Shown here one piece after another: positions 1-64,000 of a stretch of 64,000 bases of DNA (position 1 is its first letter; each line of letters starts with the position of its first letter). The DNA comes from Ginglymostoma cirratum (taxonomy: Eukaryota). The stretch lies in assembly GCA_024137785.1 (NCBI GenBank), contig JAHRHZ010000062.1:26832244-26896243 (forward strand). Reading direction: 5' to 3'. The position numbers and the translations under genes are program-made. The notes below the pieces were generated by a model. The model was not told the origin of the DNA. It was given only the letters and a program-made list of their open reading frames with translations, and searched no databases.

Positions 1-1900
1 TTTATAGATCAGTTGCGCAGAGACCTTGCATTAATTGTTGTGCATGCGCCTTTAATAAAAAGCTGTCATTCAAAATGACCGTCCCAGCTCTAACTAACAG
101 TTTGATTAATTATCGCGATCGAAAGTGAATACTTTTACTGACAGTCTTAGGGCGAGAGTCGCACTAGGTTAGAATGTCATCTAACACAATTATTTAACAC
201 AATTAATGTCATCTGATGGGGCCTAGGAGATGTCAAACTTGATGTACCAAAATAAGCAAAACACAATTATTTAATGTTGAAAGGGGACGGGGAGGAGGCG
301 TGGGACTATATGTCCAAAAGTAAGAAATCTTCGTCCAGGTTTGCCATTGAAATTAAAATGTCACCACTGAGCCGAACATGCCATTCCCCCTGATGTGCTC
401 ACCAGCATTTTTGGGGTTAATTGACTTTCTGCATCGCTAGACACTGAAGCCGGACCGGCATAATCCAAGCTATTGTAGGTTCGTTTTACTGCAGTTAGTT
501 CAGGTCAGACGGCTAGGTTTGCAAGTTGCCTTTGCGGTGTTTACTTTTAAAATATTTTCACAGTTTGAAATATTTCACCTGAAGTGTACAATCGGAGCCC
601 ATGGTTCTCCACGCCAACACCCCCTCCTCCCAGATTCCACCCACAGAAGGCCTAGGATCCCCCCCTTAGTCGAACGCCTGGGGCCACTTCTGTCACAGTA
701 AACTCTAAGAATTGCAGGTACTGGCGCAATCAATTTCTTTTCCTTTGACGGAAAAGTGGGCCCCACCTATGTGCATCCGAAGTGCCTTCATTTACAACGC
801 CCATTCAAAGAGCGCTCACTCCCATCCTTGTCTTTTGTAACTGGACGGAGATAACGACGAGTTTCAACATTAGGCCAGTGAAGGGTGGAAGGGAGAAGGA
901 ACAGAATGGAGGAGTGGGGAAATCTTTGGGGTGAAAAAAAAGTTAACGGGAAAATGCAGCATCTTGGTGGTCTTCAGAGAATGGTGGAGAAAACACTGTT
1001 CGGGAACCGATGCTAAATTTCCAAAAAAAAACCCGATTAATTTAGAGATATAAAAACCGTAAATGTACCACGGAGAAAGAAGGTGATCCAAAAAGAATTT
1101 CTTCTTCAGATAAATCCACCTGAATAGTCATGAGAAGGGGAGATGTGATAAGATGAAGTTGACAGCGAGAGGGGCAGTAGAGTATGCTGTTAGGCGGGGT
1201 TTATAGGGCTGGGGCTCTCTGACAGAAGCTTACACTTCCTATCACAGCGGGTGCCAGTCAAAACAACAGAGCGTGTGGGTCTGAAAGGACAGTGTGGTGC
1301 CGGGGCTCTTAATACCAACCCCGTGTGGTTCACTACAATTCAGCTTTACGACGTACGAGGTCCAAGCACAAAGCTTGGACAACCCAACTTCCATCACGCA
1401 CTTGCAAAAATAGAAAACATTGCTAGAATCCAAAGTTGCTGCACTAGTGGTCTTCCCGCTTCACAAAAATGCTGTTATTGAAGAATGTTGGAGAACCCAC
1501 TTTTTAATTTCACAGGCACTCTTATTGTAGTGCTCTGCTGTGTGTGATTTTGTTCAGGGAGCAGCTCAGAGCTGATGAATCTTCAGCAACTACTGCTATC
1601 CTGGACTCGCCGAACGCAGAGGAGGAGGGCGCGTGTGGTTTTCGCCACGATTCAGTCGACTGCAAACAGTACAAGCCAGGAATCCGTTCCTTCTGCAAGC
1701 TCCGGCGAACGAGACATCTGAAGTAGCAGACAACATTCATTGAAAACACTCTGCAACTGGCCCTTGTGTATTAGGGAAAGAGTGCAGGCGACTCCCCACT
1801 GCTGTCTGCTCCAGAATCAAGTCATAAAGTTTGGGAAAGTACTCATGCACAGTCTTGTGAATTTATGCCGACTCCATCGAAAATGCAAGAATTTTGGAGT
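1..1900. promoter_or_regulatory. CpG-enriched, promoter/first-exon-like region
   Basis: CG dinucleotides visibly denser than in the rest of the window; no recognisable repeats; NRF1-like TGCATGCGC near 41-49; ZNF143-like GGGACTATATGTCC near 302-315; GC box GGCGGGG 1193-1199. Confidence 0.6.
1170..1270 (-). promoter_or_regulatory. Candidate minus-strand core promoter (TATA + initiator)
   Basis: TATAAA on minus strand at 1205-1200; pyrimidine-flanked A (CTACTG) about 27 nt downstream at 1178; upstream cluster of TGACAG (1220-1225), ETS ACTTCC (1234-1239), GATA core (1240-1243) and forkhead-like AAAACAACA (~1260-1268). Confidence 0.4.
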
Positions 1901-4089
1901 TTACAACGATCAGTTGGATTTTTTTTGCCAGTAGATTCAGTTTATAAACACACATTATATTACTTGCATACTTGTATTTTAAAGTACATTGAGGTTTAGG
2001 CAATTTTCATAACACAATATTCATGTACATGTTGTGGGAAAACAGGGAACAGGCACCAGCTCTGAGCATTTTCTTAGACTTTTCTGATATGTGGTAGATA
2101 ATGCTCTGATGCCAAATAATGCAATCAAACGTATAGAAATTATTGTCAGAATGTAATCAAAAGCTGTGATCAGTTTCTGTAATCCAAATTGCTTCTATTC
2201 GACCTAATAGTTTAGCATTTTTGTTAGGCTATTGAAACACTATTGAAGCAAACTTGGCTTCATTAGCATATGGAGGTAATTATTTGTTGACAAATCATAT
2301 TTCTTATTAAACATGCAATGCTCAAGTTTGCAACAGAAGACTAATCATAAGCAAAAACATTAGGTGCACAAATGGAATAATGTTTAATTATTTGTACTCT
2401 AGGGAGAAAGTGCCCATTTCTGAAGATGATTTTATATATGTGTGTAGTCTTGACACGATGCAAATATGCTTCTATAATCCTTAGAGAGTTCAATAGTAAT
2501 TAACAGACAGATCGCAAGGTTGCACCTTGTGCATACACAGTTATACAGCTGCATTTTTAAATAAAAATCTGCTGTGTTTAGGTAGCATTAACTCTTAAGC
2601 CTAATCTGTAGTTGAATAGAATATATTGAATTAACAAAAGGCATGATATATATCATTTAGTTATTGACATTTGAGGGCTGAAGCAGTACACTATTGATCC
2701 AATAGTTGCAGCGTGATTAAGAGTGTGTTATAATGCACAAATTTGTAGCTTGAATATTATTACATTTCTGAGGTCAATTCTGTAAACCAGGTGCCAATTT
2801 TTCAGGGTATAGACTGAAAGCTGTGGTCACTATTAACTAGACAATTTATTTTGAGCTAAGAATTCTTTTGACTGGTAAAGGCACCAACCTGTCATTTATA
2901 GTGATGAATAGCTTATTTTTGCTCATAGAAACACCCGCTGCCGTGTATTGTCTGTTGAAGTTAATGTGCAGTAGTGAAATTGACTTCTATTTCTGAAAAG
3001 AAATGAGCCTTCTTCTGTCTGATTAGGGCTTTAATTCAAGCATCTTGTAAAATGAAATACAGAGATCAGTGTTATCACTGGGATTTCAGGAAAGTGCAGT
3101 GGTGGTTGTATTGTGAAAATATTTTCATTTGAACTAGAAAGCCTTAATGGTACAATCATTATAACTTTTGACCTTCTAAGCAGGTTATATTTGGAAATAA
3201 ACAAATGAAGCTGTTAACCTCTAGTGACAAGTATTATTCTTATGGATCTGTTCTTGGAGATTGGAGCAAGTTCAGATGATCAATTAAGTGTATTACACAA
3301 AAAGCATATTTGTGCAACATTAGATTATATTGGCCGGGATCTGATTTTTTTTCTTGTCTATTGGTATCAAAGAAGAAGAATGACAGTGCTGATGATGTTA
3401 TAAACCAGATACATTTCATGCCTGACAATTCTCTGGTTTTTGGGAATATATATCTAGGGAATCCTACTGCTATAGTCCATACAAGGACTATGATCAGGTA
3501 TCTTGCAAATTGCTAGACTTGATAACTCAAAGCAACACAGTCATGCAGGAGATATGGTCATTGTCATGAGTGAAACATTAAATGTACCGGATGGTACATT
3601 CTTATGTGTTTGTCATCTAGTTCATGGCAGTTGAGTGACTACATATTTTTCCAATATTCTACCCTCCTCTTCCTTTGGCCACATTTGAGACAGTAGACAT
3701 TTTAGGTACTCGTCAATATTATATCATATAATATGTGAGTAGTGGCGGGTGATATATAATGTCTACCTTGTTTTGATCAGTGCAGCTCTAGATAGTACAT
3801 TTACCCAGAGGCATTAAATAGCTTGAAATTACTTTTTTATAAGCTTGCAATAATGATGTAAAATCATTAATCATTCAGTGTGAACACCATTGTGCATTCA
3901 TAACTTGAAAAGACTGACAGCTAAAAACTCTCTTATTTGATTCTTGCATGTTACATTATATTCAAATTGTGAAAAATAACAGATGCATTGAAATGATTTT
4001 AAAGTACGATCTGAGTTCTAAGTTTGGTTATAAACTGTAACACAAATTAAAACATTATTTGAACCCATTGAATGCCTTGTGAAGAGTAA

Positions 4090-4330
4090 CTTCACTGATA
4101 AGCTACTATGTCCATTTATGTTGTAACTCTCCTCTTAACTCTCTGAACCCTCCCTGTACCTTGCTCTATCACTCTCTCTTTCAAAAGCCTTATAAAATCA
4201 AGCCTCATAACCCCATCTTTAGCGGTTCATTAACTTTTCTCTTAAGTTCTATGTATTTATGAATTTTCCCCTTGTGAAATAACCTTGGATACACTTCTCC
4301 ATTAAAAGTGATGTGTAAAAGAAAATTATA
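4090..4330 (+). mobile_element. Very decayed L2-like LINE 3' end
   Basis: Pyrimidine-rich tail ending in a TGTGAA...TTGGA...TTAAAAG...AAA motif resembling L2 3' ends; recognised by eye only. Confidence 0.3.
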
Positions 4331-7300
4331 GTTATGATGGGTAACATTCCCATGAAAAATAATTGGCACCATTTTCCTTGAGCTCAATGTGTATGGACTG
4401 AGGTTGTTGGGCGTCTGTCAAATTTTAATTAACCACTGAACTCAATGTAACTATCCCAACAGCACTTTAAATTAATGGTTTAACATATGTTGATATTTAA
4501 AAAAAGAACTCATCTATTTCCAACAGATTGATTAAGCCTTTTGATAATAATTACATAGAAAGTTGTTGTGACGTAGCTGACAAGATTGGTTAAGGCCATA
4601 TCTCTGTTGTCCAAAGTAACATGTAGTTAAAGCCTTGTTAATGGCCTATTTATCATTGCTTAAATGTACGTAGTGATCCATGGTTGGTGTGAAACTCTAC
4701 CCTAAAATGTCACATTAAGTGCCTCCACAAAAATGCTTGCTACCTTAATATGATTGTGCCTTAAATTATATCATTAGCCTGCAACAGGTACTGCTCTACA
4801 TTATAAAAGGGAACACCTGGAACAGTATTTAAAAAAAACTGTCATTTAAAAATTCTTGTTACCTGTGATGATAGAAGTAATAATTGTGAGCAATCTCATT
4901 ACACAGACAGGATTCCATGGCCTCTTATGTGAAACTAATTCCACATGTGTCCAGGCTGGGATGTCATTGGGTCTCCAGATTGCAGAAAAAGTTTGTCCTA
5001 TCAACAGCTTCTTTAAATTAAAATGAACCTCTCTGGCTGTTGGGCTAGTTAAAATATGTTTGCAATGAAGTTCTTGGCTTCAGCTGAGAAAAGAGAGCAA
5101 GATATATTGTACGTAGTGACCATTATTCATCTGATCTTGGTCTCTACTTCTCCTAAATGCTTGTTACCTCTCACCAACTCAGTTATTTCCAAGGAAAATT
5201 ATAATGTAAATAAAACTTGTTCAGACACTAATGCTGTTTTGAGGGTAGTGCATGTACCCTCACATATTCATATGAAATTAACAAATGACTTTTCCTGTTG
5301 TCCTGTGCAATACTTAACCTTAATGTGATTTTAAAAAGAAATTATCTGATAGTTATCTCATTGCAGTTTACAGGATCTTGTAGTATTCATATTGTGTGTT
5401 GCAATTCCTACAACATTGCGTATTCTTTTTAAAAAAGTTATTAATTGTCTGCAAACCACTTTGGGATGTATTGAGGCCTTGAAAACTACTCTATAAATCC
5501 ACATTATTTTTCTTTCTAATTTTAATTGTTTCAATGTTAGCAAAGCAGACTCTCCTACTGACTTTCTATAACATGAAAGCTGAGTGGTTTTTGCAAATGA
5601 ATGGAATTCTGTGTACATAGTAACATGCACGCAAAGAGTTGTTTCATTTTTCTCTGTTTGGAGGACAATATAAAACAGGTAGTATAACTCACGACTGTTG
5701 ATCCATTATTGTTCAATGCAGGTATTAGTCTCAAACTGTGTCTATACTAAAAGAGGACACAACTGTATGTAAAATCAAACAGAAAATGATATATTCAAGT
5801 ATACAACATTGGAACAAAAAAATTGAACTTGTATGCTGGTTTGACAATCTCACAATGTGTACTGAATAGGAGTAGGCAATTGTGTAAACACTTGGAGAGT
5901 GTTTTCAGTTCAGATCACAGTATGGTGTTGCTTGGACAATTTGCCACTGGCAGCATCCAGGTTGTACTCTTGTCATAGCCATCAACATAAAGAATGTAAA
6001 CTGCATGCCTCTCGTGGTGTCTGCGAACCAAATATCCATGCATCACCAGACTGCCTTTAGACAAGAGTGTTAAATTCAGTATGTTAAATCCATATTGCAC
6101 CTCCAAGTAAGAAGCACAATGAGAGGGAGTTCAGAGCTCATTGGTCTTAAGTCTCTCATTTGAGTGCAACTTTCATGTCAACTTTAACCACACCATAAAA
6201 AAAAAACAGCATTACTAAGCTGTACTAGAGTGCAACCACAAGTGTAAACAGCATGAAGGCTAACAGACATTGTTCTAAGCACCAATGTTGAAACTGTCAG
6301 TGATTTATTTTGCAGATACAATTTCTGAATCTAATACTGCTCCAAGTAGGCAATTCTTGCCTCTTTGGCATTAGTGGGGCTTAATTTATCAATACAGAAT
6401 TCAGCTGTTAAATAAAGTTTAAATATTTCCCTTTACCACAGTAAAGGCCCAGCTTGCAGTCTGGAATTCTACCCAATGGAATCACTATTCGTGCTTTTAT
6501 TATTTTTACTGTTTCTCCTTTCAGTCACTGTAACTGGTAATTTCAGGGATCCTTTGAAGGTGTTTAGTGATGATTAGTACAGTTGAGCTTCGATAAATGC
6601 TAAGGTATTGTTAGTTACATTTCAATGTTAAAAGAGAAGTGATTTTGTGCCCTGGTATTCTGTACTTAACGTTAGGTATGTGTTTATCTGTGGCTGACTG
6701 CGCTATGTATCAGTTTGCATAGTTTTAAAAATTTAATGTTTAGGTCTGGAATGTTAAAAACTGTGCAGACCAACACTTCACACCTTAAAAAGGCAAAGCC
6801 CAGCAATGGTATTTTATCCTGTTGCTGCGTTTTGAAAGGAGTGCAGTTCAGTGTTTGGAGGCACTGGAATGCCATTTACTTTATTAAATTTGCTGTTAAG
6901 AGCAGGCACTAATGCTAAAATAATAAAAGCAGACCCATTTTCCTCATAAATCCTATCTAAAAATATAATTGTGCCTTTTGGAGCTTTGCACCACGTGGCT
7001 AAATGATATACTGTATCTAATCTACATATCTTTGTATGTCTAGTAGCTAATAAATTCCTTCAGCAATGAGATGTTTTTAATAGGGCAAATGCACTTTCCT
7101 TCTTCATGAGCATGCCATCCACCATAGTGTTAAATAATTCTGTTAGCAGATAGTTTATTACAATAAGAGAGTGCTGTGAGCCCTGTGTTGGTAGAGTTCT
7201 ATCTTACAAACACACAAGTATGGACGTATTTTAGATCCATTCTCAGCCCTCCTATATCACCACTCAAATATTCCTCAGCAACCTCCCAATAAAGTTGCAA

Positions 7301-9099
7301 CATGATGTCATTGAAATAGAGTAATTTTCTTCAATTGAATAAAAATAGATACTTGCATTCACTTTTAGATCTTTTACTTGTGTTTTTATTTGTAGACTCA
7401 AAAAATAAAACTTTGATATATTTCTCATATCATACCATGTACTAAGTAATATATTGTAAGAATACTTCTGCAAAAAGTCCACAGGTTCAGTATTTCTGCA
7501 ACTGTTTGCAAAGAAATAGTTGTTGCTGAACATTAATATGAAGGTAATAGAGGGAATATTTTGTATCAGTCCACATTTCATAACACCAAATTAGGCAGAG
7601 ACAGACACAAACAATAGTATTTGCACAGATACAGTATTAGGAGATTATTTATGTTGTATTTGGTTTAGGGCAGAGATGGATAATGTGTATAAGACTCCTG
7701 ATCTATTTGAATATGATACTCCTTTAAGAAAATTAGACCTTTATCATATGCACATTTGTGTAATTGACATGGGGCTGTTATCTGGACTTTGTTTCAGTTT
7801 GATAACGAAGCAAATCTCAGGTTTTGATGCTTGCGTGTCCAAAGCTTCAAATAACTTATTTTAAAAACACAATTTAAATGTTGCAAGAGCTTTCTTTAAA
7901 AATGACAGAATAAACTTGATGCAAATAATTTAATTCTTTTAGCTGAATGGCAATTTGCAAATGTATTACTACTTATTCAATCTAATAAATATTTATCTTA
8001 GTATTTCTTAAATGTAGATTTTTGCTTTCAGGTCATTGTATAAAATGTACACTAAATGCCAGCACTGTAAAGCTTATTTTAAATTCAGTCTGTTTAGGTT
8101 GGAACTAAAACCGGGCTAAATTTTCACATTTAATTTATAGAGATGTTGGTCTAAATGCAAAAAGAGTAAATGACTTGGATCTCACTGGGAAAGAATGTTC
8201 TATTTTTGTTCTCAGTGCAGCCACATTTTTACAATTATTTTGTGCAGAATGAGGGTTTTTGATATATCCCATTCAATTTATATATTTTCATTAATGAGAC
8301 GAGAGTTCTTTCCTTTACAGCTCAGGTCTTTTTCTACTACTTGAGTTTAATTTATTTCATCCAGGGCAAGAGGTCAATGATTGTATATTCCTTTCTGATT
8401 TTAATTACTTCACATTTAGTCAACCCCATATTAACCGACATCTCTTCCTAACATGCAGCTTGAAAATGGAGGGATGAAGTTAAATAAAACAAAAATCAGA
8501 TGATCCAAAAGGAAGCCAAGTATCCCACACCAGCCTGACATTCTCCTGCCCACACATACCTGCAATGCTAACTTCCTAGTGTCTGGACAGGAAAGGTTGA
8601 AAATACCTCCTCGACAGCTGCTGGTGCAGAATCTGCACTTGTGTCAGCAATCGGGTCAAACTGCGTTGGCGCAAACAGTGTTAGTGTTGTTGTGCCAAGC
8701 CAAATATTTTGCCCACTGGGTTTTCAAGTGAAATGAAATGAGAAGTTTTAATTGAAAAGAAGAATTTCTGTTTTCTAGCCAAAATTTGTGTGGCGGTTTA
8801 GCAACTCGTAGATAATTAAGAGCATATATTCTTGGTTAACCCCTCCAAGACTAATACAGCTGATTTTCCTGAGAACCTAAACAAAATACAGGCCTTTTGA
8901 TGTAAGCACAAATGAATAAAAATTGAAACAATTTCTCCCAATTCCCCGTTTTCTCCTATCGTTTATTGATAGCAACCAACTTACATTTGGGTAGAGATCC
9001 AAGTAGAGGCTTCTTCTGGTTTCCTGTCCACATTTGATATATAATTCCATGGAGTAGGGCTCTTTTTACCTTTCTGTTGACTGGTAACCAGATGAGATT

Positions 9100-9470
9100 G
9101 TAAGATATAGGAGCAGAAGTAGGCCATTTAGCCCATTCAGTCAGCTCCACCAATCAATGAAATCATGGCTGATCTGATAACCTTTAACTCCACTTTCCTA
9201 CCTGTTTCCGAATCTCTTGGTTCCCTTACTGATCAAAAATCTGTCAATTTCAGCCTTGTGTATACTTAACAACCAAGCCTTAAGAGCCCTCTGTGGTAAA
9301 GAATTCCACAGATTGACCGCCCTCTGAGAGAAGAAATTCCTCTTAATTTCTGTTTTAAATGGAAGACCTCTTATTCTGAGATTATTCACTCTGGTCCTGG
9401 ACTGTCCCACAAGGGGAAATAACATATCTGCATCTTCTTATTAAGCACCCTGAGAATCTGGTATGTTTTG
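9100..9470 (-). mobile_element. CR1 LINE 3' fragment (ORF2 C-terminus + 3' UTR)
   Basis: ORF 9198-9425 reads FPLVGQSRTR..LRIRG..FKTE.KRNFFSQRAVNLWNSLPQ..IDRFL, the typical CR1 ORF2 end, followed by the GGGCTAAATGGCCT tail. Confidence 0.92.
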
Positions 9471-9799
9471 TAAAGTCAGATAATTGCCAATTGATCATTC
9501 ATCATGTAGCATGGTTCATCTGACTACATGGAAAATAAAGTTGGAAGGGATGTAGCATGGGCAACCAATTAACACCTGTCCATGGCGGCGCTTCTCCCCC
9601 AACGTGTCTTCTACCTCCATTATATTAAGAAAGATCTTCCGATGAGGTTATTTGACAATAACAGTTTCAAGGATGAACTCCATCGTTAACCAGAATTTAA
9701 ATAACTTATTATTCAAAAAGAGTGACTAGATTAGAACCAAGATTGACAACCTTCCAAGTTCTTTTTTTATCTTGGGGATTGAGAAGGTATCCTTTTACT

Positions 9800-10050
9800 T
9801 TTGATGCTGGACTGCCAACATTAATGTTATTAGTTTATATCTCACCATAGCCATTTATGAAATTGACTCCAATAAAGCTGGTAATTTAGGGATTAGCACT
9901 AAAGCAAATCAATAATATCACTTATGTTTTCTGGAAATAAAACATTCAAACTCCTATCTGATGGTGTCTACGCAAGGTTCCAGTACTACATCACACAGGC
10001 CATTTTTAATCTCATCAAGATAACTTAATGTTGCCCACATCCTGACAAAC
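9800..10050 (+). mobile_element. Decayed SINE/LINE tail
   Basis: Ends in TGCCCACATCC, the same tail seen inverted (GGATGTGGGCA) at ~30930. Confidence 0.35.
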
Positions 10051-13000
10051 GTTCAGAGATCTAAGGATCCTTCCTTTTTGTTCCAAATCACAAAGTGCCC
10101 TAACACAAGTGGCTACCAGAATATTGCCCATTCAAAACCAATCCAAGCTTTTGCATTTACCCCACTACCTTGCTAGCAGTGGAATATGGCCACCTGATAT
10201 GGCCTTCGCCAATGTTACCACATCATGAAGGAGGGTCCAATGACTTGATCGCTGACATAACGACATCATTGTTTTGCTACTTCCATCTGTTGCAAATTAA
10301 TTGTTTTAAATCACTGCTTTAAGTTGCATACACTACCATGTTTGGGGCAGAGTTAAAGAAGTTTTCCATCGCATTTTCCTGTCTTATACCTGATCTAGGA
10401 GTTTTTAATGCTATCGATGGGGCCCCCGAAAATGTTTTAAATGCAAACTGTTCCACTCCCCAGACCTGACCTAATCTAAGACTTGCATTATAAATATTTG
10501 TACTGCAGTTGATATAATGCTTGTATTAGCTCAGATTTTCTTTGCTGTCTCAGAGACCAATAAAGGTTACAGGCTGGGCTTCAAGTACAAGTTTTTGGAA
10601 GTGTCCCTTGAGTCCTTAATTCATCAATACAATTCCTCCACTTTTCAAAAGTGCCAAGTCTTTGTATTTGTATGACAGAACCATACCAAGCAATTTGCTG
10701 CCAAATCTATGATTTTGAGTAAAAGGTGAATTTGGCGCCAGTGTTCAGATGGAATATACAATTGGCAGTTAATGCAGAAATGCATTTGTATTTTCTATGT
10801 TCCAGCAAGTGCCTTGCTTGATGCTAGCAAGTATGAGCCAGAAATTTTTGTTCAATGTAGGATTGCTACAATGCATCAAAGTTTAAGTTCGTGGGCCTGT
10901 TATGTGATGAAACTACTGCCAACACTCAGCCATTGAACGGGATGTACCTTTTGTGATATCTAAGAAAACACTGCATTGTCTTTGAGGGTGATACTCTAAA
11001 GTAAATTGTTTGCCAAACAGATTTTGATTGCATGGATCCCAAATCTGGGTAATACTGCTCTTTGACTATACAGCTAGTTGGACAGCAATAGATGTAGATA
11101 TTGATAGCTCAGCCAGCACAGGAACAGAACAACAGGGTTCAATACGTCTATAAAGGCATGTGAAAATAAGAAAGAAATCTCCAAAATCAACCAAAGTTAA
11201 ATTGTCTAAGGAAAGAAAGAAGTGAGACCACCTGGTTTACTGAAAATGAATACAGAAATACTAGTGAATTTCTGTTCAAGTTATGGAGATAAAACAACCT
11301 ATAGGTTTGACTATTAGTTAGCAACCTTAATAACTAAGAACACTTACCACACTTCAGTTAAGTTCTATACTCTGTGACCAGGTCTTGAGACACAATTTCA
11401 CATTACCAGCAATAAACCAGATAAGCTTGACTATACCTGAAGCTGTGTGAATGGACTGTTCAGGATGGAGAGCATTTCCATATCAAACAGCCACATGTGC
11501 ACGGCAGTACAGTAATTAAAATGCAGTGGTTTAGTCTGTCTGTACTGGCATTGAGATAGAGCGTTGTTGAAAGTGACTGCAGTGTGCAGGCGGTTACCCT
11601 GCTGCATTTTTCTCCAAATACACTTATAATTTTCTACAAACATTAATGCTGGTCCACGCTCTTCTGTGGCTGACTTGCTTACAATCCAAAACCATTCAGA
11701 GTTGAAAGTATTTTTCTGTATCAACCCTCTCATTGTGGGTTTGTGCATTGACTATTTTTATTCTGCTTGTTTGTATTTCTTTTCGCTAAATTAAAATGAG
11801 ACCATTTTCTGGTCGTGTTGAAAGAGTTGTTTCTTTTCATTTGATTTATTCCCCTTGAATTCCCCCTCCCCATTTAGAAAGTACCTGGTGTGTTATCCAA
11901 TTACTGTTACTGGTGTGTGGTGTGATATCATTGACATTATAAACAGTCTGTGTCAGACTTACTGAATGAAGGAAATCAGTTCTTGGTTAATTCTTGAAGA
12001 AAGGACCTAAATGTTGTATTTAGTGGCATGAAGTACATCACTTGAAGGGTACTAAATGTACAAGGTTAAAACATAAATAAAAACACTAAGATATATATAA
12101 ATACAGTTTTCTGTTTTTAACCAGATGCTTTATTTTCATTATACTTTTTTTAAAAATCAACTAATGTCTCTTACTACTCAAAAATTAATTCACTGAGGCG
12201 AACCCATCAAATTGTTACTGTATTTAGAACTTATGAAGTGATTCTTTTAAAAATACTTAATGGTAAATGATTGCAATTAACTATTACCCAAAGTCTCTTG
12301 TTTAAAAAAAAAGTGATTTCCAACTGAATCTCTGTTACAATTGGCAGAGAGTTTAGTTTGTGATAAAAAAAAACTGCAGTATGTACTTCGCTCAGTGCAT
12401 GCTTTTGACTGTCAGCTGTATTTTTTATGTGGAGGATGGGTTAGCAAATTAGTTTCAAGAATTTTGCTTTTATCTTCAAATCCTTGCATAGACGTGTCCC
12501 ACTCTACCTCACTGCTTTTTCCATCCCTGAGTTAAGCTAACTTCTTGTTGCTCATTCCTTTTGCTCCATCATTTGTGGCCGCTCTTTCAGTTACTTTATC
12601 ACACACACACCACTTTCTTCTATTCTTCCCTTTTGCTTATTGTCTGTCATTTTTGTATTAGTTAATGAAGCTGTTTGAATCATTTTAACAAGTTAAGTGC
12701 CAGGAAATGGGAACCGTTATTAGCATGACTGGCATTAACTTTAATAATAACTAATGTTGTAAATAAATATTCTCTTATCAAATAAAATTACTTGAATTAC
12801 ACGAATGATGTCAGCAGAGGAGTACTAATGAAGTGCTGTGGTTTGCTGTTCATATGTGACTGAACTAGGAGTGCTTGCTGTCTCAAATGGAAAACTGTTC
12901 TTTTTCTCAGTCTTACTATTTGTGTGAGCGTAAAATTCAAGGAAACCAATGCCCAGTTAACTATTCTGTGTAGGCATTCACACAGAAAATGGGAACAATT

Positions 13001-13929
13001 TGACTCTGGCCTGGCGTGGAATGTGTAGTGATAATTGTAACATAATGCATCATGCACAAGATAATTATTTTCTGGTATGTTTTATAAATATTATGCTTTG
13101 AATGAATTCCAAATCCCTCACTTGGAGCCATTCAATAAAAAGTAACATCTTTATAATATTCTGTCAAATACTGAAGCTAGCAATGATAAATACTTTCAGA
13201 TTCACAGTGCTATTATGTGTCTGTAAATGAGCTGTTGCCTGGCCTGACCAAGAGAAAGAGGAACATAAATTTTCTTACCTGAATTTAGCTGACAAGTTGC
13301 CCCTCTGTAAGGGAATGTCTCCACTTCTCCCTGACATCCAAATGTATGATTGTTTCCAAACGCTTCTTTGAACAGTGGCAGTACCAGAGGTGAGAGGAAG
13401 GAGTTTGTTAACTTGATCTTATAGTTTCATGTCTGTGTGGAGGAAGCACATCATTAACACCTAACCTTCAAATATAATTTTAACATAATGTGCTCACACA
13501 GTTTACCGTGGAGAAATGAATGCAAATTAGTAAATGGAAAACTAGGAGGTAACAGTGAACATGGTAAAGACTTGCTGATAGAAAAGAGGCATGGAGGCTT
13601 TTGAGAGGCAGATCCAAACCGTCGGTCCGACATACATGAAGGCTTTCGAAGGTGGAACCCGTGGAAAGGTTGTGCACAAGTGGTTGGTGTCAGAGGAATT
13701 AAAAAGCAAAAACTAGAATGCAGAAACTGAGGAGGCTGCTGAGGCCATGAAGAAATTTTGAAATGACTCAAGTTTTGAATTCTATACCTTGGGAGGCATG
13801 GGTTGTTGGTGGAAGTTGACAAGGATGTGGGATAGGTCAGCTATAATGCTGGATGCAGATGGCAGAGCTTGTAATGTGTTAGAATTTATTTCAGGCGTGG
13901 CTGTATCTCAATTTGAGGATGCCAACTTC

Positions 13930-14423
13930 TCAGAGTTTTATACGTGGATCTTTATGTGACCGGACAGGCTGGTCCTCAACCCACAAACCTTTCAACACAT
14001 AGGACATCCGTGAGGTCCTGGGGTCTACATTGCTGGATTATCTTCTTTTTCTTTCCTTCTGTACCATCTTTCTGCTTCATGATTTAAACTTTTGGACTCA
14101 AACTGCGATGCAACTTAATGGATAAGTTCCCACTATTTGGAAAAATTGGTAACAAGCTTCTCCATTCATTAGTGGCAATACTACTGCAATGCTTCAAGGA
14201 GAGCTTCAAGTGTCTTTGAAGTGTCTTGTTTGTTCTCTCCTGGCGTGTTAGTCATTTGAGAGCTCAGAAGAGAAGACTCTGCAAGGGAGACACTTTTCAG
14301 CCAACTATACAGTATCCAGTCCATCAAAGTTGATTTTGTAGGAGTTTTGCCTGAATTTTTGTGGAGTTGGCTTCGACAAGGGCTCTAGTGTTTGACGGTC
14401 CTCCCATTGAATCTGGAGAATTT
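13930..14423 (-). mobile_element. RTE-clade LINE fragment (ORF2 C-terminus)
   Basis: Manual minus-strand translation with frameshifts: ILQIQWEDRQT..QL*WTG..SSELSN..RHFKDT..LSLKHC, matching the RTE pattern ILxIxWxD..WxGH..FSEL..KRFKDxLK. Confidence 0.75.
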
Positions 14424-14708
14424 AAGTAATGTAGAATTAAGGAGGTGAGGGAGCAGTGCAGGCGTTGAAAAAAATGGAGCCTGAAGGGAAGGCAAGTATG
14501 GTTGAGATTTAATTGGTATTGGGGTACAGTGAGAGTAGAAGGATTTAATCTGTGGTAAATGTTCTTGGGGATATTAAGGAATTGAGTTTGAAATTCAGTT
14601 CAGCTTGAGAACTGTAACTGTGAATCTTTGGGTTCAGCATAAGTAAACGTTGAGAAGGAGGATGGGGGCACAGTCAAAGTAACAGAAGTTTTGCAAGAAA
14701 TCAAAGTG

Positions 14709-15080
14709 GAGTGGCATGGTGGCTCAGTGGTTAGCACTGCTGCCTCGCAGCACCAGGGACCTGGGTTTGATTCCAGCCTTGGGTGACTGCCTGTGTGGAG
14801 TTTGCATGTTCTCTCTATGTCTGTGTGAGATTTTGCCAGGTACTCTGGTTTTCTTCCACAAAAATGTGTGAGCCAGTTGGATTGGCCATGGTTCATTGCC
14901 CTGTAATGTCTAGGGATATGCAGGTTAGATGGATTAGCCATGGTAAAATGTAGGGTTACAGGGATTGGGTGGGGGCCACTGGCTCCGGGTGTGATAGTCT
15001 TCGGAGGGTTAGTGCAACTCAATGGGCTGAATGGCCTCTTTCCATAAAGTAGGGATTCTATGGTTCTATGATTTTATGAT
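14709..15080 (+). mobile_element. tRNA-derived V-SINE (HE1-like), full length
   Basis: Pol III A box TGGCTCAGTGG, B-box-like GGTTTGATTCC, V-domain GTGTGGAGTTTGCATGTTCTC, CR1-derived tail ATGGGCTGAATGGCCT and terminal TTCTATG repeats. Confidence 0.92.
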
Positions 15081-16911
15081 CAAGCAGGATGGCTTTGAAC
15101 TCACCACTGTTAATTTGGAGAAAGTTCTGCCTAATCTATGATTTCCTGTCAAATAGTAATGAATCATACTAAGGGAAAAGAGGGAAGTAGCTTGGGTGGT
15201 ATCAGCTTATAAATCAAAGTTGACTAGAAATCTATTGATAATGTTACCGAGGGGCAGCATGTAAATGGGATTAGAAAGGGTGAAGGTTGTGAACTTGATG
15301 AATAATTCCAAAACAGTGTATCAAAGCATTGATGATGCATCAACTTCAAGCTGAAATGGTAAATGTCAAGGCTTCTAATTTTCCTTCTTGCCAAAGTAAG
15401 TAGTCTCACAGAGACATTGTCAAAGAGTTAATTATTAGTGGATCATATCAAGCGAAAGTGTCCTCTACAGTTCATCAATGGCTCTGTTGCTAAGTACCTT
15501 GGCCAAGTGAAACTGAGCCCAGCAGGCCAGCAAGATCCCAGATTCAATTCCGTCTGTGGAATTGTACCCGGCATAAGTTAGCACCTTCAAGGGAGGAAGA
15601 GAGAAAACTGACAAAAGTGTGGCCTAGGCATCTTGCCCAATGAGTATTTGAACAGGCTGAATACTGTAAAGAGCTTATCAGCATCTCAGCATCCTTTTTG
15701 GTGAAGGATAGCACCTCACTGCTGAGACTTTCCGCTTATATGCAGATATTTAAGTCACTAAGACCACATCTCATTCAAACTCTTTCGCTTTGCGTTGTAG
15801 TTCAGCAGCAACTACTGGTTTAAATAACTTTGACATTCTTAATATCTTTTGCAATAGCAATGACATCCTTTGAATAAAAAGAGGCAGACATTGTTAGCAT
15901 CAGTAGGATCTCCTTTGAATGGAAAAGTTTTAAAATAGAGGGTTTAATGCCAGTATTGGCCTGGCTTACCAGTATTGTACTTACATTATGTGGCATAATC
16001 CTTCCCACAAATATCCATACTCTGAGGGGCCATTTAGCAGTTACTGTGCAGCTGTTACACAACGTTTTAATTAACTCTTGCCCCTTTCTCGTAATATTGT
16101 GGTAAAACTGCCTGAAACGACCTGCACATTACTTATTGCAGACATTGCTGAATGATATGAAGCTACCCTTCACTAACAGCAATGCAAATTCATAGGGGAA
16201 ACATTATTAATGACACACTTTATAACAGGGGCTAGGAATAATAATAAAAGAAAAAAAATCATTTGAACACTTGTGTTCATGCCTCCTGAGAGTGTTTAAA
16301 ATAATTAGCTTCTTTCCCCTCTTAAATAAGCATTTTTTTTTGTCAACGTGTTCTGTTAGCACTCACTCTCAACCCAGCTGTATCAGCCTCCAGGTCAAAT
16401 TTGACAATGCATCTATCTAATTTCTCCTTGCAAGTTGTGCTGTCTTGCATGTGGGTTAGACGTGAGGTAGGTGCCAATTCACTGCTCTTGTTAGTATGAA
16501 GTATAGTGGCTTCAGGAAGCAGACTCCACTTGAGTTGAATGCCCATTCCTTCTTTAAGTGATGAAGTAACCCTTTGAAAACCAATGCCACAATATTCTAT
16601 TTTGCAATTTTTTTTTGCCAACAAAGCTACCTTCTTTGCTATTTTTAAATAAATTCCTATTTGCTTAAAATAAATAGTATGGGGTTTTGCAGATGTCTAC
16701 AAGCAGTCACACATACGGCTCTGCTTTACAAAACCTGAGAAGGATATGTAACTGTCAATATAAGTCCACACCACAGACTCAGCGTGGAGGAGGTTGAGGA
16801 CTTGATCAGAGATATGCAGTACAACAATAATGCAGGCGTTACTGTGGGAGATCTCAATCTATTCTTATTTTTAACTATATTTCATCTTTTGAAATATTTT
16901 TGAAATATTAT

Positions 16912-18376
16912 GGGCCAAATTTTCTGGTCTCTGGATCATCGTAGAATAGTTAAATGACGGAACACTTGCGTCGGGATACTGTGGGAGTCCTGACGTGTGG
17001 AATTCCTTGGCAAATTTAAATATCTTTGCTCCCCAGGACCCTCCACAAATGTCTGACTTTGATGTAGAGTTGGAGACTTCAGACAGTTCCACAGCATTTG
17101 CCTCATAGATGTAGAAAATATTAGACAGAAAAAAAACCACATGAACCAAATCCTAGTGTAACTACACAACTCACATCTCCACTTCCCCAATCACTTTTCC
17201 CAGTGCTTTAACCACTTGATTATCCCCAACAACCTGATAGTCAGGTCAGGTCAAGTCAATCCTCCAGTCATCCTGATAGTCAACTAATTCGCTATCGAGC
17301 ACCCCAATCACTTCTTCTATCCTTTTCCCCATCTCGACACCCCACCCAACTATCCACTGATCCAAATACCCTACAACCACCCACGTACCCTCCTGACCTG
17401 AAAATCACCAAACTATGACTGACCCAACCTGACTATCTCCTCACAAAAAAAACTGCAGATACTGAAAATCTGAAACAAAAAACAAAATAGCTGGAGAAAC
17501 TCAGTAGGACTGGCAGCATCTGTGCAGTGACCTTTCTTCAGCAGTATCTATTCTGAAGAAGAGTCATTGGATCTGAATAGTTGACTCTGCTTTCTCTCTG
17601 TAGAAACTGCCAGACCTGCTGAGTTTCTCCAGCTATTTCTCATTATCCCCTAGATCACCAGACTACACATTCTCCAAACCAATTTGATGCAACTATCTTC
17701 TGATCTGACTGTCTGCTGGATTTGATCCAACAATAATCCAACTACAGCCTTGACTAATCCCTAGACCAATCAACTATCCCGAACCCCCCACTCAACCTGA
17801 TCCAAAAACATCACTGACTGGGCAGGACTATCAACTCCTGACTCTCTTCCCAGTCAGACTAAGCACTGACCCAATGCAACAGTGGCCCAACTACAGACTA
17901 AACCTGTTACCTAACTACTTACTCACCCACCAACCCACAGAACACACCTTCCACCTCACCCACAAACCTAGAAGCCCTTTGCACCCACCAAATCTGCTAC
18001 TCACCCACCTACCCACACTACATGCCTACCCACTTGATTCATGCACCCTCCCTGTCCACCTCACTCAGCTACCTATCCATTTATTCACCACACCCTTCTC
18101 ATCCACCGACCTACCTACCTTACCTAACTGCCTACTTCAGTTGTTCCTCACTTATCCATTCACTCGCTCACATTCAGAAACTGGGCCTTTTAAAAAAAGC
18201 ATTGTGCGCTATCTTCTGCTAGACTCTACTCTGCCCTGATGGACCTCACCTCACTAAGGGACACTGCACTGTACACTTATTTGACATCTGGTACGGAAAG
18301 AGCTCATGACAGTATCAATTTGGAAGAACACAGCAGCAGTCTGCGCATTATTGCTGCTGCTCAGAAAATTCGGGGC
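16912..18376. mobile_element. Putative non-autonomous DNA transposon (PIF/Harbinger-like) with C/A-rich low-complexity interior
   Basis: Imperfect terminal inverted repeats GGGCCAAATTTTCTG (16912-16926) and CAGAAAATTCGGGGC (18362-18376), 12/15 match; interior 17170-18180 is degenerate CTGACTATCC/CACCCACC repeat. Confidence 0.4.
17443..17638. mobile_element. Penelope-like pLTR-derived fold-back insert
   Basis: Inverted arms AATAGCTGGAGAAACTCAG..GGCAG / CTGCCAGACCTGCTGAGTTTCTCCAGCTATT around a decayed CTGAAGAAGAGTC core; same family as 20202, 51077, 57004, 61671. Confidence 0.8.
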
Positions 18377-18484
18377 TATATGTCTTAGGTAATCTGTTTA
18401 ATGTTTAAACAGATATTGATGATTTGATTGATTGGGTAGCACTCAAGAAAGAATTCCTCTGGTTGGTCTGTGTGGCAAAAACCT

Positions 18485-18630
18485 AAATGTGTTGCTGCAA
18501 TTGTAAGGGGGCTTGGTGAGATTGTTTTTGGAGTATTGTGCAGTTTATTTTGCTTTATTTAAGGAAGCATATTTGCTTTGGAAGTAGTACAGCAAAGATT
18601 TAGTAGATTGGGCAACTGAGGAACTTGTCT
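18485..18630 (+). mobile_element. CR1 ORF2 small fragment
   Basis: GTGTTGCTGCAATTGTAA..TTGGTGAGA..TTGGAGTATTGTGCAGTTT encodes a decayed VLLQLY..LVR..LEYC.QF motif. Confidence 0.65.
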
Positions 18631-18719
18631 TATCATGAGTGAAATTTTGTGGAGGTGCGGCGGGGTGGCTGTTAGCTTGCATCACCTCTTTTTTGAAAGT
18701 TCTGCTACATCTTGTTATG

Positions 18720-19325
18720 AACGTACAAACAAGGAACAAGAATAGGCCATTTGGCCCTTCCAGCATGCCCAGAACCTACCTCTTGCTTAAAAATATTTAA
18801 AGATTCTACATCCGCTGACTCTTGAGGAAGGGATTTCCAAAGACTTGCAACCTCCTGAGAGAAAAAAGTTTCCGCATCTCAGTTTTAAATGGTAACCCTT
18901 TGTTTTTAAACTGTGACCCCCCTCCCCACCCCCGGCTCCACCCCCCAACCCCAGTTTAAGATTCTCCCACAAGAGGAAACAGCCTATCATATCCACCCAG
19001 TCAAGTCTCTTCAGGATTTTATATGTTTCAATTAAGTCACATCTGACTGTTTTGAACTCCGGAGGATACAGGCCTAGTCTGTATAGCTTTTCCTCTTAAG
19101 GCAATCTGCTCATTCCAGGTTTTGGTGTAGTGGACATTCTCTGAACTACTTCCAATGTGTTAACATCCCTCCATAAGTAAGGTGACCAGTATTGCATGCA
19201 GTACCCCAGACTCAATGCCCTGCATAACTGAAGTATAACCTCCTTACTCTTGTCTTCAATCCCCCTCACATTAAAATGTAACATTCTGTTACCTTTCCTG
19301 ATTACTTGCTGTACCTGCTTCATGT
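18720..19325 (-). mobile_element. CR1 LINE 3' fragment
   Basis: ORF 19096-19338 QVQQVIRKGNRML..RGIE.KSKEVILQL..YCMQYWSPYL..LEVVQR; ORF 18787-18996; CR1 tail GGGCCAAATGGCCT. Confidence 0.92.
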
Positions 19326-19833
19326 GTTGAAATCTCATACTTTGGAACAGAATATGTTTCTAGGGTTCGTGGCTGGTTTTCTTAGCAATCATTCACTTTG
19401 TGCTTACTTGGATGTTTACAGCATCCTTCCTTTGCCTTACCACCAAGAGGGCAGGTATGGCAACTGTGCTATGTCAATGAAACACCTATAGAATATGCAA
19501 GCAGATTACGTGACAAACACATGGAACATCCTCTAACCGAATTGCTATATCCAAAAGTCCGTATTGAGTAGTCCTTAGATCAGTCAAGAAGTACTATGGC
19601 CATTCATACTATGGAGGTTGGTCTGTCCTCAGTCAGGAAAGATGGTGGTGTGAATAGGAAGTACAGAGGGCATGAAGGGATGCAGTTTTGGGGAATGGGG
19701 TGGTTAAGAGTCATCACAGGAAGATGCTGTATGTTGCAGTGGGAGTGGTAGACCATGAACATTGTTGGGAGACTGGTGTAGCAGCAGAATTAGAGTGATC
19801 ATGAGGTAGCAGAGGGAAGTTAATTGCATTTAC

Positions 19834-20055
19834 TCTTGTGGAGTGCAGAAAGTTATTAATCTCCTGTGATATTGCAGTGCTTTCCTCCAGACCATGAACA
19901 ACATGCTAACCCAGGTGGGTTGCTTCAGAGCAGATTGGTAGCATTTGATGCTGCGGTCTCATCTAGCAATCTTGGGGAAAGAGGATAGGCCTTTCTCCAC
20001 CATTTCATTCAACAGGGGCTTCGACATCTTTGTCTGTGAAGCAGGGTGCCAACAT
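19834..20055 (-). pseudogene. Decayed PIF/Harbinger Myb/SANT-like (Myb_DNA-bind_5 type) ORF
   Basis: Manual translation with frameshifts and stops: MLAPCFTDKDVEA/LLNEMVE/RPILFPQD..RP..SEA/TWVS..RKALQYHRR/NNFLHSTR, then GT donor; fits APRFxxxxLExL..LFP..WxxVA..RxxxQCRKKxNDL. TIR-like GAAAATTCACC at ~20480-20490. Confidence 0.7.
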
Positions 20056-20200
20056 AATTTTCTTAGCCCATGTTGTTCTGAATTGAGTAGCTGCACACTA
20101 AGTGGAGATCCTGGCTTGCAGTTTTGGAAATAGTGTGCAGTTGGCGTTTAAACATGGTATCCACAGGATGGATACATAAGGAAGGGTCCTTACATAAGGA

Positions 20201-20304
20201 AGTTCTGAGGAAGGGTCACCGGACCTGAAATGTTAACTCTGATTCTTTTCTTCACAGGTGCTGCCAGACCTGCTGAGCTTTTTCAGCAACTTCTGTTTTT
20301 GTTC
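20201..20304 (+). mobile_element. Penelope-like pLTR fragment with hammerhead-like core
   Basis: CTGAGGA-A-GGGTC-ACCG-GACCT-GAAA-TGTT-AACT then GCTGCCAGACCTGCTGAGC; near-duplication ATGGATACATA (20168-20178) / ATGAATACATA (20305-20315). Confidence 0.8.
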
Positions 20305-23300
20305 ATGAATACATAGGTCCCAGCACCAGTTGGCAATTCCACTGCTGTTGAGTGCAAGAGGGCTGCTGATGCAATACTTAATGACCCAGAGCAGCAGAGT
20401 AGAAAAGTCACCTGGCCCTATCAGGTCACTGGAAATACTCCATGAAACTCCCCAAAATTGACATGTAGCCAAACTATGTGAAAATTCACCTCATGGTCTT
20501 TCCACAAAGAATACTGTCCATAGGAAATTTACACAGAACTGGTTAAGTTTTCTATACACAAAATGAGTTGTGACATTTTTCCTTTGTATATGTTAGTATT
20601 AGATATCATTATTAGATGATAAAAGCCTGATTTATTTCATCCAGGCAGACACTTAACATGTGCAGCTCTGTTGGGTCATTTTAAACGAGCACTGCACCCT
20701 GTTTGGTCAAATAGATCAAACCCTTTCCCTTTTGTGCAAACTACTGGAATACTTGTAACTCATGGAAAAAGTTTTAATAAGCAACGAATATTGCTACTAA
20801 ATTAGGATATTAAGAACAGAAAGATTTATGTACAGAATCCACTCAAAGCCAGAATTTCCAACTTAATACTATTGGATTTAGTTTGTCTGACAGCTTTGGT
20901 GTATTTCTTTTTTATGGATTTATGTTAAATATTATTTTTTTCAGTGTGCACATGTCCAATGACTAAGATCCTAGGTCATTCCTTAACATCCTACCCACAT
21001 CGAGAAAAAAAAACTGACTAGAAATCATTCAAACTGCAGCTTGTCCCTGCGCAGAACCCTGGCCTATTGCCCACCCTGGAGGTGTGATCTTGTAAAAAAA
21101 TCTTGCACAATGAATAGATCACTCCATCTGGGCATCTTGCATTTTGCTGTGCACTCTCTTAATCTTCTGCTACTTCAATGTTTAAAAACATTGGCCATTA
21201 AATTACATGTGGGACACCATGGTAGGTGTGTTTAACTTGACTGTATGACAGTATGTCTCCACTATCTAAAAGGAAGTGCTAACTCATTTACAATAAATTA
21301 CTCTGGTATCATGGTGGAATTATCAATTTTTCACAAATGGACGAAGAACACATCCATGGCTAACCTGTGTAGCATTTCAATGCCCATAGCCATGTAAATT
21401 GAATTTTTGCATTTCAGTATCAATTTAACACACTTCCTACTTTGTAAGTTAATAGGAAGATTTTGCTGTCATCATGGCATCACTCAGATCAGAAAGTGGC
21501 AAAGTATTGTCCTCAATCTCACATTGTAACAAATTATTCTGCAGTCTCTTTATTCAATGTGCTGCAGAGCCACAGTCTTCTTTCACAACAGTTGGCACAT
21601 TGTGGAGTTTAGTCCAACATCCAGAAAACCAAATCACCCAAATATGTAACCAATTTGATTAATCCAAGGCTTGATTGCATTTCATTCGGGTCTGCTTATC
21701 TTTTGACTTCATCAACTTTTGTCAAGTCTAAAGCTGGATAGGGGATAGAATAATGGAAAAAGGGCTTGGATGTAAGTTCTGCTTATTTCTACTGAAAATT
21801 AATTCAAAATCAGAGATTTCACAACTGGCACCTTCACAGCTTAGTGGTGAGATAAAAATATGGGAGCGATGTAGAGGAAACAATTTTTGTTTTAATAATC
21901 AGAGTTTTGGAGCCCAGTTTCCAGCTTAGAAATTTCTGGACTTAAGACTGGACTGGCTGGTCCAAAACCCAGATGAGAATAGATTTTACAAATGCAACTA
22001 AGTGACTATGCTTAGATCATTTACTGTCATGTATAATTCAGTGAGCTGCAGTTTGTTGTTCTGTGAATTTGAATTCTCATTGATGTTTTCAATTACAGAC
22101 AGAGCAGGGTATATTCCAGTAATCAACAAGGCGCCACATTGTCATTGTGGTGAACAATTACAAGTGAAAGCAATTATCGGCACAGTGGAATCCTCTCATG
22201 CACAATAGGTCTGGACTGACAGGGCTGGGGCGTGTGTAGCATTGAAAACTTTGGTCTGCTTAGGTCAATGTTGAGCACGTGTTTAACAAAAGTGAAACTT
22301 GATACCACTTATATCAGTTAGGATACTTCCAGAAATTCTCTTTGGCTAGGTGGGCACATGATTGGCTGTGTGCTTGTGTTTGCATCTGCACTTTAAGAAG
22401 ATTAAACTATAATTTGCTGTTTTAATTTCTCAGTGGAATATATAGTAACAAAACAAGATGAGGGGCTTTCATGGCTCATTAAATGAAGATGTTGCCTTGT
22501 TCTGAAAAATTTTGGTTGGCCCATTTTTGGAAAGTTGCACTTTAATTCAAACAAAACATTGAAATGGCCTTAATTTTGCAATCAGCAGCAAAGCAATGAC
22601 ACTCATCGCTGACCTTGAGGAAAACTGCCCATAAAAGATCCAGCATTCTCTATGGTTTGGTTTCCCATTTTCTCAACAGCTGTTTAAATCTGAAGCCAAG
22701 TCAAGGGGAGTTCTTGGTGTGCAGGAACAATGACGTCAGCAAGCAGCTAAGGAGCCAAACACATTGAAGCAGTAACACTCACAACATACCAGGAAGTTAA
22801 AAACAACTGAATCCCTTCACTTTTAATTTAAGGTATCAAATAAATTGGATTTTTTTTAAGAAATGGGGACAGTTTATAATTAATCTGAACTTTGATATCT
22901 CACAAATAGGAAACAAGCTTCTCAAGGGCAGTGAGCATGTCTTGTAGTAGTTCTAAAGACATTGTTAAAAACCCAGGCAACATTTCATTCAATACAGTGT
23001 AATTTTTTAAGAAAGTTTACAATGTTTTATCAGCATAGAAATGGAAATTTTAATCAAATTTGGATTTTATGGGAGATTACAGGTTCTAGGAACCTTGATT
23101 GCATCCTATAAAGGAGCATAGACTCACTGGCAGCTGTTCCTATATTTCCTAGTTATTCTTCACATCTGCAGATTTCCAAACTTTCAGGGCAGTATTGAGC
23201 ATTGAGCGTTTTGCCATCAGCTGTACACAAAAATCAGTGTGAATGAGTGCTGGCTGAAGCAGTTTCTATATTTTGATCCAAATGTGATTATTAGTGATGG

Positions 23301-25994
23301 CATTGCACACTTCTCAAAGTGAATAGAATTTGCCATGAATATGTTATTTTGAAATCTTCTTATTTATTACAATATCGATACAAGTCCGAAACACTGTACA
23401 ATAAGAATTGCACATTCTTGATCAACACTGAGTTTTGTTTTTGTGGGGGATTTAGTTAGAATAAACACCTTGTGAACAGAAATTAAAAAGAAACATTGGG
23501 ACAATATTATAAGATAACATTTTCAGTGATTGTTATTCCAGTTACATTAAAGAATTTCAAAAATAGAAAGTAAATTCTCTGCAAGAGTTTGAGGATAAGC
23601 ACCTCTGGGTGAGACCATTTTAAAAAGCACACTCATTTGGCAATCTTCTGTTAAAGAGGTGCTGCCACCACTGCAAACCTTTCGTTAATGCTTATTTTAA
23701 GATACTTCCCACTTTACAGGACTATTATGTTGCAAATCCCCTCTTTAAAATGCATGAGGAATTTTTAAATGCAGTTAAAAAAAAACTTCTAGGTCGATCA
23801 GTTTCGTTATGACTGTCCATGGAAAGTGACAGAAATGGATGTGAAGAATTTTATGACAATAGGAATAATATACTTGTGACGCAGCCATTCTGTTGGAAGC
23901 CAACTCATTGTATGAATATGGGACATAAATAAAAATGATGCAGATTCTAATGGCAGATGAAATGAAAGCATGTCAAATCATGAACCAACCTCATCAATAT
24001 AATAATTAAGATTTCAGTCCAAAATTATGATTTGGCATGGGATGCCTGTCAAACAGCCTATTCTTGGGCAGACAAAATATTGTCTTAGTAAATGTTCCTT
24101 TTACAATTCCCATTAAAAAAAATCATGATTACTGTTAAAGTGCCCTGTAGGTACCGTTAAAATTAAAGCTGAGTAGAAACTTAGGTACCCAAAATTTCTT
24201 AGTAGAGTGCAAAGCGTATGGTCCATTAATCAAAATAGGATCCATGGAACTAGTGAGGTAGTGAGTTTCCCATGACACAGCAGTGTACGCAGCACATAAA
24301 CATAGGGAGACAAGTAACTGTTTTACCAGCACAAAAAGAGCCTTTTATCTGAACATAACTTCTGATGACAATCTGAGATACCACTAGTAACTATGAAAAT
24401 CATCAAAGTGAACTGCAGTGTATTCTCATTCGTTTCCCCAATATTCCTCCGTCTCCTGGAAGGACTAACTCATGATAAGGTGAAGCACTTCACCATTCTT
24501 CACGTGTGCAATCCTAGTTACTGTAAGCAGGCAAAGCAATCCTGACTCTACTCTTTCCTGATGGCTACTCCTACAGACTTTGCAGCAGTAATCACCGGAT
24601 AGTAATTAGCAGCAGCAACTCTGGTTCATTTTGTTCCCTGTTAATCTTGTGCTGAAGCTAACTGTAACACCCTTACTGTCATCCTAGTGAACTTGACACA
24701 AATCTGAAATTAAATTTGACACCTTCCTCATCTCAGTTGAATATTGTGTGGTGCATTTCCAATGGTCTGCAACTGAAAACTGTCTGTAGTCCAGAAATAT
24801 TGCATCAACACTATTTATTCATTGAGCAAGACTTGCTCATGATTGCTGAATATGGTCTGAAATTAGAACTTTGTTTATAATTTACCATAGTGCACCAGAG
24901 TTTAAAGCTTGCTGTGGTGAATTATCACCCTTGCAGACACTGAAATGATCCTTTACATCCATAGAATAAATTACAGGGACACGTGTAGAGGCTGCAGTTA
25001 TGAAGCCGCTTTGTTATTCAAAATAAGATACAGATGGTTACAGTGGTACTGTCAACCAACTCAAACAAATGCAGCAACATCTAAATTGAAGAGTGCTTAG
25101 GGTTGGAATTTGGGCTGGTTTGAATCTAATAGGCAAAGTCCCTTTAGTCTGTGTTGTAGTTTGCAGCTACATGTAATTTAAGATGCTTAGATCCAGTCAC
25201 TTAAAGTGCAATACAAAATGTGGAATAAAACTGTCTGGATGATTAGGTATTGATTAAATATTTTTGGGTAATAAAGAATATTAATTTGTTTCGTTCATTT
25301 GGATTCCTAGATATCAATTGAATGAATTCTGATAATACAGAGAAAGATGAATTTCTGATTTAATAAGATACATTTCTTACAACTTTCCAATCTTGATTAG
25401 GGAGTAAGTGGCAAAAAGCACAACAAAAGCTTGAGAGTGAGCATCATTGTGAATAAGAGAGTAAATTATGACCTGTTGAGAAGTGACTGATAGATGTAAC
25501 AGAGAACAAAGCATACCTGAAGTTATTGATGAAGAGAAAAATGTAAGTTGAGAACCAATTGACAAATAATAATTGAAACACAGAAATGAGAGAATAACAG
25601 TGACTGTGGGAGGTATGCACAGTGAATGGCAATGAACAGGAATTGTGTGACAGAACTGTCACACTGTAATAATACAGAAATACAAACTTAAATCATTAAT
25701 TGATGACAGCAGAATATCTGCACCACCACCCCAACACATACAAACACTCACACCTTACTTCACTCCCAGGTATTTTTATATATGTGTAAAAGTTAGGCCC
25801 TTGTCAATATGGTCAAGGGGTAGGCGTCTTTCGTTAATATATTACAGATAGCTGTGATATTAAACAGGAGGATATATGGTACAACTGATGGCTAATGTTC
25901 ATCATTATCATCATTAGGATAATCATGTGCGCTCTACTGAAGGCAAGTTTTTGGGTCATAGCAGTCTTTCCACGTATCTCTATCCTGTACCAAG

Positions 25995-26205
25995 GAGGTT
26001 GGTTAGTTTAGTTGGCAGGTTCACTGGCTTGTGATGCAGACTAATGCCAATAGTATGGGTTCAATTCCTGTACGATGAAAGTCTCACCTTCTTAATTTCA
26101 CCCCTTGCCTGAGGCTTGGTGACCCTCAGGATAAACTCCCACCAGTTCTGTCTCTCTCTGTAATGAGAGAGCAGCCCTCTGGGACAATGGTGGCTTGTAC
26201 TTTTA
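25995..26205 (+). mobile_element. tRNA-derived SINE
   Basis: A-box-like TAGTTTAGTTGG and B box GGTTCAATTCC, followed by a body with a CTCTCTC/GAGAGAG hairpin. Confidence 0.6.
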
Positions 26206-28524
26206 TCTTATGCCAGTCTTTTCATTTGCCGTAACTAGGTTCAATTTTCAGCCATCCAGCATTGTTGCCCATTTCCTTGCTGTTCATATCTCCCTGAAAA
26301 TTTCCCTCCATAGTTTCTCTTGCAAGTCTGTTTCTTTTTAAAGTGTGTCACACCCATATTCTTTGCCTTTTTGTGTATGTGTACAACAAATTTCTTTGTT
26401 TGTTCATTCAACACAGACATGTGGCATTTTTATCATGCTCCTTGAATAATAATGTAAGGCTTTAATTATTGTACAGTATAGTGGTTTATATAGTATTCTA
26501 ACGCTATTTTGTGAGAAAGTTAGAATAAGCTAAAATGCAGGCTTTTTTAATTTTAACTGTCCTTTAGTGTCATGTAAAAACACCATATTTTGTACAGAAA
26601 ACAAAAGGTTTAGCATTATAATGCTGCTTTTTACAAATTCCTTTCTATAGTATGCACAGTGTAGAAAAATTAAGTGGTCACAGAAAATGGTGGAAATATA
26701 GAATGTCTAATGAAACTCTAACAGTAAAAATTTTAACCTTGTAAGTATATAGCTACATACTGAATGTTTAAAAATTGGTAAAATATACCTCAGAGATTTG
26801 AGGTACACTCAAGGGGGTCAAATAATGGGATAAACAGCATAAGCTTCCCAATTGCACTTTTGCCACCTAGAACCATGATTGTGTTGACAGCTGTGTAACA
26901 CACTCACAGCCATCTGTTATTCTCTATGGCCTGGAAATGACACAGTGTGATATTAACGTGTGTGTTTGTATGAAATTACTTTGTCTGCTACTTTGTCAGG
27001 GCCATTAACCTGGTTATTTTAAATGGTTTAAGGACTTCTTTAATATAGCAGAAAAAGTATTTTAATTTAACCGCATCATTCATCTGTTTTTTAACATATG
27101 ATATAATTTTTACACTTACATGTTGTACAGTGGAAAAATGACGTGTTAAAAAGAAGATGAAATTAGTGTCAGGATACACCAGTGAAATGCTATGATTTGG
27201 ACCCAGGCATAGATATGTGAGGTGAGGCAGGATAGCTTTGAAGTATGCCTTAGATGTCAGGTATCAGCTAGGAGGATTAAGAAGACATGTTCCATGTGCA
27301 GTAATACAACATAACGGGTGGAGACTGTGAACAGTCAGTCACAGGTATTTCATGGTCCAGGATCACTCTTAGAAGATGACAGAGCAGGTTCCATTGGGCT
27401 CCAAACATATTATGTGCGAGTTCAGCACTAAACTGAGGTGTAAGGAGTATAAGATGAGTTTGGAAGTAAGATAATGGACAAATGTCTATGGGAAACTGAC
27501 AGAGAAATGAACACAGTGGCATCTTTGAACAACCTGTTTATTAGCAACTGATATACTGTTGAAACGATAATTATTATTAATCATCCTGTATTTTAATATG
27601 AATTTCCAAGAATGTCACACATTGAATTATACAAGAGCTGGCACATTGAAAGAGACATCAAAATAAGCTCCATTCCCTACTCTATCCCCGTAGCCCTGCA
27701 AATTGTCCACATGTACTCATGGTAGGATTACTTTGAGATGTATGGATTTTATTTCCTTGGATGGATAACCTTTGAGTAAGAGGAGCTGACTGTCCGAAAT
27801 GCACACAGACCAGCACTATCTGTCTGGGAGGTTGAACATTTCTGTACTTTCGTGACATTGATAGGGAAAAAAAGAACCATTTGCACTCATCACAGTGCTG
27901 GCTGCTGGAGTCATGACAGCATTGCTGCCCTGCCAGCCCTTGCTCTTGTCAGCTCCAGAGAGCAGCAGAGAAGCAGTTTGTTCCTGACAGCACACAGCCC
28001 CTCTGCTGGGCCCTGGTTTCATGTTACATTAAGTATTAGTGCTGTTCTTTCAGGAGCCATTATGCTGCAACATCAAAGATCGACTTGCAGGGCAGTCCTA
28101 GGTTAGTCCCGATTTCTGCTGGACCTTTTCAGGCATGAAATGAAATGTACATGATTAACCTAGTGCTGATAGTGAGACAGAGTTTTGATCCTGATCTTTT
28201 TTTGTGTGTGAGGGGAAGTGGATAATTTCCATCTAATTATACATATTTTAGAGAAAGCCTAAGGAATATTCAGTGCATAAAATGAAGTTGTGGCATTGTG
28301 GTGCTTTGTTCTTGTTGTAGATGGTGATATCCTTAGAATGGAATAAATTAAAGAGGCATTTACTTTGCTAGTTTGTTGTTGATGTCAGGCTTATCTACAG
28401 GTGCTGAAAAACTCAAAATAAGGGTCATTTCTTCAAGTGTGTCTGATGGCTCTGCCATCTCCAAACAACAATATAAGTGCACAGTGAGCATACTGCTGAT
28501 AGCAGACATGTTTCTTTGAGTCTG

Positions 28525-28632
28525 GGTTTGATTTATTGGTGTCACACATACCAAGATGCAGTGAAAAGTGTTGTTTTACATACTACACAGGCAGATTGCA
28601 CCATGCAAAGTGCATCAGGGTAGCAGAACAGA
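28525..28632 (-). repeat. Short interspersed repeat (probable LINE 3' tail), copy 1
   Basis: TTTGATTTATTG.TGTCACA..GTGAAAAGT.TTGTTT..ACAGGCAGAT..ACCATGCAAAGTGC..AGGGTA..AGAACAGAG, shared with 53991-54100. Confidence 0.7.
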
Positions 28633-30914
28633 GACCAATAAAAGCAGGCCTCATGCCCACCCTGTAGAGGCTGGTATTTTAATGATCACAGGCCCAAACA
28701 GCCTGTCTCCAACCAGTAGACAAGGCACTGTAACAGCAATATACGATCTTAAACTAACTGTACACATCTACAACATGCCTAAAGATGATAACGTAAAAGT
28801 AGAATCTGTACCATTATGTAAATAAGCTAACTTCTTGTAGGGAGTCAGTTTTTCAGGACCATTTCCTTGAATCACACGCTGCTTGGCTTGGAAAATTTGG
28901 ACCCTACTAGGCCAGTTTGGTTTTTCTTTTACTATCTCTGCATTTTGCAGGCTGCTATAGACTAATGGGCCTTTGACATTATTAAATGGATTCTGGGAGA
29001 GGAGCCTAAGTTGTCCTGCTAGTGTAACTGGGAGTTGTTCCCAAAGGACATGCTGCAAGCTGCCTATGTGACATTTTGTCCGGTATGTAATTGATAGAGT
29101 ATTGGTGTCGCCTTTTGACATTAATATAAAAATACTGAATCTGTCTGGCTGCCTTATAGTATTAACATGAAGATAATGAATATGTCTGTACTCATTAATA
29201 CCACAATACAATGTCCTGGTTTCAACAAATATCAATGCCATACATACCCCAGCACAACACTTACGAGCATCATTAAGTCAATCAGCACCCAGCAAAACCT
29301 AGTGAAATAGTGGTTTTATGTGCTGCTACTGTGAAAAAATTCAGCATGTTTACCTATGATGGGATTAGTGGCTGTTGGTGACCCAGACCAGAGGAATGGT
29401 AGCCTGAAAGGAATGTGCAATTGATGATAATACGAAATTAAATATAATATTTCAGCACACTGTGTGTTTAGTTGTCATTACACACATTTTGTTCATTAAT
29501 ATTATTTATAATTCTATATCACAAGAATGAAAGTGCCGATTAGAGGGTGAGGGTTAGTCATAAGAACAATTGTTTTGATTACACAGTTACAGTGAATGAA
29601 TGGCAAATTGGAGACTCTAGGCTTGGTTTTCATTTATGATATGTATAATTTTGCTTCTGCATGCCTGTGGGACATGTGACATTGTTTCGTATCTGTAAAA
29701 ATGCAACGTCTATCTCTTAATTTCTAGCTAAGAAGAGACCAAAAAGTACAAACTGTGTTATTTTAAAAGACAAGTTTGGAGCCAGCATCTTGTCTTGATT
29801 CTCTATCAGACGGGTAAGAACTCAGTGTTTAGAGTAGCTGTGACCTGCCCTCCTCCAATGATGTATAGCCAGTTGCCTCAAACCAATTTAGGAAGTACAA
29901 TTTAAGTAGAGAGTCTAGGGTTTTAGCTTTGAATCATTTCTGTCAAATTTTGTCCAATGCCTCAGTGAGTAAGTGCATTAGATGCTGTAATACCAGACCA
30001 TGCAAATAAAGAAGGCATCAGGCTCAAGGCCAGGACTCTACTGAATTAGCTATTCTTCACTGGTCTAATGAAAGTGGGACAATAATCGTTGTTAATACTT
30101 GGGAGAAAATCAGCCTGTTTTTCATAGGTACTGCGTGAGCATTAGATTGAGCTTGGCTTGCATGCCTAATCTTATTGGTATTTTGTTAAAGTTATGGCCC
30201 AGGAGTGGAGTATAGAGCATTAATCTATTTTTTGTTGAATTTGCTGAATTTTGCTGTATTGGGTTTAGTCCTCTATTGAAAAGGAAAACAGAGAGATAAA
30301 CTTCAACCAATACCATTCCCAATGTTGTGGATTGGATTTTGTGTCTGCAAAGTAGGTGGGTTACCCCTGCCAATCCCTGGCTGTGGCCTTGTAGATGCTG
30401 AAATTGGAAGCCAATCTGCCATTGTGAAATTAGCAACTAACAAATGATTGAGCATATTAAAGAACTGTTTGAATGCGACTTTTTGTTGTTTGCTGCACTT
30501 TTCAAAGCTCATATGGGAAATCATATGGGAGTGTCTTATGGCAGTTTTGACGAGTTGGTACAAGGGTGGAATACAATGGCTGCCACCAGGACTATGTTTG
30601 CATTTAGCAGCAGAGCCTGCTGGTGAATGTGGCAGCATCTGTATGATTTCTGTCTTCAGTGATTCTTTTGAGCTTTTCATAAGAAATAAGGTCAGATTCA
30701 GAGGTCAGAAGGCCTTTAAACTGATGGCTTGTTCCAGCATAGGCTCTATCACATGACATCTCAGTCTAGATTACTGATTACCAACAGAGCTGCTGGATGG
30801 CCGCTTGATTCACTGAGCTGAGATGACAGGTGCAGGACAGACAGACCTATTACTTCATTCCAGTTCCCTTGCTCTCATATAAACTATTAAATTCAGGCCC
30901 ATGATTCACTTTTC

Positions 30915-31580
30915 TATTCTTCCATGGGATGTGGGCATCACTCGCAAGGCTAGCACTCATTTAATATAGCTTATTGCCTTAGTATTAAGTTTGTAATTAA
31001 GCCAGTTTCCGTAGTGCTTCAGTCCCTTGGTGGTGACATCTGTAGTGCTGATGGACATAGAATTCCAGGATTTGGGCCACCAGAAAGGAAAAAGCAGATG
31101 TAAAATTCCAAGTCAAGATTGGGTATGACATGGATAGATGTTTTGCTGTTACCATGCCCCTCCTGCTATTGTTCCACTAGGTGATGGAGGTGGAAGATTT
31201 GGGAAGTGCTATGAAGCCTTGGTAAGTTGCTGCAGTGACTTTTGAGAATGTTAAATACTGTAGAAATGATGCTGGTGGGCGAGGAAGTGACTGTTTAAGA
31301 TATGGTTGGACTGCTGACAAAACAGACTTTCTTGAGAATTGTTGGAGCTGCATTATCCAAGCAAGAGAACAGTATTCCATCACAATCCCAATCTATCCTT
31401 GTAGATTGGGGATATGCTTTGGTAGAAAGGAGATGGGTTACCTATTACAGATTTCCTGGTATTTGCCCTGTTCTTGTAACCATGGTACTTATTTGCTTGG
31501 TTCAGTTTCTGGTTAGTGGTGACTCCAGGACTTTGGTGGCAAGGGATTTGCTGATGGTAATGCCACTAAATGTTAACGAG
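30915..31580 (-). mobile_element. CR1-clade LINE 3' fragment (second subfamily)
   Basis: ORF 31177-31383 begins MMEYCSLAW (RT C-terminal VMEYSPLAW-like); tail GATGCCCACATCCCATG on the minus strand. Confidence 0.75.
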
Positions 31581-34500
31581 AGTGCAGTAAGGGGATCACT
31601 CTTAACTGGAACACAGAGACATTTTCAGAAAAAGAATTTACTTTATTCTGCTTATTCTGACAGAATGAGAATTGGTCGTCTGCGTGAAATTTATCACTTA
31701 TGCCTTCCTGACCACAAAATGGGTAATGACCTTTGAACAAAAATCAAAAATAAATTTGATTGGCATTAAACTTATGTACCTGCCGGCTGAATAACAGTCT
31801 TAATGTAATCAATCTGACTGTAGAAATAAGCCCGAGTCCAGGGATATTTCATTGTCTCTTGGTTTTGGGGACTGGGGTACAAGAAGTATAACTTATAGAG
31901 AATACAATACAAATACACTGCGTTACAAAGCAGCACAAATTCAGGTACTAAACAGAGTACAGTAAGTTTGGAGGAAGGAATGCACAGGATTCTGTGCTAT
32001 CCCACACCCCTCCACCTCCCCAAAAGAGTGTGCCTGCTGTCCTCTTAATGAGTAGAAATATATTAAAGTACTTGTTGTGCTAATCACAAAGAGCGCTGGT
32101 TCCTTCTGCAGGCTTAGGGTCGAGCACTGCTGTAATAAGAGCTAATGAGATTTGATTGGATCCCCGTGTTGGTCTATGAAAGGCAATTATAAAAATTAGT
32201 AAAAGTCAACTATGTCGAATACAATTTTTAATCCACCCTGCTGATAAAGTGTTGTTATTTTTGTTCCAATTTCAGGTAAGGGAAACCATTCTTGAATTCT
32301 TCTGCTGCCCTCACACGCCACCTCTCCCCACCCCATACCACTACCTGAACTTGAGAGAAATAACTCCCAATTGCAAATTAGTTTTGAAAATGTAAAAAAA
32401 AGTGTATATCAAGAGATTTTTTTAAATAGCTGCCATAGGCTGGGGAATTTAAAAAAGAAACAGAGTGAAGTTTGTTTAATTTCTTAATACTGGGAACCTG
32501 TTGAATCTCAGACCTGCATTGTATTTGGTAGTTAGTGGAATGAATGGGGTGAAAGTTACTTTTATAGACTTATTTTTCCCCTCTAAACCTTGTGGCATTA
32601 GGTTACAAATACTTTCTCAGTGAAATCAGCCCCATTACAATAAAATGCTTTATTGTCCTTTTGGAAAGCGTCATGCGCAGGAAATCACAAATATAAATTC
32701 ACAATTCACAATTCAAGGTCTGCTGAGAGTATATCACTTAGACAGTCATTAGTCAATCCAAAAATGGAATTTGTTGTCAGGAATAACATTTTTTTTTGGA
32801 GCTTGTAACTCTTGGAATAATTAGTTACTGAAATTGTGTATTGGAAAATTAATTAAATCAAACTGGTGTACAGTAGCTGACATGTACTTTTGTTAACATT
32901 TCTGGAAAGAAAGGCTTGGTAAATTGTAGTCAAGGCAGCAGGTTTTATGTAAAATTAATATTTTACTACTGGACCCTTAAAATCATCAGTGAATCTTATT
33001 GACCTGTTAGCGAACTCCCAAATGCAGTGTGACGATGCATAGTCCATTTCTGAGGCCATAAAATAATAAGACTTTTCTATGTGACTACAGAACACAAGTT
33101 ATTAAAGTTTAATTTAGCTTTTCATGCCAGAATACACAGCAATGCAACCTCTGCATGCCTTGCATTTTATCATTAAGACATTAAAGTAGCATCTCCAGAG
33201 TTCCACGAAGTACTGTCTCCAGCTGGTGGGTAATAATTATCCAAAATTTATCCAGAAAATGTTGAAAAAACAATTAATATGCATATACTGAATGAGAGAG
33301 AGAACAAAAAGGGCACCTTGAAAGGCAAAGAAAGAAGAAATATGAAAAGAACCAAGGATATAGAAGCAGTAAGAGAGGCTGTGAGACGCAGCAAACCAAA
33401 AAATTACAACATACAACAGGCTGAAAAGTGAAAATAAAATACAGTCAGTGGGGCAAATTGTAGTATAGCTAGCATGACACAGAAATGTGGGAAGAGGCGC
33501 TGGAGGTAAGACAGATGTATAGAAATGAATGAGAGCAGAGAATAATACAGGTAACAGGATATAAGAACAGAAAGAAACAATGGGAAAACAGACTGAGTAG
33601 AGCTGGATGGAGATTAGGAACACTAAGAGTCAGTGGTGATGAGATAGAAAGGAGTGTATTTAACAATGTTGGCAACATCTTGATCTTCAGAAGTGGAATA
33701 TGTTTCGTTAACGGCCCATTTTTGAACTCAGTATTAATGGTGTTATCAGCACAATCCTCAGAGTGCTGGCTCAAAACAAATGTACTAAGAATAAGCACTT
33801 AATTCACAGAAGAGTCATATCTTCATTCTAATTACCATTACAACATTAAAGTGAGTGATCAGTGAATATTAGGAAAGACTAAAGTATGATCCACTATATA
33901 AAATTTGGGTGTTACAACACTCCTTTATTTACTTCAGACCTTCAAATTTTGCATCTCAGAATAATCTGTGATGAAACATCTTGTGTCCTGTACATTTTTA
34001 AGACATTGTGCAAACCTCACAAGACTTAAGACTAATTTCCCTCTCCGATTCCCACCATCAATATATTAAAAGCACATTTCAATGAAAGTTTCTTCTCTAC
34101 ACTGATGGTAAATGTCTTTATTGAAAGATATGGACAGTCTTAACCAAGTTTCTAGCATACATGAGCCTGCTGTACAGAATTATTCACACTTATAGTAAGG
34201 CCATTTTGGAAAATGGAAAAGTTACACTGGTGTAATCAGGCTTAATTTCCTGAGGTTCAGGCTAAGGTATGTTGCTGGGGTTAAGGTATATTACTTGGAT
34301 AAAGTAAACTTTACATCTGATGTGTGAGCACTCAATAGCAGCATTCAGTACTAAAACTAGAAATGTATTCCATTTGCAATGCTGAGACCCTAATCTTGAT
34401 AAGCACAAATTTTATCCTTCAGTGTCTTATTTTGACTTTCCCTTCATTAGTTGTAGTCTTATCACTCAGAAAACCATTGCTCATAGTCGTTATATTCATT

Positions 34501-35019
34501 TGTTTGCTTCAAGCAGTAAATTCTTTCCACAGAAAACAAATACACAGAGCATAGCAATGCACTCAGTTTGCTTGTTGTGAAGTTTATGTTTAGATTTCCT
34601 TGTCAATGCCAGACAAAACTATCAAGTCAACGGGTGCAATTCATACATCTTTACAAGGATATCTTTGAAATAACTGGGCACTCATACAAAAGAGAGAAGA
34701 GGGGGAAGCGGAAAATGATTGGGACACCAAGAGATGCCTGGTCCGTACATGACCTCAAGGCTAGAATTTGAAATCTGCTTTTCTTATATCTCATTCTTCC
34801 ATACATGTTGTATACAGATTCCATTTCTAAGATAAATCTCTAAACACTTCCTACATATTACACATCAATGTTTTGAGCTGAAGGTTCAAGCTTATGTTTG
34901 CAGGGGTGTTGGTAGTTGTGGAGAAGTGGGGGCAGTGGGTGGAGGGGGGAGGGCAATGCTGGTATTCGGGAACAAATCCATGCTATTGATTTGCATTACT
35001 CAAAATGGTACCAAGGCAC

Positions 35020-35500
35020 AAATTTACTAATGATGAAATTGAAGACATCTTGAGGGTTTGAAAACGCTTTGGCAGTGCATCAGTATTGTGGTGCAATCCC
35101 AGAGCGGATTCCCCTTGCTCATTTTACAGTAGCAACATGGTATGTTCTTTGGATTCCAATACATTTGAATCTAAATGGGGTTAGGTAAACTCTATTAAGG
35201 ACTTTGACTTGGATCAATCTTAACCTCACATTTTCTGAAGCTGGAGTAATTGACTTATTTATACCTTTCCATATCTCAGAACACTGATCAATAGTAAGGA
35301 CTTTAGCCTGGTCTTTATTCTGTACCTGACGAAGTGCCTTTACACATATGACATATTTCCCTAATGAGAAATTTACGGAGCGGTAGAACAAAGTGCTCAT
35401 CCTTCTGAATAGTGATAGTTTTTATAATTCTGTCAAAGTAGGTGGGCAATTTAAATAACCTCTATCAAGCTACTTTTATGGAAGCACTCAACTAGAGATA
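35020..35500 (-). mobile_element. L1/Tx1-clade LINE fragment (zf-RVT region)
   Basis: ORF 35119-35400 contains W..I...SENVRLRLIQVKVLNRVYLTPFR, matching the LIQFKxLHRxYxTPxR motif preceding the C-terminal zinc finger of L1-type ORF2. Confidence 0.75.
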
Positions 35501-35571
35501 CATGAATCTTTGATCATATAATTTAAGTTTTACCAGCTATATTTCAGGAGTGCAATTAAGCCTTCAATTCA

Positions 35572-35736
35572 GGGCGTAGAGCTGGATGAATGCAGCAGGC
35601 CAAGCAACTGAAGAAGGGTCTAGGCCCGAAACGTCAGCCTTCCTGCTCCTCTGATGCTGCTTGGCCTGCTGTGTTCATCCAGCTCTATACGTTGTTATCT
35701 CAGATTCTCCAGCATCTGCAGTTCCTGCTATCTCTG
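35572..35736 (+). mobile_element. Penelope-like fold-back insert with intact hammerhead core and TSD
   Basis: Arms TAGAGCTGGATGAA..CAGCAGGCCAAGCA / TGCTTGGCCTGCTG..TTCATCCAGCTCTA; core CTGAAGA-A-GGGTC-TA-GGCCC-GAAA-CGTC (35608-35635); TSD AAGCCTTCAATTCA (35558-35571) / AAGCCTTCAGTTCA (35737-35750). Confidence 0.88.
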
Positions 35737-35844
35737 AAGCCTTCAGTTCATCCAATTTCTTCCAATTTGCACTCTTTTCAATTTATACCTTTTGTTCCAT
35801 GATCAAATTAAGATTATAAAATTGGTGCCTGATAAACAATATTG

Positions 35845-36230
35845 CCAGAGGTTGAGCACATAGTCTAGGCCAACATTCTATTGCAGTCTTATGGGAGTGC
35901 TGTATAGTTGAAGATGCCATCCTAGAGATTTTCAAGTAAAACCAGATCAATGTTTTCCAGTGGTCTAAGATTTGATCATACTATTTCAAAGTTGTCAAAT
36001 GCATTCCAGTGTAATTGCTTATATTATTTCCTTGATCAATACTTACAAAACATAATTAACTGGTCAATCATTCATTATTGGTAATAGGATCTCTGTGTAT
36101 GCGAAATAACTGCCACAATAGCTTCCTTGACAATAGTCAATAGGTTGCAATGTGATCAGTTAATTTCATATGAAGTATATTGAAATATTTATGAGTGATG
36201 CAATAGGTGCTAGATAAATAGTGTTATTTT
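35845..36230 (+). mobile_element. Decayed Deu-domain SINE (SacSINE1-like) with L2-type tail
   Basis: GAGCACATAGTCTAGGC..TGCAG..GGGAGTGCTG..GATGCCATC head and AGGTGCTAGATAAAT tail; recognised from memory of the family. Confidence 0.55.
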
Positions 36231-36562
36231 TCTATTTAAAAAATGGTCATGACTATGACTAATGATGCAACATGCTGCACATTGCAGCCAACTAAGGCTT
36301 GGCAAACGATAAATGAAGCCATAGCACAAAGAGACCGAGCTTGGAATGAACATCAATTCCCCAGTGGACATCCAACTATGCTGTTTTCCCTAATGCCAGG
36401 TGGAGGAGTCTTCAAAGAGAAGTGATCATAGCCAATATGATACAGGATAGTTATATAGGTAGAATGAAGCCCTAAATCAGAGTACGTTTTGCATGCATCA
36501 ACTACAATCGACTAAATGCAGTAGGAAACTTAAAGAAAAAATTAAAATGTTTGAGACTTGAA

Positions 36563-36845
36563 CACCGGCAAGCATTTTCTACGATTGTTTGTTACCATTG
36601 TAAAATTGCTAAATTGAACATACCAAAGTTGTTTTGTTTAATGCCATCTTGGGACCCACTTTGCAATTGCCATGCAGACAACATGGTAGGCCAGCAGATT
36701 AGATTCTTAAGGTTTGCATGGACATTATCATCACAACATCATTAAATATTTTTGCTGGCATGAGAAAGTAGGAGAAGGAAACTTGGATTTTACACCTTGT
36801 TTTTAAGCAGTTACATTTGCACAGAAGACATCAATAATGCCATTT
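36563..36845 (+). repeat. Long inverted repeat, left arm
   Basis: Reverse complement of 37816-38097 by manual alignment; ORF track echoes it (QAFSTIVCYHCKIAKLN vs QAFSIVICYDCKIVKLN). Confidence 0.97.
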
Positions 36846-37815
36846 TAGGAAAGAAACATATCTCTCTGGTTGGAAGCCCAGTGTTCTAGCATTGTAGCTA
36901 CTGATCAATCTCGAAGTTTGTCCACTTACATGGAAAGTATCATTCAAACTCAAATATGGCCATATATCTTAAACAATGACAATACATTGACTTATGCATT
37001 AACTAAAATAGCAGATTGTCAAATGTGGAATGAGAAACCCTCAAAATGTTAGCCAAACAAAGCTGTGAGGTAGCAGCTGGCTCTTTGTCTACTGTCTAAC
37101 AGCTAAGTACTGTAGTACATTTCCTTTGCAGCTTTCAAAATATGTACATTTCCTATCAAATAACCTCTGCAAAAATAACACTTTGCAAAATGCTCTCAGT
37201 AAGTGTTGTGAAGAGGAGTTGTTATTTTGAACTGTACAGAAGAGTATCTCCTTATTGGCAATATTCTGTGGAATAGATCAAAATGGCATTCCTCTGCTTA
37301 GACAGCAATTTTAGCCCCTTTCTCAGGATTTTCTTTTAAATGGTAAGTCTCATTGAGATTTAACTCTGAAATTTAAAGGCATTGAACATTCAAAATAATT
37401 AAGGCTGAGGGATGGTATAAACTCTACCTCTGAACATACAATGAATCTTCTGAAGTTGAGACTCTGGTTTGGAGCAGAATAAGTTTCAATAACAGATTGA
37501 AAACGTATCATCATAGATGAAATTATAGTCTAATCCCTAGTACTCTTACACAGACCTTGCACAAGAAAAATTATGAGATACCACGCAATGAAAATAACAG
37601 GTGATTAAAGACTTCGGTGGAAATAAATATCAGTAGACATGTAAAATGGATTGCTGATTCCACCCATTTTACAGTCAGCCCTAACGTCACCATTTTGGAA
37701 TGTATGGGATCAAACAAACACGGAAACATCAAGTTACTTGTCAGACATTCTGCTGGTACCCTTTATAAATGACAGGTGGAGTCAGTTTAACAATTCAACA
37801 CCTTTGAATTGTAGC

Positions 37816-38097
37816 AAATGGCATTATTGATGTCTTCTGTGCAAATGTATCTGCTTAAAAACAAGGTGTAAAATCCAAGTTTCCTTCTTCTACTTCTCAT
37901 GCCAGCAAAAATATTTAATGATGTGTGATGATAATGACTGTGCACACTCTGAGAATCTTACTCTGCTGGCCTACTATATTGCCTGCATAGCAATTACAAA
38001 GTGGTTCCCAAGAGGGCATTACAAAAAATAGCATTGGTGTGTTCAATTTAACAATTTTGCAATCGTAACAAATAACAATAGAAAATGCTTGCCAGTG
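37816..38097 (-). repeat. Long inverted repeat, right arm
   Basis: Reverse complement of 36563-36845; 970 bp spacer between arms. Confidence 0.97.
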
Positions 38098-38669
38098 CTG
38101 CAACGCTGGAATAAGTAATAAGAAAACATCAGGACAGAAGTGTGGTTGGCTTGCTGAATCCACCACACCCGTTTTTTTTTCAAAGAAATTCATTAAATGA
38201 GATCAACTAAGTAGAAGGATTCAATGGCCTGGATTTTGTGGTTAGTATGGTAGAAAAACTGTCAGTATTTGCTATCATTCCCTCATAAAACTGATAACAA
38301 TATTTTGTGTTTGCAAATGAGAGAGCCTATTGAATTCCTCAGGTGGCCAACCTGTGCTACCCTACCATCTTCAATCTGTCCATAGTTTTATGGGGTTTGA
38401 CAAGACCTAGGTTGGCCTGCTTATTCTTTCCCCAACTGAGGTTCTTATGTAGTCAATTGCTATAGCCATAAATAAGTCCAGAAATGGTGGGCAAGTCTTG
38501 CAGAGATTCCTACTCTGGTTTTAGGTAGAGAAGTGGGGGAAACTATTTCCTCTACAGCCCACTTCCAAATACCATGAGCATGCTCCATGCTCACTGTGTC
38601 ATAATTGTGCAAATTTACACAAACAGCTACTGTGACACATATTCCTGTTTTTTACTAAAATTTCTTTAT

Positions 38670-39190
38670 TAGAACACAGAAGGAAGCCATTCAACCCTTT
38701 AAGACTTTCCTGGCCCTTTGTAGTCCAGTCAGCCCCATTCCCCTGCTCTGATCCAGTAGCTCTGCAAGTTTAATTCCTTTCGCGTCCATTCAATTTCTTT
38801 TTGAAATATTTGATCATTGACATTTCTATCCCTTTAGGAAACATTGCAAATGCTATGTCAAGAACTTTTCCCCCTATCCTTTGGCCAAAATCTCACATCT
38901 TTGACCCCTACTTACAATAAAGAATAGAAATAACTATTTGTTACTCACCTTATCTGATCTTGGGATAATCTTGTCCACCTCTTTTAGATTATCCTTTGAA
39001 CTTTGCTCCAAAGAGAACAATACCAAGCTAACCTTGTAGTTAATTTTCTTATCCCTGGAACCGTTCTGGTAAATCCACTCTGCAGCACCTAAAGGACTAT
39101 TACATCATTTGTAAATTGTGGTGAAAAAAATGGATGCAATGTTGTACCTATAACAGATAGTTATAATGGTTCTAACTCCCTTGCCCCCCA
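38670..39190 (-). mobile_element. Decayed CR1 3' fragment
   Basis: AGAACACAGAAGGAAGCCATTCAACCC inverted tail; CCTGGAACCGTTCTGGTAAATCCACTCTGCA encodes a decayed QRRFTR.VPG motif on the minus strand. Confidence 0.75.
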
Positions 39191-40679
39191 GAATCTTGAA
39201 ACCCTCTCTCTGCAACACAGCCTACTAAAAGAAGATAAAGTACTTACTTCTTACCATTGGATTCCACAAGGTTTAGCTGTCAACTAGCAAGGCTTAGGAC
39301 CCAGAAACTGAGGGCCTCTAACTGACTGGCAGCTTTCGGCAATTCCATTTACCAATATTAAGGCCTATGATAAGGCAAGAATCATCCCTCACTTGTCTCA
39401 ATGAGCTGATTGACCAGCAATTGGAAGAGTGATATCACGAGTGGGGCGGTGTGTTAATCAGCAGCCAACACACTCTTACCTACATTTGAAAAGAATATTT
39501 GAAAACTCTTCCCAGAGATATGTTGTCACCATTCCCAATACTACAATCAAAGCGTTCAATTATTTTAAAATTCTTCTGCCGTCCTTTCCTCCACTTGCCC
39601 ATTAGAACTTTGTGTGACTTGACATTAGTCATAAATTTCCTATGTTCCCGTTTAAACTAGTACTTTGAGTTATTGTTGTCGTTTAACTTGCAGAAATGTT
39701 CTGTGTTTATCTTTTCTGTATTGTCTGTTATTTCAAATCACTCTTTCTTAATTTGTCTCATCTCATGCACTCTTTTCACTCTTGGTGATTTCCCACGCTG
39801 TAGAGTTTCACGTAGGTTTTCCATCAAAGTACAGTTAACCTTACTAGCACAACAGAAAACCAAAAGGTTTTTGGCTGAGCCAAAGAAACTAGTATCTTGT
39901 GGAGATCTAGCTGTCTTTTTTTTAATGCAGCCCAACTGTTTCACATATGGTTTTTTTCCTAAGAGCAGTAAAATAACTGGAAAATAACCTCCCCTGAAAA
40001 AAAAACACAAAGCTGGGAAATATTAAGCTGAAATTGGAATCACTACAAACCCATGTGGAAAGTTATAATAAAAGACAGAAAGTAAACATATAAGTTTAAA
40101 AAATAGAATAAGTCATCATACACAATGAGCCCAAAATGATTTAGAAAACTGCTTTTTTTTTGTTTCTGTTCTCGATCTTGACACTAGAGGACAATTTTAC
40201 CTCTTATCTTCCCATAGAGGAGGTCAGTGTTTCTTCTAAAAGAAAGACTGGAAACTTGCTGTTTGGCAAGATAAAAGGAGTTACCAGAAGCTCTGCAAAC
40301 TCACAGTATGGCATTTTAGTGCGTCAGGTATTCATGCCATGATGGCTAGGACAACATATTAATGGGTTAAACATTTGACCGGATAGTTTGCCACTAAAAC
40401 TTGCATTATTTCTTGATCTAGCCGGAAGCTGAAGCTTGTACCAGATGGAAAAATTGGTGCTGCAGCATTTGTTTAGTATCTGTGCTATTGATTCTGATTC
40501 TGAAAAACATCAGTGATCTTGGCCTTACCATGTGATCAATGAGCTGGTGTCTGTAGTGATTTCTGAAGTACTTGTGATTTTCAGGAGTTATTTTGAAAAT
40601 AAAATAAAATAGTATAGTAAGTGAACAGAATCATCATATTATATCATGTACAATAGGCCACTCTAGTGGGAAGAGCAGG

Positions 40680-42500
40680 AATGTAGTAACAGGAGGGACA
40701 ATATAGTTAATGGGATAGATATTGCTCTCTGCATTGTAAATCCTGAATACTATATTACTTGCATGATGCTAGGGTTAAGAACATCTTTGCAATGTTGGAG
40801 GGGAAACCTGAGTAGGAGGGATACCAGTGACATAGTGAGGAGGAAGAAGGAGATTCTGTTCAGAGATTACGAGAAGGTAGGGACTAAAATATAAAGCAGA
40901 ACCACAAAGGTAATAATCTCTGAGCTATGAGCAAATTAGCATAGGATAAAATAAGATCAGAGATTTCAATGCCTGGCTCAAAGACTGATGTGGGAGATAT
41001 GGATTTTGATTCAAGAGACATTGACACCAATTCTGGAGAAAAAGGGGAGCTGTATTGTTAGGGTCTTATCTACTAATACTGAAGCAAAGTACTGCAAATC
41101 CTGTAAATCTGAAATAAGGAGAAAAAGAAAAAGTGGACCTGCCTAATTTTTCCAGATTTTTTTTTGGTCTTTTTCATTTGAAATGTAATGGGACCAGTGT
41201 ACTGGTGAATCATATAACTAGAGAAAACTTTAAATTAAATACTAGGAGTGGAGGCTCACATGGGGAGACTTGGAAAGTTAAAAAGGAAGATCAATGCAAT
41301 GGTGCAAGATAGCACTGCAGCTAATGATAAACAGAATGTGACAGGAATGGATGGAGCGTACAAGCATAAGTGTGCCAGCAAATAATGCCACAGTAGGAAA
41401 AAAAAAATGGTAAAAACAGACTATACTAAAAGCTCTCCTAATCTGAATGCATTCAGCATTCACATCAAAATGGATGGATTGATGAGTCCAATATGATATC
41501 TATTGTCGATTTGGTTGCAAAGTGCTCATGGCTAGAACCTCAAAATTGTAGGGTCTTCAAATACTTTTTGCAAAGACAGGAGGAAAGGAAAAAGAGGTGG
41601 TGTAGCTCTGTTAGTCAAGATTGTGATCAGTAAGGCCAGAGGTAAAGATTTGGTTCAGAGCATCAAATGTAGAATCTATTTGGTTTGAGATAGGAAAGAG
41701 CAAAGGAAATAGTTCATTGATGAGAAAAGGTTCTAGGTCCCCAGACACTAGCTATACTATAGAACAGAGTATTTATTAGCAAATGCTGACATTTATGAGA
41801 AAAGTATTGCAAAATTTGAGGAGATTCCAATCTTCATTTGGATTGGGCAAATCAAATTGGCAGGGGTAACCTGGGGGATGAGTTCAGGTATTGTTTTTAG
41901 GACAGTGGTTTAGAACAACACATAGTAAAAACAACAAAACAACTGACTATTTCAACCTGGAAATTTGGAATGAGACCGAATTAATAAGGATAAAGGATCC
42001 TCTTTGTGACAGTGATCTTAAGATGATAGAATTTCACATACAGTTAAGGGGGGGAAGGGGAAATTAAAACCAGTGTCTTAAATGTAAGTAAAGACAATGA
42101 CAAAGCTTTGAAGACAGAGTTGGCTGAAGTGGACTGGAATGGGAGGTTAAAAGTTAAGATGGTGGAAAAATAGTGGCAGAGTATGTTTCCTTTCATCCAG
42201 TAGTCCAGGACAGGAGCAAGATGCATAGGTTAAAAATAAGGAGTCCACCATTTATGATAGAATTGAGGCGAGCCTTTGTCCTTCAGGATCTCATTAGTCT
42301 GTGGAATTCTCTTCCCTCCAAGAATTGTAGAATATATTCAGACATTCAGTCACATAGATTATTGATTGACATGGAAATTTAAGGTTAAAGATGGTACACA
42401 AAATAAAATGGAGTTAAGGCCACAATATTATGAACCATGTCTTTATCAAATGGCGGAGCAAACTTGAGGGGCCGAATGGTTTATTTATGCTTCTAATTTA
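40680..42500 (+). mobile_element. Internally deleted CR1 LINE (ORF1 esterase + APE endonuclease + 3' end)
   Basis: Decayed IV.GID..ARVK.I ORF1 motif (~40700-40790); APE motifs LNA.SI (~41440), DR..KRGGVALLV (~41575-41620), GD.N (~41820), SD (~42010); then jump to LKIR..F..E.RR.F..SLWNSLP (ORF 42173-42382) and GGGCCGAATGG tail. Confidence 0.85.
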
Positions 42501-42559
42501 TATTTTCATATGTATGTATGCTCTTAGTCTGTATGCTTTTCAACTCTACGCTTAGTTTG

Positions 42560-42790
42560 TATGCCCTTCATCTTTGGCACTCTGTTCCACAGAGAACAGC
42601 CCAGGCTAGATCATTGAATTTATTCAAGGTCAAGTTGGACATATTTTTGATTGACAATAATTATAGGATACAGGCAATAAAGTGGAATTGAGGCCACAAT
42701 CAGAACAGCCGGGATCTCACTGAATGGTGGAGGAGGCTCGATGGGCCAATAGACCAAAAACTTCTATTCTTATGGTGTTATGGTCTTATT
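42560..42790 (+). mobile_element. Second CR1 3' tail
   Basis: ATTCAAGG..TTGGACATATTTTTGA..GAGGCCACAATCAGA..GAATGGTGGAG..GATGGGCCAA, paralleling the tail at 42340-42480. Confidence 0.75.
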
Positions 42791-45700
42791 AAAAAAATGT
42801 AATGCTTGTTTATTCCAGCAATTTTTAATAAATGATACATATATTTATATATGAAATATTTTGTATGAATGCACAATATGAGTGTATTCTTATGTTAGGG
42901 AGTGAAAGCTAAATGCAAAAACCCGTGTTGTGTCTAATTGCAACTGAACCCTGAATGCACACTTTGTTCACTTTCATAATGACTCGTTACCTCAACTGAA
43001 AGTTCCTGAAGGAGCATGTCCAGGATTTTATTAGGCAGGGAACCTTTACGGTCATATTTCCAACTACTAACAGAGATAAAGCTCTGAACTTGCTTGAAAC
43101 TGATCATTGTGTGCTAAGGAGCTACTGAAACTGCTGCTACAATACATGGAGCTACTCCATTAAGAGAACCATTAATGGATATGCAATCCCCAGCACAGTC
43201 TTCTTAGAAGCTGCTTTATGCTAGGAAACTAGCTAAATAAATAAGTCTCAACTACTCTTTTTCAATAGAAAATCTAAATTAATACAGCTAGAATGTTTCT
43301 TTGTCCATCATTACGTCCCACAAAGAGACAGAAAAAGGACCACAAATATTTATTTCAGACTGCCTGAAGCCCTGGCTATGCATCTCGTTAGCTGCAGCAC
43401 AATAGGGAATTACAAAAAGTACAGCAAAAGTAAAATTTGTAAATTACAGTACTATGCAGCTAGAAACTGAACATGTTATTAAAAAAAGCTAATCTTAGCA
43501 GTGAGATAATGTGAATAATCACAGCAACAGGTTAGCATTTTCTTCGGTCATTCTACAAGTTGCCTCCACCTTCCAGGTCAGTAAATGTGGTTGAATGTTA
43601 AAGGCTGTGAATAAGCCTCATTCTCTGCTAGTGCTTCATTGCTATTTTGTTTAAATTGTAATTCTGGATATTCTGTCTGTACTTCAGGTTGCTTACACAA
43701 AGATCATTCGTTTGGCTGATTTTTAATGAGGGAAATTGACCTGCAATTGTCCAGCAACTTGTAGTAGGGGTTTTACTTTAAAGTAAAATTGATTCAATCT
43801 TGAGATTCCTGACAATTGCCAAATTTATTTTAGACTTTAGGGTTTTTGCAATATTCCTCTTATCTGTCACCTTCTGTCCCCTTCTCCCACTCGTCTCGTC
43901 TTGCTTCTTTTCTCCACTCCCTTTTGTTTCTTTTCATCTTTCATTTTCTCCTTTTTGAATAATCTCTCTGTATTGAATTATGTAGGATGTCAAAAACATT
44001 GAATGACAGTGACTTCAGAAAGCCCTCTCATCTCATACCAGGTTGAAGCAATTATACAAGTAAATCTCAACCCACAAATGTCACAAATTGTAAAATGTTG
44101 ATCTTTAGCCAAAATGTTGCTAATCAAGAATGGGAGAGTTATGTTTTAAAGTAGTGCCAGAAAGTCATAAAAACATGATATAAACAACAGAACCTGATCA
44201 GGTTAAAATAAGAACTCGAAAGAAACAGATGTTTTAATGGAATTGAGTATTTTACAATTTAATGAATCCCTGTGACAGGTAATCTCATAAAAAAGTAGAC
44301 ACATTTCAAAGTCCCAAATTATCCAGTTGGTTATAGAAAGTTCTGTCTGGTAAAATAGCAAACTGTACAGAAAGAAAGCTCCTGTTTGATTCCCAGCTAA
44401 TCTCAGTCAGGGACAGCCGTTGGGTGCTACATTTGGCTTCAGTTCAAATGAAAATTGCAAAAAAGAGAGGAGTGAATTGAAGATGTAAAAAAGAGATAAA
44501 TGGGGCAAGAGGATACAAGGTGACAGGCAAGAAAATATTACTAAAAATCTCTTTCCTGGCAATTAATAAGTGATGTTTGCTGGAAAATGTAAGGATAATA
44601 GAATTATACTTGGGACCAAGGCCCAATATAATCCCTCACACAACTGACCCCTTGTGTTCAGAAATTAACATTTGGGAGATGTCTCTACTTGAGAAGGACA
44701 TCAATGAACTGAAGTTGCTCCAAGACCTGCACCTCAGCAACAGTATGTGTCTCTGAGCTTGCGGGGAGACAAATGTAACATAAATCTTGAGACTATTAGC
44801 TGCATATTTGTTAATGATTAATATTGTAGCATTTAATGATATTGCCTGGTAGCAGTTCTCTGTTCAGCCTAAGTAAAGAAGATTTGGCTTCATATAAGGG
44901 ATTGAAATATTTGGTGAAAGTACTGATTTCCCCAAAGGATTTCATAAATATTTAATATTGTTCTTTTAGGATATATTATTTATACTCATGATGAATGCAT
45001 ATTCATGAAAATCTGTAAAATAATTTTTATGTACCCTCCAAGATTGCTTTTAAGTAAAAAATGCATGTTTAGGGTCACTTGCATATTTAAATGTAATCGG
45101 CAGCTTATTTGTCCATCTACATATTATATGTTTGCATCAACCATATAGTTTGTGGCCATTTGGTCGGAAAAAAATAAACAAACCATGTAACATTATGATC
45201 GTGGCATGGAAAAGATTGCATTATCTCCAATGAATGGCCATATTCTCCTCAGTGCAGCATTGAACTGCTGGGCCAGGAAGATCCTAAGTCGATTATTTAA
45301 GCATGCATTTTGACAATGAAGGATTGCCTCTCCATGGTGGCAAAAATAAGATGAAATCACCTGTGATCACAACACATCTCTTTTTCACAGGATAGGAGGT
45401 TACCGAGTTATGCTTTGTGCTTACACGGTTTAAAGAGACAGCTAGCCATTTAAATTATCAAATGCCCCCACCCAAGTTGGATTTTGGTAACCCAGGATCG
45501 TATAACCTAAAATGTACAGAGTTAGACTTGGTAAGAGCAGTTCTGAACTTTGTACAGCTCTTTGGATAGCCATGTTCTTTTGGACGTGGTTCTGGGGCAT
45601 CTTTGGGGAGGCGATTTGGAATTATTAAATGTAGGCATGAATGTGTAGAAAAATGCATAATCTTATTAACTGTCAAACTCATTAGAACTATCAACAGACC

Positions 45701-48332
45701 TTCAAAACCAAGGGTTAAAACTGTCGAGAGGTTCCATCAAACTGACTTGTCAAAACTGTCAAGAGGGCATGTTCAAAGTATCAAGAATCACTGTCAAAAA
45801 TACCAGTGAAGGAATGTAAAAGTCTTACCCTTCAAAATATTTGGAAAATATCCAGTGATTAAAACAAACACATTTGCTGACATTAGCCTGACGATATAGA
45901 TTACTCTGTTACTGCCGCATGACTGATTTTGCAACAAGTCATTATCACAGTGGGATGCCTGCCATTGAACAGTTCCATTGATCGCCACGTGTGTTTATAG
46001 GGTTTATGAAGTGGGACTATGAATTCCAATGTGCATTGTTATAAGGCATTGTGGTTTAAAGGCACTAAGAAGTTTAATGAATATAAATGTTGTAAATTGG
46101 TTGTCAAGAATGAGAATGCTTTTTAAGAATAATGACATTTTTAGTAGACACTGAGAACTCTATTTTACCCCATCTTTGTATGGACTTTACGACTGTCCAT
46201 AGTTGATACTGGGTGAATGATCATAGTAGGTGTAAGAGCAAATGGTGGTGGGTAGGGTACATAGGTTTGCATAAGCTAGCACTAAGCTGGTAAAGGAGCT
46301 GTAAAGGACCATGGGAGTAGATGAAAGTGAAAATGTTGGCACAGAGGGTAGAAGATATTATGGAATATGGGTACAGGGTCTAGGTTTGCATGGTGTATTT
46401 GAAGGGCTATGGTGTGATTGCAGGACATGAAGTAGTATGCGTAGGACATTGGGAGTATGTAGGGTATGAGGAGTTGGGGGGATGTTTTAAGTTACCTTCA
46501 TTTACGCAATGTTTTGTATGCAGTGCCACTACCCTGCTGCCTGTCTCACCTTGTCACCTGGGATTCTCCTCCCTGCTTCCAGTTTGTCCACCATTGCTTC
46601 TCAAATATCTCACCGCCCCAGCTCAAAAATCTTTTCAACACTTGGGCTCACAGAGTGTGGAATTCTCTGACTCTGCGCACCTGGCTCATGAATGAAATCC
46701 AGCCTTGAATCCGTATTGAGTTAGCCAATTTCAATTTGGTTGTTGTAATAGCTTCCATAATATTTGCTTCTATACTCCTCAATAGGAATCAAAACATCAG
46801 CCAATGTGTATCAATGTGATACACATTCTATCCTGTTGAAAAAGCACGCGTTGAATTTTACACTTCCTTGAGGTTAGCAAGTGGAAAGCATAAAATTGGT
46901 GCAATACTATGGGTACCATTACTGGTGCCTACCGACCTGCTCCTATCATACTTTTATGAGTGGCAGGGGATTTGTCGGAAAGTCTGTCTGCATGATCCAA
47001 TTGAGGCATGTAAGTGGCCTCTTTCTAACACAATCGGCACATTTCTTTCCAGGGCAGGTACAGACCAGTGCCATATGTGAAACCTGATAGCTTTCTCCCA
47101 ACGTTCTCCTTGCTACCCCACTTTCCTCCTCCACCAGGGCTAACTACCATGATCACCCCTCCTGATCCTGGTTGGCACACCTTTGCTGGAGCTGTTTGCT
47201 AATCTGGTCCTGTTGAGACACTCCCCTCCACCTGCTCCTTGGCCTCCTTATTTTTGCACCCACTCCAACAACCAATCAGTGTTGAGTGCGTTTGCTGTCC
47301 CAGCAATGGCCATCATAACTGCTGGCACTGCGGAGGCCTAAGATTTTACTTCCACTTGCTTGGATCAAAGTTGAAATTGCAGCTAAAGCCACTTAATGAC
47401 TGTTAAGCGGCTGTGGGGCAAGTTGTGTCACTCTGACATTTGTGCCAGGGAGCTGTACATTGTGGTTGAGAGTAAAATCCTAGCCCATGAGTGCAAATAC
47501 TGAATACGCAGAAGTCACTTGTCCAAGTAGCTGTTTTGCAAGTTTAAGCCTAAACTGTTAATTGGCTGTTTGGCATTTTGAAGCAATTCGGCAAAAATGA
47601 ATTTTTCCTTCATTCAGTGTCAACAATGCACATTTTCTACCATCAGTAAGTAGGCGCCAATGGATAGTGATGAGAGGTAATAATTGTGGATAGTTTCTCT
47701 GATAGCCCATACTATAGTTGCACCCAGATCTAATTTAATAGCAAATATTTCAACTCAGTTAGATTATTAAAGCAAAAATTATTTGCTCAATCTATTAGCC
47801 ATTTTACTTCAATAACCTTAGACAGTTATGATACTATCTTTTAAAAATAAATAAATGTCATTTGATTTCTTTTGTGGAAAAAAAAGACCAAACTCTCTGT
47901 TTTGTGTAGGTGAAGAACGTGTCTCTAAGAGACTCAGAAAATGAACAGAGACTCTGCAAAGTGTTAGAAATAAAAGTCAGGTACACACCTTCGAACTATT
48001 TTACCACCCCCGCAAAAGCTGTTTAAACATACTTCCATGAAATAATAGCTGGGATTTAAGAGCGTTCTTTAGCTTTCTGCTTATCTATAATTCCACTGAC
48101 AGTGCTGAGGCTAGAGTAAAAACAGCTCACTAATAGGATCTGATTCACTCTTATGTTTGTGCACTGGCTTTTTCTTTTTTTATTTTGGTTACATCCAAGA
48201 TATATGTATCCTCCTCTCTATCATATTCTGCATTCTCATAATTTCATCCATTGTCTTCCTGAGTCTTAATGAATTGACTTCTAACCTTTACCTTCACTTT
48301 CAAACCTTTGCAAAATCTTGGACCAGCCTATT

Positions 48333-49686
48333 TAGATTCATAGAATTGTAGAGATATACAGCAAAGAAACAGACCCTACGGTCCAACTCGTCCATGTCGT
48401 CCAGATATCCTTTGTATATCTAGTTCCACTTGCCAGCATTTGACCCATATCCCTGTAAACCTTCCTATTCATTTACCCATCCACATGCCTTTTAAATGTG
48501 GTAATCATACCAGTCTTCACCACTTCCTGTGACAGCTCATTCCATACATGCACCACCCTCTGCATGAAAATGTTGCCCCTTTAGGTCCCTTTTATATCTT
48601 TCCTCTCTCACCTTAAACCTATGCCTCTAGTTTTGGACTCGCCCACTCCAGGAAGAAGACCTTGTCTGTTTACCAAATTCCATGCCCCTCATGACTTTGT
48701 GAACCTCTGTAAGGTCACCCCTTGGCCTCCAATGCTCCAGGGATAATAGCCCCAGCCTATTCAGCCTCTCTCTGTAGCTCAACCCCTGAATCCCTGGCAA
48801 CATCCTCGTATATATTTTCTGAATTCTTTCTAGTTTCACAAAATCCTTCCTACAGGAAGGAGAGCATAATTGCACACAGTATTCCAATAGTGGCCGAGCC
48901 AACGTCCTGCACAGCTGCAACATGACCTCCCAACTCCTATACTCAATACGCACTGACCAATGAAGGCAAGCATACCAAATGCCTTCTTCACTATCCTGTC
49001 TACCCGTGACTCCTCTTTCAAGGAATTATGAATCTGCGCTCCAAGTTCTCTTCGTTTAGCAACACTCTCCAGGACCTTACCATTAAGTGTATAAGTCCCA
49101 TCCTGATTTGCCTTTCTAAAATGCAGCACCCCACATTCATTTAAATTAAACTCCATCTGCCACTCCTTAGCCCACTGGCCCATCTGATCAAGTCCCGTTG
49201 TACTCTGAGGAAACCTTCTTCGCTGTCAAGAACACCTCCAATTTTGGTGCCATCTGCAAACTTACTAACCATACCTCCTATGTTCACATCCAAATCATTT
49301 CTATAAATGACAAAAGGCCATGGACCCAGCATCAATCCTTGTGGCACACTGAGGGTCATAGGCGCTTAGTCTAAAAAGCAGCCCTCCACCACCACCTTCT
49401 GTCTTCTACCTTTGAGCCTGCTTTGTATCCAAATAGCTAGTTCTCCCAGTATTCCATGTGATCTAACCTCGCTAACCAGTCTACCCTGGGGAACCTTGTT
49501 GAACAATTTATGAAATCCATATAAATCATATCCACCACTTTGCCCTCATTAACACTTTTTGTTGTATCTTCAGAAAACTCAATCAAGTTTGTGACACATG
49601 ATTTCTCATGCACAAAGCCAAGTCGACTATCCCTAATCAATCCTTGCCTTTCTAAATACATGTAAATCCTCTCCCTCAGGATTCCC
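48333..49686 (-). mobile_element. 5'-truncated CR1 LINE with reverse transcriptase remnants (best preserved copy)
   Basis: Overlapping frameshifted ORFs: GFVHEKSCVTNLIEF..VDMIYMDF (49437-49661), VPQGLMLGP..NDLD..SKFADGTKIGG (49141-49359), WQMEFN..C.VLHF (48836-49183), LARPLLEYCVQ..PRGDLTEV (48627-48953). Confidence 0.97.
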
Positions 49687-50329
49687 TTTTAGTACACTTT
49701 TCCAGCCATCAGTCCTGTCCTCCTTATCCAGTGTAACTGCTCATTGTTTATAAATGGCATGAAGGGGTGATAATCTAAGGCATTTTTCTCCTTCCTACTA
49801 ATCTCTTAACATCTCCTTGGTTCTTCATTTCCTTTCCTACCTTTGAATGTCTTTTAAAGATCTCCTCACTTTGCCTTAAGACTGAATTTTTTTTTACCCT
49901 TTTTGTTTTTCATCATAACTAAGTTCCAGAGAGTGGCTGCCATCTATTTAGTTGAGTTGAAGTAGACACAGTGTGTAAACATATTATTTCAGTCTGTAAA
50001 GACAGGGCCCTGTGAATAATATTGTAGTTTCAGGTATGTGCAAGTGTGCCACTGTGCGAATTCAACTGACAATATTAAATTTGTTGTCAGTGTAATATTT
50101 AGAATTCTCAGGAGTAGTTTGCAAATGTTGGCCATGTACTCCAAGATATATAATCTCAGACTGGTTTGTACAGTCAGTACCTTGCCGGTTGTGAGCGGCT
50201 GAAGGGACATGCTGTTTGTTTCAATTTGCAGATCCTTGGGACATATGACCCTCATACCTATCATCATGCTCATGTTGTACAGAACTGTGTGTAGATAAGT
50301 TAGGGTGTAATGAGACATCACTTATGGGT

Positions 50330-51870
50330 AGTCAGTTTGAGAGGGAAGGGTTTTAGAATTGCATTCGGAAAATTCTCTTCATCAATATGTTTCTGACCCA
50401 ACGAGAAAAGTACTATTGGTAGCTCTGGTTCCAATAAATGAGGTGGCTCAAATGGATCAAGTTATTGCAGGGAACATTTAGACAACAATGATCTCAGCGT
50501 GTTAGGATTTAGGTTGGTTATGTAAAGAACACAGAATAATCTATCTTAAAAATACACAAATTGGATGAAATGACTATCACTAGGGTGAGAATGGATTAGT
50601 CTGAAGTAAATTGAAAACAAATGTTTGAAGGTAAAACTGTAAAAGAATAAAATGTTTTAGGTACCATTGAGGTACATCCCTTGAGGAAAAGTAAAAGAGT
50701 TAAAACCGGAACTCCATGGATGACCAAAAATATAGAGAGTAAGATGAAGCAAGAAAATGGAGTGTGTGGCAGTTATCAGATTGATAATACATGTGAGAAG
50801 AAAACTAAATGTGAAAAGTTCATAGGGAAAGGATATGAGAGTGTATGAGAATATATTGGTAGCTAACATGAAAGGGAATACAGAATTTTGTAAATGCATA
50901 TGAAAAGCAATATTGGTCAGGAAATAAATTGTAATAGTAATGAATAGTAAAAAAAAGTAGTGAGGTGGAGAAAATCTTGCCAATGTCACAGTGAAAAGCA
51001 AGATACGAGGTGGGTAAAAATTGATAAGGATGTGGTATTTGTTGCACAAAGAAACTTGATAATGGTGAGGTTTGGTAAACAGAAACAGACGTTGCTAGAA
51101 AAACTCAGGAGGTCTGGCAGCATCTGTGGGAAGAAAGCAACGTTAACATTTTGAGTCCTGTGACTCTTCTTCAGGGTTTGCTAAGTTTCTCCTGCAATTT
51201 GTGTTTTTGTTTCAGATCTTCAACAGCAATATCAGCAATTCTTTGTTTCATTTTGGACAATTAGAAAAGTTGCTTGTTCTTGAAATTCATATGCCACCAC
51301 TAACGTTTGAGTTGGGGAGGGGTGGTTTGAGGGGGGTTGGAGGGGAGGCAGGGGAAGGGATCCTGAGGATGCAGAGACAAGTAAGAGTAATAACTGTAGA
51401 AGTACTGATCAATCCTCCCTACTTAGGGGGGAAGACACCAGAAAACTGGAGAAATGCAAATGTTACGCTGTTGTTCAAAAGAAGGTGTAAAGCTAAATCC
51501 AGCAAATATGAGCAGTCAGTTGAGATTGAGTGGTGAAAAACTATTATAAATGATAATGCAAAATAAGATAAACACAGTTGTTTTGAAAAGTGTGAATGAA
51601 TTAAATATTTATTTTAAGGGGTTAGCAAATTAACTAATGGTGATGCAGTGAAAAACTTTAACCCAGCAAGTCATTAGCATCTGGAATGCATTGCTTGTAA
51701 GAATGCAGGCAGATTCACTCGTGACTTTTAAAAAAAAGAATTGAACCATTGTCTTAAGAGTAGAAATTTGCAGGGCTATGGGGAAAAGGGAGGGAAATTA
51801 ATCTAGTTGACTTGCTCTTGTAGAGAGTCAGCACAGACACGCAAACTGAGTGGCCATGTTCTAACTATTA
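50330..51870 (+). mobile_element. Highly decayed CR1 ORF2 fragments
   Basis: PWMTK.I motif (~50715), PENWRNANVTLLFK in ORF 51201-51536, WNAL motif (~51682) and CR1-type tail near 51850. Confidence 0.8.
51077..51250. mobile_element. Penelope-like fold-back insert nested in CR1
   Basis: GAAAAACTCAGGAGGTCTGGCAGCATCTGTGG..GTTAACATTTTGAGTCCTGTGACTCTTCTTCAG (minus-strand core with GAAA lost), then inverted arm. Confidence 0.8.
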
Positions 51871-52579
51871 CCTTATGATGTTAAGCTGGTTGAATATCCA
51901 ACGATTAGATCGTTTACATTAAAACATACACTGCCCAATTAATATTTTTTTCACTCGTACCATTTTGATATTTTTAATGCTTTAGATGTAATTGTTTTTA
52001 ACCTGCCAAGACCCAAATGACTAAAATGTAATGGGAAACAACAGAGGCCAAACTAAATACATCTTGAGCATAAAATGGCTAATTGTAGAATAATTGGGTT
52101 GGTGTGTTCAAAATGGCAGTATAGAAGGTTCTAATGGAATTGAATGAAAAGAAGTAGTTTTATAGTAAATTGTTGCATTCCATGTGTGTGCAAATGCAAT
52201 GTGGCATCTGTTGACTATCTAAGTTGTGAACGTGTTGAGAACAGCCAAGGGATTTGCCCTGATGCTCTGCATTCAACTACTCAAGTACGCCTGTATATGT
52301 CCATGAAGACATCACTTACCAATGGAGCGGGTGTTTGTCTGGCTATGCAATATGAATTGCACACACTATAGAAAGGGATAAGTCATGACAGCAGCCGGGG
52401 AAGCCAGCCAGTAAAAGTAAAATAACATTCAAGACACTTCCTCTGTCTGAACTTTTTCATTAATTGACTGGATAACTGACTATTTTGGTCTGAGCTGAAG
52501 TTGAACATTTATGATAGCAAAAGACCACCTGTGAAAGATCACTCATATGCTGGCCAATATTAATAAGGACTTGTGTGAA

Positions 52580-52720
52580 GAATGGATGGCTCAGAAACTT
52601 ATAACACTGCAGCACCAGGCTTCAAATCCAACTCAGAGTTGATTAGGAGATGAGGTTGGACACCAGCACAAAATTTGTCACCAAACTTAGCAACCTCATT
52701 CAAAAATGCTATCAGATATT
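52580..52720 (+). mobile_element. Possible LF-SINE-like remnant
   Basis: GGATGGCTCAG head, TTCAAATCCA B-box-like motif and CACAAAA..CACCA segment resemble my recollection of LF-SINE; very diverged. Confidence 0.3.
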
Positions 52721-53024
52721 AAGTCTGTAAAGCAATTTTCTCAGTTGTGCTTCTGAACGAGCCAAGGAACATTGTCAAGAGAGAGTTTAAAAAGAAGGGG
52801 CTGTTTTCAATGCAGTTTTGGAGAGAGTTTTGTAGATAATGGATGCAGAAAGTTTAGATTCAGGATTTCTATCAGTTTAGGTAAAGATTCTTAGAACTCT
52901 GTAGTTTCAAAGTTAAGATGGTAGAATACATTATAGAGAGCTTTAAGACTCTTAACGTAATCGGTTATGGTATTGCAGCATGCATCTGTTAAAAAGTCAC
53001 AAACAATACCTAGTTTGGATAATA

Positions 53025-53500
53025 TAGAATTATAGAGTCATACATCAAGGAAACAGGCCTTTTGGCCAACTAGTCCATGCTGACCATATTCCCGAATTAA
53101 ACTAGTCCCACTTGCTTGCATTTGGCTCCTATCCCTCCAAACCTTTCCTATTCATGTACTTATCCAAATGTCTTTTAAATGTTGTAGCTGTGCCTGTTCC
53201 TCTGGCAGTTCATTCCAGACACGAATCACTCTGTCTAAAAAAGTTGCCCCTCATGTCCTTTTTAAGACTTTCTCCTCTCATCATTAAAATATGCCCCCTA
53301 GTTTTGAACCTCTCCCCCAACCCTAGGGAAAAGACCCTTGCTATTCACCTTATCTATGCAACTCATGATTTCATAGACCTCTATGAGGTCATCCCTCAAT
53401 GTCCTACATTCCAGTGAAAAATGTTCCAGGCTATCCAGCTTATTTTTATAACTCAATTCCATCATTCTTGACAACATCCTAATGAATCTTGCCTGAATCC
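53025..53500 (-). mobile_element. CR1 LINE 3' fragment
   Basis: ORF 53298-53507 IQARFIRML..LSY..L..FSLE.R.LR.DLIEVY.IM..IDKVN..LFPRVG. Confidence 0.93.
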
Positions 53501-53990
53501 TAGCCAATAGCTCTCAGAAATTTATTGTAGTCAGCTAGAGTCTATGTTTTCCTTTCAGTTGTAACTTTCTTACATTTTTGTTACCCTTATCACTAAAGCA
53601 CAATTAAGCTTTATTTACAAAATTATTTTTACTTGGAAGGAGAGTGACAATGTGAGGCTATGTTAATCACTACAATAAAGCTGGGAGTTGTTACCAAACA
53701 GATTGTGCATTACACGTTGACAAGCGGTGTGAGATATCTTGAGACAATAGTGTCATTCTACTTCAGCTTTGCAATTGTTTGCAGAAAACAATAAGTTTAA
53801 AAAAAATGGAATCAAACTGATATTTTGAATGCTATACAATTATACATGCAAAGAAGCATTCATAGAATTTTATTTGTCTCATTGGTGTTCAATATGGAGC
53901 TAGCTATATAACTCAGTACCTCTGTTTATACATCACTTGAGGTACCAGTTTCAAACTGTTAACAGTGGACAATAATGTATGACTTTTTAA

Positions 53991-54115
53991 ATTTGATTTA
54001 TTATTGTCACATGCACCTAGGTATTGTGAAAAGTATTGTTTTCCATGCAGTACAGGCAGATCATACCATGCAAAGTGCTTAAGGGTAATAGAACAGAGTG
54101 TGCAATACAATGTAA
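53991..54115 (-). repeat. Short interspersed repeat (probable LINE 3' tail), copy 2
   Basis: Direct similarity to 28525-28632. Confidence 0.7.
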
Positions 54116-54959
54116 CGTCTGCAAAGAAGGAACAGACTTAGAATTGAGTTTTAAAAGATCAGAACGACTGTAAGATATGTAACAGTGAGATCTGCTGTAG
54201 AGAGCTCCCAAACATTTGCCATACGTTGGTGCCACCTTGAATTCAGGAGCGCTAGGAATCAAGACAGTGTCAATGATAGTTTGGAATATGTGTTCAACTC
54301 AAAGGTTTCAATGTGCAACTTGGTGACTATGGATGTGTATATCTCAAGTTTTTGCTGTGTCGCACCTACATTTAGTTTGAAAATTTTAAAAGACTATTCT
54401 GTGAACTTCTTAGCAATGACAGACCTGACAAATGTACAAAGGGATGACACTCAAATAAAAACATGTGCTAATGAGTGGATTTTACAGTACTTTTTCAGCA
54501 ATTGCATCTTTCCTTATACTGCCAGTAATCTATCAGAGAGAACATTGAGAGCATAGTATTTCCTTACTGACTGTGGCAACTTGGAATTTGTAACCAAAAA
54601 ACAAAATTTCAGAACATATCTTTCAAGTCAACACTGGCACTCAGAGTAAACCCTACATATTTTTATTCTAATGCTCTATCTGAAAAGTTTCTGATAGATT
54701 TAAATAGCGAATTCAGGATACAGGTATATCTAAAAAATAACTAGAAACTGTTTCCTGACACAAATGCAAATTTTAATTTCTCATCCTGTATAGATTCCAA
54801 GAAAGCCAGGTTATCCAAGACTCAAGGATTTTTTCTGACGTCTTTTATTTCTGATTTGGATATTCATTCATTCATAAGTCTTATTTTTTAATTTACTTTA
54901 TTTTCTTTTCCCAGATGTCTTCACCCTGCATTTCTAAGCACTTATATTGAAAAATATGT

Positions 54960-55340
54960 TTTATTTTCTCTCCTTCTTTGCAGAAGGTGACTTGCGCTGA
55001 TGTCCAGCTCCATCAGCAGCATCAGCCTTCTAAGTACACAACCTAAGTTGCTTTTTTTGTGGATGAGTTTGGATTGCGTTAGTCAACAATTTATTTGCAG
55101 ATGATGAGATGGGTGGGACAGCACCATCACTGTCAGGTCTCATGTCCTAACCTGTCATTATTGTTGCCAGCAAGAGTGACTGGATAGTAATCAATAATGG
55201 GAGCCTTGGCTCAATCTTCCCATTCCTGTTCAGGATTGCTATTGGTTAATTACAGTATTCTCAATGTTATGTAACAGATCTCAGCCTACTCAGTATTCCA
55301 GAGAATTGATCAGGGAACCCTTCCATGTCTTTAGGTCTTA
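54960..55340 (-). mobile_element. Old SINE-like interspersed family, minus copy
   Basis: Shares GAAGGTG..ATGTCCA/GTCCAA and CTGGATAG/CGGATAG blocks with 62510-62820, and reverse-complement blocks with 58750-59120. Confidence 0.45.
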
Positions 55341-55984
55341 ATATTGGGTAAGACGTTAAAACATCAGGGAAGTGTTTTAACTATGCCATGTAATATTAGT
55401 GTAAGGACTTGCAAAGCTTTCTCAGCTTAGTGTCTGAAATATCCTTCCAAAAACAGCCCCAGCTTATAATCTTACGAGTAGCTATTACTGAGTAATGTTA
55501 TTTTCCTAAAACACTGCTGTTATTTAACTTGAAAATAATGAAAACCTTGTGTCTAATTCTGTGAACCAAATTGTAGTGACCTTTCATGTGACCCACCTGT
55601 CGACTTCTCACAAATGATAATGGTTACCTCATGCCACCATAATCTGAAGTGTACAATAATACCAATTACTTACAACAGATTATTCTTCCCTATTTCTGTA
55701 GCAATCTGCATGAATAGATATGCCAATGTGATGACTACTGTATATACAGCTTAAATCTTGCTCTTATATGAAGCATGAAACCTTTGTTATCACCTTGTTA
55801 GTGATTTGTGTTCATCCAGTCTCCTTACAATACTCTGGGGTGTAACGATAAAATGGTACATTTATCCAAACCTCCTCACATAGATTAATGACGTGTAGCA
55901 TTTTTTAAGAGAAGACTGGAATAGAAAGAGATTGAATTTAAATTGGGGAAACTGCTGGCATGATTGAAGAAATACATTGTAAAA

Positions 55985-56275
55985 TGAATAGAGGCATAGA
56001 CTACTTTCTAAATGGGGAAAGGCTTTGGAAATCTGAACTACTAAGTGACTTAGGACTCTTTGTTTAGGATTCTCTTAAGTTAAGCATGCATGTTCAGTTG
56101 GCAGTAAGGAAGGCAAATATAATGTTAGCATTCATTTTGAGAGGGCTAGAACACAAAATCAAGGATGTATTGCTGAGACTGTAGAACATTCTGGTCAGAC
56201 TGCATTTGGAATATTGTGCGCAGTTTTAGGCCCCATATCTAAGGAAGGATGTATTGGCCTTGGAGGGGATCCAAG
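55985..56275 (+). mobile_element. CR1 ORF2 fragment
   Basis: Encodes VQLAVRKAN.MLAFI.RGLE...KDVLLRL..LVRLHLEYCAQF. Confidence 0.9.
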
Positions 56276-56289
56276 GACCTGCACTGACC

Positions 56290-56905
56290 CAGAAAGTGCC
56301 TTCTTATCCACCCTATCTTGGCTCCTCTACACTTCTATCAGGATTCCTGGTGCTCTAAGGAGAATATCACCAGCCTATCTAACTTTCCCTGATATTTCAA
56401 ACTCTCTACCCCAGGCACCATCCTGGTAAATCTCCTCTGAACCCTCTCTAGTGCAATCACATACTTCTTATAATGCGATGACCAGAACTGCATGAAGTAC
56501 TTCAGTTGTGCCTAGCCAGCATTTTATTTAATTCAAAAACAACCACTTTGCTGTTGTATTATATGTCTCAGCTAATAAAGACAAGTATCCCATATGACTT
56601 CTTAACCTCCTTATCTACCTTCCCTGCTACCTTTAGTGATCTGTGGATATGCACAGCAATGTCCTTTTAATCTTCAGTGTCCTATCTTTTGTTGATAATA
56701 CTTTACCCTGCTAGCCCTCACCAAGTGCATTAGCTCACACATTTCTGAGTTGAGTTCCATTTGCTGCTATTCTGGAATTCTATTCTATTTTGGAACAAAG
56801 TCCCACTTTGCCTTGGATCCCATAGGCTCTTACTTTCTTGATAAATCTGCTATGGAGAACCTTACCAAAAGCCTCGCTGAAGTCCATGTAGAACGCATCA
56901 AATGC
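56290..56905 (-). mobile_element. CR1 ORF2 fragment, opposite orientation
   Basis: Minus strand encodes DFSEAFGKV, MELNSEMCELMH, QL.YFMQFWS.HYK, LERVQRRFTRMVPG. Confidence 0.88.
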
Positions 56906-57003
56906 ATTCTGGCATCTTGGATTATTAGAAAATGTATCATATATATATTAGGTAATGAGGCAACTGAATAAAAGAAGATGTCTGGGGATGTCTACAGGAA
57001 TTG

Positions 57004-57198
57004 AACAAAGAAAGAAGTTGCTGGATAAGCTCAGCAGGTCTGGCAGCATCCATGAAGAAAAAAAATCAGAGTTAACGTTTCAGGTCCGGTGACTGCTCCT
57101 CAGAGACTTTTTCTTCATAGATGCTGCCGGATCTGCTGAGCTTTCCAGCAACTTCTGTTTTTGTTCCTGATTTACAGCATCCATAATCCTTTCAGTTT
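57004..57198. mobile_element. Penelope-like fold-back insert with TSD
   Basis: Arms AGAAGTTGCTGGA..GCTCAGCAG.TC.GGCAGCATC.ATGAAGAAA / TTTCTTCAT.GATGCTGCC.GA.CTGCTGAGC.TTCCAGCAACTTCT; TSD TCTACAGGAAT at 56991-57001 and 57199-57209. Confidence 0.9.
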
Positions 57199-58749
57199 TC
57201 TACAGGAATGGAGATGGGCTTTCATTGCCATGAACTTGTTTAACATACAATTAGATCATTGCTTATCTGTGCGTCAACTCCATTTATTAAATCTGATGTT
57301 CACTGCTTGGACACCCTCTAGACCTCATTTGGATTTGTCACTGCATGGGGTTTCACTCCAATAGCTTTTCAAATCTTGCTTAAAAATGTATAGGGTTTGT
57401 TTAATGACTGGAGAACTATTCTGGAGTTGGACATTATATAGAGGAAGTTTTGCTTGGTAGCACCTGACACTCAGACAACCAGTCTCAGAGTTGAACTGCA
57501 AAATGTAAAAAGTACTTTCAACCAATTTATGTAGTGGGTATACAGGGTTAGATTTTTCTCCTTGTTCATTCTCATTGGGCAGAAAGTTGAGCCCTCAATT
57601 TATTATTAAATCCATAGGTAATAAATAGAGTAAGCCATTTCTGCTGTGAAAATAAACACATGTGTTCTTGCTTTTGAGTTTTTAATAGCCCCACATGTTC
57701 TGAAGTGGATCAGTGGGCTACTGACTTTATAAAGGAATTAAAACAAAAATAACATCAACTGTATGAACAGTTGGCAACTTGGGAGAAGCAATACAAAAGA
57801 AAATACATTTTGTGAGAGGAATTTCAAGACAGTTTACTCATGCCAGCAACTCTTGTGCACTTCTTGGCCCCAGTGAATTTTTCCAAACAACACTGCTTCT
57901 CACTAACTGGAATTTGTTTATCCGGTTTGCTTCTTATTTTGTCTGTAAGTAATAATCGTATCGAGTTATCTATTTACTGGTGGTCCCTGAAGTTAATTTG
58001 AACTAACACTAGAGATTACTTCTGACTCAGAGAACATTGGTTGATTTTTTGAATTCCAGAAATTAACCTGTAATTGACATGCTGCTAATTTGGAAAAATG
58101 ATAGCCCTAGCTCTAAATATCTGGTCACAGGAAGGAAAAAGAAGATTTGCTCTGATTTCAAGCTTGCCGGGTTGTACTCTTTAACCTGTGAATGACTTCC
58201 AATGCATTAAAGGCTGAGCATTACAGCACTGCCATAGCACAACACAAAGATTCTACCTCATGGAATCAAGAGATTTAGCTCTGGTCAGCAGTCTTTGTAC
58301 AGCTTATTATATGGATGGTGATTTTTAATGTTTTAAAGAAAAATAATTGCATTCTGGAACAAATTTACCAGGAGTCAATTTTGGAATAACACTTGATAAG
58401 GCAAAAACACAAAAACAAGTCTGGAAAAAGAGGATCCTGATGCCAATAATCAGGATCTCAGCGTTCAATTCTTCTTACATTTTCTTTCCTTTCAACAAGT
58501 GTATGTTTTCAGCTAAGGTACACAAAGCAGTATTAGATCTGGTACATTTTGTCTTTGTTTCTGCAGCAATGGTGCTTTTTTGTTTAGAATTTATCATTTT
58601 TAACCAAATGTCCTCTACCTTGTTCCCATTGCTTTTTCAAATTTGACTTTGGAAAAGGACCATAACCTCCACATTTTGTAATGAAATCTTCATTTATGAT
58701 CCAACTGCTTTACAATACAGGCACAGGATTTAACCACAAATCACTGCCT

Positions 58750-59120
58750 CAGGCTGATGGCATAAAAAGAGTGTGGTAAGCAGATAAATACATTGCATGG
58801 TGAGATACTGAGCCACATTGTAGGCTGAATTACTAAGTTTGGCTGGAGTGGCAATATGGATGGGAGAATTGACCTCAGTGCCTGTGGCCTAGGTTATGAG
58901 CAAGAAAATCAGTTGGAGTACCCATTTCTGATTATAGTCTACTACACAGCATGCTTGTGAGGACAACAGCTGAGGAAAATTATGAGGCTGAGATGTTGTG
59001 TCCATGCTACTCACCACGCTTTAATAATCTTCTCATGTCTAGATCCGGAAATGAAAAATGTTGCTTGGGTGAGATACTGATGAAATGTTAGAATGTGCAT
59101 GAATTAATGCTTCAGGAGGA
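58750..59120 (+). mobile_element. Old SINE-like interspersed family, plus copy
   Basis: Blocks CTGAATTA, AATTGACCTCAG and GAAAATCAG recur at ~30040-30120, ~44390-44445 and ~46710-46805. Confidence 0.45.
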
Positions 59121-61623
59121 GGTTCATAATTGATTGGAAAAACAGTGCTGCGAACACATACAAGCTCAAATTTTCACTGTGTGGTGAAGCTCTACCAGTA
59201 ATGTATCCCCAGGTGGTGAGGAGAGAGCAATCTGTGTTTGGTAATCAGATTTATTTCTAACAGGTCCTGGCAGCTTCTTTTACCTTCTCAACATATTGAT
59301 TGCCTGATTGGAGACGTAATTTGACCTCCACAATTCCAAGAGCATAGTTTTTGGTAGAGAGTGTTAAACTCAATTATGTCAGTGCACAGTGAGCAGGCCC
59401 TACATTTGTTTTCTATAAAGGAACAGCTTGGCAGCAAACAGAACCATTCAGATATAGCAGCTGTTAAACAGTAAAGACAATTGAATCAAATATTTAACTA
59501 AGGGCTTTCAATTGCCATTAAAGCCAAAGGTTTGGAGCTCCCATTTATGGTATTTTTACCTCTAATACAAGAAAATGTAATTTTTGAAGCTGCTATTGTA
59601 CCCCTAAGTGCTGCAGTATATTGGAAACAACCAAATATTCTTATCTAAGTGCTCTTATCTTATCTGGGTGCACATGTTGTAAGTAATTACGTGTAAGATC
59701 ATACAGATTATCAACAATGTTTGCATCAGTGAGCTATGTCAGTTTTTGATTATTGGAACTATTGAGGCACCATGTAAAAGATGGCAATCGTTCTGGGATA
59801 AGTAATGAAATAGAGAGGGTTAGGTGGTATCAGACATCAATTTACTTATTTGGGGAACTTTGCAACAACCTTCCTCACCTGCATCTGATAAAGAACATGA
59901 TCGATACAGAGTAAGTGCTTGATGAGCTGAATTCTGTTGTTTCACCCATAGTTTCTTGTGTGTATGTTATTTGATCATGGGTGGAATACTTTAAAATTTG
60001 GATGGTAGTGTAAAACATTGGATATAGATTCAGCTACCCAGTTTTCATGCCCATTGAAGCAAATGGATGTTGCCTATCTTTAAACTATCACTCAAAGTCT
60101 AAATTACTTCTTCTGTAATATGCGTTAAAGGTTCCACCAGTGGGAATATGGACAATGGGACATACTCTGATGTTACAATTCTCAAAGTTGAAATGGCTTT
60201 TATCCGAAGTGCAAAATAAAAATCGGTTGGTAATATTTAAATAAAAGAGAATAAGCAGTGTAGATCTTTTGAGGAAACAATATTAATAATGGAGTTCAGT
60301 GTGGAGTAGATCACAGTACTCCTCACTCGATATCTATTGCTGCTATTGCATTCTTGTGAAACTTTTTACCTATACAGTGCATTTACAGTCTATCCTTGTA
60401 TCATGAGGGCTTAATAAAATCCACTCTTCAAATCAAAACATTTAGTTTAGACCAATACAGTGCCATTGATTCCCTGTAACAATCTATACAGCCTCAACAC
60501 AGCATGTTTTACAGGAGTATTTGAGTAAGATTCTGCTTTTGTTGTGAAATCTTGCTGGATGAAAATGTGAGCCAGAGATAGGATTAAGATATTATAAAGG
60601 TCAAGTCTATTCACTTGAGATTCCAGACAGAAATTGAATCTTGCCCCTATATTTTCCTCCTCCTAAGTACATGGTTTTGATATTTATTGTACATTTAATT
60701 CCATTTGGCCCTAGATATTTGTAGAGCCCAATACTGGAACAGTAGGAATTAAATCTTTTGTTTGTAGCTGGGGGTTTTACACAAGCCAATAAAGATCATC
60801 TTTTCTCACCAGACCTGAAGGTAGCTGAGGATGCTTTGGTACAAATAATCTCAGTCAACTTGGTTCGAAAATTGCAATGTTATTCATGATAAATGAACTG
60901 AAAGGATGTTTTGGCTGTCTTGGTAGGAAAGGATCAGCCACCAACATAATCCACACTAACTCACTTCATCTTTGCCATCGATACATTTTCAGTCTAGTTT
61001 GTTGGGAAAGAATGTCACTGTTGCTCCAGAAATCCTTTGCTAAAGAAGCGCTTTATACCTTTTGGCTAACATTTGGACCATTTTCCTTTATAGTTGCTTG
61101 TTTAATTTGCCATTTTTTAAAGCACAAATAAATTTTCAGAATATGACACATTAGGTAATGGTTGATTATTTTTCTGTCCTGAATTTTTGTAGCTATCATC
61201 ATGTTGAAATAGCTTCATATCATTTTCAACTACAATTTTTCTTGAGGTATATGGGGTAAGTGAAAATGGGAGGGAATCTTTGCCCAGACTTAATGGAGCC
61301 CCATTGGAATAGGTTAAGTGGTGGCTCATTAACTTTTGAGGGGCGCTGAATGGCTTATTTCCTCTTGTGGGGAAACTGACACCCATTTAGATATCACCTG
61401 AGCATGAACGAAGCCATGTGTGACAAATGTTCCCACTTTTATGTACTTTATTAACTATTCCTCTCATTAATTGGGCTCATTACTGTAACACGTAAAGGCC
61501 AGTACCCCTGAGCATACTGGGATTTAGTGTTGGTCTCAGTAGTTCTTCTGAACTTAGGTGGCTCTCCTATGTCTTCTAAAAGCCATCCAGTATTCCTGAT
61601 AGGCTTCCTGGGGTGGATCCTCT

Positions 61624-61650
61624 TTCAAAAGGCACTTAGTGCCTTTTGAA
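61624..61650. repeat. 27 bp palindrome
   Basis: TTCAAAAGGCACT-T-AGTGCCTTTTGAA: perfect 13 bp arms, 1 nt centre. Confidence 0.95.
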
Positions 61651-61670
61651 CCAGAATTGAGAAGGGCAAT

Positions 61671-61794
61671 CAGAAGCAAAAGCAGAGATTGCTGGAAAAG
61701 CTCAGCAGGTCTGGCAGCATCTGTGGAGAGAAATCAGAGTTAAGGTTTCGGGTTGAGTGACCCTTCCTCAGCATCTGCAGTTTTTTTTTTGGTT
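61671..61794 (-). mobile_element. Penelope-like insert with perfect 14 bp TSD
   Basis: GCTGGAAAAGCTCAGCAGGTCTGGCAGCATCTGTGGAGAGAAATCAGAGTTAAGGTTTCGGGTTGAGTGACCCTTCCTCAG; TSD TTGAGAAGGGCAAT at 61657-61670 and 61795-61808. Confidence 0.92.
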
Positions 61795-63819
61795 TTGAGA
61801 AGGGCAATGCCTGCTGAGGGCCATTTCCTGCCTTTGCATCCAATCTCTTTTTCCCCATTCTCATCAGTGACTCCCTCCTCTTGACATCTGACATGCCATA
61901 TCTACATCTCTCCATTGATCCAGTAATGCTGCGGGTTGAAGACCTCAATGAACTATCTGGTGCTGTCACTGGTGGGCTGAACCCATGTCACCTATAATAA
62001 ATTCCATGCTTTTTGCCTAAAGGATGTGAATCCAGCATTTTAAAATTCATTGCTAATGGGTGTCTTTAAAACTTGAAAGTAAGTAATAAATGTCGAGAAG
62101 GACATACCTTCAAAGATTCTGCACAAAATTACAGTGCAACCATTATTCCCAGGACAGATAGGACCAACAGTAGCTCCTCATCTATTGAAAGATCACAGTG
62201 TTGGGTAACTATATGAGGTGTGTGTGCATGCAAGTAGGTTGTAGCTTCTAGTGTATCAGGAAATCCATCTTTCGCATGAAGCTTCCATTCATTCAGTTTT
62301 CTTGGTATTAGTTTTTGGAACAACTAATAAGCAGATCTCCTGACTAGTGCAGAAATTAACCTAGACTGAATAGTCTCTAACTGGAAATTCTCCCCGCAAT
62401 ACATGTGTGCCCAATAACAGAAGATATAGCCATTTTAAAATTTTCATTTTTTCTGTAAATTTGACACACATATAGTGACTACAAAGAATTTCCTTTTTTC
62501 TTTATCTCCTCACATCTCACTTGAAGGTGCTGACTTATGCTGGGTCCAAATTCATAAGCACCAGTTCACCTCTAGTACTTCCTGTTTAACAGACGGATAG
62601 TCACACATTGAATTAGGCAGTAAAAGACTTGAGGGTTTTATTAAATATTTAGTGTTTTACACAAAAGCACTTTCCACCTTTCCACTCTGAACCCTTCCCC
62701 TGAGCAGAAACCAATTCCACACTAGCGATGGTCCAGTTCTTAATACAAAGTCCAGTGAGTGTAACCTGTTCTCAATCAACTCTGGACTTGTTCAGGTTTA
62801 GCCTCAAAAAGAAATGCATTCCTAAAACTGACACCTTTCCTAAGCGAACATTCTTTAAATGTGAGGAATGGGTAAATGACTACATGTTCTGGGAGCTGAA
62901 TTTAACCCAAGCTTGCCTGATAGTCCACACATACTGGCTTCCCAACAAGATTGTGAGACAGAACAGGAGCCCAGCAATTTTATTCAGTACATTGATCAGG
63001 ATTATTGAAGCCAGTTGTTATGAAACATTTATACTATTAGCTCCTTGAGATCAGCTTCGTCAAAGGAATGGAATGTGAAGATTTTTCTGGTCTATATGAG
63101 CTTGAAAGCTTGCTGATGAAACTTTTAAGATGGAAGCAACATGAAAATCTTGCTTTATTAAACCCAAAAAAACACATTTTTCTTTCCATTGTATCATTGA
63201 CATAAAAGAATATAATCCACAGGTACCAGAGGAGGAGAAAAGTTCACAATGTGGGTTTCAATTACTCTCATTGCAGTTTTAAATGCTCTACTCATTTTGG
63301 AAAGGCAGTTTTGTAGAAGACAAATGAAAGTGTCACTCTTAGCAGAGACTGCCTTTCAAGAATCAATTGAATTCTGATATTTGGCAGCAGTCGCAATGAC
63401 TATGAACAACAGCACTATAATATTACTGTTTGAATAGAGGAGGACAATAATAATTTTTGTGGAGACTGATGGGGCTCAGTCTAACCTGATCATTCATGGA
63501 TCAATTGGTTCCATTCTAGTTTAATTTACCATATGATTTACTTGCAGTTCAGTATTGTAGAAAAATATCCACAACAATTTACCCGCTGGCCTGAAATAGC
63601 AAGCCATCTCTTTCAAATATAGAAGCGATGTAATTACAACCTTTCTAAGGTAGGCAAAAGTTTGAACTATCAAACCCACTCTTATTTTCTGTTTTATGAA
63701 CACAATTAATGCTTTTGCAACCTTGGTGCCACAATGTCTTCCTTTATTACAAGGGGTAAATTTTTTATTGTGGTGGCAGCATCGTGCTTTCATTTTACGG
63801 AATCATTAACTCAAAAATT

Positions 63820-64000
63820 TACAGCACAGATTAAGGCTATTTGGTCCATTGTGTCCCTGCCATCCAACAAGCTGCCATCTAATCTAACTCCTCGTACATA
63901 GTCTTGTAGTTAGCCGCTTCAAGTGCATATACAGGTGCTTCCTGAAATAGGGTTTCTGCCTCAACCATCCATTGAAACAGTGAGTTCAAGATCACCACCT
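63820..64000 (-). mobile_element. CR1 3' tail running off the window
   Basis: ACAGCACAGA..GGCTATTTGGTCCATTGTGTC..TTCAAGTGC..TTTCTGCCTCAACCA..GAGTTC inverted tail pattern. Confidence 0.7.

What the first reader, a model, noticed from the sequence alone, without database searches (positions are those of the whole stretch)
36563..38097. ~280 bp inverted repeat with an abrupt identity step between outer and inner halves
Seen by manual alignment: the outer ~156 bp differ at about 29 positions (~81%), the inner ~123 bp (36723-36845 vs 37816-37936) at only 4 (~97%). I see no TSD, no transposase in the 970 bp spacer and no known repeat. A single duplication should decay evenly. Inference: arm-to-arm gene conversion or recurrent flipping of the spacer (a small invertible segment), or selection for a long dsRNA stem (ADAR substrate or endo-siRNA source).
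Basis: partly seen in the sequence, partly recalled or inferred. Interest (0 to 1): 0.7.

Follow-up and report, generated by a model that had tools for sequence, protein, structure and literature searches.

The report
Edited inverted duplication in shark SOX6
Two mirror-image copies of a 283-base stretch lie 970 bases apart in a predicted intron of a shark's SOX6 gene and are shared with three related species; they likely arose as an ordinary DNA-repair duplication, their inner halves were likely kept alike by copying onto each other, and the RNA likely pairs up and is edited, with no function shown.

Summary
The repeat and the step are real: 30 of 161 outer versus 4 of 123 inner columns differ (4 of 5000 permutations). 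No third copy was found in this 4.36-Gb shark genome. The pair lies in a predicted 186-kb 5' intron of SOX6, on the sense strand. Three related species hold both arms; in one, the inner 110 bp are identical between arms, so this is no assembly artefact. One probable RNA run from the same or a very close species shows 16 A>G among 17 changed places, most likely on the left arm: probable ADAR hyper-editing. Similar local inverted duplications are common here (9 in 1.2 Mb; 5 with 0.9-1.4-kb spacers), matching known repair-mediated proximal duplications. Best reading: an old repair duplication whose inner half stayed convertible because it is constrained, and was homogenised by gene conversion; editing is a by-product. 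Conversion is not proven: no species-specific change shared by both arms was seen. Spacer flipping is unsupported (same orientation in the one informative species). Boldest open reading: the stem loops out a 16-nt stop/ATG microexon candidate at the spacer's centre; no spliced read supports it.

The parts
36563..36722 (+). Left arm, outer half (81% identical to the right outer half)
   Evidence: 139 of 160 nt paired in the predicted fold
36723..36845 (+). Left arm, inner half (97% identical to the right inner half); 36736-36845 identical to both arms of organism B
   Evidence: table 8, record 25 (110 nt, depth 15.5 against about 8, 0 differences)
36642..36814 (+). Stretch of the left arm that is probably A-to-I hyper-edited in RNA
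   Evidence: X1 contig with 18 other letters in 173; run total A>G 16, T>C 1; only 36775 is printed by position
36846..37815 (.). Spacer (loop), single-copy, more conserved across species than the sequence outside it
   Evidence: organism D 69 of 983 against 226 of 1757; organism B 27 of 1030 against 85 of 2072
37119..37187 (+). 69-bp piece with one 84% match on another contig that holds no SoxD gene; likely an old low-copy repeat remnant
37327..37342 (+). Candidate 16-nt microexon at the spacer's centre (strong predicted acceptor and donor; in-frame stop followed by an ATG); prediction only
   Evidence: the RNA contig 37190-37459 crosses it unspliced
37816..37936 (-). Right arm, inner half
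37937..38097 (-). Right arm, outer half
1..64000 (+). Whole window lies inside a predicted 186.5-kb 5' intron of SOX6 (first exon at L024:1093-1148, next shared exon at L036:3650-3682)
   Evidence: exons mapped from predicted SOX6 isoforms of other sharks

Best explanation
This is a single-copy local inverted duplication in a predicted 5' intron of shark SOX6, likely made by double-strand-break repair copying a nearby 283 bp, whose inner ~123 bp were likely kept alike by arm-to-arm gene conversion helped by sequence constraint, and whose RNA likely forms a stem that ADAR edits as a by-product. Steps: (1) duplication before the split from organism D (presence shown; repair origin inferred from size and spacing); (2) outer halves drift apart without compensation (shown for the listed sites); (3) the inner left arm and spacer change slowly between species (shown, modest statistics), so the inner halves stay similar enough to keep converting while the diverged outer halves stop, which yields a step (inferred); (4) SOX6 pre-mRNA pairs the arms (predicted) and is A-to-I edited (one run, no matched DNA).
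For: No third copy. Both arms present in organisms B, C and D; D differs by about 13% outside the spacer. Arm length and spacing fit repair-mediated proximal duplications (peak about 1.2 kb, maximum 619 bp; PMC2671141 passages), and 9 local inverted duplications occur in 1,215,636 readable bases, 5 of the 9 with spacers of 886-1400 bp. B's inner arms are identical over 110 bp; D's contig breaks imply a 35-bp perfect stretch, which has a 1.2% chance at outer-arm divergence. At the 36765/37893 indel B and C carry the base that matches the left arm while the window and D, the most distant species, are not listed with it, a hint of a gain of identity (table 4). Window-left versus B: 0 of 110 where 4 are expected, P about 0.02; spacer conservation P=1.3e-6 in D and 0.04 in B. 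Purifying selection prolonging conversion is described in PMC3924837 (passages). Editing: 16 of 17 changed places are A>G against 78 of 578 in the other three runs, P about 2e-13; four other X1 contigs have 0 differences in 1217 bases.
Against: The standard test for conversion (arms closer within than between species; PMC8327919) is not met: within window 3, within B 0, window-left to B 0, window-right to B 3 differences in 110 bp, and no species-specific change shared by both arms was seen. Organism C's single contig through both arms implies no shared 31-mer, so at least 3 inner mismatches. The indel hint is one base in a T run, from a table showing 12 of 49 rows; the substitution table shows 40 of 469 rows by an unstated ranking. 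The other 8 local inverted pairs show no pooled inner-over-outer trend (227 of 1554 against 217 of 1557, P=0.61). The editing call rests on one contig at depth 4.1 in a run only guessed to be RNA, with no DNA from the same animal, and only 1 of the 16 sites is printed by position. No empty pre-duplication site was seen.
Confidence: 0.55

Rival explanations
1. The stem is selected as an RNA structure: it loops out a 16-nt microexon at the spacer's centre whose inclusion would put a stop in the upstream SOX6 reading frame and add an out-of-frame ATG overlapping the main start, so pairing or editing would tune SOX6 output.
For: Candidate 37327-37342 lies 482 and 474 nt from the arms; it ranks 2 of 9620 acceptor-donor pairs of 30 nt or less on the sense strand of the intron and outscores the real downstream exon (14.6 against 12.8); in-silico inclusion gives a stop after 22 codons and a 27-aa overlapping frame. 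Spacer is conserved. The stem is probably edited. Structures that loop out poison exons are known (PMC10789245 abstract; PMC11632617 passages).
Against: Scores come from approximate, recalled splice matrices; equal scores arise 2-3 times per strand by chance, so about 1.6% for landing in the spacer, post hoc. No joint in RNA; the one contig crosses it unspliced. No G-U bias (11:9, P=0.82) and no compensatory change. The outer half still pairs (139 of 160 nt, -192 kcal/mol), so single inner mismatches would barely affect the stem, and pairing alone does not explain a 97-100% core.
Confidence: 0.17
2. No conversion: both inner halves are under purifying selection as DNA elements (for example twin enhancer modules flanking a conserved core in the SOX6 regulatory region), and the step is the edge of that block.
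For: Inner arms are conserved between species as well as within (0 of 110 to B); spacer conserved; no shared derived change seen.
Against: Needs about 85-95% of changes purged in both copies since the duplication, yet the window's right inner arm differs from B at 3 of 110, about the flank rate, and C's arms differ too. No paralogous copy in 400 kb upstream of the SOX5-like gene, although other SOX6/SOX5 one-to-one matches exist there.
Confidence: 0.13
3. The spacer is an invertible segment; crossovers between the arms and recombination between the two orientations homogenise everything inside the crossover point.
For: Explains an inner-side step; spacer inversions are frequent in large X palindromes (PMC8327919 passages). 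B and D are uninformative because their contigs break in the perfect repeat.
Against: Organism C's 3-kb contig runs through both arms in the window's orientation. No recombinase or transposase in the spacer. Arms are far shorter than those palindromes.
Confidence: 0.08
4. The whole 1.5 kb is a very old non-autonomous DNA transposon with long terminal inverted repeats whose other copies have decayed.
For: One similar-looking pair in the background sample has a 353-aa ORF in its spacer; a 69-bp spacer piece matches one other locus.
Against: No TSD, no third arm copy by BLAST in the genome or by nhmmer in 1.2 Mb; it would still need conversion or selection to explain the step.
Confidence: 0.05

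Closest known systems
Repair-mediated proximal duplications (Pace et al. 2009, PMC2671141; passages read)
   Same: Short single-copy duplication near its donor; 283 bp with starts about 1.25 kb apart, against a described peak near 1.2 kb and maximum of 619 bp; no TSD or poly(A); an inverted example is described.
   Different: Donor and acceptor not identified here, no empty site seen; those cases were found in interrupted transposons of primates and a few other vertebrates; no identity step described in the passages read.
Interlocus gene conversion limited to constrained regions (Fawcett and Innan 2011, PMC3924837; passages read) and palindrome arm conversion (Jackson et al. 2021, PMC8327919; passages read)
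   Same: Old duplicate with a young-looking part; conversion stops where divergence accumulates and persists where purifying selection keeps similarity.
   Different: Non-coding, 0.3-kb arms; the within-versus-between-species signature was not met in the 110 bp that could be compared.
ADAR hyper-edited dsRNA from neighbouring inverted repeats (Porath et al. 2017, PMC5625713; passages read)
   Same: Cluster of A>G changes on one arm of a long, nearly perfect predicted duplex.
   Different: The arms are single-copy, not members of a repeat family; one run only.
Pairs of conserved complementary regions that loop out poison exons (Kalmykova et al. 2021, PMC8052449, passages; BRD2/BRD3, PMC10789245, abstract)
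   Same: Intronic complementary arms, probably edited, around a possible stop-bearing small exon in a developmental regulator.
   Different: Arose by duplication; no compensatory changes seen; the exon is only predicted.

Membership tests
Repair-mediated proximal duplication | Short duplicon within 5 kb of its donor, no further copies | tested here: met
   283 bp, 970-bp spacer, two copies
Repair-mediated proximal duplication | No TSD or poly(A) tail | tested here: met
   flanks
Repair-mediated proximal duplication | Empty site in a relative, with microhomology, filler or deletion at the break | not testable with these tools
   all three relatives laid hold both arms
Concerted evolution by gene conversion | Duplication older than its identity suggests | tested here: met
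   both arms in D at about 13% flank difference, inner arms at 0-3%
Concerted evolution by gene conversion | Arms closer within than between species; derived changes shared by both arms | tested here: inconclusive
   within 3 and 0, between 0 and 3 of 110 for window and B; one indel hint; C and D alleles not seen in full
ADAR hyper-edited dsRNA | Cluster of A>G on the transcribed strand within a predicted duplex | tested here: met
   16 A>G of 17 places in run X1; sense strand of SOX6; 259 arm-arm pairs predicted; placement of 15 of the 16 is inferred
ADAR hyper-edited dsRNA | Absent from DNA of the same individual; replicated | not testable with these tools
   no matched DNA run was listed; one RNA run laid
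Conserved complementary regions controlling an exon | Compensatory substitutions or G-U tolerance bias | tested here: not met
   0 compensatory among 10 listed changes; 11 G-U against 9 A-C; few species, truncated table
Conserved complementary regions controlling an exon | An expressed exon inside the loop | tested here: inconclusive
   strong predicted sites; no joint, but a 16-nt exon would hardly show in contigs
Invertible segment | Both spacer orientations exist | tested here: inconclusive
   same orientation in 1 of 1 informative relative; 2 of 3 uninformative
DNA transposon TIRs / MITE | Multi-copy family, TSD, transposase or family termini | tested here: not met

The most novel reading that the evidence does not exclude
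A chance repair duplication was co-opted in carpet sharks as an ADAR-edited RNA stem that loops out a 16-nt stop/start microexon in the SOX6 leader, giving a lineage-specific, editing-sensitive switch on SOX6 translation, with gene conversion repairing the stem's core.
Probability: 0.12. Interest if true: 0.7.

Novelty: new member of a known kind. Interest (0 to 1): 0.33.

Why it matters
On the likely reading it is a tidy single-copy example of how repair duplication, partial gene conversion and ADAR editing overlap, and a warning that arm identity does not date such a pair. It is also a direct hint of hyper-editing at a non-repetitive shark locus. If the microexon is real, it would show a new splicing and translation control arising from a duplication accident in a gene central to cartilage, muscle and red-cell development (roles recalled), testable by RT-PCR.

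Tried and rejected
Pfam on 300 of 341 window ORFs and Rfam on the window: nothing real; the last 41 ORFs (54571 onward) were not scanned. No tandem repeat explains the arms. No holder on record as RNA was listed; X1 is a guess at RNA, and a 10-nt loose end at 37546 resembles a cDNA template-switch adapter (recalled, not checked). X1 has no own-locus contig over the right arm, which proves nothing. A paralogous copy near SOX5 (400 kb) or SOX13 (200 kb): none. The idea that the spacer's second hit marks a SoxD paralog: rejected, SoxD loci are on C62, C91 and C28, the hit on C82. Family search PF24815 was the wrong probe and gave nothing useful. Strand asymmetry of the duplex: none (-389.7 against -386.0 kcal/mol). 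A general inner-over-outer gradient in local inverted pairs: not found. Of 1.86 Mb gathered for background, about 0.65 Mb read as N and was left out. Literature searches listed no paper on this element; SOX6 does not occur in the main text of PMC8052449 or PMC11632617; their supplements were not read and may list SOX6 pairs or exons.

Full report
Observation. The arms are 36563-36845 and 37816-38097 with a 970-bp spacer. Over 284 columns there are 34 differences; the best split is at 36723/37936, with 30 of 161 outer and 4 of 123 inner columns differing, and 4 of 5000 permutations reach that contrast. There is no TSD, no coding or RNA-family signal, and each arm finds only its partner in the 4.36-Gb own genome.

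Context. An exon 204 kb downstream is the common first coding exon of SOX6 (99% to Stegostoma tigrinum, 96% to Rhincodon typus), and small-acidic-protein (C11orf58-type) exons lie about 140 kb upstream on the other strand. N-termini of predicted shark SOX6 isoforms map to L024:1093-1149, upstream of the window, and to L029 and L038 downstream; joining L024, L036 and L042 reproduces the annotated N-terminus. The element is therefore in a predicted 186.5-kb 5' intron of SOX6, with the + strand as sense. The genome is most likely a carpet shark (inferred from these hits).

Other species. Twenty of 24 listed runs hold part of the stretch; I laid 4, one per organism. B differs by about 3.6%, C by 5.4%, D by 7% in the spacer and 13% outside it. 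All three hold both arms. In B a 110-nt contig at twice the depth, with 30-nt overlaps to three neighbours, matches 36736-36845 exactly: the two inner arms are identical there, which rules out an assembly artefact. In D the contig ends imply a 35-bp perfect stretch; in C one contig runs through both arms in the window's orientation, implying no shared 31-mer (both inferred from 31-letter assembly words). Of 10 listed cross-species changes inside the arms, 7 are sites where the window breaks a pair that B, C and D keep, including two at the step itself; none is compensatory. Only 40 of 469 substitution rows and 12 of 49 indel rows were shown.

What makes the step. The duplication predates the split from D, so neutral inner arms should differ by about 19%. 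Pure conversion predicts about 4 shared species differences in 110 bp between the window and B; there are none (P about 0.02), and the within-versus-between test of PMC8327919 (passages) is not met. Pure constraint on both arms predicts a frozen right arm, but it differs from B at 3 of 110 and C's arms differ as well. A constrained left inner arm and spacer (spacer 69 of 983 against 226 of 1757 in D, P=1.3e-6) plus occasional conversion fits both; PMC3924837 (passages) describes this coupling in yeast duplicates. One indel (36765/37893), where B and C match the left arm and the window and D do not, hints at a gain of identity, but it is one base in a T run. Conversion is thus inferred, not shown.

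Origin and background. In 1,215,636 readable bases (SOX6, SOX5 and SOX13 regions and one unrelated region; about 0.65 Mb of N left out), 62 inverted and 55 direct pairs had arms of 120 bp or more within 5 kb; 9 inverted and 3 direct were local duplications, and 5 of the 9 had spacers of 886-1400 bp. That matches repair-mediated proximal duplications (peak near 1.2 kb, up to 619 bp; PMC2671141 passages), a lead taken from an earlier scan note and then checked against the paper and these counts. Three of the 9 have a significant step, but only this one with the inner half more alike; the other 8 pooled show no gradient (P=0.61). The architecture is ordinary here; the inner step is uncommon.

RNA. 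Run X1 (guessed RNA) matches the window at 0 differences over four contigs (1217 bases), so it is the same or a very close species, yet its contig over 36642-36814 has 18 other letters; the run's changed places are 16 A>G and 1 T>C, against 78 A>G of 578 in the other three runs (P about 2e-13). The right arm cannot explain it, since arm differences are of mixed kinds. The stretch has 52 adenosines, and the predicted fold pairs 120 of 123 inner and 139 of 160 outer bases. This is most simply A-to-I hyper-editing of SOX6 pre-mRNA, as expected of any long duplex (PMC5625713 passages). Limits: depth 4.1, one run, no matched DNA, 8 of 12 laid records shown, one site printed. Editing shows that the stem forms, not that it is selected: mismatches show no G-U bias (11:9) and both strands fold equally.

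A possible exon. At the spacer's centre, 37327-37342 has a strong predicted acceptor and donor, rank 2 of 9620 short pairs in the intron; inclusion would stop the upstream frame and open a 27-aa frame over the main ATG. The matrices are approximate and recalled, equal scores occur 2-3 times per strand, the chance of one in the spacer is about 1.6% post hoc, and the one RNA contig crosses it unspliced. It resembles structure-controlled poison exons (PMC10789245 abstract; PMC8052449 and PMC11632617 passages) but fails the compensatory-change test as far as it could be run.

Literature. Searches listed nothing on this element. PMC5398296 (abstract and Discussion) shows expressed inverted duplicates are numerous in vertebrates; PMC8230782 (passages) reports conversion between neighbouring Alus within about 10 kb. 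No supplements were read.

Verdict. Real, old, single-copy, probably edited; best filed as a repair-type inverted duplication with partial gene conversion (0.55). New member of a known kind, interest 0.33; the microexon switch (probability 0.12) would deserve 0.7.

Noticed in passing
G000 background sample: C91:9701070, C91:9710811, C28:29569281, C140:20179351 and this element: Local inverted duplications with 280-715-bp arms cluster at spacers of 886-1400 bp (5 of 9 in 1.2 Mb), and outnumber direct ones 9 to 3; suggests a preferred repair geometry.
   Followed up: partly
L062:1070-2565 (upstream of the SOX5-like gene): Inverted pair of 305-bp arms at 97.7% around 886 bp, nearly the same geometry as this element; other genomic matches are partial and old. 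Not at the paralogous position.
   Followed up: partly
L075:5574-8559: 534-bp inverted arms (84%) around a spacer with a 353-aa ORF; probably a mobile element.
   Followed up: no
window 36238-36525: X1 contig at depth 33, several times its neighbours, ending just before an A-rich tract at about 36532-36547; likely internal oligo-dT priming on + strand RNA rather than an exon.
   Followed up: no
L024, L031, L035-L037 against L049-L058: Several one-to-one matches between the SOX6 and SOX5 5' regions in opposite, largely collinear order (73-87%, 45-224 bp), likely paralogous conserved non-coding elements and leader exons.
   Followed up: no
L024:1093-1149, L029:5104-5205, L036:3650-3682, L038:2560-2637: At least three alternative SOX6 first exons with N-terminal extensions conserved across sharks.
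   Followed up: partly
window 35577-35687; 57003-57166: Short hairpins within dispersed repeats; ordinary repeat-derived.
   Followed up: no
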